Shown here: positions 1 through 64,000 of the stretch, in pieces
Numbering within the stretch: position 1 is the first letter of the stretch
Layout: every line of letters begins with the position of its first letter
From: Dehalococcoidia bacterium
GTDB lineage: Bacteria > Chloroflexota > Dehalococcoidia > Lucifugimonadales > UBA3495
Assembly (NCBI GenBank): GCA_963667675.1
Contig: OY763929.1
Span: 2,030,358-2,094,357, forward strand
DNA: 64,000 bases
Reading direction: 5' to 3'
The notes under the pieces: generated by a model
Seen by the model: the letters and a program-made list of their open reading frames with translations, nothing else
Told to the model about the DNA's origin: nothing
Database searches by the model: none
Program-made: the position numbers and the translations under genes

Positions 1-2
1 CG

Positions 3-2420
3 GTGGTGCTGCTTTCCGGCCCAACAGGCATCGGCAAGACCGAGTTGGCCTTGGGACTGGCCCGGTGGTTATCCCGCACCGGAGCGCGGCCCGGAGGTGT
101 CTTCTATTCCAGCTTCGACGTGGGAGCCGGAGTAGAGCGGGTGATTCACGAGGTCGGCACTTCCATTGCAGGCTTGGACTTTGCCGACATGCCGGCTCAA
201 CAGCAGCGCGACTGGGTCGTGGAATACCTTGGTAAACACCCGTCATTGCTTATATTGGACCGACTGGAAAACGTCGCCGGTTTTCCCGCGGCGGGGTCTG
301 GACTGCTGGACGAATCTGAGCAGGCAGAGTTAAACGACTTTCTTGGGGAGGTTGCACAAGGCGGCCAGACCTGGGTCCTGCTGGTTAGCAGACGGGAGCG
401 GGAAGAATGGCTCCGTACACCCTTCCTGGACTTCAGGCTTACCGGCCTGAACCAGCGCGACGCCCCGGAATTGGGCACCGAAATCCTGCGCCAGTCTGGG
501 GTCTTCGACTCGCTCCAGGGAGCCGGAATCGACAGCCGGTTGGGCTCGGACTATTTCAAGCTCCTGGAATTGCTGGGGGGGCACCCTCTTGCCATGCAGG
601 TCGCTTTGCCCTTTTTGAAAGAAGCTCCAGCGTCGATACTAGAGCAGGAAATCACCCGGAGAACCGCCGAATTGGACCCGGTGGACGGCGAAGAGGCTCG
701 GCCTCCATATCTGACCGCGGTCATGGACGCTGCCTTCTCCAGAATGCCCCGGCGCAGCAGGACTCACCTCCCCTTTCTGGCCCTCTTCCAAAGGCGAGTT
801 CTCCTGGACATCCTGACTCACATTACCCAGGAGCAGGCCTACCGCTCGGTATTGGGCGAGGAACTGGGTTGGGGCGCTTGCCGCACCCTGCTGCGCTCCG
901 CCCTGGCCTCCGGGTTTATGGAACGTGTGACCCCCAGCGTCTACCAGATACACCCAGCCTTTCCGTGGTTCTACGGGCGGCAACTCCACCGCCAAGTATC
1001 GGCAGCGGGCGTCCGCCGCCTGGAACAAGAGTTCCTCAGGGTCTACACCGATACCGCCGATTACTTTATGGAAAGTCTTTACGAGGACCAGGAGTCGGCC
1101 GCTACCGCCGTCCTGGCCGAAGAAGCCAACCTGTCCCAAGCCATCGGCTTGGCTCTGGAAGCCAAGGCGTGGGACCAAGTCCAGGTTCTCGTTCAGCCTT
1201 TGGCCCAGGTATACAAGATGCAAAAGCGCCGCCCGGAGTTGCAGCGATTGCGCCAAAAGTTGCTGGCCGAGGTCGCCCCTGAAACTGGCGGCGCGGACGA
1301 AGCCCAAGCCGCCGACGGAATCGACCTCTGGCTGTACCTGGTGGGCACCGAGGCCGGCGAAGCAGTCGAATTTGGCGAATTGGACTACGGGGAGGACTTG
1401 GGCAACCAACTCCTCGATCATCTATCGTCACAGCCTGACAGCGGCCGGGACCCGCGAGTTGCTGCCATAAACCACCAGCTAGGCGTCATCGCACAACGGC
1501 GGCGGCAACTGGAACAGGCCGAGGAGTGGTTCCTCAAGTCCCTCGCGATTATCGAGCACGGAGAGGACAAGGCGGCTGTCGCCGACGACTACCACAGCCT
1601 CGGGCAAGTCAAGCAACACCAGCGGCTCTATGCCGAGGCGCAGGAATGGTTCAAGAAGTCCCTGGATATTCACCAGGCGCTCCAAGACCCCGAGGAGACG
1701 GTGAACGACTATCGGGCGCTGGGCCGGGTATCCCAGTTCAAGTTGGAGTACGACGAGGCCGAAAGTTGGTACCAACAGGCCCGGGCCGTTGTAGAGGAAC
1801 ACAGGGACGAAGAGACCTCCATTTTGGTGTATCACGAGTTGGGTACCGTCTACCACGCCCGCTACCTCTTCGACCAAGCCGAGTCCTGGTTCCGTCAAGC
1901 CCTGTATCTCAGCGATCAGTTGGGCAAGCCCCGCCAAATGGCCGTGGAGTTTCACCACCTGGGGCGTCTGGCCCAGAACCGCGGCCTCTTGTACGAGGAC
2001 GCCGAAAATTGGTACCTGCTGGCCCTGGAGAAATTCGAGGAACTTGGCGACCGCAGAAGCGCCGGCGACCAGTGCCGCCAGTTGGGGGTCCTGTTTCACG
2101 AGCAGCAGAAACTCGATGAAGCCGAACGGTGGTACTTGCGGGCCAAGGATATGTTTGACGAGGCAGGAGATGTCCAGCGCATCGCCAGCACCTACGGACA
2201 GTTGGCCGTGCTGGCCGAAGACCGGGGCGACCTTACCGGCGCTCTCGAGTGGGCGGGCCGGACTTACAGCCTCGTAGTCGACCACGACCTTCCCTTGCTG
2301 TCCAACGTCAAGTCGCACTTGGCCCGCCTGCGGCGCAAATACGGCGTTGACGCCTTCGCTCAATGGTGGCGGGGGACCTTCGGAGGCGACCCGCCCGCCG
2401 ACCTGGATGTAGAAGACTAG
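3..2420 (+). CDS. STAND (NB-ARC-type) P-loop NTPase with C-terminal TPR repeat array; N-terminus cut by window edge
   Basis: ORF open to the window edge. Walker A GPTGIGKT, Walker B-like LLILDRLEN, NB-ARC-type GGHPLAM motif. These are followed by about 9-10 TPR-like ~40-aa repeats (..Y..LG.V.Q....Y.EAE.W...AL..). Confidence 0.75.
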   Translation: MVLLSGPTGIGKTELALGLARWLSRTGARPGGVFYSSFDVGAGVERVIHEVGTSIAGLDFADMPAQQQRDWVVEYLGKHPSLLILDRLENVAGFPAAGSGLLDESEQAELNDFLGEVAQGGQTWVLLVSRREREEWLRTPFLDFRLTGLNQRDAPELGTEILRQSGVFDSLQGAGIDSRLGSDYFKLLELLGGHPLAMQVALPFLKEAPASILEQEITRRTAELDPVDGEEARPPYLTAVMDAAFSRMPRRSRTHLPFLALFQRRVLLDILTHITQEQAYRSVLGEELGWGACRTLLRSALASGFMERVTPSVYQIHPAFPWFYGRQLHRQVSAAGVRRLEQEFLRVYTDTADYFMESLYEDQESAATAVLAEEANLSQAIGLALEAKAWDQVQVLVQPLAQVYKMQKRRPELQRLRQKLLAEVAPETGGADEAQAADGIDLWLYLVGTEAGEAVEFGELDYGEDLGNQLLDHLSSQPDSGRDPRVAAINHQLGVIAQRRRQLEQAEEWFLKSLAIIEHGEDKAAVADDYHSLGQVKQHQRLYAEAQEWFKKSLDIHQALQDPEETVNDYRALGRVSQFKLEYDEAESWYQQARAVVEEHRDEETSILVYHELGTVYHARYLFDQAESWFRQALYLSDQLGKPRQMAVEFHHLGRLAQNRGLLYEDAENWYLLALEKFEELGDRRSAGDQCRQLGVLFHEQQKLDEAERWYLRAKDMFDEAGDVQRIASTYGQLAVLAEDRGDLTGALEWAGRTYSLVVDHDLPLLSNVKSHLARLRRKYGVDAFAQWWRGTFGGDPPADLDVED

Positions 2421-2547
2421 GCCACACCCACTTATCTGCCTGCACTCGCTGCAACTTGCGCCGTGCGCCCTTCCGGGTTACATTGAAAATGTAGCCGGTT
2501 ATCGTTTCATGAGCCGTCCCCAAGCTGCGTCTCAAGGAGTAGACACC

Positions 2548-3393
2548 ATGGCCGTTGGAATCTCCGCTCCCCTGCCTGCTTACACTATGGACCCGGCGTT
2601 TATGGCCAGGAAAGCCGAAGAATTGAGCTTCGACTCGATATGGTTCGCCGAACACCCTATTCTCCCGGTACACTCCGACACCCCCTTCCCCAGGGGCGAC
2701 GGGCGCATCCCGGAAACCTACCGCCACTTCACCGACCCGTACATCGCCCTGGCCAGGGCTTCAGCGGTCACCACCAAGATTAAGCTGGGTACCGGAATTA
2801 CCTTGGTTCCCGAGCGCAACCCCTTGGTGCTGGCCAAGCAGATCGCCGCCTTGGACCACTACAGCGGCGGCAGATTCCTGTTCGGCATCGGCGCAGGGTG
2901 GAACCGGGAGGAGACCACCATGATGGGCGGCGATTTCGAGCACCGCTGGACCCAGACCCGGGAAGCCATCCTGGCCATGAAGGAGCTCTGGACCAAGGAT
3001 GAAGCCGAGTTTCACGGCCGCTACTTCGATTTCCCGCCCGTCTATTGCTACCCAAAACCGGCCCAAAAGCCGCACCCTCCCGTCATCCTCGGCGGTCACG
3101 CTCCCAACGTGCTGCAACGCATCATCCGGTGGGGCGACGGCTGGCTTCCCAACCGGGCCAACCCGCCTATGGTCGAAGACAGCCGCAAGCAACTAGACGC
3201 CCTGGCCGCAGAACGGGGCCGCGACCCTTCCTCTATCTCTATATCCGTATCCGGCCAGCCTCCCGACCGGGCCGTGATTCAGTCCTTTCTGGACGCCGGC
3301 GCAGACCGGGTCTTGGTGTATCCCGAACACTGCGACACCGACGCTGAGTTGGGCGAGCAGATGGAGCGGATTGCGGAGAAGGTATTCCGTTAA
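2548..3393 (+). CDS. LLM-class (luciferase-like) F420/flavin-dependent oxidoreductase
   Basis: Family-typical N-terminus (ELSFDSIWFAEHP) and GIGAGWNREE motif. Start moved to the ATG at 2548, preceded by AAGGAG 8 nt upstream. Confidence 0.8.
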   Translation: MAVGISAPLPAYTMDPAFMARKAEELSFDSIWFAEHPILPVHSDTPFPRGDGRIPETYRHFTDPYIALARASAVTTKIKLGTGITLVPERNPLVLAKQIAALDHYSGGRFLFGIGAGWNREETTMMGGDFEHRWTQTREAILAMKELWTKDEAEFHGRYFDFPPVYCYPKPAQKPHPPVILGGHAPNVLQRIIRWGDGWLPNRANPPMVEDSRKQLDALAAERGRDPSSISISVSGQPPDRAVIQSFLDAGADRVLVYPEHCDTDAELGEQMERIAEKVFR

Positions 3394-3477
3394 GCCCGCG
3401 TTTCCCGGCGGCCGGTTGCCGAGGCATGCAGAACAGCCGCCAGCGTCCAGCCGGGGTGGGCGCGAGCAGGACCCAAC

Positions 3478-4836
3478 ATGGACGACACAACTAAGCTAAT
3501 ATGCTCCTACGCCATCGGGCTGAAGTTCGATGACCTTGGCCCTGAGACGGTGCACCAGGCCAAGCGGACTGTCATAGATACCCTGGGCTGCGCTATGGGA
3601 GGGTTTTCCTCCCGGCCGGCGCAGATCTCCCGTGACTTGGCTCTCAGGGTGGCAAGTTCGACCCCCTCAAGAGTGCTTGGCACAGCCAGCTACAGCTCTC
3701 CCGACATGGCCGCCTTCGCCAACGGCGTTATGTTACGTTACCTGGACTGCAACGATTGCTACTTCTCGCCGGGAGGGGGTCATCCCAGCGACATGATTCC
3801 CGCCGCCATGGCCCCGGCTGGACCGTCCGGCTGTGACGGCCAAACATTCATCACCAGTGTCGTACTGGCCTATGAAGTCTTCTGCCGGCTCTCCGACAAG
3901 GTGGTTGCCTCCGGCCTGGGTTGGGACCAGGGAATGTTCGGCGTCATCGGGGCCGCCTGCGCCTCCGGCAAAGCGCTTGGGCTGGACCGGGAGCAAATGG
4001 CCCACGCAGTGTCCCTCGCCCTTGTTCCCAACCTTCCCCTGGGCGTCACCCGCACGGGGGAACTGTCCATGTGGAAGGGATGCGCCGGCGCCAACGCCGC
4101 CAGGGCCGGGGTATTTGCCGCCCAGTTGGCTGCGGAAGGCATGACCGGGCCTCCGGAGCCTTTCGAGGGCCGGAGGGGACTGTGGGCCCAGGCAGTCGGC
4201 AGTCCGGTGCAGGTTGACGGCCTGGCTCAGCCTGGACAATCGTTCGCAATTTGTGAGACGACGTTCAAGTCGTACCCCTCTCAGATTCATACCCAGGGTC
4301 CCATCGCCCTCGCCCTGGAGCTGAGGCCACAAGTGGCTGTCGATGACATCGAGTCGATCATGGTCCACGCTTACCGGGCCGCCGCCGACAACCGGGTCTC
4401 CAACCCGGAAAAGTGGGCGCCCAAGACCCGGGAAACGGCCGACCACAGCATCCCCTACCTGATAGCAGTGGCCTTGCAAGACGGCGCAGTGGCCGCCGAC
4501 AGCTTCTCCGGCCAACGGCTGCAAGACCCCTCCCTGGCGGCCTTGGTGGGCAAGATAGACGTACAGGAAGACGAAGAGTACACCCGGAGGTACCCGGCGG
4601 AGTTGAACTGCCGAATCGACGTGGCCGCCAAGTCGGGGGGCATCTACTCCGCCAGCGCTCCGTACCCCAAGGGCCACCGTGCGAACCCGATGACCGATGC
4701 CGAGGTCGAGGCCAAGTTCCGCAGTCTCGCCTCAGAGACGCTGAGCGACTCCCAGTGCGACCGGGCGTTGGACATCGCCTGGGCCCTGGACAGGCAACCA
4801 GACCTGTCCGCTCTCTTCGACGCTTTGGTCGTCTAA
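3478..4836 (+). CDS. MmgE/PrpD family protein (2-methylcitrate dehydratase-like)
   Basis: 452-aa ORF. N-terminus (YAIGLKFDDLGPETVHQAKRTVIDTLGCAMGG) and overall length are typical of MmgE/PrpD. Confidence 0.8.
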   Translation: MDDTTKLICSYAIGLKFDDLGPETVHQAKRTVIDTLGCAMGGFSSRPAQISRDLALRVASSTPSRVLGTASYSSPDMAAFANGVMLRYLDCNDCYFSPGGGHPSDMIPAAMAPAGPSGCDGQTFITSVVLAYEVFCRLSDKVVASGLGWDQGMFGVIGAACASGKALGLDREQMAHAVSLALVPNLPLGVTRTGELSMWKGCAGANAARAGVFAAQLAAEGMTGPPEPFEGRRGLWAQAVGSPVQVDGLAQPGQSFAICETTFKSYPSQIHTQGPIALALELRPQVAVDDIESIMVHAYRAAADNRVSNPEKWAPKTRETADHSIPYLIAVALQDGAVAADSFSGQRLQDPSLAALVGKIDVQEDEEYTRRYPAELNCRIDVAAKSGGIYSASAPYPKGHRANPMTDAEVEAKFRSLASETLSDSQCDRALDIAWALDRQPDLSALFDALVV

Positions 4837-4862
4837 GGTCATAAGGCGGCGCACACCGCGGT

Positions 4863-6371
4863 CTACTCCGGCTTCGGGAAGGGCCACCACTGGGGGTAGT
4901 CCCTGAGGCGCAGGTGGCGGAACAGCCCCGGATGCACGTCTACGGCCAGCTTCATGGCGTCAAGCACTGGGGCCCTGACGGCGAAGTGGGCCAGGTCCGA
5001 CGTCCGCAGCTTGAACAGGTGGTAGCACTCCCGCAGGTTCATCTTGCACAGCAGCCGGCGGTAGTGGGCGTGGGTCACCAGGTACTGGGCGGTCCAGGGC
5101 AAGCGGCCGTGCACCGCCCGGAAGGCCGAGTCTGAGACCTCCACAGCCTGTTGGAACTCGTCTTTCAGCCCTGCTTCCACCTGCAGGTCGGGGACCTGGT
5201 AGCCAAGGTCTACGGTCAACGGCTGGGGCAGGTGGGACATCATCCTGTGCCGCTTCAGTTCCCGGTACGCGCCGTAGTCGAGCACGAACTCGAAGGTGTA
5301 GTCCACAAGCTCGCACTCGCGGGCCGGCGCGTCGTGGTCGCCAAGGCCGGCGAAACTCCGGTCGATAATCTCAAGCCTGGCTTCGGGAGTCATTAGCTCG
5401 ACCTGCCGCTGCACCCGGTCGAAAGGCTCGTCCGAGTAGCGGTACAGGAGGGCCGCCGCCAGCTTCTCCTCGGCTCGGCGGTCCCACTCCACCAATTTCA
5501 CCTGCCAGGTCGCGCCGCCCGGCCCCGCGTCTTCGGATGTTCCCGTATCCGGCGCGCCGTCGGCGGCGTCGGAAAGGTGACTGCCGGTCATCTCCCGCTG
5601 GACGCCGGGCATTCCGGCCAGGTAGGGGTTCAGGTCGGCGTACTTGATTAGCGTGGGGGCGATGTTCCGGCCTTGGCGACGGATTTCCAGGCCCAACTCC
5701 CGCTCCTCGTCCAACTCAGAGGACATGAGCTTGGAGACGGCGTGCTCCAGCACCCTGGCGTTGGCAGTGACCCCCACGTTGGTAAGGGTGGAGGCGGGCA
5801 GCAGGGCGCGGCAGCTATCGGTGGCGATGCGCCGCAGCCGCAGGTTGTAGGCCGAGTCTCTCTCGCGCTCCCGTTGGGGATGGACCCGGCGCAAGTGGTC
5901 GATAGACCGGTCGATGATCTCCCGGTAGGCCGCGAAAAGCCCGCGGCAGGCCTCGTTGTAACGCTCGGCCAACTCCGGCTCGGCATCCAGTTCCCGGGGG
6001 AAGTAGAAGTCGCCGGGGGGAATAACCTGGTAGCGGGAAGACTTCTCGGTGTAGGACGCCAGCCGGTTGTCTTCCAGCCCGTCACAGGCCAGGCGGGAGA
6101 CGTTCTCCACTGCCAGGTGCACCACGGCGTGCTCGGCGACTGAGGCGTGGCCGTAGCCCAGCACCCACCTCTCGTGGAAGTCGGCGGCCTTTTCCTCGCT
6201 CACCTGCCGGGCAATCTCGTCGAAGGGCTCAGGACGGCGGGAGGTCATGGCGAAGGCCACGGCTATCTGCTCTTCGGTCAGGTCCCGGGCGTCCAACGGA
6301 TAGACGCGGCGCGTGGCGGCGGTTGGGTCGCCTTGTGTCTCAGCCTTGGTCATCCGGCCGGGCCTCTCCAT
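4863..6371 (-). CDS. thyX: FAD-dependent thymidylate synthase ThyX, double-length form
   Basis: 502 aa. ThyX signature RHRMMS sits in the C-terminal half and an SSRYQ element in the N-terminal half. Length is about twice that of canonical ThyX. Confidence 0.7.
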   Translation of the reverse strand: MERPGRMTKAETQGDPTAATRRVYPLDARDLTEEQIAVAFAMTSRRPEPFDEIARQVSEEKAADFHERWVLGYGHASVAEHAVVHLAVENVSRLACDGLEDNRLASYTEKSSRYQVIPPGDFYFPRELDAEPELAERYNEACRGLFAAYREIIDRSIDHLRRVHPQRERERDSAYNLRLRRIATDSCRALLPASTLTNVGVTANARVLEHAVSKLMSSELDEERELGLEIRRQGRNIAPTLIKYADLNPYLAGMPGVQREMTGSHLSDAADGAPDTGTSEDAGPGGATWQVKLVEWDRRAEEKLAAALLYRYSDEPFDRVQRQVELMTPEARLEIIDRSFAGLGDHDAPARECELVDYTFEFVLDYGAYRELKRHRMMSHLPQPLTVDLGYQVPDLQVEAGLKDEFQQAVEVSDSAFRAVHGRLPWTAQYLVTHAHYRRLLCKMNLRECYHLFKLRTSDLAHFAVRAPVLDAMKLAVDVHPGLFRHLRLRDYPQWWPFPKPE

Positions 6372-6889
6372 GGCGCCGGCATATCAACCTGTATCACCAT
6401 TACAAGCCTGTTTCCCAGGGTCTTGCCTCCAGAGAGGTCCCGGAGACGCTTTCGAAGGCGGAAATTTTTACCACCGTCCCACTGAGTCCCATTCCGTTCC
6501 ATTTTTGCGCCCCGGGCCGGTCGGAGGGCAAGGCGGGGGAAATTTCAGTTGCCCCACCATTTCCGCTCATTTTCGCCCATTCCGGGAACGCCGCCGGTTG
6601 GCGGCAGGCCCCGATGGATATTATAGGGGCCAGGGAACCGGCCTGGCGCTAGACTCACGCTTCCGCGAGAGTGACGAGCATGTTCGGCGCCAGCGCAGCT
6701 TTGCCGGCGGACCACCGACGCCCCTGACAGCCCAGTGCAATCCTGCCACTCTCTTATAGTAGAGCGGCATCGCCGGGTTGGAAAGGGGGGAAATGTCAGT
6801 AATTTGGGGCGGGGCGTCTGAACTGTGATTCGTGGGATTCATGGGATGGACAGGATGGGGACGGTTTCACTGGCAGCCGGTTCGTCCGT

Positions 6890-7310
6890 TCGAATGGTTC
6901 GACAAGCCCTTCGACTCCCTCAGGAAGGGCTCACCACGAACGGGATTGTGAAGGGCTCACCACGAACGAGCTTTACTTCTTCCGTTCACCCTGAGCTTGT
7001 CGAAGGGCTCGCCCCCAACCCGTTATTGCGGCCTCCGAGTCGGTATCCAGAGATGCGCGGGGCTGGATACCGGCTTTCGCCGGTATGACGGGTTGGGCGC
7101 ATCGTCCCAGGGCGCCCACCAGGGGCGCCCCTACACCCGGTTGACGGTCCGTTCGCGGCGACCCCCTCAACCCGTTCACCCTGAGCTTGTCGAAGGGGTC
7201 GCCGCGAAAGGGGCATCCCCCCTAACCCCCCTTGCGTTTCACGAAGGGGGGGACATCCCCCACAACCACGTAGGGGCGGGTTTGAAACCCGCCCCTACCG
7301 GATGGATGTC
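6890..7310. repeat. Mosaic cluster A of short palindromic intergenic repeat units (REP/MITE-like)
   Basis: Contains gttcaccctgagcttgtcgaaggg twice and the ~108-nt composite unit (about 7029..7134, inverted relative to clusters B-D). Also contains the perfect hairpin gtaggggcggg-tttgaaa-cccgcccctac. ORFs predicted here translate the repeats. Confidence 0.85.
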
Positions 7311-7339
7311 TGATTCACGGCCCGCGCGGGCCTTTGGCG

Positions 7340-7570
7340 CTAGAGTTGCGTGAAGAGGGCGATTAAGCCGCCGACCGTGGTCACCCAAGCGCCTCCGATG
7401 AGCACCAGCATGGTGTTGCGGAAGGAGTTTATGTCCTCGCGGAGGGCGTCCTGGCCCCGGGCAAGCTCATTCAGCCGCTCATTCATGTCGCCGAGGCGTT
7501 CGTTGACCTGCTCGTAGGCGCCTTCTAGGCGGCTGAGGCGTTCTTCCGTTGAGGGTGTCTGGGTAGTCAT
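7340..7570 (-). CDS. Small coiled-coil protein with C-terminal transmembrane helix (hypothetical)
   Basis: 76 aa with GGAG 7 nt upstream of the ATG. A heptad-like region (RLSRLEGAYEQVNERLGDMNERLNEL) is followed by the hydrophobic tail LVLIGGAWVTTVGGLIALF. Confidence 0.55.
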   Translation of the reverse strand: MTTQTPSTEERLSRLEGAYEQVNERLGDMNERLNELARGQDALREDINSFRNTMLVLIGGAWVTTVGGLIALFTQL

Positions 7571-7599
7571 CGGATCACTCCACTGGATTGTACCACGCC

Positions 7600-7895
7600 G
7601 ACGTCACGCCCACAATTTGCCCCCTCCTCCCCCACAACCACGTAGGGGCGCCCCTGGTGGGCGCCCTGGGGCAATGCGCCCAAACCCGTCATACCGGCGA
7701 AAGCCGGTATCCAGCCCCGCGCATCTCTGGATTGCGGCTCGGAGGCCGGCCCTTCGACGGCGCTCAGGGCGAACGGAAGGGGCTAAGACTTCTGGATTCC
7801 GGCTTCCGCCGCAGACGGGCATCCCCCTAACCCCCTTGCGCTCCGCGAAGGGGGGAAGAAACCATGTAGGGGCGGTTCGCGAACCGCCCCTACGG
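7600..7895. repeat. Mosaic repeat cluster B
   Basis: Composite unit at 7642..7750 is nearly identical to 12647..12754. Perfect 28-nt palindrome gtaggggcggttcgcgaaccgcccctac lies at 7866..7893, 12 nt beyond the stop of the 1504-aa gene. Confidence 0.85.
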
Positions 7896-7904
7896 GATGC
7901 GCGG

Positions 7905-10900
7905 TCAGCTTGTGTTCGTCGTGAACGCCGCCGCCGTGGCCAGCAGGTTGCCGGATGAACACCCGCTATCGCTGTACGCCGTGTAGTTGTAAGTCGCGCC
8001 CGCCGCCAGCCCCGTGAGCGTCTCGGTGGCCGCGTGGACCGGGCCCTGGCACGTCGCGTGCGGCCCCGCGTCGGCCTTGTAGTACCACGTCCCCGGGTGG
8101 TTGGCGATGGCCAGCGCCGCTCCGGTCTGCGTCACGCCGGACGCGGTGAGCGACGGCGTCCCGGGCGGTCCGCCCAGCAGGGCGGCCGCCGTCACCTTCG
8201 AGTAGTGGCACCCGCTGGCCGAGTAGGCGGTGAAGACGTAGTAGGCCCCGTAGCCGCTCAGCGACGGGAGGCTGTCGATGTCGGTCTGGAGCGCCCCGCC
8301 GGTCACCGGCCCCAGGCAGCCGTCCGCGCCGTGCAGGACGATGTTGCCGGAGTGGGGCACGACGACGTTGGCGCGGTAGCGCCAGTCGGGGTCGTTCGCG
8401 CCCCAGTTGCCCAGGGTGAGCCGCGCCCCGCCTCCGCTTAGCTTGTTCGCGCTGAGCGTGGGCCGCATGGTGTCGGCGTCCACGCTGCCCATCGCGCGGG
8501 CGACGGAGCAGTCGGCGTCGCTGTAGGCCGTGAACGTGTAGGACTTGGACGAGTTCCCGTTGCCGGGTACGAGGCCGCGGACGACGACGGACGAGCCGCC
8601 GCTCTTCGAGACGCCGCCGTAGTGGCAGTTGCTCGCGAAGGGCTGGCCGCTGGTATATGACGGGTTCATGGCGGTCTCGGCGTACCACCACGGCTGGCCG
8701 TGATGCCCCCCGTTCAGCGTGATTGTCGCCGTCGTCGCGCCCGGCTCCGACGCCGCCATGCTCACCGTGGTGAACGTAATTCCCGGCGCATTGGTCGAAC
8801 GCAGGGAGTTCTGGGCGGCGCAGTTGCTGTTCCGGTACGCCCAGTAGGCGTACTGCGTGTTGGGCTGGAGTCCCGTCAGCGTGACCGTCGTGTCGCCGGC
8901 GTCCTTCTTGTGGCAGGTGTTGTCGCCGGACGGCTGGGTGCGCCGGTAGTACCACTCGCGCTGCGTCCAGCCTCCCAGCTCCAGCGTTGCGCTGTTGGCC
9001 GAGACGTGCGTGGCCGTCAGCGTCGCGTACGGCCCGATGAACTCGGCGTACCCGAGGTGGGGGCTGTCGTTGCAGCTCGACGTGCTGTGCATTTCGAACG
9101 TGAATTGTGAGAGCGGCCACAGGCGGATGTTGTTCGCGCTGCCCGTGTAGGGTTCGCAGCCGGCCAGGGTTGTGCCCTTCAGATAGTAGGTGGTCGCGCT
9201 CGGCCAGTGCGCGGGATTGGGGGTGAGCGTCACGCTCCCCGCGGTGAGATTGCTGACGTCCAGGTCCACCCGCAACGTGGTGAAGGTGATGCTGGCGGCC
9301 TCGTTCGCGCAGTTGGCGTCGCTGTACGCCCGGTAGGTGTATTCCGTGAGCGGCGTGAGGCCGCCGACGTGGGCGTCGTGATGCACGTTCAGGCGCGCCG
9401 AGCAGGCCGCCGCGTGCGGGCCGGTGTCCGCCTTGTAATGCCAGTTGTAAGTAATCTGCGAGATGTTGAAATCCAGGACGGCCGAGGTTGCGTGGAGGCG
9501 ATCCACGGTGAGCGTGCCGGACTGGGCGGCCCCGCCGGACTGGGCAGTGACGGAGGACGATGACCCCTGCCCCGACGTATTCACCGTGGCCGCCACCTTC
9601 ATCTTGACCGCTGCCGTCATGTCGAACCAGTTTCCGTAGAGCCCATCCCTGCCCTTGTCGGCGATCGACCAGCCGTTGTTGGACGGCTGCTTCGTCTCCG
9701 CTGCGGCCGTCAGGTCCACCTGGTAGTAGCTGGTGCCGGTCGAGTTGGGGGCTTTCATCAGCACGAAGTAGGTCGTGCTGGCCGACAGGTCGCAGCCGCT
9801 GCCGGAGCAGGTGTACGTGTAGACGCCGGCCGACGACGGGCTGCTGGCGCCGCTCAGCGTGGCCAGCGTCGTCGTCGTGTTCGGATTCGACCCCGACGCC
9901 GCGTGCAGCGTCACCACCAGGTCGGTCGGGCTCCCAATCTTATTGTCGAACCGGATGTCGATGCTCGACAGCGTGTAGCCGCCCGTGTTCGAGCCGGTGG
10001 TGAAGGCCTGCGCGCCCTGTTGCTGCGTGGAATTGTAATTGCCCACTTGGTAGCTCTGGAACAGAGCCCCGTCCAGCGTGCTGACCGATACGCCAGACGT
10101 GGTGAAGGCGCTGGCTGTTGCCAGCAGATTGGCTGTAGTACAGCCGCTATCGCTGTACGCGGAATAGGTGTACGACGTGCCCGGCGTCAGGCCGGTCAGC
10201 GTCTTCGTGCTGGTGTTGGCCGCCACTGGGCCCTGGCAGGTGGTATGCGGCCCCGTGGTCGCCTTGTAATACCACGTCCCGGTGTGGTGCGCCATCGTCA
10301 GCGTCGCGCCGGTTGAGGTGATGCTGGACGCGGTGAGGGAGGGGTTGAACTCGAAGTCGGCGCGGAAGATGTGCCAGTCGCTCCAGGAATTCCAGCTCTG
10401 TCCGGAATTTTTGAAGTGGCTGTATCCGATGTTCCAGCCGTTGTCGGATGGATGATTGGTCTCGATGAGGGCATCGGCTGCGTAGCGCCATTCGTATTGG
10501 CTGTTGCCCGAGTAACTCGCCACCACAAAGTAGGTGGCGCCGGGGTCGAGTTCGCAGCCCGAGCCGGAACAGGTAAAGATGGTGTCGGTGAACGAAGTGG
10601 AGGTCGGGGCTGTCCCGGTGAGCGTTGCCTTCGTTGTCGAGGACGGGTAGCTGGTGTTGTTATCGTACGGGCTTGACCCGTCCATACTGTGGAGCGTAAT
10701 CGCCAGGTTGCTGGGCGTGGGACTACCGCTCTTCCTCATAGAGATGGTGACGCTCGTGAGGGTGTAGCCGCCGGCGTTGGAGCCGGTGGTGAAGGCGACC
10801 CCCTGTTTCGTGGCGGAGTTGATGGCCGAACCGGTGAGCGAGACGGTTTGGAGGTTGGTGACGTGCGGCGGCGGGAGGGTAGTGAAGGACGCGGCGGTGG

Positions 10901-12419
10901 CCAGAAGGTTGGCCGCGGCGCAGCCCGTAGCGCTGTACGCCTTGTAGACGTAGGTCGTTTCATCCGTCAACCCGGTCAGCGACTCCGCGCTAGTGCCGGC
11001 GGCGACAGGCCCCTGACAGGTGGAGTCCGGCCCCACGTCGGCCTGGTACCACCATTGGGCCGTGTGGTTGGCGATGGTGAGGGTTGCCGTGGTTCTGGTG
11101 ATCGCGCTCGTGGTGAGGGTGGGCGGCGGCGCGGCGGTTGTGAAGGCGCTCGCCGTGGCGATGGCTGTGTTGCACACCCAGTTGCTGTACGCCGTGTAGG
11201 TGTACTGTGTGCTCGGCGTCAGGCCGCTCAGGTTGACGCTGCTTCCGGCAACGGCGATGTTCGAGCAGGTCGCGTGCGGCCCCGTGTCGGCCTTGTACCA
11301 CCACTGCCATCCATGGTTGGAGAGAGTCAGCGTGGCGGTGTTGTGGGTGACGCTGCCCGCGGAGAGCGAAGGGGAAGGCGGCGGGCTGGGCGTGTAGGGC
11401 CCCGACGACGCGGAGTAGCTGATGGGGCCATAGTTGGACCAGCGGTCCTCCGACCCCTTGCCGGCGCGCACGGCGATGGTGTACGTGGAGCCGTTGTTCA
11501 CGTTGATGGTGATGCTGGTGGAGGTCTCGCTGTAGGAGACGAGTTGATAGGTTGTCCCAAAGTCGGTTGAGTACTCGATGCGGTACCTGGTGGCGCCGCT
11601 GACCGCGGCCCAGGTGGCGGTCAGCGTTCCGTTGCCGCGGGTCACGGAGACCCAGTCGGGGCCGGGGAGCATATTGGACGGCAGCGCATTCGGGATGGGG
11701 GGCGACTCGGGGGAGTTGGTCCAGCCGCTCCATCCGTTGGCGTTGCCGGCGCGCACGCCCACGTAGTAGGTGTTGCCGTTCCAGATTTCGAAGGTGATGC
11801 TGTTGGATGTATGCTCGGAGGCAAGGGTCTTCCAGACGCGCCCTTTGTCGGCGGTGTAGTTCACCTGGTACTTGGTCGCGCCGGAGACGGCGGGCCAGGA
11901 CGCGGTGAGCGTGCCCTTGCCGCGGAATCCTACGCCGGTGCGCTCCAAGGTGATGCTGCTCGGCGCGTCCGGCGGATTGGATTGCGCCACCGCGTCGGTC
12001 TTGCAGGCGTGGCCTGCAGGGCACTCCACGTTGGCAAGCGCCGACTGCGTCCACGCGCTGCCGCTCTTGCCGTTGTGGGCCTGGACGGCGACGTAGTAGG
12101 GGAGGGCGTCGTTGACGCCGGTGATGGTCGCGGAGGTCCCCTGTACGCGGGAGGGGCCGTCCTCCCACGTCCGGCCGCCGTCGTCCGTGTAGCGGACGTT
12201 GTAGTAGACGACCTCCTTCTCGACGACTCTCCAGGAGACGTTGAGGACGCCATAGCCGAATGTGCCCCGGGTGACGGTGACGTTGCCCGGCGCGGCGGGG
12301 GCCTCCGATGCCGCCGTGGAGGAGGCGGAGACCGCAATCGCGGCCAGCACGGCCGCCGCCGCCATGACCAGGATATACCACCGGAGCATCCCTCTGCCAA
12401 GTTGCCGCAAAGCAGTCAT
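7905..12419 (-). CDS. Very large secreted/cell-surface repeat protein (Fn3-like modules plus Cys-pair Fn3-like modules plus two unknown ~170-aa modules)
   Basis: 1504 aa. N-terminal hydrophobic signal/anchor (WYILVMAAAAVLAAIAVSASS). About 4 Fn3-like modules and about 9 copies of a module with WWYKAD.GPH.TC.GPV...LTGL.P.T.YTY.AYSD..C. Two copies of a module starting QG.AFTTGSN.GGYTL.S. No recognisable C-terminal sorting signal. Confidence 0.8.
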   Translation of the reverse strand: MTALRQLGRGMLRWYILVMAAAAVLAAIAVSASSTAASEAPAAPGNVTVTRGTFGYGVLNVSWRVVEKEVVYYNVRYTDDGGRTWEDGPSRVQGTSATITGVNDALPYYVAVQAHNGKSGSAWTQSALANVECPAGHACKTDAVAQSNPPDAPSSITLERTGVGFRGKGTLTASWPAVSGATKYQVNYTADKGRVWKTLASEHTSNSITFEIWNGNTYYVGVRAGNANGWSGWTNSPESPPIPNALPSNMLPGPDWVSVTRGNGTLTATWAAVSGATRYRIEYSTDFGTTYQLVSYSETSTSITINVNNGSTYTIAVRAGKGSEDRWSNYGPISYSASSGPYTPSPPPSPSLSAGSVTHNTATLTLSNHGWQWWYKADTGPHATCSNIAVAGSSVNLSGLTPSTQYTYTAYSNWVCNTAIATASAFTTAAPPPTLTTSAITRTTATLTIANHTAQWWYQADVGPDSTCQGPVAAGTSAESLTGLTDETTYVYKAYSATGCAAANLLATAASFTTLPPPHVTNLQTVSLTGSAINSATKQGVAFTTGSNAGGYTLTSVTISMRKSGSPTPSNLAITLHSMDGSSPYDNNTSYPSSTTKATLTGTAPTSTSFTDTIFTCSGSGCELDPGATYFVVASYSGNSQYEWRYAADALIETNHPSDNGWNIGYSHFKNSGQSWNSWSDWHIFRADFEFNPSLTASSITSTGATLTMAHHTGTWYYKATTGPHTTCQGPVAANTSTKTLTGLTPGTSYTYSAYSDSGCTTANLLATASAFTTSGVSVSTLDGALFQSYQVGNYNSTQQQGAQAFTTGSNTGGYTLSSIDIRFDNKIGSPTDLVVTLHAASGSNPNTTTTLATLSGASSPSSAGVYTYTCSGSGCDLSASTTYFVLMKAPNSTGTSYYQVDLTAAAETKQPSNNGWSIADKGRDGLYGNWFDMTAAVKMKVAATVNTSGQGSSSSVTAQSGGAAQSGTLTVDRLHATSAVLDFNISQITYNWHYKADTGPHAAACSARLNVHHDAHVGGLTPLTEYTYRAYSDANCANEAASITFTTLRVDLDVSNLTAGSVTLTPNPAHWPSATTYYLKGTTLAGCEPYTGSANNIRLWPLSQFTFEMHSTSSCNDSPHLGYAEFIGPYATLTATHVSANSATLELGGWTQREWYYRRTQPSGDNTCHKKDAGDTTVTLTGLQPNTQYAYWAYRNSNCAAQNSLRSTNAPGITFTTVSMAASEPGATTATITLNGGHHGQPWWYAETAMNPSYTSGQPFASNCHYGGVSKSGGSSVVVRGLVPGNGNSSKSYTFTAYSDADCSVARAMGSVDADTMRPTLSANKLSGGGARLTLGNWGANDPDWRYRANVVVPHSGNIVLHGADGCLGPVTGGALQTDIDSLPSLSGYGAYYVFTAYSASGCHYSKVTAAALLGGPPGTPSLTASGVTQTGAALAIANHPGTWYYKADAGPHATCQGPVHAATETLTGLAAGATYNYTAYSDSGCSSGNLLATAAAFTTNTS

Positions 12420-12640
12420 GTCGCCCCCCTTTCTGAAGGCTCTGAAGACGAACCAGTCAATTTTCCCGAGTCAACATTTACTCAATTGACACTTACATTT
12501 AATAGATTATACACCATTCAGCGCAATATAAGGATGGTATATAGCTATAATCTCATGTGACTGCAATAATTTTATCTGGTTATGCGCTGTTTAAGTAATA
12601 CGTTAGCGATATATAGCTATAAAGTCATCACCCCATCACA
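12420..12640 (-). promoter_or_regulatory. A/T-rich upstream region of the giant gene with sigma70-like elements and a duplicated 12-mer
   Basis: Sharp drop in G+C. On the gene strand there is a consensus TATAAT (plus-strand attata at 12506..12511) and a TTGCAG-N17-TATATA candidate. ATATAGCTATAA occurs at 12539..12550 and 12611..12622. Confidence 0.45.
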
Positions 12641-13255
12641 CCCGCCGTAGGGGCGCCCCTGGTGGGCGCCCTGGGGCAATGCGCCCAAACCCGTCATACC
12701 GGCGAAAGCCGGTATCCAGCCCCGCGCATCTCTGGATACCGGCTCGGAGGCCGGAATGACGGGCTGATGGCATGGGCGCGAGATTCCCGCCTGCGCGGGA
12801 ATGACGGGTTTGGGGGCGTGGCATGGGCGCGAGATTCCCGCCTGCGCGGGAATGACATTTGGGGTGCGGGATGATGGTTGGGGGCGGCATGACGGGTACG
12901 CAACCCGTCACCCCCGCGCAGGCGGGGGTCTGAGAGGGAACGGTGCGGGTTGGGGGCTTGGGCTTGAGATTTCTCGGCTGCGCTCGAAATGACGGGTTGG
13001 GGGCGGAACCGACTGCACCCGCAACCATCCCCACCGCCCCGCTCACCCTGAGCTTGTCGAAGGGCTCACCACGGACGTACCGCCACACCAGGCGTAGGGG
13101 CGCCCCTTCGACGGCGCTCAGGGTGAACGGGTTGAGGGGAGTCACCGCGGACGGACCGTCACATCAGGCGTAGGGGCGTCCCTTGTGGGCGCCCTGGGGG
13201 GATGCCCTCCCCTACAACCACGTAGTAGGGGCGGTTCGCGAACCGCCCCTACGTA
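12640..13255. repeat. Mosaic repeat cluster C (includes a 2-copy 51-bp tandem repeat)
   Basis: Composite unit at 12647..12754. 51-bp tandem unit (agattcccgcctgcgcgggaatgacgggtttgggggcgtggcatgggcgcg) starts at 12781 and 12832. A ~140-nt segment is shared with cluster D. Palindrome at about 13225..13252. Confidence 0.85.
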
Positions 13256-13345
13256 TGTCCGAATCACCGCCCGCTCAGAGCCCGCCCCGTACTTGATACG
13301 GGGGTGAACCTGTCGAACCACCCCTTGCCCGCCTGCATCCCGCCC

Positions 13346-13738
13346 TCACACGGACATGATGTTCAGGTCCTGGAGCCGGTCGAAGTGCCTGCGGTTGTTC
13401 GTGAGAAGGGTAAGGTTGTGCCGTATTGCCGTGGCGCCAATGAGTAAGTCCAAGTCGCTGATGAGAGCGCCGGAGGTCCGCAAACGCCCGCGTTCCCGGG
13501 CGAATATACGGCATACGGACTCGTCTAGCGTCAAGACCTCTACGGAGGCCAGGAAGCGCCCTAGCATCTCCTCATCGCGCTGGGGGTCCGAGGCCCACTA
13601 CATACCTTCGTACAACTCCGCCAGCGATATGATGCTCAGGGCAAGCCCGTACTGCGCCAACTCCTCAAGCCTGCGAACAACACGGTCAACCTGGTGCAAG
13701 TGGTCGATAGCCCAATCCGTGTCGATCAGGTAGAGCAT
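13346..13738 (-). pseudogene. vapC: PIN-domain toxin VapC interrupted by an in-frame TAG
   Basis: ATG at 13738 gives MLYLIDTDWAIDHL...SLAELYEGM, then TAG (13600..13598), then the same frame continues as WASDPQRDEEMLGRFL... into ORF 13346..13567. The frame was checked: 13738-13567=171. Confidence 0.75.
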
Positions 13739-13745
13739 GTTGCCA

Positions 13746-13982
13746 TTACAAGTTCACGGGCTCCCTGGAGCCGCCATCGCGGGCCTCGTAGATCATTCGC
13801 TTGAGCTCCTCCGGGTCGCGGCTGCCTTTCCAACCCCCCTCGGACGCTCGGAGCGCATCAATCCTACTATCGACTGAGGCCGCTCCCTCCACTGACACCA
13901 TCACCTCCGCGCCCTCCTTCAAGTCGAGGGGCTCCAGAGGCGTGAGGACGCCGTTCTCGTACTTTGCACGCACTGCGGTCAT
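13746..13982 (-). CDS. DUF104/AF2212-like antitoxin (VapB-type partner of vapC)
   Basis: MTAVRAKYENGVLTPLEPLDLKEGAEVMV is the family-typical N-terminus. GGAGG lies 7 nt upstream of the ATG at 13982. The stop is 7 nt before the vapC ATG. Confidence 0.7.
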   Translation of the reverse strand: MTAVRAKYENGVLTPLEPLDLKEGAEVMVSVEGAASVDSRIDALRASEGGWKGSRDPEELKRMIYEARDGGSREPVNL

Positions 13983-14084
13983 TTGCGTTCCTCCGCCCAC
14001 GGCGCTTTCATCGTGCCGACTCGTCTGCTTTCGGGCCATTATAGCCCATTGCGCGCCGGCCAAGAAGAAACCCGCCCCCCACAA

Positions 14085-14600
14085 CCCCGTAGGGGCGGTT
14101 CGCGAACCGCCCCTACTGCACCCGCAACCATCCCCACCGCCCCGTTCACCCTGAACTTGTCGAAGGGCTCACCACGAACGTACCGTCACACCGGGTGTAG
14201 GGGCGCCCCTGGTGGGCGCCCTGGACGATGCCCCCAAACCCGTCATACCGGCGAAAGCCGGTATCCAGCCCCCGCGCATCCCTGGATACCGGCTCGGAGG
14301 CCGGAATGACGGGCTGATGACGAGGGTTTTAGATTCCCGCCTGCGCGGGAATGACGGGTTTGGGGGCGTGGCATGGGCGCGAGATTCCCGCCTGCGCGAG
14401 AATGACGGGTTTGGGGGCGTGGCATGGGCGCGAGATTCCCGCCTGCGCGGGAATGACGGGTTTGGGGTGCGGGATGATGGTTGGGGGCGGCATGACGGGT
14501 ACGCAACCCGTCACCCCCGCGCAGGCGGGGGTCTGAGAGGGAATGGTGCGGTTTGGTGGGCTTGGGCTTGAGATTTCTCGGCTGCGCTCGAAATGACAGA
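14085..14600. repeat. Mosaic repeat cluster D (includes a 3-copy 51-bp tandem repeat)
   Basis: Palindrome at about 14089..14116 and composite unit at 14197..14304. 51-bp tandem copies start at 14331, 14382 and 14433. The ~140-nt tail is shared with cluster C. Confidence 0.85.
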
Positions 14601-14808
14601 GGCACAGGGCGGCATCGTCGGGTTGGGAAGGTGGCAACCGCTGAGATAGTATTGCCGGTCTAAAAGGCCAGGGCTGAGCAGGTATGGGGCGTTATGTCAA
14701 GTATGGCCCCATCCCATTTTACTGACAGAGGCCGCTTGCTTAATCCCTGCTTGGTTTCTATGCTCAAAGGGTTGGACACAACCGTGGTGACGAACCAAGG
14801 AGCAAATA

Positions 14809-15033
14809 GTGACCTCGGAAACGATAATAATAGGGACTCTTCAGGCGGTGGCATCCGCGGCCCTGGCGATAGGGGCCATCCTGCTGAAGGTAATCCGGGA
14901 CGACCAGAAGGAACTGCGGGACACGCTGGCCTCCCACGTGGAGGAGAGCCGGCCGGTAATCGAAATGGTCATCCGCCACGACGAGCGGCTGAACCGGCTG
15001 AGGAGGATTAAGCGATGGGTGCGGCGGGGATAG
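14809..15033 (+). CDS. Small membrane-anchored hypothetical protein
   Basis: 74 aa. GTG start with AAGGAG 6 nt upstream. N-terminal TM helix (IIIGTLQAVASAALAIGAILL) followed by a charged helical tail. Confidence 0.5.
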   Translation: MTSETIIIGTLQAVASAALAIGAILLKVIRDDQKELRDTLASHVEESRPVIEMVIRHDERLNRLRRIKRWVRRG

Positions 15034-15076
15034 AGTAAGTCCTTGGTGAAGCCGGACAGTCCTGGAGTGAAAACTT

Positions 15077-16306
15077 CTACGTCATCCGCAGGAAGCTGAC
15101 GGCGTTGCCGTACATGTGCTTCTGCAGGGCTTCCGGGCTGAATTTGCCCCAGAAGTCCCACTCCATGACCTCTTTAGCCGTCTCGGGGAACAACGCCTGG
15201 CCGTGGGGGTAGTCGGACTGGTGCATGAGGCAGTCTTCGCCCAGGATATTCACGCAAGCCTCGGTCATCAGCGGCCCCTCGAAAGGCTCGGCGGCGCACC
15301 GGAACCGTCCCATCTGGACGTATTCTATGGGCGTGTACTCGAGGTTGGGGGTTAGCCCTTGCGCATAGCTCTTGTTGAAGCCCAGGCGTATCACCCAGTT
15401 GGGCAGCCAGCCGTGGCCTACCTCGGAAACGGCAGCCCGCAGGTTGGGGTACTTGTCGAACAGGCCCGACAAAATCAGGTAGGCGCAGAGCCTGGCCGCG
15501 CCCCAGGGATGGGCTGCGGTGCGGGCGACCACGGAATTGCCCCAGATGTCCTGGTGGCCGGGGAAGTAAGGAGGCTCCATAAAGAAGCTGTGGTGCACCA
15601 GGGGCAGGTCCAGGTCGTTCATGGCGGCGAATACCGGGTCAAGGTCTGGGTCATCCACGGGCAGGCCCGGCGGAAGGTGTATCCACACCGCGGCCACCCA
15701 CTTGCTGTTGGCCCACTTCCTGATTTCCGAGATAGCCCATTCAGGGTCTGAGCCCGGCACCTGTAGGCTGCTCTTCATGCGGTCTGGCGCCACCGAGGTG
15801 TAGGCGTCCATGTAGTTGTGGTAGGCCCGGTACATCCCCTCGGCCAGCGTGACGTCCTGGTCGTAGATGCCCGTCAGGCTGGAGGCCCACATGCCCGGAA
15901 ATATAAAGTCCAGGTCCCGCCCCTCCAAGTCCATGTCGATGAGGCGGCCCTCGGAATTTTCATCCTCAACGCCCGGGGTCACGGACCCCCGGTGCATGCT
16001 GATGGTCCCGGCCCGGGCCCCGGCCTGCCCAGGGGCGCCGGCCGCCTGGTGCCCGGCCTCCAGCTTTGTGCCCGGCCATCGATCGTAGGGAAGGGCGTCA
16101 ATGCTCAACCCAACGGCGCTGACCGGCTCCTGGCCGGGACCCCTGCGGATGTTCCGGCGCACCAGCTTGTACGGCTCCAACTCCGGCAGGCGGGGCCTGA
16201 AGCTGGGTTCCACGTACTTTTCCAGCACAGTCAGGTTGGGGTCCACGTGGGTGTCCATGTCGGCAACCTTGATTCCGTTAATCATCTGCGCCTCTATTAA
16301 GGACAT
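15077..16306 (-). CDS. Amidohydrolase-2 family metal-dependent hydrolase/decarboxylase
   Basis: 409 aa. N-terminal DMDTH and C-terminal HQSDYPH motifs are typical of Amidohydro_2 (ACMSD-like) proteins. Confidence 0.7.
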   Translation of the reverse strand: MSLIEAQMINGIKVADMDTHVDPNLTVLEKYVEPSFRPRLPELEPYKLVRRNIRRGPGQEPVSAVGLSIDALPYDRWPGTKLEAGHQAAGAPGQAGARAGTISMHRGSVTPGVEDENSEGRLIDMDLEGRDLDFIFPGMWASSLTGIYDQDVTLAEGMYRAYHNYMDAYTSVAPDRMKSSLQVPGSDPEWAISEIRKWANSKWVAAVWIHLPPGLPVDDPDLDPVFAAMNDLDLPLVHHSFFMEPPYFPGHQDIWGNSVVARTAAHPWGAARLCAYLILSGLFDKYPNLRAAVSEVGHGWLPNWVIRLGFNKSYAQGLTPNLEYTPIEYVQMGRFRCAAEPFEGPLMTEACVNILGEDCLMHQSDYPHGQALFPETAKEVMEWDFWGKFSPEALQKHMYGNAVSFLRMT

Positions 16307-16430
16307 CTTGGGTTGGGGAAGCTGGGAGTCCGGCAGGATGATGGTAGTACGCCGGTCGTTTTTGGGTCAAGACAACATGAGGACTATCGATACGCCGCGG
16401 CGCTGAAGCCGGAACCGGCCTTGCCTTTCT

Positions 16431-18162
16431 CTAGCGAGAGCCTTCAACCTGGACGGTGACGATATCGAGGCCGTGGTATTTCCGGTGGCGGACCGAGGAA
16501 GCGTAGTGGCGCAACAGGCGGTAGGAGATTTCGCTTTCCTGCGGGACTTCTGTCTCCTCGCCCATGTAGGCGAGGCGGTCTTCCAGGTTCTCGTCCACCA
16601 GGGAAGACAAGAACTCCAGTTCAACCGAGCGGGATGCAGGACGGGCCATTACTGTGAGCCGACGCGGGCCGTCCTCTGACTCGTGTTCCACGTCTTGGAG
16701 CAAGCTGGAAAGCGCCTCTTCGCCGGCGGACCTCAGCCGGTCCGTTGAAGCTTTGTTCCAGCCGGCCCGTCCGCCGACTTGCTGCAGGAACTCGTCAATC
16801 TCCGGCAAGGCGGAAATGTCCAGTTCCGTCTCAAGTTGGGAACGGCGGGGAGCAGCCAGGTTCATAATCGCGGTCAGCCCGATTGCGGCTATGGTCCCCG
16901 CGGCCAGCCCGTTGTCCAGCAGCGTACCCCACGCGTCTCCCACGACCTCGGAGAACAAGTCCTGGCTCTGGAAGCCGATTCCCAGGGCGACTGACACCGC
17001 CACCACAATGGCCTTGCGGTGGTCGAGGCCGTCCTGCAGAAACGGTCCGGGCCCCTTCCACGAAAAGCATTCCCATGACCATCATCAGGTATATGCCCAT
17101 GACCGGGGACGGGACCGACAGGAGGAGGGCGGCCACCTTGGGCAGGAACGCCAACGCTATCAGTATTGCTCCCAAGGCATATCCAACGTTGCGGGAGGCC
17201 ACCCTGGTCAAGGTGACCAAGGTGGCGCTGTTGGCCTCCTGGGTGCCCAGGGGCGGCGCCCCGGCAACGCCGGTCAGCAGGCTGCCGGCGCCCACCGCGT
17301 TCACGGCTCCCTGTACCCGGCGAAAGTCGGTTGCCCGCTCCCCGCGCCATGAGGCCCGCTGGATGGCGACGCCGCCGCCCACTACCTTGAATGAGCTTAC
17401 CAGCGTCACCACAAGGAAAAGGGGAAGGATGGCCCAGAACTCGGCTCCCGGAGTGAGTTCCAAGCCCGGCCAGCCGCCGGTGGGGACGCCGACCCAGGCG
17501 GCGTCTACGACCCGCTGCGCGTCGTACATGCCGAAAACGGCGCCGACCACGCAGCCGGCGGCGATGCCCAATATGGGAGACCACATCCGCCATCTTCCGG
17601 TGGTCAGCAGTCCCAGGGGCACAGTAACGCCCAGGACGGCCCCGGCCACAAGCAGCCCAACCCCCGCCGGCGCATCCTCGGGAACGTCGGCCACCCAATC
17701 GAAGGCAATGGGTATGGTCATCGCCGACACCAGCAGGAGAACGGTGCCGGACACCACCGGCGTCACGATCCGGCGCAGTAGCGGCAGCCATGCAGCAAGC
17801 AGGAAATGGACCAGCGACGAGACCACCACCAAGCTGGCCATCAGGGCGGGGCCGCCGTTGGCCAGGGCTATCCGGGAGACCGGCATATAGGTGGCCAAGG
17901 TGTTGGTAAAGAACAAGTGGCCAGCGCCGAATCGCCGGATGCTGCCGGCCTGCAGGGCGGTGCTGGCGCCGTTGATGATCAGGGCGATGAAGACGGCCCA
18001 GGTCAGGTAGTCCTCGCCGTGGCTGTCGCCCTGCAAAGTGAGGGACACCACCAGCACGGTGGCGATGAGCAGGATGACGGCCCCCTGGAAGCCTACGGCC
18101 AGGGACACCAGGGGAGGGCATGGCTCATCCGGCTCGTAGAGGATGTTGTCGTCGGTTGTCAT
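16431..18162 (-). pseudogene. NCS2 (xanthine/uracil) family permease with cytoplasmic C-terminal domain, split by a 1-nt frameshift near 17040
   Basis: ORF 16831..18162 reads as a polytopic permease until ..GMLFVEGARTV, then turns into Arg/Gly/Pro-rich text. The frame of ORF 16431..17006 continues sensibly (LQDGLDHRKAIVVAVSVALGIGFQ...). Confidence 0.7.
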
Positions 18163-18199
18163 CCGGGTCTTCTACGCCCAGTGCGTACTACGTTGGGCG

Positions 18200-18487
18200 T
18201 CAGACCCCTTCGGCAATCACCGTGCTGGTAACGGTGCTCTTGTTGCGGATTTCCGAGAGTTCCGCGTACTCCGGAGAGTCGACGAAGGCGTTGGCGCTTT
18301 CGAGGCTGTCGAACTCGATGACCACCACCCGGTGGGGCTGCCAGGAGCCCTCCACAACCCTAGTTGCGCCGCCGCGCACCAAATACTTGCCCCCGTGGGC
18401 CTCGACAACCCCCGGAATTCTCTGAACGTACTCATCGAACTGGGCTTGGTCGGTAATCTGGTTGTCTACCAGGAGATATGCTGCCAT
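18200..18487 (-). CDS. DUF1330 domain protein
   Basis: MAAYLLVDNQITDQAQFDEYV...GGKYLVRGG is family-typical. GGAGG lies 7 nt upstream of the ATG at 18487. Confidence 0.7.
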   Translation of the reverse strand: MAAYLLVDNQITDQAQFDEYVQRIPGVVEAHGGKYLVRGGATRVVEGSWQPHRVVVIEFDSLESANAFVDSPEYAELSEIRNKSTVTSTVIAEGV

Positions 18488-18695
18488 TTCGAAACCTCCA
18501 CGCGTGGGTTTGTGGGCTTCCTGCGGACCGCGCTGGGCCGCCAACTCTGAATGCTCAGCGACTCCCGCGTCGATGGCGTTATGGTATGACAGTTGATACG
18601 CCGCGGACAACCAAGGCGTTTGCCCAGCGGCTCCGCCTTGGCTTATGGGCGGTCAGCAGTACCAGCCAACATGGCCCAGCCCTTGGCACGACTTG

Positions 18696-19076
18696 TTAAC
18701 TAGAACCCTTTCCCCGGCCCTCAAACAACTCAACGATGTTGCCGGAGGGATCGCGCACCATGCTGGTTGTCCCTCCCCCCGAATACTCCACAAGTTTGGG
18801 ACCTTCCACTATCTCACCGCCGCCGGCCACGGCCCGGCGCGTGGCTTCTTGGCAGTCCTCGACCCCGAATGCCACGTGAGCGCGGGACACTTGCTCTTCG
18901 GATTCAGCGAGAAAAAGCGCAAAGTGGAAGTATGGGTCTTGAAACGAGTATTCAGCGTGATGATATGACCCGTGGGCGTCGACTTTCAGGGGGATTCCCA
19001 GGGCGCGGTAGAAGTCGACGCAACGGTCGAGGTCTGTAACGTATAAGCCAATCATCTGGACGTTCATGGCGGCCAT
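18696..19076 (-). CDS. VOC (glyoxalase/bleomycin-resistance) family protein
   Basis: 126 aa with the VOC pattern (IGLYVTDLDRCVDFYRALG ... HVAFGVED ... VRDPSGNIVEL). Confidence 0.7.
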   Translation of the reverse strand: MAAMNVQMIGLYVTDLDRCVDFYRALGIPLKVDAHGSYHHAEYSFQDPYFHFALFLAESEEQVSRAHVAFGVEDCQEATRRAVAGGGEIVEGPKLVEYSGGGTTSMVRDPSGNIVELFEGRGKGSS

Positions 19077-19269
19077 TTGCTCACCTCGGCACCGGAGTTT
19101 GCGACGCGTGCTGCATTAAGCTAGCACGGGCGGGGGCCGGAATCCATGGAGGGTTGGCCCTTGAATTTCCCCCGGATAAGCACCGGCTGTCCGTTCCCCC
19201 TTCGATTTCCCTCAGGGCGAACGGACAGCCTAGTCCCAGGTTAGGTGTTTGGCTTCCCTGGATTCTCCC

Positions 19270-20250
19270 TTAGATTAGCTCAAGGCGAACGGAACGGTAA
19301 GGCGGCTCATACAGCGTGCGGCAGGGCAACCGGGGCACTAGAGCATCCGGTTGAGGATTCTTTCCGAGTCGGCTTGGCTGAGGCCCAGGGGGCCGCCGGG
19401 CCAGCGCTCCTCCGTCTTCCAGCACCGGCTCCCGGCGGCGGAGGATGGACACCTCGTGGGTTTCATAGAACACGCCGGTGTATATCACGTCGCCCCAGAC
19501 CATGGCCTTCTCGCAGGCGGCGTACCAGTCCGTGGGGTCGTGGCCCTCGTCCTCCAGCTTTGTGACCCGCTCCTTGAAGAAGGGGTGCCCGTTGTCGTGG
19601 TTGAAGGTAACGCAGGGGCTGAAGATGTCCACCAGCGAAAAGCCGCTGTGCTGGATGGCTTGCTTGATCAGCCCGGTAAGGTGCCTCACGTCGCCGCTGT
19701 AGCCCCGGGCGATGAAAGTGGCCCCGTTCATAATCGAGGTGGTGATGGGGTTGGCCGGCAGTTCGACGGTGCCAAATGGAGTGCTCTTGGTCTTCATACC
19801 AAGGCGGCTGGTGGGGGAAGCCTGGCCGGTGGTGAGGCCGTAAATCTGGTTGTTCATGACGATGTAGGTCAGGTCCACGTTGCGGCGGGCGGTGTGGCTC
19901 AGGTGGTTTCCGCCGATTCCGTAGCCGTCGCCGTCGCCTCCGGTGGCGATGACGGTCAACTCGTGGTTGGCCATCTTGGCGCCGGTGGCGATGGGAAGCG
20001 ACCGGCCATGCAGGGTGTGCATGCCGTAGGCGTTGAAGTAGCCAGGCAAGTTGGACGAGCAGCCGATGCCGCTGACCACCAGGATTTCGTGGGGCTTGAG
20101 CCCCAGTTCGGCACAGGCCCGCTGCAGGCTGTTCAGCACTCCAAAGTCGCCGCAGCCGGGGCACCAGTCGGGGTCCACCGGACCCTTGAAGTCCCTGGCG
20201 GTCAACTCTACAACGGGTCTGCCGTGGGCCGCATCGAGGGTTGTTGTCAT
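19270..20250 (-). CDS. korB: 2-oxoacid:ferredoxin oxidoreductase, beta (TPP-binding) subunit
   Basis: CPGCGDFG and TGGDGDGYGIGGNH motifs. Lies directly downstream of the alpha subunit. The last ~50 aa look low-complexity, so the exact C-terminal extent is uncertain. Confidence 0.8.
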   Translation of the reverse strand: MTTTLDAAHGRPVVELTARDFKGPVDPDWCPGCGDFGVLNSLQRACAELGLKPHEILVVSGIGCSSNLPGYFNAYGMHTLHGRSLPIATGAKMANHELTVIATGGDGDGYGIGGNHLSHTARRNVDLTYIVMNNQIYGLTTGQASPTSRLGMKTKSTPFGTVELPANPITTSIMNGATFIARGYSGDVRHLTGLIKQAIQHSGFSLVDIFSPCVTFNHDNGHPFFKERVTKLEDEGHDPTDWYAACEKAMVWGDVIYTGVFYETHEVSILRRREPVLEDGGALARRPPGPQPSRLGKNPQPDALVPRLPCRTLYEPPYRSVRLELI

Positions 20251-20263
20251 ATCAAGGCCCTCC

Positions 20264-22042
20264 TCAGGTAACGACTTCTTGATAGGGAACGTAAATGTTG
20301 GTGTCGCCGGCGAGGTGCTCCAGCACTCCCTCTACGATGTGGTGGGGAACGAAGGGCTCGCCGTCGTACTTGCGAATGTGCCCGTCCACGGTGAACCCGG
20401 TCTCGCTGCGCAGGTAGCGGTGGAACTGGCCGGAGTAGCTATTCTCCACGATGATGGTACGCTTGCACTTGGAAAGTGTCTCGGTCACTGCGTCGGCATG
20501 AAAGGGGACCATCCACTTGATGGGCAGATGGTTGACCTTGACGCCTTGCTCCGCCAACTGGGCTATGGCTTCGTTAATCACCCCGTAGGTGGAGCCCCAA
20601 CCAACCAAAGTCACCCGGGCGTCTTCGGGCCCCTCCAGGCGAGGCGGGGCTATGTCGTCGAGAGCGGCCTTGAACTTGCGGGCGCGCTTCTCCACCATCA
20701 TCCGGCGCTTGTGGGGGTTGGTGAACTCGTCGCTGAGCAGCGTTCCGTCCTCGTCGTGCTCGTCGGTAGCGACCACGTGGACGTGGCCCTCAACACCGGG
20801 GATGGCCCTGGGCGAGATGCCGCTCTCGGTGTCCTTGTACCTCAAGTAGTCGTCGGCACCCAATGAATCAAGTATCAGCTCTCCCCGGTCGATTTCCGGG
20901 TGCAGGTCGACGTCGTCGGCGTCGACGCTGAACCGGCCCTCGGAAATCAGCAGGTCGGAAATGATGATGCCGGGGCACTGGAACTTGTCCACCAGGTTGA
21001 ACAGCTCCGGGACGGTATTGAAGGCGTCCAGGGCGTTGAAGGGGCCGACGATGAAACGCTCGAAGTCTCCCTGGCTGGCGCCCAGGGCTTGCCACAGGTC
21101 TCCTTGCTCGGTCTTTGTGGGCACCCCGGTGGACGGCCCGGCGCGCTGCACGTTGACGAACACGGCGGGGATTTCCATGATGCCGGCGCTGCCGATGGCC
21201 TCGGTCATCAGGGCGAAGCCGCCCCCTGAGGTGGCGCACATGGCCCGGCAGCCAGCGTGGGCCGCGCCGATGACCATGTTGGCGACGCTGATTTCGTCCT
21301 CGGCCTGCCGCACCATGATGCCCAGGCTCCTGGCGTTGGCCGCCATCCAGTGAAGGACTCCAGTGGACGGGCTCATGGGATAGGCGGCGTAGAACTTCAC
21401 GCCGGCGGCCGCGCCGCCCATGGCGATGGCCTCGTTGCCAGCCCACACGGCCAGCGGCTTCTCCCCGGTGGGCACGGCGCCAGGGAAGGCCTGGAAGTTG
21501 TCCATGGCATAGTCATAGCCTGCCCGGGCCACTGAGACGTTCTCGTCCACCGCCGCCTGGCCCTGGCGCTGGAACCGGAGCCTCAAGCTATCTTCCAGCA
21601 CCTGGAAGTCCAGCCCCAGCAGGGCCATGACGGCCCCGACGCCGACGGTGTTCTGGATTAGCCTGTTGCGGCTGCGGGTCAACTGGGACACGGGTATTGG
21701 GCAATAGTCCGGCGCATCGTTGCCGTCCGCCGGTTTGACCGTGTCGCTGTTGAAGACCACCCGGCTGCCGGGGCCCATGAGTCGCTGGTGCCGGTCCATG
21801 GTGTCCTGGTTCAGGCAGAAGAGCAGGTCCAGCTTGTCGCCGTGGGTGTGGATGGGGGCGTCGCTGACCCGCATGGTCAGGAATATGTGCCCGCCGCGGA
21901 TGATGGACTGGTAGGAGTTGTAGGTGTTGAGGTGGAGGCCGCGCCTGACGAAAATCCGGGCCAGCACGTCGCCGGGGGTGGCTATTCCCTGGCCCGCCTC
22001 TCCCCCGATGGCCATGGCAAAATCGAAAGTCCCGGAAGCCAT
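20264..22042 (-). CDS. korA: 2-oxoacid:ferredoxin oxidoreductase, alpha subunit
   Basis: 592 aa with typical KorA organisation. 13-nt gap to korB. Confidence 0.8.
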   Translation of the reverse strand: MASGTFDFAMAIGGEAGQGIATPGDVLARIFVRRGLHLNTYNSYQSIIRGGHIFLTMRVSDAPIHTHGDKLDLLFCLNQDTMDRHQRLMGPGSRVVFNSDTVKPADGNDAPDYCPIPVSQLTRSRNRLIQNTVGVGAVMALLGLDFQVLEDSLRLRFQRQGQAAVDENVSVARAGYDYAMDNFQAFPGAVPTGEKPLAVWAGNEAIAMGGAAAGVKFYAAYPMSPSTGVLHWMAANARSLGIMVRQAEDEISVANMVIGAAHAGCRAMCATSGGGFALMTEAIGSAGIMEIPAVFVNVQRAGPSTGVPTKTEQGDLWQALGASQGDFERFIVGPFNALDAFNTVPELFNLVDKFQCPGIIISDLLISEGRFSVDADDVDLHPEIDRGELILDSLGADDYLRYKDTESGISPRAIPGVEGHVHVVATDEHDEDGTLLSDEFTNPHKRRMMVEKRARKFKAALDDIAPPRLEGPEDARVTLVGWGSTYGVINEAIAQLAEQGVKVNHLPIKWMVPFHADAVTETLSKCKRTIIVENSYSGQFHRYLRSETGFTVDGHIRKYDGEPFVPHHIVEGVLEHLAGDTNIYVPYQEVVT

Positions 22043-22270
22043 AGAGTCCCTCCTTTGGTTCAGCGGGGAAACCGTTTGCGTTTGAAGATTCCGCCGCTGA
22101 GGAGCTCCCCGGCTTTACTTCAGGCGGAGCGCCGCCAGGCTGTGGGTGTGCCAACAACTTACCCTGCGGTCTAGCAACGCTCTCATTCCAGTTTACCACC
22201 CCGGACGCGGCGGGGATAGACGAGGACATTGTTGGATTGGCGGGTTTGGGGAGGGTGGGGGCGACGCACC

Positions 22271-23659
22271 CTACATGTGCAGGACGCGTCCCTGGGCGGA
22301 GAGGGCCGCCTCTTTTAGCATCTCGGACAGCGACGGGTGGGGGTGGACCGCCCAGCCCAACTCCAGCGTCGTGCCTTCCAGGAGCCTGGTCAGGGCCAGC
22401 TCGCCCAGCAGTTCGGTGACCTCCGGGCCGATCATGTGGCCGCCCAGCAGTTCCCCGGTGTGTTCGTCCGTTACCAGCTTGACGATGCCTTCAGATTCGC
22501 CCATGGCCAGGGCCTTGCCGTTGGCCTGGACGTTGAATGTCCCAACTTTGACCTCGTGTCCCTGCTCCCGGCCCTGGGCCTCGGTCAACCCGAAGCTGCC
22601 CACCTGGGGCTGGCAGTAGGTGGCCCTGGGCATCATGGCATAGTCCAGCGGCTGGGTCCCCAACCCGGCTATGCGCTCCGCCGCCAGGACGCCCTGGGCC
22701 GATGCCACGTGGGCCAGGGGCAACTTGCCCGTCACGTCGCCGATGGCGTAGACGCCCGGCGCCCCGGTCTGCATGTACTCGTCCACCGGGATGCTGTCGC
22801 CCTGGGTCGAGATTCCCACTGCTTCCAGGCCCAGATCTTCCACGTTGCCCCGGACGCCGCAGGCAACCAGGACCTTTTCGCATTCCAGGGCCGTTTCCTG
22901 CCCGTCCTTGTCCACCTTGACGGTCAAGCCGCCGGGCCCGCTGTCGACTCCGGTGACCCCGGCGCCGGTCACCACCTTGATGCCGCGGCGGGAGAAGCTG
23001 CGTTCCAGCAGCCGGCTGATGTCCTCGTCCTCGTTGGGGACCAACCGGGGCAGGAGTTCCACGACAGTGACGTACACGCCGTAGGTGTGGTAGAGATAGG
23101 CGAACTCTACGCCGATGGACCCGCCGCCCACGATCACTACCGACGACGGCAGCTGCTCCAGGGTGATGGCCTCCCTGCTGGTGATTATGTCAACCCCGTC
23201 CACGGGCAGGGCGGGCAGCGTCCGCGGCCGGGCGCCGGTGGCGATGATGATGTTGCGCGCCGATATCTCCGGTCCCTCCGGGGATACCTGGACTGCGCTA
23301 TTGCCCAGGAGCCTGCCCCGGCCTTGGATGTGCTCCACATTGTTCTTGCGGAGCAGGTAGCCAATGCCCCGGGTGTTGCGGCCGACCACCTTTCTGCTGC
23401 GCTGGACGGCCACCGAGTAATCGGCGACGAAGTTTTCGAAGCTAAACCCGAACTCGTCGGCCCGGTTCAGGTAGGAAAGGATTTCGGCGTTCTTCAGCAG
23501 CGCCTTGCTGGGGATGCACCCCCAGTTGAGGCACACCCCGCCCAGGGCCTCCTCCTCGATAACGGCCGCCTTCAGCCCCAGTTGCGCGGCCCGTATAGCA
23601 GCCACGTACCCGCCGGGGCCCGCGCCGATTACCGTTACGTCGTAGGTTGGTGTTGTCAT
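22271..23659 (-). CDS. lpdA: Dihydrolipoyl dehydrogenase
   Basis: GAGPGGY FAD motif, redox-active GGVCLNWGCIPSK and C-terminal HPHPSLSE interface motif. Confidence 0.9.
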   Translation of the reverse strand: MTTPTYDVTVIGAGPGGYVAAIRAAQLGLKAAVIEEEALGGVCLNWGCIPSKALLKNAEILSYLNRADEFGFSFENFVADYSVAVQRSRKVVGRNTRGIGYLLRKNNVEHIQGRGRLLGNSAVQVSPEGPEISARNIIIATGARPRTLPALPVDGVDIITSREAITLEQLPSSVVIVGGGSIGVEFAYLYHTYGVYVTVVELLPRLVPNEDEDISRLLERSFSRRGIKVVTGAGVTGVDSGPGGLTVKVDKDGQETALECEKVLVACGVRGNVEDLGLEAVGISTQGDSIPVDEYMQTGAPGVYAIGDVTGKLPLAHVASAQGVLAAERIAGLGTQPLDYAMMPRATYCQPQVGSFGLTEAQGREQGHEVKVGTFNVQANGKALAMGESEGIVKLVTDEHTGELLGGHMIGPEVTELLGELALTRLLEGTTLELGWAVHPHPSLSEMLKEAALSAQGRVLHM

Positions 23660-23720
23660 GGGTTGTTAGCCTGCGTTGTCCATGCCTGCCAGGGGGGGTT
23701 GTTTCCCCTGGGGGCGGGGG

Positions 23721-24383
23721 CTAGATTAGACCGTATTGGCGTAATTGTTCTACGACCATCCGCGTCGTTCCAGCGTAAGGAACTCTCCCAGTCATTAGTT
23801 CAATGAACGCCTGCCGCTCGGAAACCGAAAACTGCAATAGGTCGTGGCTGAATTTCCACGTCCATCGCTGCCGATAGTACATCACATCCAGCCGGTTTAG
23901 TCCCAAGTCACGGATGGTATCAGAGGCTCTGCGGCGAGCGGCCCCGGAAAGCCCATTTTTGGGCGCAATATACCCCGTATCAGCATCATAATCGAAATAC
24001 CGTTCAGGCCATTCCGCAACATCAGCAGCGCAAGGGTCAACATACCCACTATCCGGCCATTTGTCCTGCTTGTTTTCGTTATTGCAGCCGTAGCAACTGA
24101 AAACCCAGTTAGACCATTCGTAAGACAACCTAGGAAACCGGCTCAGGGGTCGGAAGTGGTCCACAGTGGGAGCGCGCCCTCCGTACTCTCCATCACACAA
24201 CCGCTCGCAGTACCAGCAGATGTTGTTGGTCCGGTCGCCCAGATCTACCCGGAACTCCCGCCAATAGAAATCATCAGGCCGCCCGCCAACCCCGTCTTCA
24301 AAGTAGTCCACCCAGCCCTGGGTGAACCGACGGGCGTATTCGGAAACGCCGCCGGGTTCCGGCCCCCGGTCAACCCAGCGCAA
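23721..24383 (-). CDS. HNH endonuclease, Septu PtuB-like
   Basis: CWYCE...TVDHFRP...N...CYGCNNENKQDKW (Cys4 HNH). Starts 5 nt after the ATPase gene. A/T-richer than the flanks. Confidence 0.7.
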   Translation of the reverse strand: MRWVDRGPEPGGVSEYARRFTQGWVDYFEDGVGGRPDDFYWREFRVDLGDRTNNICWYCERLCDGEYGGRAPTVDHFRPLSRFPRLSYEWSNWVFSCYGCNNENKQDKWPDSGYVDPCAADVAEWPERYFDYDADTGYIAPKNGLSGAARRRASDTIRDLGLNRLDVMYYRQRWTWKFSHDLLQFSVSERQAFIELMTGRVPYAGTTRMVVEQLRQYGLI

Positions 24384-24388
24384 TCCGG

Positions 24389-25729
24389 CTACTCTGTATC
24401 TTGGGTCAACTCGGATTGCCGGGTACGTAGAAATTCCTGCATCAAGTCCGCGTAGCGTTCCCGCTCTACTTCCAATGTGCCGCCCTTGGCCAGCAAATCC
24501 TTGTTTATCTGGCGGCGCAACTCGTTCAATTTCGACTCTTCATCGGGAGTCAACGTGTCCTTCTCGCGGAGCTGCCGCAACTGGTTGACACGGTCAACCG
24601 TAAGCTGGTCTGTCGGCTCGTCTACGCCCATCATTGTCCGTAGAATCTCGTCAGCGGTCCAGCCTATCACGTCCTCGGTGTTGGTACTCGCCGTGACTGC
24701 CCCATGTTCGTCCCGCTTCAGCAGATGCACCTGCCCGGCTTTCAGGCCGGCCACCACGAAGGGAGAATGGGTGGAGGCGAAAATCTGCAACTTTGGGAAA
24801 TGCTCCAGTAACGCCGGGATAACCCGTCTCTGCCACGTGGGATGCAGGTGGTTTTCTATTTCGTCTATTAGCAGAACCGCTGGCTTTTTCTCCCAGCCAA
24901 CAGCCCAATCGCAGTGGTGCGCCATCTTTAGCGCCAAAGCCCAGACCCATAATAGAGTGACTTGGGTCCCAGCACTCAGGGCGCCGGCATACAGCGGTTC
25001 GCTCAGATTATCGTCGGTCGTCCATATACCCATGTCATGATGGACAATCCTTCCCGTGTCACTAATCTCCCGTTCTTCATCCATCTCAACGTAGGGATGT
25101 GGACCGTCGTCATGGATTACCTCGGAGCAAATGCTCCTGGCACAAGAGTGGCCCACCTCCAAAGCCTTTCTGAATTGGCTTTGTTTGTTCCGATAACCGC
25201 CAAGTCTACGACGAATATAGTCTATGCCCTCTTCCAACAAAGCGCCATCGAAGCTGCCAATAGGATTTCTGAAATCAGTACGGAACACGTCTTCCAGGGA
25301 TTTCCAGTTAGGAGGATATGGTCGGTAATCCCCATCATCGTCCTTTTCATGCTCGTGGGATATTGTTTGATCAAAAATGTCCTGGGAAGGGAGGTTGACC
25401 CGAGTCGCAGGCACATAGAATAGTGACACCGTATCATCCGGGATCAATATTTCCGGTATTATTTCATCCAAGTCGTCGCGTGGCCAACCTTCGTTTAAGT
25501 CTATAGCGACAAACCCAACCGCGTTTTTGGAGTTGAAAACCAAGTCACCGTCACCAGCACCGAGTGCCCGCTCAAGTTTCCCAGACCACGCACTATTCAT
25601 TGCTCGTAGAATGGTGCTCTTGCCGGAGGCGTTGGGGCCGATGAACAGGTTCACATGTTCATCGCACTTGAAAGAAACGTATTTTGTTAAAGGCGGCAGT
25701 AGGTTGATTTCTAGCGACTTTATGTGCAC
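24389..25729 (-). CDS. ABC-like AAA_21-type ATPase, Septu PtuA-like
   Basis: Walker A GPNASGKST, signature-like LSAGTQ, Walker B LLIDEIENHLHP, H-loop ASTHSP and a C-terminal coiled-coil tail. Confidence 0.7.
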   Translation of the reverse strand: MHIKSLEINLLPPLTKYVSFKCDEHVNLFIGPNASGKSTILRAMNSAWSGKLERALGAGDGDLVFNSKNAVGFVAIDLNEGWPRDDLDEIIPEILIPDDTVSLFYVPATRVNLPSQDIFDQTISHEHEKDDDGDYRPYPPNWKSLEDVFRTDFRNPIGSFDGALLEEGIDYIRRRLGGYRNKQSQFRKALEVGHSCARSICSEVIHDDGPHPYVEMDEEREISDTGRIVHHDMGIWTTDDNLSEPLYAGALSAGTQVTLLWVWALALKMAHHCDWAVGWEKKPAVLLIDEIENHLHPTWQRRVIPALLEHFPKLQIFASTHSPFVVAGLKAGQVHLLKRDEHGAVTASTNTEDVIGWTADEILRTMMGVDEPTDQLTVDRVNQLRQLREKDTLTPDEESKLNELRRQINKDLLAKGGTLEVERERYADLMQEFLRTRQSELTQDTE

Positions 25730-25904
25730 TGCAATGACTCTTTAGTGGCCCGGTCTGTCGTCACGGCCAATACGCCCGACCTGTTAAGTATACCAACTCT
25801 GTTCCGGGCGGCTCAATGCCGTAACTACCTATCGCATCCCGATAGCGACAGCAACCGCAGTGTCCTTGGTTGACAATGGAGCGACACAATGTTATCGTTG
25901 TGTT

Positions 25905-26345
25905 GTGATACCACAGTCGGAGGTAAGCGGACTTCTCCCGCCGGGAATCCACTGGGCAACTTGGAGCGAATTTCTTGCCAGGTTCGGGACCAGTCCCTGG
26001 AGGCGACAGTTGGCCGCCGGCCTTAGAGCCGCAGCGGAGAACCTGAAGGAAGCCGGTTGCCATACGGTATACGTCAACGGGAGCTTTGTCACGAACAAAT
26101 ACGTTCCTAACGACTTCGACGCCTGCTGGGTTGAGGATGGAGTGGACCCACTTGTTCTTGACCCCGTTCTGCTGACGTTCGACCCTGGCAGAGTGACGCA
26201 GAAGGTCAAATATCTTGGGGAGTTGTTCCCGGCGTCGGCGATGGCAAGCGGAGACGGATTCTCGTTCCTGGAGTTCTTCCAAACCGATAAGGAAACTGGA
26301 AACCCGAAAGGAATAATCGCCATAAACTTGGGAGACTTGAGATGA
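25905..26345 (+). CDS. Minimal Pol-beta-fold nucleotidyltransferase-like protein (DUF6932-like), putative toxin
   Basis: LLPPGIHWATW..F N-terminus and NTase pattern GSFVTNKYVPNDFD (GS-x10-DxD). The ORF track starts at the GTG at 25860. I prefer the in-frame GTG at 25905, giving (M)IPQSEVSGLLPPGIH. The start is uncertain. Confidence 0.55.
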   Translation: MIPQSEVSGLLPPGIHWATWSEFLARFGTSPWRRQLAAGLRAAAENLKEAGCHTVYVNGSFVTNKYVPNDFDACWVEDGVDPLVLDPVLLTFDPGRVTQKVKYLGELFPASAMASGDGFSFLEFFQTDKETGNPKGIIAINLGDLR

Positions 26346-26776
26346 TAAAGAATGAAAGGCAATACAAGGTCACCAGGGCCCAGGCGGCGAAATTCTCGGA
26401 TGCCCTGAATAGTCTCAGGCAACGCACTGATGAGGAGGGCATACATCCGCTTATTGCCAAGGCCCAGGAGGATGCACTGAGCAGTCAACTGTCGGACTTG
26501 GAGAACGAGTTGCGCGAGTATGAGTCCCTGAAATCCGGGGATTTCCAGGTGGACTCGCTGGGGGTCGTCGCCGACCTGTCTTCAATCCTCATCAAAGCTC
26601 GGATCGCGCAGGGTTTGAGCCAGAGAGACTTGGCCGAAAGAATCGGAGTGAAGGAGCAGCAGATACAGCGTTACGAGGCGACGGACTACGCCTCGGCCAA
26701 TCTGGCCCGAATCAAGGAGGTGGCGGCCGTCTTCAGTGTGAAAACCGATAGTCCGGAGTCACCGCCAGAAGGCTGA
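26342..26776 (+). CDS. XRE-family HTH protein with N-terminal helical extension, putative antitoxin/regulator
   Basis: ATGA overlap with the preceding gene. C-terminal HTH (ARIAQGLSQRDLAERIGVKEQQIQRYE). Confidence 0.65.
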   Translation: MIKNERQYKVTRAQAAKFSDALNSLRQRTDEEGIHPLIAKAQEDALSSQLSDLENELREYESLKSGDFQVDSLGVVADLSSILIKARIAQGLSQRDLAERIGVKEQQIQRYEATDYASANLARIKEVAAVFSVKTDSPESPPEG

Positions 26777-26805
26777 TTGTAGCCGGGGCGCGCTTCTGCT
26801 ATGAT
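26777..26805 (+). promoter_or_regulatory. Sigma70-like promoter upstream of tatA
   Basis: TTGTAG (26777..26782), 17-nt spacer, TATGAT (26800..26805). Lies 42 nt before the tatA ATG. Confidence 0.4.
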
Positions 26806-26846
26806 GGCTCCGTTATCCACGCGGCGAATTCAACTAGAGGACCGAG

Positions 26847-27062
26847 ATGCCAAGAATAGGGCCTATTGGCCTACCAGAACTGCTGATAATCCTGGTCATA
26901 ATCCTGCTGATTTTCGGCGCCAGGAAGCTGCCGGAAATTGGCTCCTCATTGGGCAAGGGCATCAGGACCTTCAAGAGCGCCGTCACCGGCGAGGACGAAA
27001 AGGCCCGGGACGACCAGCAGCAGGCGGGCGGGAACCCCGGCGACGACGCCAAGCAGTCCTAG
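26847..27062 (+). CDS. tatA: Twin-arginine translocase TatA/E family protein
   Basis: 71 aa. [36 protein letters not shown] is the canonical TatA TM-plus-amphipathic-helix pattern. Confidence 0.9.
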
Positions 27063-27092
27063 ACTGCCAGCCTCCGGCTGTCCAGGCACTAA

Positions 27093-27124
27093 AGACCGGC
27101 CTACGCATGGCCGGTCTTGTTATT
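27093..27124 (+). terminator. Rho-independent terminator after tatA
   Basis: agaccggcc-tacgcat-ggccggtct (9-bp stem) followed by tgttatt. Confidence 0.7.
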
Positions 27125-27283
27125 CCCGGGGTGTGTGCCATGCCTTAGATTCCCGCTCGGATGGAATGGCGGGCTGGGGCATAGGAGCGACCGCGGCGCA
27201 TGGCCTTGGCACGCGTTGATGCCTGAAACGGGCCTTTGACAAGCTCCGGCCGAACGTGGGAGGGGCAGGTACAGGGCCCTTGC

Positions 27284-28054
27284 TCAATCAGAGTGGGGGA
27301 CTGGGGTGATAGACTTGGTGGCGTCACTGTCTCGGCCCCGGCTCCCCACGCGCACCAGCAGGATGCCCAGTTCGTACAGGGCGATCAGGGGCGCGGCGAC
27401 CAGGGCCTGGTTTACCGGGTCGAAGGTCGGAGTGATGATGGCCGCCAGGATGAAGGCAATCACGAACCAGTAGCGGCGGAAGCGGCTGAGCTTGTGGACA
27501 TTGACTATTCCCAGCAGGGCCAGCAGGTACATGACCAGCGGCGTCTCGAAGGCCAGGCCCATCCAGAACAGCAGCCTGACCATCAGGTTGACGATATTGC
27601 TGATCTTGATAAGGGGTACGGCCACGTCGTCGCCGAAGGTTAACAGGAAGTGCAGCGCCGGCGGGGTCAACACGAAGTAGCCGAAGGCCAGGCCCGCGGC
27701 GAAGCACAGCAACGCCCCCGGCAGGAAGGCCAGCAGATAGCGCCTTTCCTTGGGAGTCAGGCCCGGCGCCACGAACATGACGACCTGGTACAGGATGATG
27801 GGAAAGGCGATGATGAAGCCGGCGACGAAGGATACTTTGATGCTGGTGGTCAGCAACTCGGTGACCTCGGTGAAGACAATCTGACCGCCAGCGCCGGTTT
27901 CCAAGTCACGGGCCGGGCGAACCAGCACGTCGATGATCTCCCGGAAGAAGGCCCAGGAGACAGCGCTGCCTGCTAGTAGGGCCAGCACTGAGATGACTAC
28001 CCGCCGCCGGAGTTCGGACAGGTGCTGGAGCAGGGTCAGCTCGCGCTCACTCAT
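27284..28054 (-). CDS. tatC: Twin-arginine translocase subunit TatC
   Basis: LTLLQHLSELRRR start region and 6-TM pattern. ATG at 28054 overlaps the tatB stop by 8 nt. Confidence 0.85.
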   Translation of the reverse strand: MSERELTLLQHLSELRRRVVISVLALLAGSAVSWAFFREIIDVLVRPARDLETGAGGQIVFTEVTELLTTSIKVSFVAGFIIAFPIILYQVVMFVAPGLTPKERRYLLAFLPGALLCFAAGLAFGYFVLTPPALHFLLTFGDDVAVPLIKISNIVNLMVRLLFWMGLAFETPLVMYLLALLGIVNVHKLSRFRRYWFVIAFILAAIITPTFDPVNQALVAAPLIALYELGILLVRVGSRGRDSDATKSITPVPHSD

Positions 28055-28304
28055 CTCCGGCCTTGGTGTCCGTTTTCGTGTCTTGGGAATGCGTTGGCTT
28101 GGAATCTGGAGGTTCCCGTCGCCGCTCGGACTCCTGCTGCTCCAGGCTGGCCGCCTCGGCAACCTCGTTGAAGGTACGGCGCAGGTTGCTCAAGAACTTG
28201 CCCGCCGACCGCGCCGTGGATATGGACCGGCCGGGCCCCAGCACCAGGAAGGCGACCAAGAAGATGACCAATATCTCCAGGAGGCCGACGCCCATGAAGT
28301 TCAC
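28047..28304 (-). CDS. tatB: TatA/TatB family protein
   Basis: GLLEILVIFLVAFLVLGPGR, an amphipathic helix, then an acidic tail. ATGA overlap with the upstream fusion ORF. Confidence 0.8.
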   Translation of the reverse strand: MNFMGVGLLEILVIFLVAFLVLGPGRSISTARSAGKFLSNLRRTFNEVAEAASLEQQESERRREPPDSKPTHSQDTKTDTKAGDE

Positions 28305-30139
28305 GGCTGGCCCCCGTTATTGGGACAGCTTGGGCCGCATTCTCCCGGCGCGGGGGCGGTCTTCCAGTAGGTGGTGTCGCACCCCAGTCGTTCCAGCATC
28401 TGCTCCGCCAGGCACAAGGGCAAGCCGACAATGTTGCTGTAGCAGCCGTCCCACGACTCTGCCGGGCGCAGGGTCTGGTCCTGCACCCCGTAGCCTCCGG
28501 CTTTGTCCAGGGGAGCGCCGGACAGGACGTAGGCCTCCAGTTCCTCGTCGGAGAAGTTACGCAGGGTTATGTCACTGATCATCGCATCGGTCAGGATGCG
28601 CCCGGAGGCGGCGTCGATAACGGTGACGCCGGTGGTCACCTGGTGGCTAGTGCCCCTCAGCAGCCGCAGCATCCTGCGGGCGTCGTCGGCGTCTTCTGGC
28701 TTCCCTAGTGATTCTCCGTTTAGGACTACGGTGCTGTCGGCAGCCAGGATGTAGCCGTAGTCCATCCGGCTGGCCGCCGCCTGGGCCTTGGCCTGGGACA
28801 GGCGGGCGGTCATTTCCTGTGGCGATTCCCCGGCCAGGCTGTCCTCCGCCACGTCCGCCGGCATCACTTGAAAGCTCACCCCCAGGCCAGCCAGAAGCTG
28901 CCGCCTTCTGGGCGACGCCGAGGCCAGCACCATCGGGGCGGACGCTGCGGCGCGCTCTAGGAACGCGACGCACTCAACGTGGTGGGTCTGGGGAAACATG
29001 TCCAGCGGGACCACCTGCTTTAACGTGTAGTCGCTGTCGCAAAGGGGCTTCAGGTCCCGGGCCATGGTCTCGGCGTCGCAGGAAACGTAGGCCACCCGCG
29101 CCGGGGCAAGCTCTAGCAAGTTGTCCAAGGCTTTGGGTTGGCATCCGGCCCGGGGCGGGTCCAGCACCACCGCGTCGGGCTGGGCGTCCAAGCTGCCCAG
29201 GACTTCCTCGGTCCTGCCCAGCACAAACTCCAGATTGGGCACGCCAGCGGCATTGGCCCGGCAGTCGGCCACCGCCGCCGAGGACTCTTCCACCGCTACG
29301 ACCTTCTTGACGTGCGACGCCAGCAGGATGGCGAAGGCGCCAACCCCGGTGTAGGCGTCCAGCAGCACGTCATCCTGAGTCAACCGCAGGCCGCGGCGCA
29401 CCACCTCCGCCGCCTGGGCCGCCTGTTCCACGTTCACCTGGAAGAACGAGGGAGACGAAACCCGGAAGGTCTTGCCCGCCACAGAATCGGCGTAACTCTT
29501 CTGCCCGGTGGGAATGGTTATGTCCGGGTTGAACAACCTGGGCTGCACCAGGACATCGCCGGTCTCTTGACCAGCCCGCACCGAAAGCTGGGTGGTCTCC
29601 CAGCACTTGCCCTGGAGTTGGCCCAGGCATTCGTTGATTGCCCCGTGCATGATCATGCAGCGGTCGATGTCGACAAAGCGCCGGGAGGCCCGGTTGACGA
29701 AGCCCAGCACACCGCCGTCCCTGACGGTGAACCTGGCGTGGTTGCGGTAGTTCAGCTGGCGAGGGGACGGAATCACGGCGGCGACGGGAGGGTCGGTAAA
29801 TTGACCAATTCGCTGCAGCGCGTCGATGACCCTCTCCCGTTTGGTATCCAGTTGGTGCCTGTAACTGATATGCAGCCACTGGCAGCCGGTGCAGTCGCCG
29901 AAATAGGGGCACGGGGGTTCTACGCGGTGCGGCGACGGCTCCAGCACCTCCACCACCCGCGCCGCCAGCCGCCTGCGGCGAATGTCCACCACCTCGGCCA
30001 CCACCCTCTCGCCGGGGATGCCGCCGAAGACGAACACGTCCCACCCGTCATGGCAGGACATGGCTTCGCCCAGCCGGCCCCACGCGGTCAGTTCCAGGAC
30101 GAGCTTCTCGCCGACGACGGGTTTCACTGCTGTTGACAT
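28301..30139 (-). CDS. Fusion protein: RumA/RlmD-type 23S rRNA (uracil-C5)-methyltransferase + Maf nucleotide pyrophosphatase
   Basis: One uninterrupted 612-aa ORF. N-terminal part has TRAM, the Fe-S motif CPYFGDCTGC, SAM motif DAYTGVGAF and catalytic YVSCD. C-terminal part has LASASPRRRQLL and DKAGGYGVQ (Maf). Confidence 0.8.
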   Translation of the reverse strand: MSTAVKPVVGEKLVLELTAWGRLGEAMSCHDGWDVFVFGGIPGERVVAEVVDIRRRRLAARVVEVLEPSPHRVEPPCPYFGDCTGCQWLHISYRHQLDTKRERVIDALQRIGQFTDPPVAAVIPSPRQLNYRNHARFTVRDGGVLGFVNRASRRFVDIDRCMIMHGAINECLGQLQGKCWETTQLSVRAGQETGDVLVQPRLFNPDITIPTGQKSYADSVAGKTFRVSSPSFFQVNVEQAAQAAEVVRRGLRLTQDDVLLDAYTGVGAFAILLASHVKKVVAVEESSAAVADCRANAAGVPNLEFVLGRTEEVLGSLDAQPDAVVLDPPRAGCQPKALDNLLELAPARVAYVSCDAETMARDLKPLCDSDYTLKQVVPLDMFPQTHHVECVAFLERAAASAPMVLASASPRRRQLLAGLGVSFQVMPADVAEDSLAGESPQEMTARLSQAKAQAAASRMDYGYILAADSTVVLNGESLGKPEDADDARRMLRLLRGTSHQVTTGVTVIDAASGRILTDAMISDITLRNFSDEELEAYVLSGAPLDKAGGYGVQDQTLRPAESWDGCYSNIVGLPLCLAEQMLERLGCDTTYWKTAPAPGECGPSCPNNGGQP

Positions 30140-30466
30140 ACCTGGCCCTACTATACTTTAACCCGTTCCCCAAGCCAAGAAAGGCCCATACCGGTGACCT
30201 CATGTCTTTCCGAGCGATGCCGAAGAATCCAAGCGCCGCGCCTTTTCCATGACGCATCGGATTCTCCCCATCCTCCCGGGTTACTGACACATGGCCCTTG
30301 CGCCGAACCGTGGGTCAGTCATACCATCTAAGTGGTTCCTAATTGACGCGCGATAAAGGAAGCGGCCGCCGCATCCCGCCGGACAGCTAACGACCCAACA
30401 ATCCTGGAAATGTCTCAGAAACATCGGCTCCTACCGCCTCGGCAGCCCAACCTGGCAACCGCACAA

Positions 30467-30496
30467 ATGTCCCAGAATGTCCCAAGATGTCCCAGC
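30467..30496. repeat. Three tandem 10-bp repeats ATGTCCCA(G/A)N upstream of trxA
   Basis: atgtcccaga/atgtcccaag/atgtcccagc at 30467, 30477 and 30487. A related atgtctcag lies at 30410. Confidence 0.8.
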
Positions 30497-30658
30497 AACA
30501 CGAAAAGGCCCCCCGGCCTACCGCACCCGCCGGCTAGGGGCGGCCGCAAGTTGACCCTATATTTGAAGGGGTATACACTGGTTTGAAAGTCCTACGAAGC
30601 CCGGCCCATCGCCGGACATCTAAACTCAATGGACTCCCCTGGTGGTTTGGAGGCAGAA

Positions 30659-30988
30659 ATGGCGGAACCCGTCGAGGTAACTGAATCTAACTGGGACGAC
30701 ACGGTGCTCAACTCGGACGTGCCGGTGCTCGTGGACTTCTGGGCCGAGTGGTGCGGCCCCTGCAAGATGATTGCTCCGACCGTCCATGAAATGGCCGTCG
30801 AGTACGACGGGCAGTTGAACGTGGGCAAGGTCGACGTGGACAGCAACCCCAACATCGCCATGAAGTACGGCGTGCGCAGCATTCCCGCCTTGATTTTCTT
30901 CAAGGACGGCAAGCCGGTGGACCAGATCGTGGGGGCCGTGCCCAAGGGAGTGCTCCAGAAGAAAGTGGACGCGGTGTTGACCGGCTAA
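30659..30988 (+). CDS. trxA: Thioredoxin
   Basis: WAEWCGPCK active site. GGAGG lies 5 nt upstream of the ATG at 30659. Confidence 0.9.
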   Translation: MAEPVEVTESNWDDTVLNSDVPVLVDFWAEWCGPCKMIAPTVHEMAVEYDGQLNVGKVDVDSNPNIAMKYGVRSIPALIFFKDGKPVDQIVGAVPKGVLQKKVDAVLTG

Positions 30989-31009
30989 CAGTCTCTGAGT
31001 CCGTGTCGG

Positions 31010-31106
31010 GGGAGTGGATAGGGCCCGGTGGCCCTTGCGGACTTCAAATCCGTTATGCCTCGTGACGAGCGGGGTAGGTGGGTTCGACTCCCTCGCACTC
31101 CCGCCA
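31010..31106 (+). tRNA. selC: tRNA-Sec (anticodon UCA)
   Basis: 97 nt. Acceptor GGGAGTG/CACTCCC, discriminator G and encoded CCA. 6-bp D-stem AGGGCC/GGCCCT with 4-nt loop CGGT (a tRNA-Sec hallmark). Anticodon loop CTTCAAA, long variable arm and T-loop TTCGACT. The layout parallels E. coli selC. The 8th acceptor pair and one T-stem pair are mismatched in my hand fold. Confidence 0.8.
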
Positions 31107-31110
31107 ACTA

Positions 31111-31144
31111 AGCCCGGTTCTCAATACGAACCGGGCTGTTATTA
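31111..31144 (+). terminator. Rho-independent terminator after selC
   Basis: agcccggttc-tcaatac-gaaccgggct (10-bp stem) followed by gttatta. Confidence 0.7.
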
Positions 31145-31229
31145 TGTCCAAGTTGGCCGGCACGGGTAGGGTCGCCGCGGCTACTGCCCAACCCAGCCCA
31201 ATTGTACCCAGCCGGGCAAGGAGGCGTCC

Positions 31230-31838
31230 ATGCCAGAGGGAATGGACCTGTTCGAGGCAATACACACCCAGCGGGCCATCAGGTCTTTCAAGCCGGACCT
31301 CGTTCCGGACCATCTGATTACCACGCTGCTGGAAGCTGCCGTCAAGGCCCCCAACGGGGGCAACGTCCAAGACTGGCGGTTCATAGTCATCCGCGACCAA
31401 GAGACCAAGCGCAAGATTGGACAGTTGTATCGGACGGGAACCAGGTCCAAGATCGACCCCAACTGGCCCGCCCAGCGGCGAAGGATTTACACCTCGGCCC
31501 AGGAACTGGAGGACCATTTAGAGGAAGTGCCGGCGTTAATCCTGGTATGCATTCCGCCCTATCCAGGGGAGCCCAATCCGGGGGCGATGATATTCCCCGC
31601 CGTCCAGAACATACTGCTGGCCGCCCGAGGCCTGGGGTTGGGCAGCGTGTTGACCGTCAGGCAAAGCCGGCACGAACAGGAACTCAAAGAACTGCTGGAC
31701 ATACCAGAGGGCATGCAAACCGCGGCCTTGCTGCCCATTGGGTACCCCGCCGAAGGAGCCCGCTACGGCCCGACCAGCCGCAAGCCGGTGGCAGAAGTGG
31801 CCTTCAGAGAGACATGGGGGGATAGTTGGGGTCGTTAA
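31230..31838 (+). CDS. Nitroreductase family protein
   Basis: LFEAIHTQRAIRSFKPD...APNGGNVQDWRF is a typical nitroreductase N-terminus. Confidence 0.8.
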   Translation: MPEGMDLFEAIHTQRAIRSFKPDLVPDHLITTLLEAAVKAPNGGNVQDWRFIVIRDQETKRKIGQLYRTGTRSKIDPNWPAQRRRIYTSAQELEDHLEEVPALILVCIPPYPGEPNPGAMIFPAVQNILLAARGLGLGSVLTVRQSRHEQELKELLDIPEGMQTAALLPIGYPAEGARYGPTSRKPVAEVAFRETWGDSWGR

Positions 31839-32013
31839 GCTCGGCGCAGTGATTCGCTACACCAGAACAATGAGTTGGGGGCCGGCGACATCACTAAGGA
31901 GAGGCGCGGGCTAGGGAACTGACAACTGACGTTGCCGACCTGACTGTACCGTAGAGCCATCCACAAGAATGGCGCTCTGCTATACTCGATCTGATTCAAA
32001 TCCAAGTTGAGAC

Positions 32014-32268
32014 GTGCATGTGCCATTCAGGATTATCGGTGACATAGAGCGGGTCGAAACAATTGCGGTCGGCCCTTCGGTTCGGGAGCGTCGACGATTG
32101 GCCGAAGAATACGAGCAAGGCCAGCAACGACGGGCCCAATGGCGCAAACGCAAGGGCTTCGCACAGGTAGAGCTCCCGAATGGTACAATTGAACGCGCGG
32201 AGATACACTGGTACGAGGCCCATGGCATCGGCAGGAAGGAATTCAAGATAAAGCACATATTGATATGA
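32014..32268 (+). CDS. Small basic hypothetical protein (first gene of an overlapping pair)
   Basis: 84 aa, GTG start, in an A/T-richer stretch. No family recognised. Confidence 0.45.
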   Translation: MHVPFRIIGDIERVETIAVGPSVRERRRLAEEYEQGQQRRAQWRKRKGFAQVELPNGTIERAEIHWYEAHGIGRKEFKIKHILI

Positions 32269-32504
32269 CCAATAAGAATGCAAGGCGAGTTACCTGCGTA
32301 AATGCTGACGGCTACCCGGTCTCTTTGGTGATTAACACCACCTATGAGACCATGCCTGATGCCGAGGCGGCGAAACACGGGTTGATCCGGGTAATCGACG
32401 AATCGGGAGAGGACTACCTGTATCCAGAATCTTACTTCGTCCCTGTTGAACCCATCGAGCGGCCCGATTTTCAGGGCCAAAGTACGGGCAGGGTGTCAGG
32501 CTAA
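32265..32504 (+). CDS. Small acidic hypothetical protein (second gene of an overlapping pair)
   Basis: 79 aa. ATGA overlap with the previous ORF. Contains a DESGEDYLYP motif. No family recognised. Confidence 0.45.
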   Translation: MTNKNARRVTCVNADGYPVSLVINTTYETMPDAEAAKHGLIRVIDESGEDYLYPESYFVPVEPIERPDFQGQSTGRVSG

Positions 32505-32657
32505 GGCCGGGCGGAAGCATTGTACTTTCCTGTCGAGTCCCACAGAGGGCTGTCCTGCCACAGGCGGCCCTTTTTATTTCTTGATATCAAGCCCGCAGCT
32601 TGATCAGGCGGAGACCTAAGTTCAACGGCAGGGCGGCGGGATGGCGCGCGCCTCCAT

Positions 32658-34049
32658 CTACAACGGCGGGCGCTGCCAACCTCCCAGGGCCTGCTCGAGT
32701 TTCTTGGCTACCGCGAGGGCCACATCCTCCCGCCAGGGCCTGGCTACTACCTGGACGCCGATGGGCAGCCCCTCTGGAGAGGTCCCTCCCCGCACGACGG
32801 CGCCGGGCCAGCCGGTGAGGTTGTAGGTGTTGGTGTAGCTGGCCAGTGGGGTCGTTTCCTCTTCGTGCAGGCCCCGGTGCTCCGGGGCGGGGAAGGCGGC
32901 GGCGGGGCACACTATAGCGTCGTAGCTCTCCATGAAACCCAGCATGGCGCTGCGGAAGGCGTCGACCTCTTCCAAGACTGCGGTGAACTCGCCGACGGGC
33001 AGGGGCCTGGCCGCTTCTAGCCTTTGGACCAGCCAGGGGTGGACCTCAGTGGTGCCCGCTTTGTCCAACAGCCGTCGTATCCAGGCGCGGCCGTCGGAAG
33101 AACCCAGCTTCACAAAAAGGCGGCCGCTCTGGTCCAAGACGGAGGGGCGGTCTTCCCTCACCGTCGCTCCGATGTCTCTGAGGGCCGCAGCGGCGTTCAG
33201 CACCGTTTGGACGGTCTCATGGGTGGCGGTTACGATGCCGTTGTCGGTGTAGACCGCCACCGACAGGGCGGCGACGTCCACGGCTGAGGGGTCGCCCAGG
33301 GGCATGGGGACAACGTATGGGTCTCGCCAGTCAACGCCAGAGATGATGGGAAGGACGAGATCCAGGTCCTCGACGTACCTGGCCAGGGGGCCGTTCACGG
33401 TCAACGGGTCCATGGCGCCCATGCCGAAGGGGACGACGTGCCCTGTCCTTGGAACGCGTCCCGCGGTGGGCTTCAGGCCGGCAATGCCGCAGAAATGGGA
33501 GGGGAGGCGGACGCTGCCTCCGGTGTCGCTGCCCAGGTCCATGGGAGAACCGCCGGCGGCGATGATGGCCCCGGCGCCGCCGCTGCTGCCGCCGCAAGTC
33601 CTGGAAAAATCGTAGGGGTTGTTAGTGCGGCCGTATACCAGGTTATTAGTCTCGCCGGCCAGGGTCAGTTCAGGAGTGTTGGTCTTTCCCATTAAGATGG
33701 CGCCGGCGGCACGCATGCGGGCTACCACGGTCGCGTCCTCGGTTGGAACATAAGCGGCGCGTCCCTGGGTGCCGCCCGTAGACACCACGCCCTCGGTGTC
33801 CAGGGAGTCTTTTATAGTCATGGGCACGCCGTGGAGGGGCCCAACGGCCTCATCATTAGCCAGGGCCCGGTCGGCCCTTTCCGCCTCGGTACGGGCACGG
33901 TCTGCGGCCAACTGCACTACGGCGTTCAGGCTGGGATTCACCTCTTCGATGCGCCGGAGATGGGCTTCCAGCACTTCTTGACAGGAGACTTGCTTGTCGC
34001 GGATGGCTGCGGCGATGGACTTGGCAGACGAGTAAATCAATTCTTCCAT
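32658..34049 (-). CDS. Amidase (amidase-signature family)
   Basis: GGSSGG signature. Start moved to the ATG at 34049, preceded by AGAGGGG. Confidence 0.8.
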   Translation of the reverse strand: MEELIYSSAKSIAAAIRDKQVSCQEVLEAHLRRIEEVNPSLNAVVQLAADRARTEAERADRALANDEAVGPLHGVPMTIKDSLDTEGVVSTGGTQGRAAYVPTEDATVVARMRAAGAILMGKTNTPELTLAGETNNLVYGRTNNPYDFSRTCGGSSGGAGAIIAAGGSPMDLGSDTGGSVRLPSHFCGIAGLKPTAGRVPRTGHVVPFGMGAMDPLTVNGPLARYVEDLDLVLPIISGVDWRDPYVVPMPLGDPSAVDVAALSVAVYTDNGIVTATHETVQTVLNAAAALRDIGATVREDRPSVLDQSGRLFVKLGSSDGRAWIRRLLDKAGTTEVHPWLVQRLEAARPLPVGEFTAVLEEVDAFRSAMLGFMESYDAIVCPAAAFPAPEHRGLHEEETTPLASYTNTYNLTGWPGAVVRGGTSPEGLPIGVQVVARPWREDVALAVAKKLEQALGGWQRPPL

Positions 34050-34270
34050 GGCGTTCCCCTCTTTTGCGCCGGGTTTCCCATGAATCCTAAGGCCGTTGTG
34101 CAGACGCCGCAAGATGCGTTTGCAGGCCAGAAGCAGGAATCAAATGGCGGCCGCTATGCGCCTCAGGGAATTTTGGACGTGCTTTGATTCCCGGGGCTTT
34201 GGCAGTGTACAATCCGGGTCTCCCAGACCCAAGGCCTCGCCTGAGGCTTATTGATTGGAGGTGGCAGACC

Positions 34271-35257
34271 ATGGAGTATCGCAGATTTGGCCCCACTGAC
34301 TTGACCGTATCGACCCTGGGCGCCGGTGTTTATGTGTACGGTGACGGGCAGTACGGCGATGAAATGGTCGCCGCAATCCACCGCGCCCTGGACGAGGGCG
34401 TCACCTGCTTCGACACCGCCCCCCACTACGGCAAAGGGGATTCCGAGCGTTTGCTAGGCCGCATCCTGGGCCCCCGGCGCAAGGACGTGGTGGTCGTGAC
34501 CAAGGTCGGCTTCGGTTTCCCGGAAAGCACCACCGGCCGGGACAGCAGTCCGGAGACAATTGCGCCGCTGGTGGAGCAAAGCCTGCAGCGAATGCATACC
34601 GATTACATCGACGTGCTGCTGGTGCACGCGCTGGACCACAACACTCCCGTCGCGGACACCCTGGACGCCATGGAAGAGATGGTGCAGCAAGGGAAAGTCA
34701 GGGCCATAGGCGTATCCAATTACACCTTCGAAAAAATCAAAGAATGCGAGGAGACCCGCCCGATCGACGTAGTCCAATACGGCTACAACATGTTCGACCG
34801 GAGGGTGGAGACGGAGGTCCTGCCCTACTGCCTGGAACGTGGCATCGGCGTGATGACCTACGCTTCAATGGGCTACGGGCTGCTCTCGGGCGCCGTCACC
34901 GTGGACACCAAGTTCGGCGCCAACGACATGCGCGGCACCGGCGGCTACGTCGGCTTTACTGCTGGGTTGCTGGACCTGGAGCACCGGCAACGGAACCTGG
35001 AGCTTGTGGAGGAGTTGAAGCCCATAGCCGCCAGGCGGGGCAAGACGATGCCTCAGCTCGCGCTGCGCTGGAACCTGTCCCATCCCGCGCTCAGCACCGC
35101 CCTGGTGGGCATCATTGCACAGAGGGAATTGGAAGAGAACCTGGGATCCCAGGGCTGGGCCCTTTCATCGGACGAGCTTGACGAGATAGATGCGGTCTTT
35201 GCCAAGTACGGAATAGACAACCGTCCCGACATCAGCTTGGACCCCTATGTGGCGTAG
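34271..35257 (+). CDS. Aldo/keto reductase
   Basis: MEYRRFGPTDLTVSTLGAG... has the AKR pattern. GGAGG lies upstream of the ATG at 34271. Confidence 0.85.
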   Translation: MEYRRFGPTDLTVSTLGAGVYVYGDGQYGDEMVAAIHRALDEGVTCFDTAPHYGKGDSERLLGRILGPRRKDVVVVTKVGFGFPESTTGRDSSPETIAPLVEQSLQRMHTDYIDVLLVHALDHNTPVADTLDAMEEMVQQGKVRAIGVSNYTFEKIKECEETRPIDVVQYGYNMFDRRVETEVLPYCLERGIGVMTYASMGYGLLSGAVTVDTKFGANDMRGTGGYVGFTAGLLDLEHRQRNLELVEELKPIAARRGKTMPQLALRWNLSHPALSTALVGIIAQRELEENLGSQGWALSSDELDEIDAVFAKYGIDNRPDISLDPYVA

Positions 35258-35404
35258 GTACGGACGGCTTTAATTGTCCTGCTCCGCGGCGGATTTTGCC
35301 GTTGGCGTGGGCAGAGCCGGGGCGAGTTACCCGGTTTGGGACAATTCGGGTTGACAGGCATAGCAAATATGGTACTGTATACAGTACCATAATGAGGCAC
35401 GGGC

Positions 35405-35641
35405 GTGACCCAATTCCAAAAGCTGATTGACCGAATCCGCGCGCGGCCTTCAGAAGCGAGCTTTAGCGATGTCAGGAGTATCCTGGAAGCACACGGTTGG
35501 GTCCTCAAACGCCGGCAGGGAAGTCACGCCCACTTCACTAAGCCGGGAGAGCGGACCCAGACCGTACCAATTGCCAGGGGGCGCTCAGTGAAACGCTACA
35601 TTTTGGACCAAATTATTGAACGACTTGGATTGGATGAGTGA
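35405..35641 (+). CDS. hicA: HicA-family mRNA interferase toxin
   Basis: GWVLKRRQGSHAHFTKPG is the HicA core. 78 aa. Confidence 0.8.
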   Translation: MTQFQKLIDRIRARPSEASFSDVRSILEAHGWVLKRRQGSHAHFTKPGERTQTVPIARGRSVKRYILDQIIERLGLDE

Positions 35642-36011
35642 AATGGTCGCATCAACTACCCGGAAGCCGTTGGAGCACTATCTGGGCCTTCAGTACCCGT
35701 TTGCGGCCCACGCGGACCCGGATGGAGGGTACGTTATTGTCTACCCGGACTTGCCGGGCTGTATGTCTCAGGCCGAGACCCTGGAGGAGATCCCCGCCAT
35801 GGCAGAGGAAGCCCGGACGGGGTGGATTGAAACGGAGTATGAAGAGGGGCGCAACATTCCCGAGCCCTCTTTTCAGGAATACAGCGGCAAATTCAACGTG
35901 CGGCTACCGAAGTCTTTGCACCGCGCTTTAGCGGACGCCGCCTCCCTAGAAGGCGTCAGCCTCAACCAGTACGTAGTCATGTTGCTCTCAGGCGGGATCT
36001 CCCGCGCGTAG
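35634..36011 (+). CDS. hicB: HicB-family antitoxin with C-terminal RHH/CopG-like DNA-binding tail
   Basis: DGGYVIVYPDLPGCMSQAETLEE... followed by FNVRLPKSLHRALADAASLEGVSLNQYVV. Overlaps the hicA stop. The start could be 35634 or 35643. Confidence 0.8.
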   Translation: MSEMVASTTRKPLEHYLGLQYPFAAHADPDGGYVIVYPDLPGCMSQAETLEEIPAMAEEARTGWIETEYEEGRNIPEPSFQEYSGKFNVRLPKSLHRALADAASLEGVSLNQYVVMLLSGGISRA

Positions 36012-36138
36012 CGTGAGGGACAGTCGAGGCGTACGGCTGCGGGGCCCCTCAACCGGGAAAAACCCTGCTAGTCACTCCTCGGACAATCTTTAGCCTTTTG
36101 GCTACCGACTTGACTGGCTATTACTGCAACACTCGCTC

Positions 36139-37200
36139 ATGGGCCATCTCTACATAGGACGCAACCACCGGGGCGACCCGGATCTCGTGAGAAGCATATT
36201 TCGCCTGCTTGGCACAGATGAAGATGCTCTAACCTTCGCGTTGGGATATCTGCTAGCGCATTCTCCCTCCCTCTGTGCCAACCTGGTCCGGACCCTGGGC
36301 ATCAAACTTCGGCCACCTTTAGGGAATGACTACTCAATACACCTGCAGGAGGTGACCGAACCCGGCTTTGGCCGCAGGGACATCGTCATTGAAATCAGCG
36401 GGAAGATGCGGGTGGTATTAGAGGCCAAAGTAAGAGGTGCCGAACCTTCAGTCCAGCAGCTAACCAAGTACGCCAAAGAAAAGAAACTCTGGAGTTCATT
36501 CCAGGTTCGCATGATTGCGGCACTTACCCAAGTTAAGTTGCCTGAATCAAAAATAGAAGACGTTGAGTCAGAGCTGTGCAGCAATGGGATTGAATTCCGC
36601 GATGTCCAGTGGCATGAAATCATAGACTTAGTGCTTGGGCACGAGACCCAGAATGAGTCAGAATTTGCCAAGTACCTTTTGGATGAGTTCATCCGTTACT
36701 TAAGGAGTGACTACCGTATGGGATATTACGATGCTGAAGTGCTCATTCAAGACGTCAATCGCCTCAATAAGGACATTTTTGAGAACGGGTGGATGTACGT
36801 AACCGCTGTCAAAGATAAGCGGGCGCCTCTTTACTTTGCCCCCTACTTCACCAGAGAGTGCATAGATAGCGGTCTAAGATGGTTGGCACGTGTGCTAGAT
36901 ACAGAAGAAGTAGTATTGGCCACTAAGGGAGATGCTGTCGAAGGACCCACAGAAGACGAAGAACATCGCCGTAGATGGGGTTTGGGCCTGCGGAAACTGC
37001 GCGAGAGGGCCGTTAGGGAGGGATTTGCGGACGAGGTAGTCAGATTGCTTTATCTGGACCGCCCGCTCAGCTTCCGCAGCGCGCCGTTGACAAAGAAGGT
37101 ATTCAACAGCATTAACCCGTCGAAGAAGCAGATTCCGAACCAGATACCCAAGGGGTTCAGCCTGGGATTCGATGACCTTCTCAAGGCGGGCCCTGAATGA
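36139..37200 (+). CDS. Hypothetical protein with N-terminal PD-(D/E)xK nuclease-like motif and unknown C-terminal domain
   Basis: 353 aa and visibly A/T-richer. GRRDIVIE...VVLEAKV matches a D...E-x-K nuclease core. I recognise no family for the C-terminal ~170 aa. Confidence 0.5.
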   Translation: MGHLYIGRNHRGDPDLVRSIFRLLGTDEDALTFALGYLLAHSPSLCANLVRTLGIKLRPPLGNDYSIHLQEVTEPGFGRRDIVIEISGKMRVVLEAKVRGAEPSVQQLTKYAKEKKLWSSFQVRMIAALTQVKLPESKIEDVESELCSNGIEFRDVQWHEIIDLVLGHETQNESEFAKYLLDEFIRYLRSDYRMGYYDAEVLIQDVNRLNKDIFENGWMYVTAVKDKRAPLYFAPYFTRECIDSGLRWLARVLDTEEVVLATKGDAVEGPTEDEEHRRRWGLGLRKLRERAVREGFADEVVRLLYLDRPLSFRSAPLTKKVFNSINPSKKQIPNQIPKGFSLGFDDLLKAGPE

Positions 37201-37273
37201 ACTCAATTTGGGGAGTATGGCATGGGGCCAGAGCGGAATGGACAGGTTAGTTCCGTTCGAAGCCCCTCCTTGA

Positions 37274-37768
37274 TCAGGCAGCCTCCTCCGCGGCAGCCTT
37301 GAGGCCTTCCAGCGTCGCCTGCATGTTGCGGCGGTGCTCGCCGGTGCGGGCGGCGATTATGTCGTCCCGGCGGTCGGGTAGCTCGTCGATGCGGCGGGTG
37401 AGGCCCGACGGGCCGGGGCCCAGTTGGACCGTTTGCCGCACCCGGGTGCCCTGGCCCTCGGCAATGAGGTCGAATCGCCAGGTGGCCACGGCATTGGCGG
37501 GGTCGCCGACGGCCCAGGCAAACGACTTTCCGGACTCGGCCTCCACCACGGTTGACGTGGTCTCCCACTGGCGGCCTTCCCGGCTGTTGCGGCCCCGGAA
37601 CCTGGCGCCCACCGCGGGGCCGGGCGCCCCATCCAGCCAGTCGCCGCCGTTGTATTCCGGGCTCCACTCGCCAAGGAGGACGATGTCGGTTACCAGTCCC
37701 CATACGCGCTGGGGCGGGGCCTCGACGAATATCTCCACTTCGACACTGGGCAGGTCGTAACCGGACAT
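37274..37768 (-). CDS. SRPBCC (START/polyketide-cyclase-like) family protein
   Basis: 164 aa. VEAPPQRVWGLVTD...W has the family pattern. Confidence 0.7.
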   Translation of the reverse strand: MSGYDLPSVEVEIFVEAPPQRVWGLVTDIVLLGEWSPEYNGGDWLDGAPGPAVGARFRGRNSREGRQWETTSTVVEAESGKSFAWAVGDPANAVATWRFDLIAEGQGTRVRQTVQLGPGPSGLTRRIDELPDRRDDIIAARTGEHRRNMQATLEGLKAAAEEAA

Positions 37769-37857
37769 AGGGCCTCCTTATATAGGAAGTGTAGGGCGCC
37801 GGATGCCGCGTCACCATGCCTGTGCGGTTCTGCGATGGCCGCCACCGGTCTTCTCCC

Positions 37858-38853
37858 TTAGGGGTTGACGAACATCTCAAAGTTGGTGTCCACGCCGTAC
37901 TTGGCGAAAACGTCGTCGACCTGGCGCATGGCGTCGGGATGGATTGACCAGCCCACGGCGCCCAAATCTTCTTCCAGTTCGTCGAGGCTGAGGATGCCGG
38001 CGACGGCGACGCTGACTGTCGCGTTGTCCAGGGACCAGTTCAGCGCCAACTGGGGCACGGTCTTGCCCAGGCCGGCGGCGATGGGCTTCAACTCGTTGAC
38101 CAGTTGGATGTTGCGGCCGAAGACCTCGTTGGCATACTGCCCGACGATCACCTCGGGCACGGTGTCCCCCATGGACCTCCAGTCTTTCTCGCCGAACTTG
38201 GTGTCTTCGGTGAAGACGCCGCCCAACAGGCCGGAGGCCAATGGTCCCCAGGCCATCACGCCGATTCCGTGCTGCCGGCAATAGGGGAATATTTCCTGCT
38301 CCATCCTGCGGTCGAAGAGGTTGTGCTGGTACTGCACCACGTCAATCCGCCGGGTCGCCTGGCATTCCTCTAGCTGGGCCACGGTGAAGTTGCCAACCCC
38401 TACGTACCGCACCTTGCCCTGCTGCACCACGCTGTCCAGGGTGTCCATGGTCTCTTCGAAGGGGGCGTTGGTGTCGGGGAAGTGAATCAGCAGCACGTCG
38501 ATGTAGTCGGTTTGCAGCCTTTCCAGGCTCTGGTCGACCAGGGGCAGGATGGCCTCCCGGCGGCTGTCGCGGTACCTGGGCCTTTCGGGGAAGCCGAATC
38601 CGCACTTGGTTACCAACACCACGTCTTTGCGACGCGCGCCAAGGGTATTGCCCAGCATGCGCTCGGAATCGCCGCCGCCGTAGTTGGGCGCGGTATCGAA
38701 GCAAGTGATTCCCTGGTCGATGGCGCGATTCACCACGGCGCTCATCCTGTCGCTGTACTCCGGCCCCCAATACACCGAGGCGGCGGCGTCCCAGCACCCC
38801 ATACCCAAGGCTGAAACCGTCAAGTCCGTGGAGCCAAATTTGCGGTATTCCAT
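37858..38853 (-). CDS. Aldo/keto reductase (paralog of 34271..35257, opposite orientation)
   Basis: MEYRKFGSTDLTVSALGMG... is collinear with the other AKR. Confidence 0.85.
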   Translation of the reverse strand: MEYRKFGSTDLTVSALGMGCWDAAASVYWGPEYSDRMSAVVNRAIDQGITCFDTAPNYGGGDSERMLGNTLGARRKDVVLVTKCGFGFPERPRYRDSRREAILPLVDQSLERLQTDYIDVLLIHFPDTNAPFEETMDTLDSVVQQGKVRYVGVGNFTVAQLEECQATRRIDVVQYQHNLFDRRMEQEIFPYCRQHGIGVMAWGPLASGLLGGVFTEDTKFGEKDWRSMGDTVPEVIVGQYANEVFGRNIQLVNELKPIAAGLGKTVPQLALNWSLDNATVSVAVAGILSLDELEEDLGAVGWSIHPDAMRQVDDVFAKYGVDTNFEMFVNP

Positions 38854-38946
38854 AGGATCGCCTCCTCCAATCAGATGGGATATACGAAGCCGAGGGCCAG
38901 GGGTGGGTTGCCGTATTGTACACTAATGCTGGAGGGTACAGGAGAC

Positions 38947-39888
38947 ATGAGCACGATTCAATTCGGAGTCCAGTATGCCCCCATCTCGAGGGACGGGCGG
39001 ACGAGTCCCATGGAGGCGGCGATACAAGCCGAGGAGTGGGGCTACGACTCTTTCTGGGTGCCGGAGAGCCTGACCAGGCCCCAGATGGACCCGCTGGTGC
39101 TGCTGGCCGCCATCGCGCAACGGACGCAGCGGATACGGCTGGGGACGGCGGTGCTTGTCCTGCCCATACGCAGCCCGTTCAACTTAACGAAGTCCGCGCT
39201 GTCCGTCCATACGTTATCCGACGGGCGGTTCACCCTGGGCGCAGCGGCGGGAGGCCCAAACCCCAAGGACTTCGAGGTGGAGGGAGTGGACATCCGCCAA
39301 CGCGGGAGAATAGCCGACGAAAACCTGGACATTCTCCACAGGCTGCTGTCCGAGACCAACGCCAGTTATAAAGGAAGGCGCCACCAGTTCACCGGGGTCA
39401 CTATAAAACCCGACTCGGTCCAGGGGCCTCCCTTTCCCATTTGGATAGGCGCCAGCTGGCACGACGGCATCGCCGACGGAGTGCTGCGGCGGACAGGCCG
39501 ATTCGGGAACGGGTTTTTGACCCACGACACTCCCCTGGAGGGTTACAGGGAAGCCCAGGAAAAGATCAGGGAATACGCCACCGGGTACGGGCGGGACCTG
39601 GACGAGTTCGAGTGGGCTACCGATATATATACGTACCTGGACGACAGCAAGGACCAGGCCATCGCCAGGCTGACTTCGGAGATGAAAGAGAGTCCGATGT
39701 TCTCACCGGAGTTGCACCCCGAAAACGGCTTCGGCCTGGGAACACCCCAAGACATCATCGAAGTGATAGAAAGGTACGCCGAGTTGGGCGTCAGCCACAT
39801 TATCCTCTTCCCCGCGTGCCCTCCTGAGCGGGTGATGGAGGAGTACGAGACGCTGGCCAGGGAGGTCATCCCCTACTTCAGGGGTTGA
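38947..39888 (+). CDS. LLM-class flavin/F420-dependent oxidoreductase
   Basis: EEWGYDSFWVPE and an overall LLM pattern. Start moved to the ATG at 38947. Confidence 0.75.
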   Translation: MSTIQFGVQYAPISRDGRTSPMEAAIQAEEWGYDSFWVPESLTRPQMDPLVLLAAIAQRTQRIRLGTAVLVLPIRSPFNLTKSALSVHTLSDGRFTLGAAAGGPNPKDFEVEGVDIRQRGRIADENLDILHRLLSETNASYKGRRHQFTGVTIKPDSVQGPPFPIWIGASWHDGIADGVLRRTGRFGNGFLTHDTPLEGYREAQEKIREYATGYGRDLDEFEWATDIYTYLDDSKDQAIARLTSEMKESPMFSPELHPENGFGLGTPQDIIEVIERYAELGVSHIILFPACPPERVMEEYETLAREVIPYFRG

Positions 39889-39967
39889 TGGGGCGGGTAA
39901 GCAGGCGGGGCATGACCGTCCGGGTAGACGCTCCTTGTTCAAAGTAAGGGAATAGGGTATTCGGCGG

Positions 39968-40381
39968 CTAGAGGCCCAAAGCCTGCAGGCCTGCCCGTGC
40001 GATGGCCTCGTCGTCCTGGCCACTGGGAAGGCCGCCGACGCCGATGCCGCCGAGCACTGCGCCGTCTTTGATCACAGCCACTCCCCCAGCAAAGTTGATT
40101 AGCTGGGAGTCCTGCCAGAAGTCCAAGGACCGGCCCTGACTCCTGAGCTGCTCGGCAAAGACGGCGGTGTCCACTCCCCGGATGGCTGATGTGTAGGCCT
40201 TGCGGATGGCGAAGGTGGGCCTGCGGCAGCGGTCCATGCGGGCGTAGGCCAGCAGGTTGCCCAGGTCGTCGACAATCGCCATGTCGACCTTGGCGCGGCC
40301 GGGGTCCTTGTTGTATTCGTCCAGCATTGCTCGTATGGCGTCCTGGGCCTGGTCCAGGCCCAACATTGGCTTGTTGTACAT
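39968..40381 (-). CDS. GlcG/HbpS-like heme-binding (DUF336) protein
   Basis: 137 aa. GGVAVIKDGAVLGGIGVGG motif. GGAGG lies upstream. Confidence 0.75.
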   Translation of the reverse strand: MYNKPMLGLDQAQDAIRAMLDEYNKDPGRAKVDMAIVDDLGNLLAYARMDRCRRPTFAIRKAYTSAIRGVDTAVFAEQLRSQGRSLDFWQDSQLINFAGGVAVIKDGAVLGGIGVGGLPSGQDDEAIARAGLQALGL

Positions 40382-40801
40382 GAGGGAGCCTCCGATGGCG
40401 GGATACGGCCCAATATACTACCGGCGGGGGCAGGCATCAATCGGCGCCGGCGGGGGGACTGGAGACCGCTGATTGAGTTTTGCTGTTCGCTCCCATATAA
40501 TTGATTATGTGAACCAGGTGCGGGGACATTGGGCTGGGAAGTCACTGTTCCTCCTTAGCAGCCATTGCATTGACGTGATGCGCTGTAGTCGTATCCACAA
40601 CCCTAGCAATCATTGATATTAATGTATCGGTAGTATTTCCAATTTGCTATTGACGGCAAAAGGGGCAAAGATATTTAATATCAGGCAAGTGGGGTTCCCG
40701 ACGGGACTGCGCCATTTACTATTGGCGTAATCCCCACAAGTGGGAGCAAGTGAATTGTTGGGAGGTAAACTTGGTTAATGTGGCAGAAAGAGGAGGCATA
40801 A

Positions 40802-42292
40802 ATGGCTGACAAGGATCTAGCACTGATGGCCCACCTGCTCCGCCGTGCTGGGTTTGGCGCAAGCCGCGACGAACTCGAGGCCAGAGTAGCCCAAGGCTAT
40901 GACAACGTAGTGGAAGAGTTGCTGAATCCGGGCGAAGGCTTCGGAGTCGCGACCGACGAGCTGTTCCGAGCACATCCGAACTTCATCGAGGGGGCGGACT
41001 TTGCTTTCGCCGCCAGCGAAATCACCTACCGGATGATCAACAGCAAGCAACAGTTGAAAGAGAAGATTGCGTTGTTCTGGCACACCATTCTCTGTTCAGC
41101 AGACAGCAAGGTGTGCAACGAAAGGAACAACATCCTACAGTACGAATACTTCCGGGAGCATGGCCTGGGCAACTTCAAAGACATGCTGATGTTCATTTGC
41201 CAGGACCCCTGCATGCTCTACTACCTGGACAACCAGGAAAACCACAAGAACGCCCCCAACGAGAACTTCGGCCGAGAGCTGCTGGAACTGTTCTCGATGG
41301 GCGTAGGCATGGACGGCGACTTCAACTACACCGAGGACGACGTCAAGGCCTGCGCCAGGGCCTTCACCGGCTGGCACATTGCCCCCAACTACCCCCTGTT
41401 CCCCTATGGACGGACCCCCTTCCAGTTCCGCTATGACGCCACCGAGCATGACGACAGCGAGAAGACGTTCCTGGGCGAGACGGGCAACTGGAACGGTGAA
41501 GAGGTAGTCGACATCATCTGCAAGCAGCCGGCCACGGCCCGGTTCATTTCCCGGAAGCTGTACGACTGGTTCGTTGCCGACGAGACGCCGACCCGGACTT
41601 GGAGGCTGTCGGAGCCCAGGGACCGAAAGGCGCTGGAGATGCTGGAGAAGGCCTACTTCGACTCCGGCTACGAAATAGGCGAGATGCTGCGGGTCATGTT
41701 CAAATCGGACTTCTTCAAGGACGAGTCGGTCCATTTTGCCAAGGTGAAGAACCCGGCAGAGTTGGTGGCTGGCACCGTTCGCTTGGCGCAGGCCATATAC
41801 GACCAGGAAGACGCCGCCATCCTGGCTACCCAGTCCAGGCAACGGGGCGAAGGCAACGCCCCGCCGGGACTGGAGGAAGGCCTGCTGACCACGCACATGG
41901 AAATCAAGTACATGGGCATGGAACTGCTGCAGCCGCCCACCGTGGAAGGCTGGCAGATGGGCCAGGAATGGATGAACAGCGGCAGCCTTGTCGACCGGGT
42001 CAACTTCGCCACCAGGACCTTCGGCGACACCGCTCTTCCCGGCGTACAGTCGATGGTCGGCCGCCTGATGGCCCAAGGCGAGGCGTTGAACGCCGAGCAG
42101 GTGGTGGACGGCTCCCTGGACCTGATGGGCCCCCTTACCGTGGACGCCGACACCCGTCAGGAGATGGTCGAACACGTATCCAAGGGCGGGCCCATGCGCC
42201 ACGGCACGGACGAAGAGAAAGCTGAATTTACCCGACGGGCGTCACAGGTATTCCAACTGATCGCCAGCACGTCGGCCTACCAGTTCGGTTAA
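40802..42292 (+). CDS. DUF1800 family protein (copy 1)
   Basis: HLLRRAGFGAS N-terminal hallmark. 496 aa. No signal peptide visible. Confidence 0.75.
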   Translation: MADKDLALMAHLLRRAGFGASRDELEARVAQGYDNVVEELLNPGEGFGVATDELFRAHPNFIEGADFAFAASEITYRMINSKQQLKEKIALFWHTILCSADSKVCNERNNILQYEYFREHGLGNFKDMLMFICQDPCMLYYLDNQENHKNAPNENFGRELLELFSMGVGMDGDFNYTEDDVKACARAFTGWHIAPNYPLFPYGRTPFQFRYDATEHDDSEKTFLGETGNWNGEEVVDIICKQPATARFISRKLYDWFVADETPTRTWRLSEPRDRKALEMLEKAYFDSGYEIGEMLRVMFKSDFFKDESVHFAKVKNPAELVAGTVRLAQAIYDQEDAAILATQSRQRGEGNAPPGLEEGLLTTHMEIKYMGMELLQPPTVEGWQMGQEWMNSGSLVDRVNFATRTFGDTALPGVQSMVGRLMAQGEALNAEQVVDGSLDLMGPLTVDADTRQEMVEHVSKGGPMRHGTDEEKAEFTRRASQVFQLIASTSAYQFG

Positions 42293-42339
42293 ACCGAGCC
42301 CTATCGAGAGACATCAAACCAGTAACGGAGGTAGCGAGC

Positions 42340-43494
42340 ATGGTATCAACAAAGAAGGACCCGACGCTGGCAGTAGTGTTCCTGTCGGGCGGCAACGACG
42401 TGATGAACACGTTGATCCCCTATGACGACCCCAACTATTGGGACCGCCGTCCCAACGTGAGGGTTCCGGAAGACCAGATCGTGCCGTTTACGGACGGCCT
42501 GGGCTTCCATCCGGCCTTTGCTCCCATGAAGAGGTTCTGGGACGAGGGCAAGATGGCCATCATACTGGGCACGGGATATCCCCACGGCACCATGTCCCAC
42601 TTCCGCTCCGCGGACATCTGGGCCACGTGCGAGCCGGTGGAGCTCCTGATGGACGGTTGGCTGGGCCGAACGATTCAGGCCCTGGACCCCAACGTGGAGA
42701 ACGTGCTGACCGGCGTCAACTTCGGCCGCGGTCTGCCCAGGGCGATGGCCAAAGAGGGAGTGCCGGTGGCGTCCGTTGGAGACCTGAGCATGTACGGTCT
42801 CATGACGGACTTCGAAAAGGAAGAAGAGCGCAAAGAGGCGCTGGACCTGTTCGGACGCATGTATGCGCCGCGCGTCGGCACAGGCGCGGTGGACGGCTTC
42901 ATCCGGAGCCTGGGAACCGCGGCGCTGAGAGGCGCCGACATTCTCGCCACTGCTCCGTCCAAGTACCAGTCCGACGTCGAATACGAGGTAGGCAATGTGG
43001 GCGAGTACCTGAAGGACATGGTCCAGGTGCACAACGCCGGATTCGGCACCAAGATCATGTTCACCCAGTCCCCGTACAACCAGTGGGACACCCACGCCAA
43101 CCAGCTTGGCGCCAACCTGCTGGCCCGAGGTCACGGGGCGTTGCTGGCCAACCAGGCCAACAACACCGACGCCTTCTTCAACGACCTGCGCAACCTGGAC
43201 ATCAGCGACAACGTCACGGTGCTGATCTACTCCGAGTTCGGGCGCCGGGCCCAGGACAACGGCTCGGGCACCGACCACGGCGCAGGCGGAGCGGCCTTCG
43301 TCATCGGCGACCATGTCAAGGGCGGCCTCTACGGCGAATATCCGTCCCTGAAAGAGTCGGAACTCGACGACGACGGCAACCTGACGTGGTCCGTCGACTT
43401 CCGGTCCATCTACACCACCCTGCTGGAGCGATGGATGGGCCTGGACGCCAAGCCCATAGTGGGCGGGTCCTACGAGCAGTTGGCTTTCCTGTAA
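42340..43494 (+). CDS. DUF1501 family (sulfatase/alkaline-phosphatase-fold) protein
   Basis: VVFLSGGNDVMNTLIPY...SEFGRR...GTDHG is the family pattern. It lacks the Tat signal usual for this family. Confidence 0.75.
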   Translation: MVSTKKDPTLAVVFLSGGNDVMNTLIPYDDPNYWDRRPNVRVPEDQIVPFTDGLGFHPAFAPMKRFWDEGKMAIILGTGYPHGTMSHFRSADIWATCEPVELLMDGWLGRTIQALDPNVENVLTGVNFGRGLPRAMAKEGVPVASVGDLSMYGLMTDFEKEEERKEALDLFGRMYAPRVGTGAVDGFIRSLGTAALRGADILATAPSKYQSDVEYEVGNVGEYLKDMVQVHNAGFGTKIMFTQSPYNQWDTHANQLGANLLARGHGALLANQANNTDAFFNDLRNLDISDNVTVLIYSEFGRRAQDNGSGTDHGAGGAAFVIGDHVKGGLYGEYPSLKESELDDDGNLTWSVDFRSIYTTLLERWMGLDAKPIVGGSYEQLAFL

Positions 43495-43691
43495 GCGGGC
43501 GCACTGCCGACAGGCAAGCCGGAGGCAGCTCCGGGACTGAACCAAGACCAGGGAAAGTTGCGCTGCCCCGCGGAAACGTGGAGCAGCGCAATCCTGATTC
43601 AGGACATGTCTATGTTGGCCGGCGCAGCGCCGTGACGCAGCCCCGGTCCAGCTAATCCCGTAAACAAGCTTTTGGCATTAGGAGGCTAATC

Positions 43692-44804
43692 GTGGCTAGT
43701 GTTCTAGTAGGTGTCACCGACCGATATTTCAGCTACGCATTCACCGTCGGCGGCGCCGGTTTCCGCATTCCGGTGGACATCGCTTTTGCGCCCGGCGACA
43801 TTTTCTACTCCCTGACCCGGGGCTACGAGCACCCGCCGAGGAGGAACCTCAACTGCCGGGTCAAGATGATGGGCATGACCGACGAAGGCGAGGAGTTGAT
43901 TACCCATTTCGGCGAGCTCGGCTCGGAGCCCGGCAAGTTCGTTTGGCCCGCCTCCATCGAGATAGACGACGATGTCAACGTCTACGTGTTGGACGAATAC
44001 TTGGCCCGGGTAACCGTCTTCAACAAGGAAGGCGAGTTGCTGAACCATTGGGGCGACAAATACGGCTCCGGCGACGGTGAGATGAGCAGGCCGTCGGGCA
44101 TGGCCCGGCGGGATGACGTCCTGTACATCGTCGACAGCAAGAACCACCGGGTCCAGAAATTCAGCCTGGACGGCAAGTACATAGGCCAGTTCGGTAGCTA
44201 CGGCTCCGAAAATGGCCAGTTGGACTCCCCCTGGGGCATCGACCTGGACAAAGACGGCAACATCTTTCTCGCCGACTGGCGCAACGACCGCATCCAGTCC
44301 TTCACCGCCGACGGCGAGTGGCTGGCCACGTTCGGAAGGCCCGGCACTGGTGGGGACACGGACATAGTCCGGCATCACGGCGGACTGAGGCTGGTGGAAC
44401 GCACCGCGGGAGAATTCAACCGACCCTCAGGCGTCTGCGTCGACGACGATGGGGACATCTACGTAGCCGACTGGCTCAATAACCGGGTGCAGATACTCAC
44501 GGCGGACGGCAAATACATTACCCAGATAACCGGCAACGCCGGCCTGTCAAGGTCGGCCAAAGAGCAGCTGGCGCCCGCCCCAGACTTGATCCGGCAGCGC
44601 AACCTGGCGCTGCAGGAGTCGTCAATCCAGGAGAAGTTGCTGTGGAGTCCCAACAACGTCAAGTTCGAACAGAACCGCAGCAGGCTATGGATCTCTGACT
44701 CCAACCGGCACCGGTTCCAGGTCTACCAGAAGAACACCGAGTCGGTGCTTAACAACTTGGAAACGCTCACCATGCAGGGAGCTATCCAAGGGCAGGTGGC
44801 CTAG
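43692..44804 (+). CDS. NHL-repeat beta-propeller protein (copy 1)
   Basis: GTG start 6 nt after AGGAGG. Repeated ..P.G...D.DGN.YV.D..N.R.Q.F blades. Confidence 0.75.
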   Translation: MASVLVGVTDRYFSYAFTVGGAGFRIPVDIAFAPGDIFYSLTRGYEHPPRRNLNCRVKMMGMTDEGEELITHFGELGSEPGKFVWPASIEIDDDVNVYVLDEYLARVTVFNKEGELLNHWGDKYGSGDGEMSRPSGMARRDDVLYIVDSKNHRVQKFSLDGKYIGQFGSYGSENGQLDSPWGIDLDKDGNIFLADWRNDRIQSFTADGEWLATFGRPGTGGDTDIVRHHGGLRLVERTAGEFNRPSGVCVDDDGDIYVADWLNNRVQILTADGKYITQITGNAGLSRSAKEQLAPAPDLIRQRNLALQESSIQEKLLWSPNNVKFEQNRSRLWISDSNRHRFQVYQKNTESVLNNLETLTMQGAIQGQVA

Positions 44805-44968
44805 TCACCAGCCCATCGGCGTTGGCTTGGGGAGCGACCTCCAAGCCAATGGCGTAACGCCGCAGGATAAGCATCAGAATCGCCGGTGTGCCGGGGGAAA
44901 CTTCCGAGCCGCCGGCGATTGCTTTTTGGGGCAAAGTCCCGTTAATACCGCAATAAGGGGAGACACGA

Positions 44969-46459
44969 ATGGCTGACAAGGACCTGGCATTGATGGCCCA
45001 CCTGATGCGGCGCGCCGGTTTCGGCGCCAGCCGGGATGACCTGGAGGCCAAGGTAGCGCAAGGCTACGACAACGTGGTGGAAGAGCTGTTGAACCCCGGA
45101 GACGACCCTGGCATCGAGGTAGACGAGCTGTTCCGGTATTTTCCCGATTACGTCGAAAGCGCAGACTTCGCCTATGCCGCGAGCGAACTCGCCTACCGGA
45201 TGATCAACAGCAGGACCCAGCTAAGAGAGAAAATCGCGCTGTTCTGGCACACCGTCCTCTGCGCGGCCGACAGCAAGATATGCAACGAACGCAACAACAT
45301 GTTCCAAATCGACCATTTCCGGGACCACGGGATGGGCAACTTCAAGGACTTGTTGAAGTTCATCGCCAGGGACCCGTGCATGCTCTACTACCTGGACAAC
45401 CAGGAGAACCACAAAGACGCCATCAACGAGAACTTCGGCCGTGAACTGTTGGAGTTGTTCTCCATGGGCGTCGGGATGGACGGCGACTACAACTACACCG
45501 AAGACGACGTCAAGGCCTGCGCCAGGGCCTTCACCGGCTGGGGCATGGCCCCCAACGCTCCCCTGTTCCCCTACGGCCGGACCCCTTTCCAGTTCCGCTA
45601 TGACCCAGGGGACCACGACGACGAGGAGAAGACGTTCCTGGGCGAGACGGGGAACTGGAACGGCGACGACGTCATAGAGATCATCTGCAAGCAGCCGGCC
45701 ACGGCCCGATTCATCTCGCGAAAACTGTACGACTGGTTCGTGGCCGACGAAGCGCCGACGCGCACTTGGCGGCTGTCGGAGCCGCGGGACAGGGAGGCGT
45801 TGCAGGCCCTGGAGAAGGCCTACTTCGACTCCGGCTACGAAATAAAGGAGATGCTGCGGGTCTTGTTCACCTCCGATTTCTTCAAGGACGAGTCGGCCCA
45901 CTTCGCCAAGGTGAAGAACCCCGCCGAACTGGTGGTGGGTACCATTCGCATGGCCCAGGCCCTGTACCAACAGCCGCGGGCCGGGGTGCTCACGGCACAG
46001 CGCAGGGAGCGAGGCGAAGGGGGCGCACCGCCGGGCGTCGAGGACGGCATGCTGGCCACCCACCTGGAAATGAAGTACATGGGGATGGAACTGCTGCAGC
46101 CGCCCACGGTGGAGGGCTGGCAAATGGGCCAGGAATGGATGAACAGCGGCAGCCTGGTCGACCGGGTCAACTACGCTACCAAGGTGTTTGGGGACGCCGA
46201 GCTTCCGGGGGTCAGGTCGATGATCGACCGCCTGATGGCCATGGGCGAGGCCCCAACGGCCGAGCAGGTGGTCGACGGTTCGCTGGACCTGATGGGGCCC
46301 ATGACGGTGGACGACGCGACCCGCCAGGAGATGGTGGACCACGTGACCGCCGGCGGGGAGATGCGCCACGACACGGAAGCGGAGCGAGCGGAATTCGCCC
46401 GGCGCGCGTCCCAGGTGTTCCAACTCATCGCCAGCACGTCGGCCTACCAGTTCGGCTAG
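44969..46459 (+). CDS. DUF1800 family protein (copy 2)
   Basis: Same length (496 aa) as copy 1 and identical at most aligned positions by eye. Confidence 0.75.
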   Translation: MADKDLALMAHLMRRAGFGASRDDLEAKVAQGYDNVVEELLNPGDDPGIEVDELFRYFPDYVESADFAYAASELAYRMINSRTQLREKIALFWHTVLCAADSKICNERNNMFQIDHFRDHGMGNFKDLLKFIARDPCMLYYLDNQENHKDAINENFGRELLELFSMGVGMDGDYNYTEDDVKACARAFTGWGMAPNAPLFPYGRTPFQFRYDPGDHDDEEKTFLGETGNWNGDDVIEIICKQPATARFISRKLYDWFVADEAPTRTWRLSEPRDREALQALEKAYFDSGYEIKEMLRVLFTSDFFKDESAHFAKVKNPAELVVGTIRMAQALYQQPRAGVLTAQRRERGEGGAPPGVEDGMLATHLEMKYMGMELLQPPTVEGWQMGQEWMNSGSLVDRVNYATKVFGDAELPGVRSMIDRLMAMGEAPTAEQVVDGSLDLMGPMTVDDATRQEMVDHVTAGGEMRHDTEAERAEFARRASQVFQLIASTSAYQFG

Positions 46460-46549
46460 AGAACTGGCCCATGGGCAACGCCCCGCGCCGCCAGGGGAGC
46501 GGTCTCGCTCGACGTTTATGTAAACCTGCCAAATGCGTAGGAGGAAATC

Positions 46550-47665
46550 GTGGCAAGCGTATTGCTAGGGGTTACCGACCGGTTCTACACCTACAGCTTC
46601 ACCGCCGGCGGTCCCGCCCAGTTCTTGCGCATCCCGATAGACATCGTTCTGGCGCCTGACGACGTAATCTACGCGGTCAACCGGGGCTACGAACATCCCA
46701 TCGGCAACGCCAACAACGTTCATATCAAGGTCCTCAAGCTGGACGACGACGGGGAAGAGATGATCACCCGGTTCGGCGCTTACGGAGCGGAGCCCGGGCA
46801 GTTCCGCTGGCCCACGTCGATTGCCCTGGACAGCGACACCAACGTCTACGTGTGCGACGAGTTCCTGCACCGCATCACCATCTGGGACAAAGAGGGCGAG
46901 TACCTGGGCCATTGGGGCACGCTGGGGTCCGGCGACGGCGAGATCAACGGGCCTGCAGGCCTGGCCATCCGGGACGACGTCATGTTCCTGGTGGACAGCC
47001 AGAACCACCGGGTGCAGAAGTTCACCCTGGACGGCAAGTACATCGGCCAGTTCGGCAGCTTCGGGGACGGGCCGGGCCAACTGAACAACCCGTGGGGCAT
47101 CGGCTTGGACAAGGACGGCAACGTGTTCATTGCCGACTGGCGCAATGACCGCATCCAATCCTTCACCGCCGACGGCGAGTGGATGGCCAGCTTTGGAACT
47201 CCCGGCACCGGCGGGAACACGTCGATAGCCAGGGTAAACGGCGGCATCAGGAAGACTCCCCTCCCCTTGGGGGTGTTCAACCGGCCCTCGGGCGTCTGCG
47301 TGGACAATGACGGGGACATCTACGTTGCCGACTGGCTGAATAACCGGGTGCAGGTCTTGACGGCGGACGGCAGGTTCATCACCGAGATAACCGGGGATGC
47401 CGGCCTATCCAAGATGGGCGCAGAGCAACTGGCGCCGGCTCCCGATATGATTCGGCAGCGCAACCTGGCATTGCAGATGGACTCGGGCCAGGAGAAGACG
47501 CTGTGGGCGCCGATGGCGGTGAAGTTCGACGAGAAGCGGCGGCGGCTGATCATAGTCGACACCGCCCGCAAACGGCTCCAGATATACCAGAAGAGCACAG
47601 AGGCGATATTGACCAACCGAGAGACGCTGACCCCGGAAGGTGCGTACAAGGGGCTGGTGGCTTAG
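46550..47665 (+). CDS. NHL-repeat beta-propeller protein (copy 2)
   Basis: GTG start after AGGAGG. Collinear with copy 1 (371 vs 370 aa). Confidence 0.75.
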   Translation: MASVLLGVTDRFYTYSFTAGGPAQFLRIPIDIVLAPDDVIYAVNRGYEHPIGNANNVHIKVLKLDDDGEEMITRFGAYGAEPGQFRWPTSIALDSDTNVYVCDEFLHRITIWDKEGEYLGHWGTLGSGDGEINGPAGLAIRDDVMFLVDSQNHRVQKFTLDGKYIGQFGSFGDGPGQLNNPWGIGLDKDGNVFIADWRNDRIQSFTADGEWMASFGTPGTGGNTSIARVNGGIRKTPLPLGVFNRPSGVCVDNDGDIYVADWLNNRVQVLTADGRFITEITGDAGLSKMGAEQLAPAPDMIRQRNLALQMDSGQEKTLWAPMAVKFDEKRRRLIIVDTARKRLQIYQKSTEAILTNRETLTPEGAYKGLVA

Positions 47666-47718
47666 CCGGATAGCCAGGCCCATTTGACAGGGGTCGCACA
47701 CCGCAACGGCCTAACCAA

Positions 47719-47751
47719 GTGACCCCGGCGATGAGCCGGGGTCACTTCTTA
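47719..47751. terminator. Hairpin terminator between convergent genes
   Basis: gtgaccccggc-gatga-gccggggtcac (11-bp stem) followed by ttctta. Lies between the NHL gene (+) and the MFS gene (-). Confidence 0.6.
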
Positions 47752-47764
47752 CCGGGAACAGCTA

Positions 47765-49021
47765 TCAACCGCTGCGGGCCTGCCTGGCTGCCGCCACTTC
47801 GGCGAGGACGTCCGCCGGCGGGGGCCTGAGCAGCATCCCGCCCAGGGCCAGGAGCAGGCCCAGGAAGCTGACTATGAACAGGGACTGTTGCAGGTCGCCC
47901 AACCATTCATAAAGGAATCCAGCGACCAGCGAGCCCAGAGCCAGGCCGCCCAAGCCGAAGGTCTGGCTGAAGGTGGCGGCCACCGCGGCCTCCCTGCGCG
48001 TGAGGTTTGGAAGCTGCAGCGGCACCGCCGCCAGCACCGGCCAGTGGCCCCAGGTGACGCCGTTAACCAACGCGAGGCCCAACAGCAACGGCAGGGAACC
48101 GGTAAGGGTTATGCCTGCGTAGGTGCCGGCCATGACAAGGCCAAGGATTCCCAGCAGCAAATTTCGCTTGCCGGTGACGAATACCAGGTAGCCGAATCCC
48201 ACGCCCGCTGCACCGCCGACCGCGGTGATCAACCCCAGGATCACCCCCGACCACTCCCACAAATCGCGGCCGAACTCCTCCTCGAACAATGTTGGAAGGA
48301 AGTTGACGAAGGCGGCTAGACACATGGAAGGGCCCAAGAATCCCAACCCCGTTAGCCAAAGGTCGCGATGCATAAGGCCCTTAAGCAGGTCGCCGGCGTC
48401 CCTGGGTTCGGCCTCCGGTCCTTGGTCCTCGGCGGCGGACCGCTCTCTACCCAGCAGGAACCAGAGGAGGGTCATCGCCAGCAACAGGGCGCCGAAGATG
48501 TGCAGCGTCAGCCTCCAGTCTTCGCCCAAGGCCGTGAAAAAGGACTGCGCGACTACCAGTCCGCCCCCGAAGATCACTCCAAAAAGGGCATTGTCCAAAG
48601 TGGTGGCCAAAACTGCGTCGCGGCCAGGGAACCACTGTCGTATTAGAATTGCCCTGGCCGGCTGGGAAGGAAGCCGGCAAATGCCGAACAACAAGCGGCC
48701 AGCAAGCAGCACGGCAAACACGGGGGCCATTCCCTGGACGAAGAAAAACAGTCCACCCAGGGCGAAGGCGATTGTAGTCGTCGCTTTCACCGGGTACCTG
48801 GCAAACCACCAGCTTGCCGGGATTCCCACTACCAGGCTGGCCCAGAAGGCCGCGGACCCCACCATGCCCTGCTGATAGGGAGCGAGGTTCAGGTCGTCGG
48901 TTATAAAGGGCAGCATCACCCCCAGAGCGGAAGACAACATGGCCCCCGAGGTGACGTTGGTGTAGTAGAGCCCCACTACCACCCAACGATAGTAGAAGTC
49001 CTCTTGCAAGCGCTGGATCAT
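47765..49021 (-). CDS. MFS transporter
   Basis: 418 aa with a ~12-TM hydrophobic pattern. Confidence 0.7.
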   Translation of the reverse strand: MIQRLQEDFYYRWVVVGLYYTNVTSGAMLSSALGVMLPFITDDLNLAPYQQGMVGSAAFWASLVVGIPASWWFARYPVKATTTIAFALGGLFFFVQGMAPVFAVLLAGRLLFGICRLPSQPARAILIRQWFPGRDAVLATTLDNALFGVIFGGGLVVAQSFFTALGEDWRLTLHIFGALLLAMTLLWFLLGRERSAAEDQGPEAEPRDAGDLLKGLMHRDLWLTGLGFLGPSMCLAAFVNFLPTLFEEEFGRDLWEWSGVILGLITAVGGAAGVGFGYLVFVTGKRNLLLGILGLVMAGTYAGITLTGSLPLLLGLALVNGVTWGHWPVLAAVPLQLPNLTRREAAVAATFSQTFGLGGLALGSLVAGFLYEWLGDLQQSLFIVSFLGLLLALGGMLLRPPPADVLAEVAAARQARSG

Positions 49022-49176
49022 GGCGTGCCCGTGCGGAGCATATCACCTCGGCTGGAAACCAAGGAGAATGGTAGCAGGAAACCGGCTGGGTTGGGGTATG
49101 GCGGCCTGGAATGCGGTCATGCAGTAGTTTCCCAGGGTTGGACGCCAGGAACTCGACCCGGAGTCGACGGGAGCGG

Positions 49177-49896
49177 CTAGTCGGCGGCGCCCCTGGCCCG
49201 GCATTCCGCGAGGTATTCCAGCGCGTCGGCCAGGGATATGACGTCGGCGTACTTGTAGTGCATGTCGAACAGGTTCATGGCGTGGGCTGCCTGGTGGCGG
49301 TCGAAGACGCATTCCTCAACGACCATCATCCGGTAGCCCTCGGTGCATCCGTCGACGACGCTGGCCCTGACGCAGCCGCTGGTCGCCTCGCCGCAGGTGA
49401 TGATGGTGTCGACCTTGTGGTATTTGAGATGGCTCACTAACGGCGTGCCCCAGAAAGCGCTGGCCGAGGCCTTGCGCACAACCGGCTCGCCGGGCAGGGG
49501 CGCAACCTCGTCGATGATGTCCCAGCGGCGGGCGCGGCGGGCCATGGCTTCCGGGCTGCGGTCGCTGGACCCGTATATCTCGCGGCGGTCCCTGTGACCC
49601 GCCAGACCGTCCTCCGGGCGGCCGGTGACGTGGACAATGGGAATGCCGGAGTCCCTGGCGGCCGCCAACAGGGTCTGTATGTGGGGCACGGCGTCCCAGG
49701 CGGCCAGGCCGCAACTGGCCGGCCAGTCGTCGATGGCGTCTACGACATGCTGGGGCTTGTCTCCGAACACCCACCTGTACAGGTCGATGAGCAGCAGGGC
49801 CGGCCTCTCACCGAAGCCAATGGGGTGCAGCTCGCTCTTGGCCAGATGCGCCCGGTCCTGGTCAGTTAGATAGGGTTCCCAAACTCGCCCGGCCAT
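49177..49896 (-). CDS. Isochorismatase-family cysteine hydrolase
   Basis: PALLLIDLY..., IITCGEATSGCVRASVVD (catalytic Cys context). Start at the ATG at 49896 after GGGGAGAAAGG. Confidence 0.7.
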   Translation of the reverse strand: MAGRVWEPYLTDQDRAHLAKSELHPIGFGERPALLLIDLYRWVFGDKPQHVVDAIDDWPASCGLAAWDAVPHIQTLLAAARDSGIPIVHVTGRPEDGLAGHRDRREIYGSSDRSPEAMARRARRWDIIDEVAPLPGEPVVRKASASAFWGTPLVSHLKYHKVDTIITCGEATSGCVRASVVDGCTEGYRMMVVEECVFDRHQAAHAMNLFDMHYKYADVISLADALEYLAECRARGAAD

Positions 49897-50068
49897 GCCT
49901 TTCTCCCCGGCAGATAAATGTCGCACTGTGCGCTGATTGCCTACCCAGATAGCTCGGAAATGCCGGTTTGGGCAGGTTGGGCGAATCTACCACCCGCCGC
50001 CGCGGCCAGTCAATAGGCTGCCATGGCCCCCCGATATTGACCCTCCAATACCCGTGTGCTAGATTGCG

Positions 50069-50536
50069 GAAGAGAGCCAAACAGGCCGGGTGACCGCCGC
50101 GAGGGCTCCGATTCGTCGGGGTCGTCGGGGAGGAAAGTCCGGGCTCCTCCGGGCAGGGTGCTGGGTAACGCCCAGGCTTCCACGGCGGGTCTCCGATACG
50201 TCGGAGCCTCTGTGGGGGACGGAAAGTGGCACAGAAACATACCGTCCTTCCGGCAACGGGAGGATAAGGGTGAAATCGGACGGTAAGAGCGTCCGGTCGT
50301 CTACGGTGACGGAGCGACGGCCAAACCCCACCTGGAGCAAGGCCAAATAGGGGGGCTATGGGCGCCCGGCCCGTCCCCGGGTTGGCCGCTCGACCTCGGT
50401 GGCAACACCGTCCCGCCTGTGCGGGAACCCGGCGGCCCTCAGGCCGTTGGGTGGGCTAGATAGATGGTCACCGTCCTTGTTCCAATCTAGGTGCAAGGAT
50501 ACAAAACCCGGCTTACAGGCCTGCGTGGCTCTCTCT
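50069..50536 (+). ncRNA. rnpB: RNase P RNA, bacterial type A
   Basis: Conserved regions match E. coli M1 RNA. These are GGAGGAAAGTCCGGGCTCC (50129..50147), AAGGGTGAAA..GGTAAGAGCG (~50264..50290), AGCAAGGCCAAATAGGGG (~50335..50353) and ACAAAACCCGGCTTACAG (~50501..50518). P1 pairs gagagcca..caggcc with ggcctg..tggctctc. End coordinates are +/- a few nt. Confidence 0.9.
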
Positions 50537-50709
50537 TTTCCTTCGCTTGACCCCGGCAGGTGCATAGCTGCCTCAGCTTCAACGCAGGTTGACGAATTTC
50601 GCCGCTCTGGCTATGATTGACGCCGACCGGACGCCTACCGTGCCTGAGTCATGGTCCCTGACTGGCAAGCCAGCAGACGCCGCCTCCACAAGGAGACTCC
50701 TCCGCGAGC

Positions 50710-51366
50710 ATGTACCTGGACCTGCACAGCCACTCGGCCTCGTCCGACGATTCCCGTTCCACAGTCGAGCAATACCTGAAATGGGTCCAGGTGCTGCGCA
50801 AACGCGGCCACACCGTGGACGGCATCGTGCTCACCGAGCACCGCAAGTTCGACTTCGACAAGGACTACCGCAGCCTGGCCGAGACCTACAGCGTGCTGGT
50901 GCTGAAGGGCTCGGAACTGGACACCCGCTACGGGCATTTCCTGGTCTACGGCGTGACCGAGAAGCTGGCGCAAGAGATCGACTTTGCCGACGTGTATATG
51001 GACGCTCGCGAACTGATAAAGGCCGCAGAACACCACAGCGCGGTGGCCGTTCCCGCCCACCCGGGACGCCCCGGCATCGGCCTGGCCGACTACGTTGACC
51101 AGGGCGAGGTCTTCGACGACGTGGGCATTGTGGAAGTCCTGAACGGCGGCAGCCGTAGGGGAGAGAACGAGCGCGCGCAGCGGCTTCGCGAGGAGTACGG
51201 CTATCGAGGCATCGGCGGCAGCGATGCGCACTTGACCAGCCACATCGGCGCCTGCATGACCCGTTTCGAGGACAGCATTTCAAGCGAGCGAGAGCTGGTC
51301 GAGGCCATCTTGCACGGCCGGTACGAGCCGGTGTGGTTGGAAGCTGCCGCAAACGTAGCCGGGTAG
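50710..51366 (+). CDS. PHP-domain metal-dependent phosphoesterase
   Basis: MYLDLHSHS... and GGSDAHL motifs. Confidence 0.75.
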   Translation: MYLDLHSHSASSDDSRSTVEQYLKWVQVLRKRGHTVDGIVLTEHRKFDFDKDYRSLAETYSVLVLKGSELDTRYGHFLVYGVTEKLAQEIDFADVYMDARELIKAAEHHSAVAVPAHPGRPGIGLADYVDQGEVFDDVGIVEVLNGGSRRGENERAQRLREEYGYRGIGGSDAHLTSHIGACMTRFEDSISSERELVEAILHGRYEPVWLEAAANVAG

Positions 51367-51425
51367 CCTCGCAGACACACGCAGAGGAACACCAACTCCA
51401 TAGGGTTTGGACAACAGCGGTTGGA

Positions 51426-51875
51426 ATGGCGACTGAACTGGAATACGACCGGTCTATTCACGAAAAAGAATTCCCGGCGGGGCCATTCGAGGTTACCAAG
51501 GAACAGATCCGGGCTTTCGCTGAGAGTCTTGGAGAAACCAACCCGGTGTTCCTGGACGAGTCGGCGGCTCAAGAAGCAGGGTACAGCAGCATAGCGGCGC
51601 CTCCGACCTTTTGCACGCTGCTGATAGATGGATTGAAGCTGCCGGACATCGGCTTGAGGTTCGGTCGGCTGCAGGCCCAGGCCGGGTCGCGGGTACGTGT
51701 TTTCGCCCCCGTCGTGGCCGGCGACCGGCTGACCTCGTGCTCCCGCTTGAAGGACGTGTACGCCAAGACAGGACGCAGCGGGCCGATGGTGTTCTGCCTG
51801 TGGCAGCACACGTTCCGAAACCAGGACGGGCAGGTCGTCGCCGAGGTCACCCAGTCTTTCGCTCGCCGGGAATGA
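51426..51875 (+). CDS. MaoC-like (hotdog-fold) dehydratase, N-terminal-type subunit
   Basis: EQIRAFAESLGETNPVF..DE.AA..AGY...APPTF is the pattern of FAS1-like/HadA-type subunits. Start at the ATG at 51426. Confidence 0.65.
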   Translation: MATELEYDRSIHEKEFPAGPFEVTKEQIRAFAESLGETNPVFLDESAAQEAGYSSIAAPPTFCTLLIDGLKLPDIGLRFGRLQAQAGSRVRVFAPVVAGDRLTSCSRLKDVYAKTGRSGPMVFCLWQHTFRNQDGQVVAEVTQSFARRE

Positions 51876-51974
51876 TTTGGCGCTTCTCCCGGATGGCGGT
51901 TCTGCGCTCCCGGTCGGCGGGGACTTGTACGATTTTGGCAACGCCGAAGGATAGACTGCGCCGGTTTGACTGAC

Positions 51975-52415
51975 ATGACTTTGCCAAGCTTTGACGACAT
52001 TGAATTGGGGGACGAGATCGGCCCGGTGCAGACCGAGGCCACGGACGAGGCGGTCCTGGCTTTCTGCCGGGCGTGGGGCGACATGCGATTCACGCCCAAC
52101 CGCTTTACCGACCCGGAGATTGCGCGAGAGAACGGGCAGGCGGCGCCCATAGTGCCCGGCATCATGGCCCTGGCAATGATGGCCCGAATGCTGACCGAAT
52201 GGGGCGGAGCCGCGTCGGTCAGGGACCTGGACGCCGTCTTCCGGCAGCCGGTGCCTCATCACGCGCCCATTACTATAGCGGGAACTATCATCGACACCCG
52301 CCGGGAAGACGGCGAGAACCTAGTGGAGTGCGACGTTCTCATGACGGGCGCGCAGGGTGAACGCTATGTCACCGCCAAGGCGGTCTTGGCATTGCCCGAC
52401 CGGGTCGGCGTCTGA
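51975..52415 (+). CDS. MaoC-like (hotdog-fold) dehydratase subunit
   Basis: Hotdog-fold pattern adjacent to the partner subunit. Start at the ATG at 51975 (the ORF track starts at the TTG at 51966). Confidence 0.65.
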   Translation: MTLPSFDDIELGDEIGPVQTEATDEAVLAFCRAWGDMRFTPNRFTDPEIARENGQAAPIVPGIMALAMMARMLTEWGGAASVRDLDAVFRQPVPHHAPITIAGTIIDTRREDGENLVECDVLMTGAQGERYVTAKAVLALPDRVGV

Positions 52416-52481
52416 CGGGACTGGGCCGATGCGCCGGATAGGCCGGCCCCGGCCACCACAGCAACCACTGGGAATCGCGGG

Positions 52482-53552
52482 ATGACCCGGAGCCAAGAAG
52501 CAGAGCCGATGCAGAGTCATAGACACACCGATGGCGAACACCATGGGCTCGGCGACGCCGGATCGGCGGAGGGCGGGCCGCCGGAGCACGGGCACAGCCA
52601 CGGGGCCATAGACCGGGCGGTCCTGGGCAGCAGCCGGGGCATCTGGGCCACCAAGGTCTCCCTGGTGGGTCTTCTGGCCACCGCCAGTATGCAGGTAGTG
52701 GTCGTCGTTTTCACCGGGAGCGTGGCCCTGCTGGCTGATACGATACACAATTTCGGCGACGCTTCCACGGCACTGCCCCTGTGGGCGGCGTTTACCCTGG
52801 CCCGGCGCATGCCCACCCGCCGGTTCACCTATGGCCTGGGGCGGGTCGAAGACCTGGCAGGGCTGGTTGTAGTCGTCCTCATACTGGTCTCCGGGGTCTT
52901 GGCGGGGTACACGTCCATTACCCGGCTGTTCGACCCGCCGGAAATCGACTTCCTTTGGGCGGTGGCCGCCGCGGCGATTGTGGGGTTCCTGGGCAACGAA
53001 GCGGTGGCCCTGTTCAGGATAAAGATTGGCAGGGAAATCGGGAGCGCGGCCCTGGTGGCCGACGGTCTGCACGCCCGGGTGGACGGCCTGACCAGCCTGG
53101 CGGTGCTGGCGGGGGCCATTGGGGTCTGGCTGGGCGCCCCGCTGGCCGACCCCATCGCCGGCCTGGTGATTACCGCGGCCATCTTCCGCATCGTGTGGCA
53201 AGCAGGCAGGTCGGTCTTCTCCCGCCTGCTGGACGGCGTGGAGCCGGAGGCGGTCGACGAGGTCCGCGAGGTCGTGGCATCCACTGAAGGAGTGGAAGAA
53301 GTCACCGAGGTGCGGATGCGGTGGCTCGGCCACACCATGCTTGCCGAGGTCAATCTGGCCGTACGGCCGGACTTGTCGGTGGCCCAGGGCCACGAGATAG
53401 CCGTGGAAGCGCGTCACCAACTCATGCACCACCTGCAGTACCTGGCCAACGCCACCGTGCACGTGTGCCCCGTAGGGTCGTCCGGTGAGGAGTACCACCG
53501 ACTGGCCGAAGACCACCACCAAGACGGCGACGCCGGTCGTCACGGGGGTTAG
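52482..53552 (+). CDS. Cation diffusion facilitator (CDF) metal efflux transporter with His-rich termini
   Basis: ALLADTIHNFGD and LVADGLHARVD TM motifs. His-rich N-terminus (HRHTDGEHHG..HGHSHG) and C-terminus. Confidence 0.8.
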   Translation: MTRSQEAEPMQSHRHTDGEHHGLGDAGSAEGGPPEHGHSHGAIDRAVLGSSRGIWATKVSLVGLLATASMQVVVVVFTGSVALLADTIHNFGDASTALPLWAAFTLARRMPTRRFTYGLGRVEDLAGLVVVVLILVSGVLAGYTSITRLFDPPEIDFLWAVAAAAIVGFLGNEAVALFRIKIGREIGSAALVADGLHARVDGLTSLAVLAGAIGVWLGAPLADPIAGLVITAAIFRIVWQAGRSVFSRLLDGVEPEAVDEVREVVASTEGVEEVTEVRMRWLGHTMLAEVNLAVRPDLSVAQGHEIAVEARHQLMHHLQYLANATVHVCPVGSSGEEYHRLAEDHHQDGDAGRHGG

Positions 53553-53645
53553 GCTTCAACTCGATACTGCGTAGGCCTGGGCTGGTGGCGTCACCACTAC
53601 GTTGGGGCTATACTGAGCCACGAATCGACCCCGGGAGGCCTGACT

Positions 53646-53936
53646 ATGGCCCTCGACCGCAGAGAAGTTGAGCGCATCGCCGCTCTGGTCCGAATCTCGT
53701 TGACCGAAGAAGAGATGGAGACCCTGGGCGAGGAGCTTTCCGACATACTGGAACAGTTCCAGGCGCTAAGCGAGTTGGATACTTCCGGCGTGGCGCCCAC
53801 CGCCCACCCGGTCCAACTGCAGTCGGTGATGCGGGACGACGATGCCGCCGGTTCCCTGGAGCCGGGGGAAGTGTTGCGCAACGCCCCTCGGCGCGACGGA
53901 GACCTGTTCCGGGTCAAGCCGGTGCTGGAAGAGTAG
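53646..53936 (+). CDS. gatC: Asp/Glu-tRNA amidotransferase subunit C
   Basis: 96 aa. VERIAALVRISLTEEE...F..L...D is the GatC pattern. Lies directly upstream of gatA. Confidence 0.85.
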   Translation: MALDRREVERIAALVRISLTEEEMETLGEELSDILEQFQALSELDTSGVAPTAHPVQLQSVMRDDDAAGSLEPGEVLRNAPRRDGDLFRVKPVLEE

Positions 53937-53941
53937 GCCCC

Positions 53942-55399
53942 GTGGCGACCCTGGAGTACATGACGGTCCACGAGGCCCGCGACAGGCTGGAGAATGGGGA
54001 CATCAGCTCGGTGGAGCTCACTAAAGCCTGCCTGGAGCGCATTAACGCCGTCGAAGACCGGCTGAAGGCCTTTGTGACGGTTACCGCAGACAAGGCCCTA
54101 CAGCAGGCCCAGGAAGCCGACAGGCGCATCGCCGCGGGCGATAGGCGGCCGCTGACCGGGATTCCCATGCAAATCAAGGACGTTATGTGCACCAATGGCG
54201 TCCGGACGACCTGTTCATCCCGGATGCTGGAAGACTACGTTCCGGTGTACGATGCCACGGCGGCGGCCAAGCTGTTGGAGCAGGGGGCGGTGCTTTTGGG
54301 CAAGGGCAACATGGACGAGTTCGCCATGGGGTCTTCGACGGAGAACTCGGCTTTCTTTGCCACCCGCAACCCCTGGGACCAGAAGCGGGTGCCGGGCGGC
54401 AGCAGCGGCGGCCCGGCAGCGGCCGTCGCCGCCGGAGAGGCCTTGTTTTCCCTGGGCTCGGACACCGGCGGCAGCATCCGCCAGCCTGCGGCATTCTGCG
54501 GCATTGTGGGACTCAAACCGACCTACGGCCTGGTCAGCCGGTACGGCCTGGTGGCCTTCGCCTCGTCGCTGGACCAGATTGGCCCCCTAACCAGGGACGT
54601 GACCGATTGCGCCATGGTCTTGAACGCCATCGCCGGCCACGATCCCAAGGACTCGACCTCCCTCTATGTGCCGCGCCCCGACTATACCGAAGGGCTGACC
54701 GGCGACATCGGAGGAATGCGCCTGGGAGTGCCCCAGGAATATTTCGTAGACGGCATGGCTGACGGCTCCCGCGAGGCGGTGGAGGCGGCGATTAGAGTCC
54801 TGGAGGGCCTGGGAGCGTCGGTAAGCCAGGTCTCCCTGCCCACCACGAGATATGCCCTGTCCTGCTATTACATCATCGCCCCGTCGGAGTGCTCAGCCAA
54901 TCTGGCCCGGTATGACGGGGTCAAGTACGGCTTCGCGTCCCGGGACGCGGACAACATGTGGGGAGATATGGAGAAGACACGGCAGCACGGGTTCGGTCCC
55001 GAGGTCACCCGCCGGGTCATGCTGGGGGCCTATGCTCTGTCAGCCGGGTACTACGACGCCTACTATTTGAAGGCGCAGCAGGCGCGGACCCTGATCCAAC
55101 AGGACTTTGCTAAAGTCTTTCAGGAAGTCGACGCCCTGGTAGCCCCGGTGTCTCCCACCGCTGCCTTTCCCCTGGGAGAGAAGACTGCAGACCCGGTGCA
55201 GATGTACCTGAGCGACGTATGCACCCTGCCTCCCAGCATAGCCGGCCTGCCCTGCATCTCGGTGCCCTGCGGGTTCGACCAGGGACTTCCGGTGGGCCTA
55301 CAGCTTATCGGCCCCCACCTGTCGGAGCAGACCCTGCTGCGGGTTGCCTACGCCTACGAGCAGGACACCGACTGGCATCTGGCGCGGCCGCCGATTTAA
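53942..55399 (+). CDS. gatA: Asp/Glu-tRNA amidotransferase subunit A
   Basis: GTG start. Amidase signature GGSSGGPAAAVAAGE. 485 aa. Confidence 0.9.
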   Translation: MATLEYMTVHEARDRLENGDISSVELTKACLERINAVEDRLKAFVTVTADKALQQAQEADRRIAAGDRRPLTGIPMQIKDVMCTNGVRTTCSSRMLEDYVPVYDATAAAKLLEQGAVLLGKGNMDEFAMGSSTENSAFFATRNPWDQKRVPGGSSGGPAAAVAAGEALFSLGSDTGGSIRQPAAFCGIVGLKPTYGLVSRYGLVAFASSLDQIGPLTRDVTDCAMVLNAIAGHDPKDSTSLYVPRPDYTEGLTGDIGGMRLGVPQEYFVDGMADGSREAVEAAIRVLEGLGASVSQVSLPTTRYALSCYYIIAPSECSANLARYDGVKYGFASRDADNMWGDMEKTRQHGFGPEVTRRVMLGAYALSAGYYDAYYLKAQQARTLIQQDFAKVFQEVDALVAPVSPTAAFPLGEKTADPVQMYLSDVCTLPPSIAGLPCISVPCGFDQGLPVGLQLIGPHLSEQTLLRVAYAYEQDTDWHLARPPI

Positions 55400-55427
55400 A
55401 CCGAGGCCGAACCGTAAACGTGTCCGC

Positions 55428-55736
55428 TTACGGTGTAGTCTTCTCCAATACCCGCACTTCCCTGTCCAGGCGCTCGCCCATCCGGTCCTTCTCCACCTCG
55501 AGGTCATACCCCGTCTGCAGGTTCAACCAGAACCTCTCGGAAGTCCCGAAGTGGCGCGCCAGTCTTAGAGCCGTATCCGCCGTCACCGCCCGCTTGCCAT
55601 GGACTATCTGGTTGATGCGGCGAGGATGGACACTCAGGTCTTTGGCCAAGCGGTATTGGCTGATGCCATAGGGCCCCAGGAACTCTTCCAGGAGCACTTC
55701 TCCGGGATGAACGGGGGGCAGCTTGTCTTGCTTCAT
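55428..55736 (-). CDS. higA: HigA-family (XRE HTH) antitoxin, no adjacent toxin gene
   Basis: VHPGEVLLEEFL.P.GISQYRLAKDL.V...RINQIVHGKRA.TADTALRLA..FG.S..FWLNLQ is a classic HigA/VapI pattern. Confidence 0.8.
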   Translation of the reverse strand: MKQDKLPPVHPGEVLLEEFLGPYGISQYRLAKDLSVHPRRINQIVHGKRAVTADTALRLARHFGTSERFWLNLQTGYDLEVEKDRMGERLDREVRVLEKTTP

Positions 55737-55899
55737 CTTGTCACCTAATGGTAGTCCACTATTTTGACATCCTACACATCGTCGTCAAGCTCTGTCGGGC
55801 CGTGGTTTGCGCCGGTTGCCAAAGCAGCCAAGGCTAACCTATCCTTAGGGCAGTCCGTTGGAAACCTATAGTATTCCCGGCTTGTAAGGAGCGGTGTTG

Positions 55900-57285
<1,386 letters not shown>

Positions 57286-57317
57286 CCCGGTTAACATCCG
57301 GGTAAGTTTATGTCAAT

Positions 57318-57347
57318 TTGACCCACCGGCAGCCCGCTGAATATAAT
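57318..57347 (+). promoter_or_regulatory. Sigma70-like promoter upstream of the TPP-decarboxylase operon
   Basis: TTGACC (57318..57323), 18-nt spacer, TATAAT (57342..57347). Confidence 0.5.
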
Positions 57348-57389
57348 GTCCCCGCCCAGTTAGTGTGGCGCCATGAATAAGGAGCCGGC

Positions 57390-57896
57390 ATGACTTCACC
57401 AGAAATTGTTCTCCACCCCGCATCGCTAGTTGCCGAAATCAAGAAAAACAACTTCACCCACGTGGTCTGGCTTCCCGACAGCGAGACCAATTTCATGTTC
57501 CAACTGTTGACCAGCGAGGAGTCCTTGCACCTGGTCCCCGTCTGCCGGGAAGGAGAGACCATGGCCATCGCCGCCGGGCTGTGGGTGGGCGGCAAGAAGC
57601 CCGTGGTGCTGATTCAGAACACGGGAATCATGGAGTCCGGAGACTCCATACGAGGGCTTAGCCTGGACATCAACCAACCGCTGGTGATGCTGATCGGCTA
57701 CCGGGGATGGAGCCGCCACGGTGTGACACCGGATTCGGCGGCGCGTTTCATCGAGCACATACTGCACGCCTGGGGCATAAATTTCTACCTGATCGAGACC
57801 GACGAGGACGCCAAGCTGATTAGCATCGCCGCCGAGGAAGCCGAACGAGACCGGAAGCCGGTGGCGGTCCTCATCGGCACCGAGTATGGGACTTAG
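57390..57896 (+). CDS. TPP-dependent decarboxylase, alpha (Pyr-domain) subunit, ComD/phosphonopyruvate-decarboxylase-like
   Basis: 168 aa. VP(V)CREGE..AIAAG.W..GK.P..LIQN.G pattern of the N-terminal TPP-binding domain. Confidence 0.65.
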   Translation: MTSPEIVLHPASLVAEIKKNNFTHVVWLPDSETNFMFQLLTSEESLHLVPVCREGETMAIAAGLWVGGKKPVVLIQNTGIMESGDSIRGLSLDINQPLVMLIGYRGWSRHGVTPDSAARFIEHILHAWGINFYLIETDEDAKLISIAAEEAERDRKPVAVLIGTEYGT

Positions 57897-57923
57897 CGAA
57901 AGCTGGAGACGGAGCAGAGACTG

Positions 57924-58514
57924 ATGATAGACAACGCCGACGCCGTCAGGCTATTGGACAACAAACGCGATGGGGCGGTGATAGTCGCCACGATGAACGC
58001 CAACCACTCCCAATTCGGGTTGGTGGGCGTTTCCAAGAACCCGCACCTAGACTTCCCGATGTCAAACTGCATGGGCAAGTCGTCATCCTTTGCCCTTGGG
58101 GTGGCCCTGTCCCATCCCGAGCGCAAGGTGATGGTCCTGGACGGGGACGGCAGCCTGCTGATGAACCTGGGCACCATGGTGACCATTTCCGAACAGGCCC
58201 CGGACAACCTCATCCACTTTGTGTTCGACAACGGGATCTACGCCATCACCGGAGGGCAGCCGGTGCCGGGGGCCGAGCGGGTCGATTGGAAGAACGCCGC
58301 CGCCGCCGCCGGCTACGCCGCATCTTTTTCCTTCGACAACCTGGAAGACTTGACCGTGGGAATTGACGAGGTGCTGGCCAGCGAGGGCCCGGTGTTCGTG
58401 CACTTGGCGATCACGCCGGAGCCCGAGAACCGGCACCCGCACCACCGTCCCAAGCCGCGCCGGACCATGTTTGACGGCGTCAGGGAATTACCCAAGGCCC
58501 TGAACCAGGACTAG
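57924..58514 (+). CDS. TPP-dependent decarboxylase, beta (PP-domain) subunit, ComE-like
   Basis: Canonical TPP motif GDGSLLMNLG...FVFDNG. Confidence 0.65.
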   Translation: MIDNADAVRLLDNKRDGAVIVATMNANHSQFGLVGVSKNPHLDFPMSNCMGKSSSFALGVALSHPERKVMVLDGDGSLLMNLGTMVTISEQAPDNLIHFVFDNGIYAITGGQPVPGAERVDWKNAAAAAGYAASFSFDNLEDLTVGIDEVLASEGPVFVHLAITPEPENRHPHHRPKPRRTMFDGVRELPKALNQD

Positions 58515-58647
58515 AGGGCCGCGCGCTCATCCGGAACCCAGCCCGTTCAGAGTCCATGGTTTCCCTTCAACCTCATCTGTTCGCCCGCACCGATCCCGGC
58601 TACGCTCCGGTAGGGGCGCTCTCGATGCCGGGCCGAGCATTGGCCGT

Positions 58648-58878
58648 ATGCTAAGTATCCTGGCAAAGGGGCTATTCGGCAGGGCGCTGGGCTACGGCGG
58701 CATTCTCCTGGGTTTCTGGCTGCTGTACCAGGCCTTTTCCAACGCCAACCCCGCTCTGGGACTGCTGGGAGGCGCGGCGATACTGGCTTCCATGTACCTG
58801 ATCGTCGTCAACCGCAGACAAGGCCCGGCATCTGATGCGACCCGTTCAACCGACAACGAGGGGGACGGTACAGCTTGA
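58648..58878 (+). CDS. Small two-TM membrane protein (hypothetical)
   Basis: 76 aa with two hydrophobic helices. Stop overlaps the next start (TTGA). Confidence 0.4.
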   Translation: MLSILAKGLFGRALGYGGILLGFWLLYQAFSNANPALGLLGGAAILASMYLIVVNRRQGPASDATRSTDNEGDGTA

Positions 58879-59444
58879 TCCCGTCGATGGACGCAACCAG
58901 GGCAGTCAACTTCCACCGAAAAGACGCGGTGGTGGTTTCCACTTCGTCGGCCCTGCGGGAGTGGTGCCTGGTGTCGCAGCGCCGGGACCTGGACGTAGAC
59001 CTGAAGGACTGCATGGACCGGGCGCCGGCGGTGGGCTTGGGGCTGGCATTGGCCCAACCCGGAGGCAAGGTGCTGGTGCTGGACTGCGACGCCACCCTGC
59101 GGACGGATTTGGGCAGCCTGGCCACCATAGGCGAATCCCAGCCGGGCAACCTGGTGCATTTGGTGTTCGACGACGGGTCCCACCAGTCCACCCAGGGCAT
59201 GCCCATCAAAGAATTGGACAACCTGGACTTCCAGGCCATGGCCAGCGGGGCCGGCTACGCCAAGACCTACCGGTTTGACCAACTGGAGGAGCTGCTAATC
59301 GGCCTGGAGGAGGCCATGGCGCAGGAAGGCCCGGTGTTCGTGCTGGTGAAAGTGAGCAGGGACGGCGACGCGCCGCCCATGCCGGAACGGACCATGGCAG
59401 AGGGCTGGAACGAGGTGCGGAACGCCCTGGCGGGGAAAGGCTGA
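58875..59444 (+). CDS. Beta-subunit paralog with altered TPP motif
   Basis: Collinear with 57924..58514, but GDGS is replaced by CDAT and FDNG by FDDG. The start could be the TTG at 58875 or the ATG at 58887. Confidence 0.55.
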   Translation: MIPSMDATRAVNFHRKDAVVVSTSSALREWCLVSQRRDLDVDLKDCMDRAPAVGLGLALAQPGGKVLVLDCDATLRTDLGSLATIGESQPGNLVHLVFDDGSHQSTQGMPIKELDNLDFQAMASGAGYAKTYRFDQLEELLIGLEEAMAQEGPVFVLVKVSRDGDAPPMPERTMAEGWNEVRNALAGKG

Positions 59445-59445
59445 C

Positions 59446-60207
59446 CTAGTCTTCGGCGCCGGTGCGGACCAGGATCTGGTGGGCCACGTTGTAGCCGATG
59501 GACATGGTGTCCCGCTGGGTCGCAACCTGCAGCACTCCCAGATACGGAGCGGCCTCCACGACCTTGATTTCATGGTCGGGAACGATCAAGGCGTCCACCA
59601 GGAAGTGCAGCAGCTTGGTGTCTTCCTCCGGCACCCGGGCGACAAGATAGGTCACGCCGGTGGTCGCCTCGTCCAGGGTCAGCGAGTTGGCGGGCACCCG
59701 GGGCTCGCCGGAGCCCGGGATGGGACGTCCGAAGGGCGAGCGGGTGGGGTGGTCCAGGCGCTCGGCCAGCTTCTCCTCCAGTTCGGGGGACATGCCGTGT
59801 TCAAGGCGGTGAGCCTGGGTGTGGGCCTGGTAAAGCTCCATGCCCAGCAGCCGCACCACCAGCCATTCGGCCAAGCGGTGCCTGCGAGCAATGTCCTCGG
59901 CGCCCTCGACGCCCTTCCGGGTCAGCCGGATGCACTTGTCCTGGCCTACCTCCACCAACGCCTGCCGCTGCATCCTGCGTACCATGCCGGTTACCGACGG
60001 CACCGAAGTCCCCAGGCCCTCCGCCGACGGCAGCTTCCTGAGGGTATCGGTCAACTGGGTAATGGTGGGAGGCATCTCAGGGTCGTCTTCCCACATCTTA
60101 TAAAGGGACAGCAGGTAGTTTTCGGTACCGGAGGACAGCCGTTCGTAGGGTTGGTCCGCCGCGGCTAACCCGGTCCGTCTCGCGGTTCTAGTTCGAGTAG
60201 CCATCAC
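59446..60207 (-). CDS. DtxR/IdeR/MntR-family metal-dependent transcriptional regulator with FeoA-like C-terminal domain
   Basis: ENYL..LY, RHRLAEWLV..LLGM and LEH..S pattern. 4-nt overlap with the upstream ABC ATPase gene. Confidence 0.75.
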   Translation of the reverse strand: MMATRTRTARRTGLAAADQPYERLSSGTENYLLSLYKMWEDDPEMPPTITQLTDTLRKLPSAEGLGTSVPSVTGMVRRMQRQALVEVGQDKCIRLTRKGVEGAEDIARRHRLAEWLVVRLLGMELYQAHTQAHRLEHGMSPELEEKLAERLDHPTRSPFGRPIPGSGEPRVPANSLTLDEATTGVTYLVARVPEEDTKLLHFLVDALIVPDHEIKVVEAAPYLGVLQVATQRDTMSIGYNVAHQILVRTGAED

Positions 60208-61391
60208 GCGTCCTGTGAGTCTGCCGCTCCCCCGTCCAGGAAGGGTTTCAGCATGTGGTCATGGCGCACCTTGACGCCCACGGTCTCGCCCACCTGGTAT
60301 TCCGAAGTATGCGGCATGAGGCAGCGCACCGTGTTTCCAGACGGAAGCCCAACCTTATAGATGAAAAAGGCGCCCCGGAATTCCCGCTCCATGACTATAC
60401 CCTGCTCCTCGGTGGACGGATAGCAGTCCAGGCAATCGGGGCGGACCATCACTTCCAATATGGGATCCAGGGGCTCGTCGTCGTGTTCTTCCGGGCCGGG
60501 GCCCCAGTTTGGCTGCCAGGCAACCGAACCTATCTCGGTGACCAGCCGGCCGTCGATTTTGGAAGCGGGCAAGAAGTCCACCATGCCGATGAATTGGGCC
60601 ACGAACCTGGAGGATGGGCTGCCGAACATTTCCCGGGGAGACCCGGTCTGCTCCAGCCGGCCCTGGTTCATAACGGCAACGGTGTCCCCAACGAACAGGG
60701 CTTCTTCCTGGTCGTGGGTGACGAAGACGGTTGTGGTACGGCTATCGCGAATGATGGCCAGGACATCGCGGCGCACCTGGTCGCGCAGCTTGGCGTCCAG
60801 GTTGGCGAAGGGTTCGTCCAAGAGCAGGACGCCGGGCTGAGGGGCCAGGGCCCGCCCCAAGGCCACGCGTTGCTGCTGGCCGCCGGATAGCTCGTGAGGC
60901 ATGCGGTTGCGCAGGTCAGCCAGTCCTATCAGGTCAAGAACGTCGTCCACCCTGCCGTTCTGCTGGTCCCTTCGGCTGAGGCCGAACGCAATATTACGCT
61001 CCACGCTAAGGTGGGGGAAAAGCGCTCCCTCTTGGAACACCATGCCTACCCGGCGATTTTCCGGAGCCACGAAGCTGCCTGCGCCGCTTACGATACGGCC
61101 TGCCAATGCAATGGTGCCTGAGTCGGGCTGCTCGAACCCGGCAATGAGGCGTAGGGTGGTGGTCTTGCCGCAGCCGCTGGCGCCCAACAGCGCCAAAACC
61201 TGGCCGGCGGGTACGGAGAGGTCTAAATTATGTAAAGCCCGGACCTCGCCAAATGACTTGGAGAGGCCGCTGCATTCCAGAGCGGGGCTTTTTCCAGGGG
61301 TTGAGAGAAGAGACTTGCCGTGACCGGAGAAGCCGTTCACTTGCGCTTGCATCAGCGAGACGCCGCCTTGTTCAAACCATCTCCTCCGCAA
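60204..61391 (-). CDS. Fe(3+)/polyamine-type ABC transporter ATP-binding protein
   Basis: Walker A GASGCGKTT, signature LSGGQQQR, Walker B LLLDEP and a C-terminal TOBE-like domain. The start could instead be the ATG at 61352. Confidence 0.8.
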   Translation of the reverse strand: MRRRWFEQGGVSLMQAQVNGFSGHGKSLLSTPGKSPALECSGLSKSFGEVRALHNLDLSVPAGQVLALLGASGCGKTTTLRLIAGFEQPDSGTIALAGRIVSGAGSFVAPENRRVGMVFQEGALFPHLSVERNIAFGLSRRDQQNGRVDDVLDLIGLADLRNRMPHELSGGQQQRVALGRALAPQPGVLLLDEPFANLDAKLRDQVRRDVLAIIRDSRTTTVFVTHDQEEALFVGDTVAVMNQGRLEQTGSPREMFGSPSSRFVAQFIGMVDFLPASKIDGRLVTEIGSVAWQPNWGPGPEEHDDEPLDPILEVMVRPDCLDCYPSTEEQGIVMEREFRGAFFIYKVGLPSGNTVRCLMPHTSEYQVGETVGVKVRHDHMLKPFLDGGAADSQDA

Positions 61392-61644
61392 TCTCCGGCT
61401 AAGATATCAGGGCTAGTTAACCGCTTCATTACGTCCGTACACCCTGAGAACTTAACCGTCGCTAATCCGGGCGGTAGTGTAGACACATATCGTCGCGTTG
61501 TCAATAGGTAATGCCAATCAAAATTAAGAGCAACCGCCGGTATCCGGCCTCCTATGCGTCGACAATCGTCCTCGCCCGCCGTAAAAGCTCACCAAGCAGC
61601 TTCCAGGCTCCAACCCGCCGGCAGGATGCGCGCCGGTGAATCAT

Positions 61645-61858
61645 ATGAAGGCCCTTGACAAACTTTTGATGTTGCTATACATTACCCGCCGTGATTAGTA
61701 TATACATATTTTTATTACATGTAGCATCGTTCTAATATATCATGTCTCGCCATATTTTGTGCTTATCTACAAACAGAATGTCGCTACTCTAGCTGCATTT
61801 CCAGTTCGGATCCAAGCGTTTCACCAAGAGTCAATTTCTAGAATATTGGGAGGTAACC
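61645..61858. promoter_or_regulatory. A/T-rich divergent control region of the iron-uptake locus
   Basis: TTGACA (61655..61660), 17-nt spacer, TACATT on the + strand. Short palindromes (gtatatac, tacatgta) lie downstream. GGGAGG lies before the ATG at 61859. Confidence 0.45.
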
Positions 61859-62896
61859 ATGTCACGGATACGCGCTGCCGTCCTGCTCTTGAGCCTGCTG
61901 GGTCTATTCGCCCTATTTTTGGCGTCCTGCGGCAATGGAAGCCCTGAAGGAGACACCGGCCAAGGACAATCAGAGACATTGACCGTTTACTCCGGGCGCA
62001 GCGAGACTCTGGTAGACCCAATAATCAAACAATTTGAAGAGGCAACGGGCATCGACGTCCAGGTGAAATACGCCAACACGCCCCAACTGGCGGCTACCTT
62101 GCTGGAAGAAGGACAGGGAAGTCCCGCAGACGTCTTCTTTGCCCAGGACCCCGGCGGACTGGGAGCGGTGGAAGACTTGCTGGCCCAGCTTCCGAACAGC
62201 ATTCTAGTCCAGGCTCCCGAGTGGGCCCGGTCGCCCCAGGGGAATTGGGTTGGCCTGTCCGGGAGAGCGCGCACGGTGGTGTACAATACCGACCGGCTGA
62301 CGGAGTCAGACCTGCCGGACGATATCTTTGACTTCACTGATCCCAAGTGGACGGGGCGCATAGGCTGGGCGCCCAGCAACGCCTCGTTTCAGACCATGGT
62401 GACGGCGATGCGGTCTCTTTGGGGGGAAGCCAAGACGCGTTCCTGGTTGGAAGGAATTCAGGCCAACGGCGCCCGGATTTATCCCAAGAACACTCCCATA
62501 GTGGCCGCCGCGGCGGCGGGCGAGATAGACGTGGGATTCGTCAACCACTATTATCTGCACCGGTTCATAGCAGAGGAGGGCGAGGGCTTTCAAGCCCGAA
62601 ACTATCACCCCAGGGCCGGGGGGCCCGGATCTATAATCATGGTAGCCGGCGCCGGGATTCTGGCCACTTCGGAAAATCAGGACATAGCCCAACGATTTCT
62701 GAACTACATGCTGTCCCCGGTCGCCCAGCAATACTTCGCCAGCCAGACCTTCGAATACCCGTTGGTTGACGGAGTCAAGACGCAACGAGGGCTCGTGCCC
62801 CTGGCCGACGTGGCGCACCCCGGCATCCCATTGAAGGAGCTGGCAGACCTTGCCGGCACCCAATCTCTCCTCCGCGACACCGGAATCCTGCCGTAG
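61859..62896 (+). CDS. Iron(III) ABC transporter substrate-binding lipoprotein
   Basis: Lipobox LFLASCG. FbpA/AfuA-like pattern (TVYSGRSE...). Confidence 0.8.
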   Translation: MSRIRAAVLLLSLLGLFALFLASCGNGSPEGDTGQGQSETLTVYSGRSETLVDPIIKQFEEATGIDVQVKYANTPQLAATLLEEGQGSPADVFFAQDPGGLGAVEDLLAQLPNSILVQAPEWARSPQGNWVGLSGRARTVVYNTDRLTESDLPDDIFDFTDPKWTGRIGWAPSNASFQTMVTAMRSLWGEAKTRSWLEGIQANGARIYPKNTPIVAAAAAGEIDVGFVNHYYLHRFIAEEGEGFQARNYHPRAGGPGSIIMVAGAGILATSENQDIAQRFLNYMLSPVAQQYFASQTFEYPLVDGVKTQRGLVPLADVAHPGIPLKELADLAGTQSLLRDTGILP

Positions 62897-63023
62897 CGCT
62901 ACTTCGCTGGATAGCGATATCCCCATAGAACGGACGTGTCGATGATTTTGCTTACATCGCATCAGCGTCGGGTTGCCCGCCAGCCCGGGCCATGGTGATT
63001 CTGCCCGGCTCGCCGAGCGATAG

Positions 63024-64000
63024 AGCCCTCAGGAGCCGGGGAACCGGCTGGACTTAGCCACGCCATCGATACCGACATACAAGGCTGTCCTTTCCGCCCG
63101 GCGACTACTTAGCCGCAGAGATTGGGCCCCGGCGGTTGTCTGGGTCCCCGCCATTGCGGTGGCCGGGGCGGCGCTGCTGCCCCTGGTGTACCTGGTGGTG
63201 CGGACCTTGGGGGCCGGCTCTGAGACCTGGGACGTGCTCTTCCGGCTGCGGGTGCTGGAAATCCTGGGGCGCACCGTGCTGCTGGTGGCGGCGGTCGCCG
63301 CGGGGTCTATTGCGCTGGCCGTTCCGCTGGCCTGGTTGACCGTTCGCACCAATCTTCCCTTCCGCAATGTCTGGGCGGTGTTGACCGCCCTTCCCCTGGT
63401 GATTCCCAGCTACATAGGCGGATTTATCGCCGTGTCCGCCCTTGGCCCCAGGGGAATGCTGCAACGGCTGCTGGAAGGCCCGTTGGGGATAGACCGGCTG
63501 CCAGAAATCTACGGCTTCCCTGGGGCTTTACTGACCCTCGTCTTCCTGAGCTACCCTTACGTGCTGATTACGGTGAGGGCGGGTTTGAGGCGCATGGACA
63601 AGTCCCTGGAGGAAAGCTCCCGCGGCTTGGGGCATAACCCGTGGTCCACTTTCTTCCGGGTGGTGCTGCCCCAACTGCGGCCGTCCATGGCCGCGGGCGC
63701 ATTGCTGGTGGGCCTGTATACCCTCAGCGACTTCGGCGCAGTGTCGCTGCTGCGCTACGAGACCTTTACCTGGGCCATCTTCGTGCAGTACGAGTCGGCC
63801 CTGGACCGGATTATCGGGGCCGCAATGTCCCTGGTGCTGGTGGCGCTGGCGCTGGGCATCGTGGCTACAGAGGCCCTGACCCGCGGGGGCAGCGCACGGT
63901 ATTTCACCAGCGGATCGGGGACGCCCAGGCCCGCCACACCGGTCCAACTTGGCCGCTGGCGCTGGCCGTCGCTGGTATTCTGCGGCGCCGTGGTGTCGGC
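63024..64000 (+). CDS. Iron ABC transporter permease (partial, runs off the window; start unresolved)
   Basis: My translation of the frame open from 63024 gives ..LLPLVYLVVRTLGAGSETWDVL...LPLVIPSYIGGF...ESSRGLGHNPWSTFFRVVLPQLRPS (EAA-loop-like). It is not in the ORF track because there is no stop in the window. The first canonical start in frame is the GTG at 63159, which would cut TM1. Confidence 0.65.

Follow-up and report, generated by a model that had tools for sequence, protein, structure and literature searches.

The window, the whole 64,000-nucleotide stretch of Dehalococcoidia DNA analysed here, contains two small overlapping genes on the forward strand, divergent from a Septu pair. 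The features of the region are listed below.

23696..25808, reverse strand: Septu insertion, separate from the two-gene module (PADLOC, NCBIfam and Pfam; absent from collinear relatives)
23721-24383, reverse strand: ptuB (PADLOC, E 1.3e-20)
24389-25729, reverse strand: ptuA (PADLOC, E 1.8e-38)
25870..25875, forward strand: -35 hexamer TTGACA (promoter scan)
25884..25903, no strand assigned: putative 20-bp palindromic operator ACACAATGTTATCGTTGTGT (ACACAA-N8-TTGTGT), overlapping the -10 element and stopping 1 nt short of GTG 25905
25890..25898, forward strand: extended -10 element (TGtTATCGT), nested in the operator spacer (promoter scan and conservation)
25905..26345, forward strand: gene 1, nucleotidyltransferase (NTase)-like, DUF6932 family, 146 aa from GTG 25905
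26330..26335, forward strand: Shine-Dalgarno-like GGGAGA for gene 2, within the 3' end of gene 1, conserved across loci
26342..26776, forward strand: gene 2, the partner, 144 aa, with a C-terminal XRE helix-turn-helix (HTH)
26342..26566, forward strand: N-terminal domain of the partner, residues 1-75 (MIKNERQY...EYESLKSGDF), putatively NTase-binding or neutralising
26567..26776, forward strand: XRE-family HTH of the partner (residues about 84-136) and a short C-terminal tail, with no peptidase domain

A first-pass annotation of this DNA had described two genes joined by an ATGA overlap, the second encoding 144 aa. The open reading frames confirm this, as the ATG of gene 2 (26342-26344) overlaps the TGA of gene 1 (26343-26345), and independent gene calls agree on products of 146 and 144 aa. 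The gene 1 product had been given as ~147-161 aa. Its frame is indeed open from GTG 25860. The start preferred in that annotation, GTG 25905, is the correct one and gives 146 aa, the commonest length among the homologues, and ATG or GTG stands at the aligned position in 77 of 81 loci. The 161-aa form from GTG 25860 was ruled out, since the start aligns at 25905. The apparent protein conservation upstream of it (TQCYRCV, included in some database calls) is really that of a DNA palindrome and promoter. Both genes are under purifying selection (dN/dS 0.08-0.30). An exact-sequence look-up of the window protein returned no record.

Gene 1 belongs to the Pfam family DUF6932 (PF22014), with an E value of 7.7e-37 and 127.3 bits against a cutoff of 27. 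The match spans profile positions 4-142 of 142. All 98 diverse relatives of gene 1 match the same family in a Pfam scan, and the family comprises 2991 clusters at 50% identity, with more than 581 hits in GTDB representatives. DUF6932, named in the first-pass annotation as a profile to check, is confirmed, and so is the conserved NTase-type GS...DxD motif; the spacing is GS-x9-DxD (G59-S60-x9-D70-F-D72) and not GS-x10-DxD as first written. Over the 98 diverse members G59 and S60 are conserved in 99%, D70 in 100% and D72 in 97% (with Glu in a further 2%), and position 106 is acidic in 98% (Glu 78%, Asp 20%). Gene 1 therefore carries the Pol-beta motif hG[GS]-x9-13-Dh[DE]h, and the core strand that follows supplies a third acidic residue. 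Its AF2 model (pLDDT 96.6) has the canonical order of helix, strand, GS, strand (DxD), helix and strand (E106), with E106 on strand 106-109. The dN/dS of gene 1 is 0.08-0.20.

Foldseek was run against the PDB with two models of gene 1 and also against BFVD. The ranking was consistent, and the top 50 matches were mostly MNT, MntA, Pol beta/mu/lambda, TdT, ANT, AadA and CCA-adding enzymes. Nearly all top matches are Pol-beta-superfamily NTases, yet with E values of at least 0.067 and TM scores of at most 0.36, so the structural check proposed in the first-pass annotation gave NTase-like matches, none of which was significant in the PDB or BFVD. Single-sequence and profile searches of PDB sequences returned no match. 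NTase Pfam families were found in 0/98 relatives at E up to 1. The HMMs of MNT (NTP_transf_2/Polbeta) and of AbiEii/MenT (DUF1814) did not match gene 1 at E up to 0.1, which removes it from both families by sequence, and hhalign of the family profile against a shallow MNT profile (two MNT sequences from the loci) was insignificant (P 0.55). One 'AbiEii' label (AAA_21) in the Pfam scan belongs to PtuA and not to gene 1. In its motif and model, gene 1 fits a divergent Pol-beta-type nucleotidyltransferase with putative NTase activity, an assignment that is not statistically established.

MNT/MntA (HEPN-MNT) and AbiEii/MenT (DUF1814) have the GS...DxD Pol-beta motif in common with gene 1. MNT is of similar minimal size and, like MntA, ranks near the top of the fold matches, although gene 1 has no sequence or profile similarity to MNT or AbiEii. 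The partner here is an Xre HTH protein, not a HEPN protein or AbiEi. The gene order of AbiE is opposite to that of the DUF6932 pair, and MntA is an antitoxin, unlike the role proposed below for DUF6932. A literature search found no paper that mentions DUF6932. The first-pass annotation had called this a small NTase family with no demonstrated function to its author's knowledge. The family is not wholly unflagged: the window gene 1 weakly matches PDC-M63A of PADLOC (E 6.7e-10; Tolypothrix, 2.2e-16). PDC-M63 (A+B) is a computational candidate, and in its sole published test no phage phenotype followed deletion of PDC-M63AB from E. coli NILS69. No PDC-M63B match was found among the partners with PADLOC.

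The partner contains an HTH_3 domain at residues 84-136 (Pfam, E 1.5e-10). Together with the ATGA overlap this agrees with the earlier description of a C-terminal XRE HTH behind an N-terminal extension, tightly coupled in translation to gene 1. The N-terminal domain of about 75 aa is kept in short and long partners across phyla. It is putatively helical, and its dN/dS is 0.11-0.30, compared with 0.08-0.13 for the HTH. The RmrA and PD-Lambda-2_B profiles align from the HTH onward only and leave this domain uncovered. In many relatives the partner is long: the same N-domain and HTH are followed by a Peptidase_M78 (ImmA/IrrE) domain with an HExxH motif, and such partners are RosmerTA RmrA-like or PD-lambda-2B-like. 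These Xre-ImmA/IrrE partners had gone unnoticed in the first-pass annotation. The window partner is of the short form without peptidase, which is the majority form in 80 loci. Upstream of gene 2, positions -11 to -8 (G G A G) of the Shine-Dalgarno site are 84-98% conserved in 81 loci, the conserved form being GGGAGG. No conserved Shine-Dalgarno site was found for gene 1 in the same 81 loci.

The promoter scan of the window recovered TTGACA, a 17-nt spacer and TATCGT (25893-25898) with a TG extended -10, the same element (25870..25898) from which a nearly leaderless transcript had been proposed. It is conserved in about 80 loci as TTGACA-N17-TATnGT, and it holds the palindrome. A TTGACA upstream of the -10, with one mismatch allowed, is spaced from it by 17 nt in 45/81 loci and by 16-19 nt in 61/81. 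The -10 hexamer ends 6 nt before GTG 25905, and the mRNA of gene 1 is therefore predicted to be leaderless. The palindrome is perfect in 56 of the 81 loci and has one mismatch at most in 72. Its spacer is 8 nt in all loci, while the flanking intergenic DNA is unconserved; within the operator frame, conservation is 91-100% at T9, A10 and T14. The start codon follows 1-2 nt past the palindrome in 78/81 loci. The palindrome occurs once in the 64-kb window, against 0.05 occurrences expected. In 924 kb of related loci it occurs 71 times, every time at the NTase start, and no further operators were found near neighbouring genes. Comparable palindromes are present in cyanobacterial and alphaproteobacterial relatives. 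With the promoter conserved and the palindrome finishing 1-2 nt short of the start codon, gene 1 probably has a leaderless mRNA that the partner would repress by binding this operator.

The earlier annotation had taken consistent pairing with an HTH gene as a test of the module. The partner lies directly downstream of the gene 1 homologue in 80/80 genomic relatives, the two genes overlap by ATGA or GTGA in 81/81 loci, and in each of the 11 plasmid relatives examined the overlapping partner has this N-domain and HTH core too, in a short (172 aa) or a long (414-487 aa) version. The flanking genes differ widely from locus to locus: 309 neighbour proteins fall into 245 clusters. Two copies of the module occur in one genome (L060/L061) and likewise in one MAG (L020/L024). 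The module is found in several phyla, on conjugative plasmids and as Tn7-like cargo; it occurs on plasmids and beside resistance genes in Acinetobacter. In some long-form relatives it is joined by DUF4186 and a radical-SAM gene in a larger operon. A tblastn search of 50,697 phage records gave no module match and a scan of IMG/VR gave two weak viral loci only; the module is not typically phage-borne. The two-gene cassette is thus real and mobile, and its gene structure, family, pairing and motif conservation are established.

Disrupted copies were also seen, and they bear indirectly on whether one product is toxic and the other neutralises it. In two loci the NTase is interrupted by in-frame nonsense mutations and the partner is intact. 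In L024 and L062 the NTase is intact and the HTH of the partner is frameshifted, a combination that is awkward for a potent toxin; it would be tolerable if the retained N-domain suffices, or if the frameshifts are assembly errors.

As described before, a divergent Septu pair lies about 175 bp away within an A/T-richer stretch: ptuA and ptuB are separated from the NTase start by a gap of 175 bp, and GC is 0.48-0.59 across about 23600-26800 compared with 0.61-0.69 in the flanks. The functional link to Septu that this proximity had implied is not supported. If the pair were an accessory of the neighbouring Septu acting with PtuA/PtuB, as the short divergent spacing and the common low-GC stretch might suggest, the two should travel together. 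In the collinear loci L001 and L002, however, the module is kept at the same lpdA/tatA site without Septu, lpdA abuts the module, and the Septu segment (23696-25808) is a 2.1-kb indel. PtuA/PtuB homologues within 6 kb of the module were found in 0/80 loci. This reading is effectively refuted, and we give it almost no chance. No convincing target-site duplications or inverted repeats were found at the ends of the Septu indel. The module is independent of Septu, and the islet represents two independent acquisitions at one chromosomal site.

Defence genes lie within about 5 kb of the module in a sizeable minority of loci, including Septu in the window and, in relatives, Tiamat TmtA, mad2/type IIG-like genes, Cas3, NACHT, a CBASS cyclase, Cas8c, HEC-01, Hhe and others. 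The defence neighbourhood suggested earlier therefore holds in that defence genes are frequent nearby, but the direct neighbours are mostly housekeeping genes. Distal genes about 4 kb off are also rich in defence matches, which supports an island context and does not serve as a true background. Downstream of the module in the window and its closest relatives are the housekeeping genes tatA/tatC.

One recognised TA/defence class consists of an upstream toxin paired with an Xre(-COG2856) protein (Makarova 2009; Millman 2022; NetFlax node D25). In RosmerTA (RmrT toxin and RmrA Xre-ImmA/IrrE antitoxin), a single kind of antitoxin serves a variety of unrelated toxins. The present module shares with this Xre-COG2856 class the order of a small effector gene followed by an overlapping Xre-HTH partner, and the association with mobility and defence is common to both. 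The HTH and Peptidase_M78 architecture is exactly matched by the long-form relatives. The window partner differs in having the HTH only (144 aa), so that the Xre-M78 fusion is absent from it; RmrA profiles match just its HTH (residues 83-136) at 27 bits or less and do not cover the extra N-domain of about 75 aa. DUF6932 matches no RmrT model.

PD-lambda-2 (Vassallo 2022) consists of a HigB-like A, an Xre-peptidase B and C. Its B is the one relative of the long partner that has been tested; this Xre-peptidase proved to be toxic and was neutralised by the upstream gene. PD-Lambda-2_B has clear homologues in the long partners of Agrobacterium and Acinetobacter (E about 1e-75), and in PD-lambda-2, as in the long-form relatives, a small upstream gene overlaps the Xre-peptidase gene. 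Here the upstream gene is DUF6932 instead of a HigB-like gene and the C component is absent. The PD-Lambda-2_B profile leaves the N-terminal 70-85 or so residues of the partner unaligned and does not match the short partner of the window. MqsR/MqsA and HigB/HigA have the toxin-first order of the proposed module. In MqsA, the N-terminal part binds the toxin and the C-terminal XRE HTH recognises a palindromic site within the antitoxin's own promoter. The partner shows a weak TIGR03830 MqsA-family match over the HTH only, far below the family cutoffs, and its N-domain is without zinc-binding CxxC motifs. The putative toxin here is NTase-like and not an RNase.

The pair has the gene layout of a type II TA system: two small co-oriented overlapping genes that are co-inherited, patchy and mobile, and sometimes multi-copy. 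The enzyme-first, TA- or Abi-like organisation recognised earlier is correct in this respect. We tentatively propose, at somewhat less than an even chance, that the pair is a self-contained, horizontally mobile, autoregulated toxin-first type II TA or abortive-infection module. Transcription would begin from a sigma-70-type promoter with an extended -10, on or immediately beside the gene 1 GTG, and yield a leaderless mRNA. The product of gene 1 would be the effector or toxin and would nucleotidylylate a cellular or phage target, using D70, D72 and E106 as predicted catalytic residues with the G59-S60 loop. The N-domain of the partner (about 75 aa) would bind and neutralise the NTase, and a dimer of its XRE HTH would bind ACACAA-N8-TTGTGT over the -10 and start site and switch the operon off. 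The partner is probably made in excess, because it is translationally coupled (ATGA) yet has a strong Shine-Dalgarno site of its own. In long partners the ImmA/IrrE (M78) peptidase is plausibly the trigger sensor. As the window partner has no peptidase, release of the NTase would depend on turnover or titration of the partner. The NTase activity, the toxicity, the neutralisation by the N-domain, the operator binding and any part of the pair in phage defence are inferred.

The polarity of the pair could also be reversed, since PD-lambda-2B is itself toxic and its upstream gene neutralises it. The DUF6932 NTase would then neutralise or modify the partner or a third factor, and the short pair would be a largely disarmed regulatory remnant. 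There are precedents in MntA, an NTase that AMPylates the toxin HepT, and in PD-lambda-2A, which neutralises the toxic PD-lambda-2B; MntA is among the structural matches of gene 1, the Agrobacterium and Acinetobacter long partners match PD-Lambda-2_B with E values of 7e-75 to 7e-78, and L024 and L062 keep an intact NTase beside an HTH-frameshifted partner. The window partner, however, has no peptidase and so no obvious toxic activity. Purifying selection nevertheless acts on both genes, and most of the 80 loci have the short form. A nonsense-mutated NTase with an intact partner, as in two loci, better fits loss of a toxin, and a leaderless gene 1 followed by a gene 2 with a Shine-Dalgarno site favours excess partner, the usual logic of a second-position antitoxin. 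We consider reversed polarity unlikely. The same small chance is given to an accessory enzyme that is not toxic and has a repressor of its own, for instance an ANT/Lnu-like modifier or a nucleic-acid repair or tailing enzyme that would be switched on by stress (e.g. DNA damage) through the Xre(-ImmA/IrrE) repressor, with no TA relationship. ANT(4'), AadA, AAD(9) and Pol X are among the fold matches, the module occurs on plasmids and adjoins resistance genes in Acinetobacter, ImmA/IrrE-type proteases are classically damage-responsive, and both the mostly housekeeping neighbours and the larger DUF4186 and radical-SAM operons of some long-form relatives point the same way. On the other hand, the universal 4-nt overlap and the co-inherited partner-specific N-domain suggest protein-protein control and not transcription alone, the NTase is just 146 aa and has no ANT-type substrate-binding C-domain, and the multi-copy, patchy, cross-phylum spread with frequent defence neighbours is more TA- or defence-like.

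The pair might instead be a defence-island regulatory cassette (CapH/CapP- or BrxR-like) that controls a downstream defence gene, with the NTase as sensor or signal generator. In L007/L010 (TmtA, E=0), L044 (Cas3) and L008 (NACHT) the module is indeed followed, after 33-340 nt and in the same orientation, by a large defence gene, and at least eight loci have a gene for a 940-970-aa Eco57I/mad2-like protein at this distance and in this orientation; loci with a downstream defence gene are spread over at least four clades of the NTase tree. The partner HTH weakly matches capH, and no terminator was predicted after the partner gene in the window. Against this, tatA/tatC follow the module in the window and its closest relatives, the neighbours in most loci are unrelated or on the opposite strand, and the operator is confined to the module's own promoter throughout the 924 kb. 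We regard this as improbable, even more so than reversed polarity or an accessory enzyme.

The toxin-first reading could be extended to the whole family. DUF6932 may be a new widespread class of minimal NTase effectors, restrained by an N-terminal adaptor on an Xre repressor, whose release aborts infection; we hold this possible but rather doubtful. Release would occur through the ImmA/IrrE protease sensor in the long form or through partner decay in the short form, and the freed NTase would nucleotidylylate a host or phage target. If true, the defence islands of Chloroflexota, Cyanobacteria and Proteobacteria would harbour an abortive-infection or defence family with a new mechanism. If the toxin-first model is right, DUF6932 would join the few NTase toxins and effectors (MenT/AbiEii, CD-NTases, MntA) as a new family. 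It would also offer a clean system for studying the control of effectors by Xre(-ImmA/IrrE) partners, with a 20-bp operator, a leaderless promoter, a separable adaptor domain, and natural short and long (sensor-bearing) partner forms. The two independent acquisitions in one "Septu + accessory" islet matter for how neighbours in defence islands are interpreted. Homologues are experimentally tractable because the family resides on clinically relevant mobile elements, as in Acinetobacter, where the module is carried as Tn7-like cargo adjoining blaNDM-1.

The two-gene module consists of gene 1, a DUF6932 gene encoding a putative nucleotidyltransferase (NTase), and gene 2, its XRE-HTH partner. Both lie downstream of a divergent PtuA/PtuB pair, as listed below in window positions.

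23721-24383, divergent upstream: PtuB, by profile matches
24389-25729, divergent upstream: PtuA, by profile matches
25870-25875, plus strand: -35 box TTGACA, from the promoter scan
25884-25903: palindrome ACACAA-N8-TTGTGT, covering the -10 box
25893-25898, plus strand: -10 box, with TG at 25890-25891
25905..26345, plus strand: gene 1 (DUF6932), 146 aa from GTG 25905, stop codon at 26343-26345
26342..26776, plus strand: gene 2 (partner), 144 aa, its ATG overlapping the gene 1 stop codon (ATGA)

The reading frame of gene 1 is open already from GTG 25860. However, 146 aa is the length of most among 3026 database homologues, and the codon equivalent to GTG 25905 is ATG in 54 and GTG in 23 of 81 aligned loci, which backs the start preferred in the first-pass annotation; GTG 25905 is thus the predicted functional start. 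Independent gene calls in public assemblies gave the 146 + 144 aa pair again. Gene 1 matched Pfam DUF6932 (E 7.7e-37), one of the profiles proposed for checking it, and PADLOC candidate PDC-M63A weakly (E 6.7e-10), while the NCBIfam search returned no name. A PDC-M63 system has been tested just once, by deleting it in E. coli NILS69, and no phage phenotype resulted. DUF6932 is mentioned in no paper. Gene 2 carries a C-terminal XRE HTH (HTH_3, residues 84-136, E 1.5e-10); its N-terminal ~75 residues had no family match in the profile search. The two ORFs, the overlap and the HTH were as first described, except that the GS-x10-DxD spacing was off by one and is GS-x9-DxD. The observation of a two-gene pair was therefore confirmed, while its interpretation was only partly supported.

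One genome per species was scanned for relatives; at least 581 were found and the best 80 loci were analysed. These are mostly from Dehalococcoidia MAGs, with others from Latescibacterota, Gemmatimonadota and Caldilineaceae. The partner lies directly downstream of gene 1 in 80/80 of these best loci, and the ATGA or GTGA overlap is present in 81/81 loci. Using tblastn, 29 plasmid records were found (Cyanobacteria, Rhizobiales, Rhodobacterales, Acinetobacter), with an overlapping partner downstream in all 11 relatives examined, so in the loci examined NTase homologues are consistently paired with an HTH gene, as anticipated. Both genes are under purifying selection, with dN/dS of 0.08-0.20 for the NTase, 0.11-0.30 for the partner N-domain and 0.08-0.13 for the partner HTH.

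The DUF6932 family forms 2991 clusters at 50% identity (E up to 1e-3). Across 98 aligned, diverse members (38-61% identity to the window protein), the residues of the Pol-beta signature hardly vary (G59 and S60 99%, D70 100%, D72 97% with a further 2% E), position 106 is acidic in 98% (E 78%, D 20%), and R33, K135, G136, F125 and Q126 are also conserved. An AlphaFold2 model built with this alignment (pLDDT 96.6, pTM 0.91) has a long helix 31-49, strand 54-58, the GS and a short helix, followed by strand 72-75 with the DxD, helix 95-103 and strand 106-109 with E106, a predicted order that is that of the canonical NTase core. The top 50 Foldseek entries from the PDB are nearly all Pol-beta-superfamily enzymes, including the minimal NTases 2rff, HI0073 (1no5) and 1ylq, as well as MntA, Pol beta/mu/lambda, TdT, Cid1, ANT(4'), AadA, AAD(9) and the CCA-adding enzyme. 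No Foldseek match was significant (best E 0.067, TM <=0.36; the first model behaved alike). Searching the PDB by sequence and by profile with the gene 1 product gave nothing, and in Pfam none of the 98 members matched an NTase family. Because motif, model and fold ranking favour an NTase, yet no fold or profile match is significant, the gene 1 product is likely, but not proven, to be a divergent Pol-beta-type NTase; the earlier assignment is borne out in its conserved GS...DxD motif. Membership in MNT or AbiEii/MenT, for which profile checks had been proposed, was rejected by sequence, and hhalign with a shallow MNT profile as target found no significant match.

Most plasmid partners are long (414-487 aa), with the same N-terminal domain and HTH followed by an ImmA/IrrE Peptidase_M78 domain with HExxH; the partner at L076, a Dehalococcoidia locus, is long as well (485 aa). 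The Oscillatoria and Calothrix plasmids encode a short 172-aa partner with 35% identity to that of the window over N-domain and HTH. The window partner is itself the short form, without the sensor domain. The Agrobacterium and Acinetobacter long partners match PADLOC PD-Lambda-2_B (E about 1e-75), and the remaining partners match RmrA models of RosmerTA weakly. Since relatives pair with such partners, the module falls into an established class, "small upstream gene + Xre(-COG2856)", TA-like by prediction since 2009 and represented experimentally by RosmerTA and PD-lambda-2. The RmrA and PD-Lambda-2_B profiles align from the HTH onward and leave uncovered the ~75-aa N-domain common to every DUF6932 partner, which we infer to be a DUF6932-specific adaptor or neutralising domain. 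DUF6932 is thus an uncharacterised NTase-like family within a known Xre(-ImmA/IrrE) TA/defence class, and the module makes a good candidate for experiments, tractable but not surprising. What is distinctive here is the dedicated putative adaptor domain and an unusually well-defined predicted leaderless promoter-operator.

Across 81 loci the upstream intergenic DNA is unconserved apart from the TTGACA box and a TAtnGT -10 box 17 nt away. The -10 box is nested in the 20-bp palindrome, which 56/81 loci carry without mismatch and 72/81 with no more than one, always with an 8-nt spacer; the start codon follows 1-2 nt past it in 78/81. Since the -10 box ends 6 nt before GTG 25905, the gene 1 mRNA should be leaderless, in line with the nearly leaderless transcript first proposed. 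In contrast to gene 1, gene 2 has a conserved GGGAGG-type Shine-Dalgarno sequence, embedded in the gene 1 3' end, and on the simplest reading gene 2 is translated more efficiently than gene 1. The palindrome occurs once in the 64-kb window. Similar palindromes, ACACAAC...GTTGTGT and ACAAC...GTTGT, precede the genes of cyanobacterial and alphaproteobacterial relatives. The simplest reading is that the HTH protein would bind a putative operator over the -10 box and start site and autorepress the operon.

Our tentative interpretation, held at slightly less than an even chance, is a toxin-first module of TA/Abi type that regulates itself. The effector would be the DUF6932 NTase, the partner N-domain would neutralise it, and HTH binding of the operator would repress the operon. 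In long forms the M78 peptidase would be the likely trigger sensor, while in the short form of the window activation would hinge on partner turnover. Reversed polarity, in which the NTase modifies or neutralises its partner like MntA or PD-lambda-2A, is rather unlikely, and a non-toxic enzyme that stress induces and a repressor of its own controls is improbable to the same degree. A regulatory cassette for downstream defence cargo is less probable still: several related loci have a recognised defence gene as the next gene on that strand, but the operator is found solely at the module's own promoter (71 occurrences of the pattern in 924 kb of loci, every one at the gene 1 start).

A role as Septu accessory is effectively refuted. 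PtuA and PtuB are genuine and share with the module the A/T-richer islet noted at first (GC 0.48-0.59 over 23.6-26.8 kb vs 0.61-0.69 in the flanks). However, the window is collinear with related locus L001 at 20000-23695 and 25809-31109, and the intervening 2.1 kb with ptuAB (23696-25808) is 67 bp in L001 (5838-5904), L002 being similar; the pair therefore occupies the same lpdA/tatA site with or without Septu. The link implied at first thus gives way to a separate indel, and 0/80 of the best loci have a PtuA/PtuB homologue. At the indel, neither a clear target-site duplication nor clear terminal repeats were evident. On the minus strand, 25816-25787 resembles a promoter for ptuA.

The genes around the module itself vary widely (309 flanking proteins fall into 245 clusters) and are mostly housekeeping. 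In L007 (6901-11409) and L010 (7039-11577) a Tiamat TmtA gene (PADLOC E = 0) follows the module on the same strand after 43-181 nt. A 940-970-aa Eco57I/mad2-like methylase gene does so after 33-79 nt in at least 8 loci (L012, 6907-9819, and at least 7 similar), which represent at least 4 NTase-tree clades. Cas3 in L044 and a NACHT NTPase in L008 likewise come directly after the module on its strand. Genes ~4 kb away, intended as control, also gave strong matches (mad3, type IIG RM, CBASS cyclase, Cas8c, HEC-01A, MzaC, Hhe, PD-Lambda-5_B and others). These findings indicate that the module often resides in defence islands; the anticipated enrichment is suggestive only, because the ~4-kb genes are no proper genome-wide background. 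From phage records the module was all but missing.

As a sign of mobility, one genome (L060 and L061, both on OZ253578.1) and one MAG (L020 and L024) each carry the module twice. Degenerate copies were also seen: in L039 and L064 the NTase is interrupted by in-frame stop codons (31 and 44 aa) and the partner is intact, and in L024 and L062 a frameshift disrupts the partner HTH, with the N-domain retained and the NTase intact. Such copies may reflect genuine decay or mistakes in MAG assembly. In A. baumannii pAC1633-1 (L083, NZ_CP059301.1 70046-71766) a DUF6932 + PD-Lambda-2_B-like pair is cargo directly past Tn7-like tnsD/tnsE, just upstream of IS30, blaNDM-1 and ble. Agrobacterium pAt1D1460 (L082) and Sinorhizobium terangae (L092) both have a 'Beta protein' (PF14350) gene after the module, together with a convergent sce7726-family gene; in the former, AAA ATPase, helicase and reverse-transcriptase genes precede the module. 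A larger conserved cluster, in the order DUF6932, long N-domain/HTH/M78 partner, DUF4186 and radical-SAM protein, was seen in a Dehalococcoidia MAG and in Tolypothrix, Nostoc, Roseovarius and Rhizobium plasmids (L076, 6001-11885; L081, L084, L087, L089) and may be an uncharacterised multi-gene system. In L076 two further ORFs of 427 and 175 aa and an AAA_17 kinase-like ORF join the cluster. Only weak matches were obtained for the radical-SAM protein (pVip, 4e-5) and the kinase (VakA, 3.8e-5). In two ENA metagenome assemblies (L093-L100) an identical NTase, P0100, lies on 19 contigs at a fixed site beside a peptide ABC transporter, with strain-variable small ORFs directly downstream, and in L096 a 1474-aa SACS/DEAD-helicase gene, which suggests a flexible islet. 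In the window, a 612-aa ORF at 28301-30139 (minus strand) resembles, by eye, a fusion between an RNA methyltransferase and a C-terminal Maf-like domain (…MVLASASPRRRQLL…).

Follow-up and report, generated by a model that had tools for sequence, protein, structure and literature searches.

What does a tandem repeat of DUF1800 and NHL-propeller genes, with a single DUF1501 gene and without export signals, represent in a Dehalococcoidia genome? The canonical DUF1800/DUF1501 operon occurs in Proteobacteria, Bacteroidota, Actinomycetota and others, and its function is unknown (PMC5122149); the two genes are among the more widespread bacterial gene pairs of this kind. The reading that we favor, and hold to be probable, is that the locus carries two diverged tandem copies of a Dehalococcoidia-specific module of the SAR202 type, in which a cytoplasmic DUF1800/DUF1501 derivative is joined by a fixed NHL protein, each with the role proposed below.

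Five intact genes and an old duplication

The window, that is, the whole 64-kb stretch of DNA that was analyzed, contains five intact genes, all on the + strand, in the order DUF1800a, DUF1501, NHLa, DUF1800b and NHLb. The ORF coordinates of a preliminary description were confirmed at every position, and all five ORFs begin at the first start codon past an in-frame stop. DUF1800a (40802..42292), a predicted all-alpha protein without signal peptide, and its paralog DUF1800b (44969..46459) both have 496 aa and an ATG start, and they match Pfam PF08811 with 340.7 and 339.2 bits, respectively (gathering cut-off 26.1 bits), over profile positions 1-418 of 419. DUF1501 (42340..43494, 384 aa, ATG start), with no Tat signal and with catalytic-type residues intact, matches PF07394 with 77.7 bits (cut-off 27 bits), a match restricted to residues 241-372 in the C-terminal third. 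NHLa (43692..44804, 370 aa) and its paralog NHLb (46550..47665, 371 aa) are NHL beta-propeller proteins scoring 96.4 and 94.9 bits against the NHL repeat PF01436 (cut-off 20 bits). As described previously, both start with GTG behind an AGGAGG, which lies 6 nt before each GTG.

The two DUF1800 proteins showed 80% identity in a gapless alignment, and the two NHL proteins 64%. That the second copy might be an assembly artefact or a decaying duplicate has virtually no chance of being true. Nothing was found in its favor, and four lines of evidence refuted it. DNA identity between paralogs is merely 71-80%, with dS values of 0.73-0.78. The NHLa/DUF1800b and DUF1800b/NHLb junctions were covered with 0 mismatches by unitigs from two independent short-read runs. 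The identical five-gene layout was present in two related genome loci, L001 and L180. Last, the frames are intact, and comparison with the L001 orthologs gave dN/dS values of 0.095 for DUF1800a (91% identity), 0.058 for DUF1800b, 0.126 for NHLa and 0.097 for NHLb, the range across the five genes being 0.06-0.13. All five genes are under purifying selection. In the DUF1800 tree, DUF1800b was sister to the a-copies, and the duplication is older than the split from L001. Because the junctions recur in independent unitigs and in two related genomes, the tandem copies are an old, diverged duplication, and the duplication reported earlier is real. So is the composition of cassette 2, DUF1800 and NHL without DUF1501: no DUF1501 remnant was found in the 90-nt DUF1800b-NHLb spacer, and tblastn detected no further module copy within the 64-kb window.

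Non-coding elements of the locus

Whether the 7-kb block is a simple single operon had been raised before. It probably is not, since a conserved terminator-like hairpin separates the cassettes. Two strong hairpins lie between them on the + strand (44820..44929; folding energy -68.7 kcal/mol, z = -4.7), the second of which (44879-44919) is followed by UUGCUUUUUGG and is terminator-like. This hairpin recurs in L001 with its U-rich tail, the stem differing in sequence. The two cassettes may therefore be regulated separately. Downstream, a 13-bp GC-rich hairpin with a U-rich tail (47717..47752, no strand assigned; folding z = -5.0) forms a terminator between the convergent NHLb and MFS genes.

Upstream of the module, about 300 nt 5' of DUF1800a, we noticed a promoter-like site (40473..40501, + strand) that consists of TTGAGT, 17 nt and TATAAT and agrees with the consensus at 10/12 positions. 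The block is kept in L001, a 90%-identity relative, while nearby intergenic DNA diverges; by consensus match only, it is a candidate promoter. A conserved leader block of about 70 nt follows (40640..40715, + strand), with a TTGACG-type motif and a short hairpin, nearly invariant compared with L001. Rfam searches of the 420-nt leader and the spacers yielded no riboswitch or other known RNA. As for expression, sponge metatranscriptome contigs of about 91% identity bridge the stop of DUF1800 and the start of DUF1501. These contigs derive from relatives and might reflect DNA carry-over; they were taken as presence only, and contig depth is no valid measure of expression.

The three genes travel together

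The proposed linkage of the NHL gene to the pair turned out to be genuine, as it was recovered from the NHL side and from the DUF1501 side, amid unrelated flanking genes. Among loci found with the NHL protein, DUF1800 lay directly upstream of NHL on the same strand in 78 of 80 genome loci, the two exceptions being cut by contig ends. Among those found with DUF1501, about 70 metagenome loci were informative, and 64 of them had the complete triad. From either starting gene, DUF1800-NHL adjacency held in about 95% of loci. The triad was retained at 35-45% identity (L171, L175), and adjacency persisted down to 28-31% NHL identity. Upstream neighbors belonged to 89 different Pfam families, none dominant; a census of 108 of them included polyprenyl synthase (11), DAO (8), ABC permease (6) and MFS (4). 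Neither this census nor clustering of flanking ORFs revealed a conserved fourth gene near the module, and synteny was found at clade level only. Gene order itself was permuted at some loci, to DUF1800-NHL-DUF1501 at L046 and to DUF1501-DUF1800-NHL at L162. The triad genes travel together at hundreds of loci, amid unrelated flanking genes. Incidentally, transporters recurred among the module neighbors, in an inconsistent manner.

These data bear on the view that the NHL gene has an unrelated function and is a mere conserved neighbor, kept in place through synteny. In favor of this view, NHL propellers occur in many settings as generic scaffolds, and the proposed role of NHL in the module is drawn from gene linkage. 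Yet the adjacency withstands divergence, 89 families of upstream neighbors and permutation of the gene order, and NHL is restricted to signal-less pairs (see below), so that we consider this view very improbable.

Copy number and the missing DUF1501

Exactly one of each gene was present in 124 of 161 loci. The other counts (DUF1800, DUF1501, NHL) included (1,1,2) at five loci, (1,0,1) at six, (2,1,2) and (3,0,3). Two DUF1501 genes were never seen at one locus, and DUF1800 and NHL were often multiplied. At L073, three tandem DUF1800/NHL pairs occur with no DUF1501 in 17 kb. In the DUF1800 tree, pairs lacking DUF1501 had at least five separate origins. In the window, cassette 1 is a triad of three adjacent, same-strand, signal-less genes, and cassette 2 is the recurrent pair-only form. 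The absence of DUF1501 from the second copy was thus correctly described, but it is no peculiarity of the locus, since pair-only is a recurrent architecture.

Pair-only loci such as L073 indicate that DUF1800 and NHL may do without DUF1501 in cis, or perhaps dispense with it entirely. This raises an alternative, namely that DUF1800 and NHL form an autonomous unit, DUF1501 being an accessory kept at some loci and cassette 2 being independent of the DUF1501 of cassette 1. The repeated origin of pairs, L073 together with the six further pair-only loci, the strong purifying selection on the window's pair-only genes and the conserved hairpin between the cassettes all speak for it. Against it, most loci have one of each gene, DUF1501 is more conserved than DUF1800 and NHL, and DUF1800 is found with DUF1501 outside the window's clade. 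Moreover, a genome may carry several module loci (L051 and L180 share a replicon), so that DUF1501 acting in trans is always possible. We regard the alternative as a serious one, though unlikely. On our favored reading, one DUF1501 would most likely serve both DUF1800/NHL pairs of the window, as the preliminary description suggested, which fits the copy-number pattern.

Loss of the export signal

None of the five window proteins showed a hydrophobic N-terminal stretch or a transmembrane segment. The preliminary description had also found all five to be signal-less, and relatives bear this out: upstream stops often leave no extension, with zero residues before the in-frame upstream stop in 51/86 DUF1800, 56/75 DUF1501 and 69/89 NHL relatives. 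Export signals are absent in the whole clade, even though the window's genome encodes TatC. A conserved DUF1800 motif, LLRRAGFG, could mislead Tat predictors, yet it is not followed by a hydrophobic region.

How unusual is this absence? The window DUF1501 begins 8 residues before its first strand and has neither an RR motif nor a hydrophobic region, whereas the nearest outgroup DUF1501 proteins (35-40% identity) have 35-55 extra N-terminal residues with S/T-RR-x-F-L Tat signals. DUF1800 is without a signal of its own in 6 of 9 exported-type loci. The missing signal is therefore unusual for DUF1501, which has lost a Tat signal, and not for DUF1800; judging from these N-termini, what really changed in the clade is that DUF1501 lost its Tat signal. 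The NHL gene goes along with this change. It was found near none of the nine Tat-type DUF1800/DUF1501 loci and occurs only alongside signal-less pairs, so that NHL presence tracks Tat-signal absence.

Could the module proteins still be exported, non-classically or carried along by another protein that bears a signal? DUF1800 seems to hitch-hike on DUF1501 in exported relatives, and the genome has TatC, encoded in the same window (27284-28162). But each of the three module proteins lacks a signal, and the module has no conserved fourth gene beside it. We give continued export hardly any credence.

Predicted properties of the three proteins

With phmmer, residues 6-384 of the window DUF1501 aligned with canonical DUF1501, that is, end to end, and the homologs amounted to more than 12,000 cluster representatives. 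The preliminary description had called for inspection of its metal/nucleophile site, and every family-invariant residue was found to be retained: D20, S86-H87-F88, D250 and H252, as well as E299-F-G-R302-R303, D312-H313-G314, D353 and R355. The invariant set (GGxD, SHF, DxH, EFGRR, DHG, DxR) is 99-100% conserved in 126 diverse members. Searches of the PDB by sequence or profile returned no match for DUF1501, and the fold search alone was informative. The AlphaFold model was poor (pLDDT 63); with it, the 50 Foldseek matches listed, of 60 with E <= 0.001, were all from the alkaline-phosphatase superfamily (sulfatases, LtaS, YejM and alkaline phosphatase), at E values of 4e-5 to 6.5e-4 and TM-scores of only 0.3-0.44, owing to the poor model. 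The residue pattern of DUF1501 is compatible with this superfamily: a conserved Asp follows the first strand, a Ser occupies the nucleophile-like position, and Asp-His pairs are present. No similarity to the superfamily was seen at the sequence level. We take DUF1501 to belong to the Pfam alkaline-phosphatase clan, and we assign the putative Ser86 nucleophile and metal ligands from conservation and general knowledge of the superfamily.

A formylglycine (type I) sulfatase was considered and rejected. The C/S-x-P-x-R motif is absent, the sequence at the conserved Ser being M-S86-H-F-R-S, and the sole C-x-P of the protein, C97-E-P-V-E, is without the Arg. No Pfam Sulfatase match was obtained even at E <= 10, and at that threshold neither DUF1800 nor DUF1501 gave weak matches to other families.

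For DUF1800, sequence and profile searches of the PDB found no matches. The AlphaFold2 model, built from a 33-sequence alignment, was of low confidence (pLDDT 61) and yielded no Foldseek match to the PDB below E 0.8. A similarity to phycobilisome proteins claimed for DUF1800 (PMC12981691) was unsupported by our PDB searches. We also set aside P0504, a 969-aa DUF1800-DUF1501 "fusion", as a Rosetta-stone link: since its domains still have an internal Met and an intact Tat signal between them, read-through of two genes is the most likely explanation.

NHLa matched the NHL domains of Thin and TRIM71 in the PDB (E 8.5e-56 for Thin), and the NHL proteins matched solved six-bladed NHL domains at E 1e-35 to 1e-56; both are predicted six-bladed propellers. 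They are the fastest evolving of the three module proteins. They share six NHL repeats with ScyF of the scytonemin cluster, the PknD sensor domain and eukaryotic TRIM-NHL proteins; unlike these, they lack a signal, PEP-CTERM, kinase or RING/B-box domain and are stand-alone, presumably cytoplasmic proteins with an insertion of roughly 90 residues and a tail. Identity with ScyF was rejected: the match to its model (NF035926) reached E 1e-48, yet the scores of 165.9 and 159.3 bits lie far under the equivalog cut-off of 350.

Comparison with known systems

The window module shares with the canonical operon both Pfam families, the order DUF1800 to DUF1501 with a short spacer, full-length homology (25-40% identity) and the invariant residues of DUF1501. 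It differs in that canonical DUF1501 has a twin-arginine signal, and in some cases T9SS or dockerin tails, and canonical DUF1800 sometimes has a Sec-type signal, whereas the window's clade has none; NHL, found at 0/9 canonical loci, is a fixed third member in the clade. In the PVC superphylum, a different phylum-level setting, DUF1501 modules pair with PSCyt/PSD1 (DUF1549/DUF1553) (PMC3542564). These also combine DUF1501 with a large partner of unknown function, are highly multiplied per genome and include propeller or other binding domains, with a WD40 protein in four-gene clusters. Yet the partner is a cytochrome-c-motif protein and not DUF1800, and the proteins, which have signals or Tat motifs, are believed to be targeted to the membrane or periplasm (PMC3542564), unlike the signal-less proteins of the window. 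Our literature search retrieved nothing on the triad; the pair was mentioned in passing only, and neither an NHL partner nor Dehalococcoidia came up. The DUF1800/DUF1501 pair is already known, though uncharacterized, and the signal-less, NHL-bearing three-gene module is widespread yet undescribed.

A possible function and its meaning

We propose that the widespread exported operon lost its export signal and gained the NHL propeller as a third member, so that the module would evidently work inside the cell. DUF1501 would be the catalytic subunit, a metal-dependent member of the alkaline-phosphatase superfamily that uses Ser86 as nucleophile rather than being a formylglycine sulfatase, and might hydrolyze or transfer a phosphate-type or sulfate-type ester. 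DUF1800 would be its obligate partner, because the closest exported relatives have the Tat signal on DUF1501 only, as expected for a hitch-hiking folded heterodimer. The propeller may supply substrate recognition or a second activity, and the substrate would be imported and then processed in the cytoplasm. The second pair, an old lineage-specific duplicate, may diversify specificity.

A broader version is conceivable, although we rate it as rather improbable as a whole. The module would be a modular cytoplasmic enzyme, with DUF1501 as constant catalytic subunit and interchangeable, specificity-setting DUF1800/NHL pairs, multiplied in SAR202 and sponge-symbiont Dehalococcoidia so that more kinds of imported organic esters could be degraded. 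Cytoplasmic relocation and recruitment of the propeller would have been a single evolutionary step.

The clade offers an unusually tractable entry to the DUF1800/DUF1501 family, with soluble, signal-less proteins that can be expressed without Tat export, intact catalytic-type residues and a defined third partner. The carriers are SAR202-type Dehalococcoidia from deep-ocean, soil and sponge metagenomes, and such groups are believed to break down recalcitrant organic matter. Being multiplied, and represented by RNA contigs in sponge microbiomes, the module therefore bears on what its carriers consume.

Architecture and age of the duplicated cassette

The five-gene duplicated layout proposed in the preliminary description was reproduced in every coordinate by the ORF listing and in its families by Pfam. 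The first cassette comprises DUF1800a (40802-42292, + strand, 496 aa; Pfam DUF1800, ~340 bits), DUF1501 (42340-43494, +, 384 aa; Pfam DUF1501, 77.7 bits) and NHLa (43692-44804, +, 370 aa; Pfam NHL repeats). The second comprises DUF1800b (44969-46459, +, 496 aa; Pfam DUF1800, ~340 bits) and NHLb (46550-47665, +, 371 aa; Pfam NHL repeats). All five genes begin at the earliest start codon past an in-frame stop, and both NHL genes have a GTG start with AGGAGG 6 nt ahead. As had been claimed, DUF1501 is missing from the second copy, and the 90-nt DUF1800b-NHLb spacer bears no remnant of it. No additional copy of any cassette gene was found elsewhere in the 64-kb window.

A possibility was that the second cassette reflected an assembly artefact. 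Unitigs from two independent public runs, however, tiled both the NHLa-to-DUF1800b (44277-45010) and the DUF1800b-to-NHLb (46126-47018) junctions with zero mismatches, and the five-gene layout recurs in two related Dehalococcoidia genomes (loci L001 and L180), with the same flanks as in the window, HbpS-like upstream and MFS and isochorismatase downstream. The proteins share 80% identity, ungapped, between DUF1800a and b and 64% between NHLa and NHLb, and DNA identity between the copies is 71-80%. The DUF1800 tree places the b-copies from the window and L001 as the sister group of the a-copies, indicating that the duplication is older than the split of these genomes. Paralog dS was 0.73-0.78, and between orthologs dN/dS was 0.06-0.13 for each of the five genes, those of the DUF1501-less pair among them. 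The duplication is thus real, old and maintained.

Linkage of the NHL gene to DUF1800 and DUF1501

We evaluated the co-occurrence of the three genes from two sides. On the NHL side, an alignment of NHL homologs was searched against one genome per species, which yielded 80 loci labelled almost all Dehalococcoidia, Chloroflexota or SAR202. In 78 of the 80, the gene directly upstream of NHL, in the same orientation, was DUF1800; contig ends cut the two exceptions. On the DUF1501 side, metagenome contigs gave 80 further loci; the order DUF1800-DUF1501-NHL was observed in 64 with sufficient flank, and about six deviated, some by permuted order. The triad was retained even in distant signal-less relatives (L171 and L175) at 35-45% identity. 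Flanking genes were unrelated: the largest non-cassette gene cluster occurred in only 25 of 82 loci, and upstream genes spanned 89 Pfam families, none of them dominant. The NHL linkage, holding from both sides, is specific.

Among individual loci, L162 (755-4409) had the order DUF1501-DUF1800-NHL. Importers near the module were recurrent, not consistent: in L175 (145-2543), a Peripla_BP_2 solute-binding protein gene had a 4-nt overlap with the start of DUF1800, and three SBP_bac_5 and two permease genes preceded the triad in L004.

A possible single DUF1501 for several DUF1800-NHL pairs

The preliminary description had suggested that a single DUF1501 might serve two DUF1800-NHL pairs. One of each gene was present in 124 of 161 loci, and two DUF1501 genes in none of the 161. 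Extra copies, given as (DUF1800, DUF1501, NHL), were (1,1,2) in five loci, (2,1,2) in one and (3,0,3) in one. This pattern fits a shared DUF1501, but it is equally compatible with the DUF1800-NHL pair being an autonomous unit. The pair alone, as in cassette 2, was found in six of the 161 loci and arises at no fewer than five separate places in the DUF1800 tree, so that it is more general than had been implied. Since the replicon of L180 also bears a separate pair-only locus, L051, supply of DUF1501 in trans is plausible. Incidentally, L073 (1109-8972) carried three DUF1800-NHL pairs in tandem and, over 17 kb, no DUF1501, and in L046 (6370-14722) a pair lay beside an inverted cassette whose gene order was DUF1800-NHL-DUF1501.

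Transcription of the block

Upstream of DUF1800a, we noticed a promoter-like site (40473-40501) conserved in L001 and a leader block of ~70 nt (40640-40715), near-invariant relative to L001 while its intergenic surroundings diverge. The block holds TTGACG...TATTTAAT and a short GTTCCCGACGGGAC hairpin and had no Rfam match. Two strong hairpins separate the cassettes; a U-rich tail follows the second (44879-44919), which is kept in L001 with in-stem sequence changes. A terminator hairpin lies past NHLb (47717-47752). As the conserved terminator-like hairpin splits the cassettes, the 7-kb block is probably not one simple operon. Sponge metatranscriptome contigs of ~91% identity to the window span the DUF1800 stop and DUF1501 start, which suggests that close relatives are transcribed across this junction, DNA carry-over being possible.

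Sponge metagenome and metatranscriptome contigs also gave very high word depth over short conserved segments (41141-41634, 42623-42869, 43117-43363, 44105-44351, 44846-45092, 45340-45586 and 46822-47068), up to ~10,000 at 43117-43363, the GTDHG region. This points to sponge microbiomes containing, and transcribing, numerous paralogs or homologs of the module, metatranscriptome contig depth being no reliable measure of expression level.

Absence of export signals and the lost Tat signal of DUF1501

No hydrophobic N-terminus or transmembrane segment was found in any of the five window proteins, in agreement with the signal-less character first ascribed to them. Among relatives, an upstream in-frame stop left zero extra residues in 51/86 DUF1800, 56/75 DUF1501 and 69/89 NHL genes; where there was room, the extension was neither conserved nor signal-like. 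The conserved LLRRAGFG sequence of DUF1800 could pass for a Tat motif, but it lies within the domain and hydrophilic sequence follows it.

Searching 1.84 billion cluster representatives with DUF1501 in phmmer returned 12,189 relatives. The nearest (45-53% identity) begin as the window protein does, whereas most of those at ~40% identity and below are extended at the N-terminus by 35-55 residues that include a classic S/T-R-R-x-F-L motif and a hydrophobic region. Nine Tat-type loci were inspected, six from plasmid records and three from metagenome contigs: each had the DUF1800-DUF1501 pair, none had an NHL gene nearby, and in six DUF1800 lacked a signal of its own. Tat export has a hitch-hiker mode, and this absence is expected if a folded DUF1800-DUF1501 complex rides the Tat signal of DUF1501, as would be the case in the exported relatives. 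Hence the lack of a signal on DUF1800 is not special, and the telling change in this clade is that DUF1501 lost its Tat signal and NHL was gained. The loss does not stem from absence of the pathway, as TatC is encoded in the window (27284-28162, - strand; Pfam, 217 bits).

Five distant DUF1501 relatives (P0467, P0461, P0477, P0473 and P0442) carry C-terminal T9SS sorting domains, one also a dockerin, suggesting surface display or release from the cell surface for some family members. Another relative, P0504 (969 aa), looked like a DUF1800-DUF1501 fusion; between its domains it retains an internal Met and a full Tat signal, so a read-through or an artefact of gene calling is the probable cause.

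Predicted properties of the three proteins

Inspection of the DUF1501 site revealed that all residues conserved at 99-100% in 126 diverse family members are kept in the window protein (D20, S86-H87-F88, D250, H252, E299, R302-R303, D312-H313, D353 and R355). Its AlphaFold2 model was mediocre (pLDDT 63, pTM 0.72), and the PDB matches listed for this model in Foldseek all belonged to the alkaline-phosphatase superfamily (LtaS, sulfatases, YejM/PbgA, alkaline phosphatase). A C/S-x-P-x-R formylglycine motif is absent from the protein. From this we propose that DUF1501 would be a metal-dependent enzyme whose nucleophile is a Ser and whose substrate is a phosphate-type or sulfate-type ester.

An all-alpha structure is predicted for DUF1800; its AlphaFold2 model was poor, and neither Foldseek with that model nor a PDB search returned a structural or sequence match in the PDB. 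The NHL proteins match solved six-bladed NHL propellers (E 8.5e-56), and ScyF only below its cut-off. Across loci, NHL evolves fastest and DUF1501 slowest of the three; between the window paralogs, dN was 0.265 for NHL versus 0.128 for DUF1800.

Other features of the window

RNase P RNA of bacterial class A (50078-50531, +, 215.9 bits) lies 2.4 kb downstream of the cassette; small ORFs listed on both strands within 50059-50350 overlap it and are surely spurious. A selenocysteine tRNA (31010-31106, +), concordant between ARAGORN and Rfam, adjoins a nitroreductase-family gene (31230-31838). The lowest-GC stretch (24001-26000, 0.54 versus ~0.63) contains an AAA_21/AAA_15 ATPase of AbiEii/OLD-like type (24389-25729, -) and is a candidate small defence or mobile island. 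A 1504-aa ORF (7905-12419, -) has fibronectin type III domains at its N-terminus only, in a region of unusually strong skew (GC skew up to +0.19, AT skew -0.20), and may encode a large repetitive surface protein. The 612-aa ORF at 28301-30139 (-) joins a tRNA (uracil-5)-methyltransferase domain to a C-terminal Maf domain, which would be an unusual fusion provided the reading frame is genuine. ThyX (Thy1; 4863-6371, -), with 502 aa and two matched stretches, is about twice the usual length and could have arisen by internal duplication of a flavin-dependent thymidylate synthase. ORFs 36139-37200 (+), 37203-37880 (-), 51201-52262 (-) and 52320-53543 (-) had no Pfam match at E <= 1e-3, nor ORF 55834-57297 (-) at E <= 1e-5; some of these long ORFs may be shadow ORFs in GC-rich DNA. 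The L001 region syntenic to the upstream side of the cassette has Polyketide_cyc2 and PLDc_2 genes instead.

Relation to known DUF1800/DUF1501 systems

In the literature searched, DUF1800/DUF1501 appears only as a co-transferred operon of unknown function with a Tat motif on DUF1501 (PMC5122149), and DUF1501 is named as the key protein in PVC modules that bear signals and include cytochrome-like partners (PMC3542564). The search gave no mention of an NHL partner or a cytoplasmic form for this pair, nor of Dehalococcoidia. Unlike the canonical operon, the window module is signal-less with NHL as a third component, and unlike the PVC modules, its partners are DUF1800 and NHL. The main points of the preliminary description thus stand, with corrections on the DUF1800 signal, the operon structure and the generality of the pair-only form. 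A specific mechanism, in which DUF1800 and NHL would act as specificity modules for a Ser-nucleophile DUF1501 esterase, is a tentative proposal that we hold with rather low confidence. In the architectural and evolutionary statement we have high confidence: the locus, a member of both Pfam families, is apparently a distinct, undescribed variant that is signal-less, three-component and multiplied.
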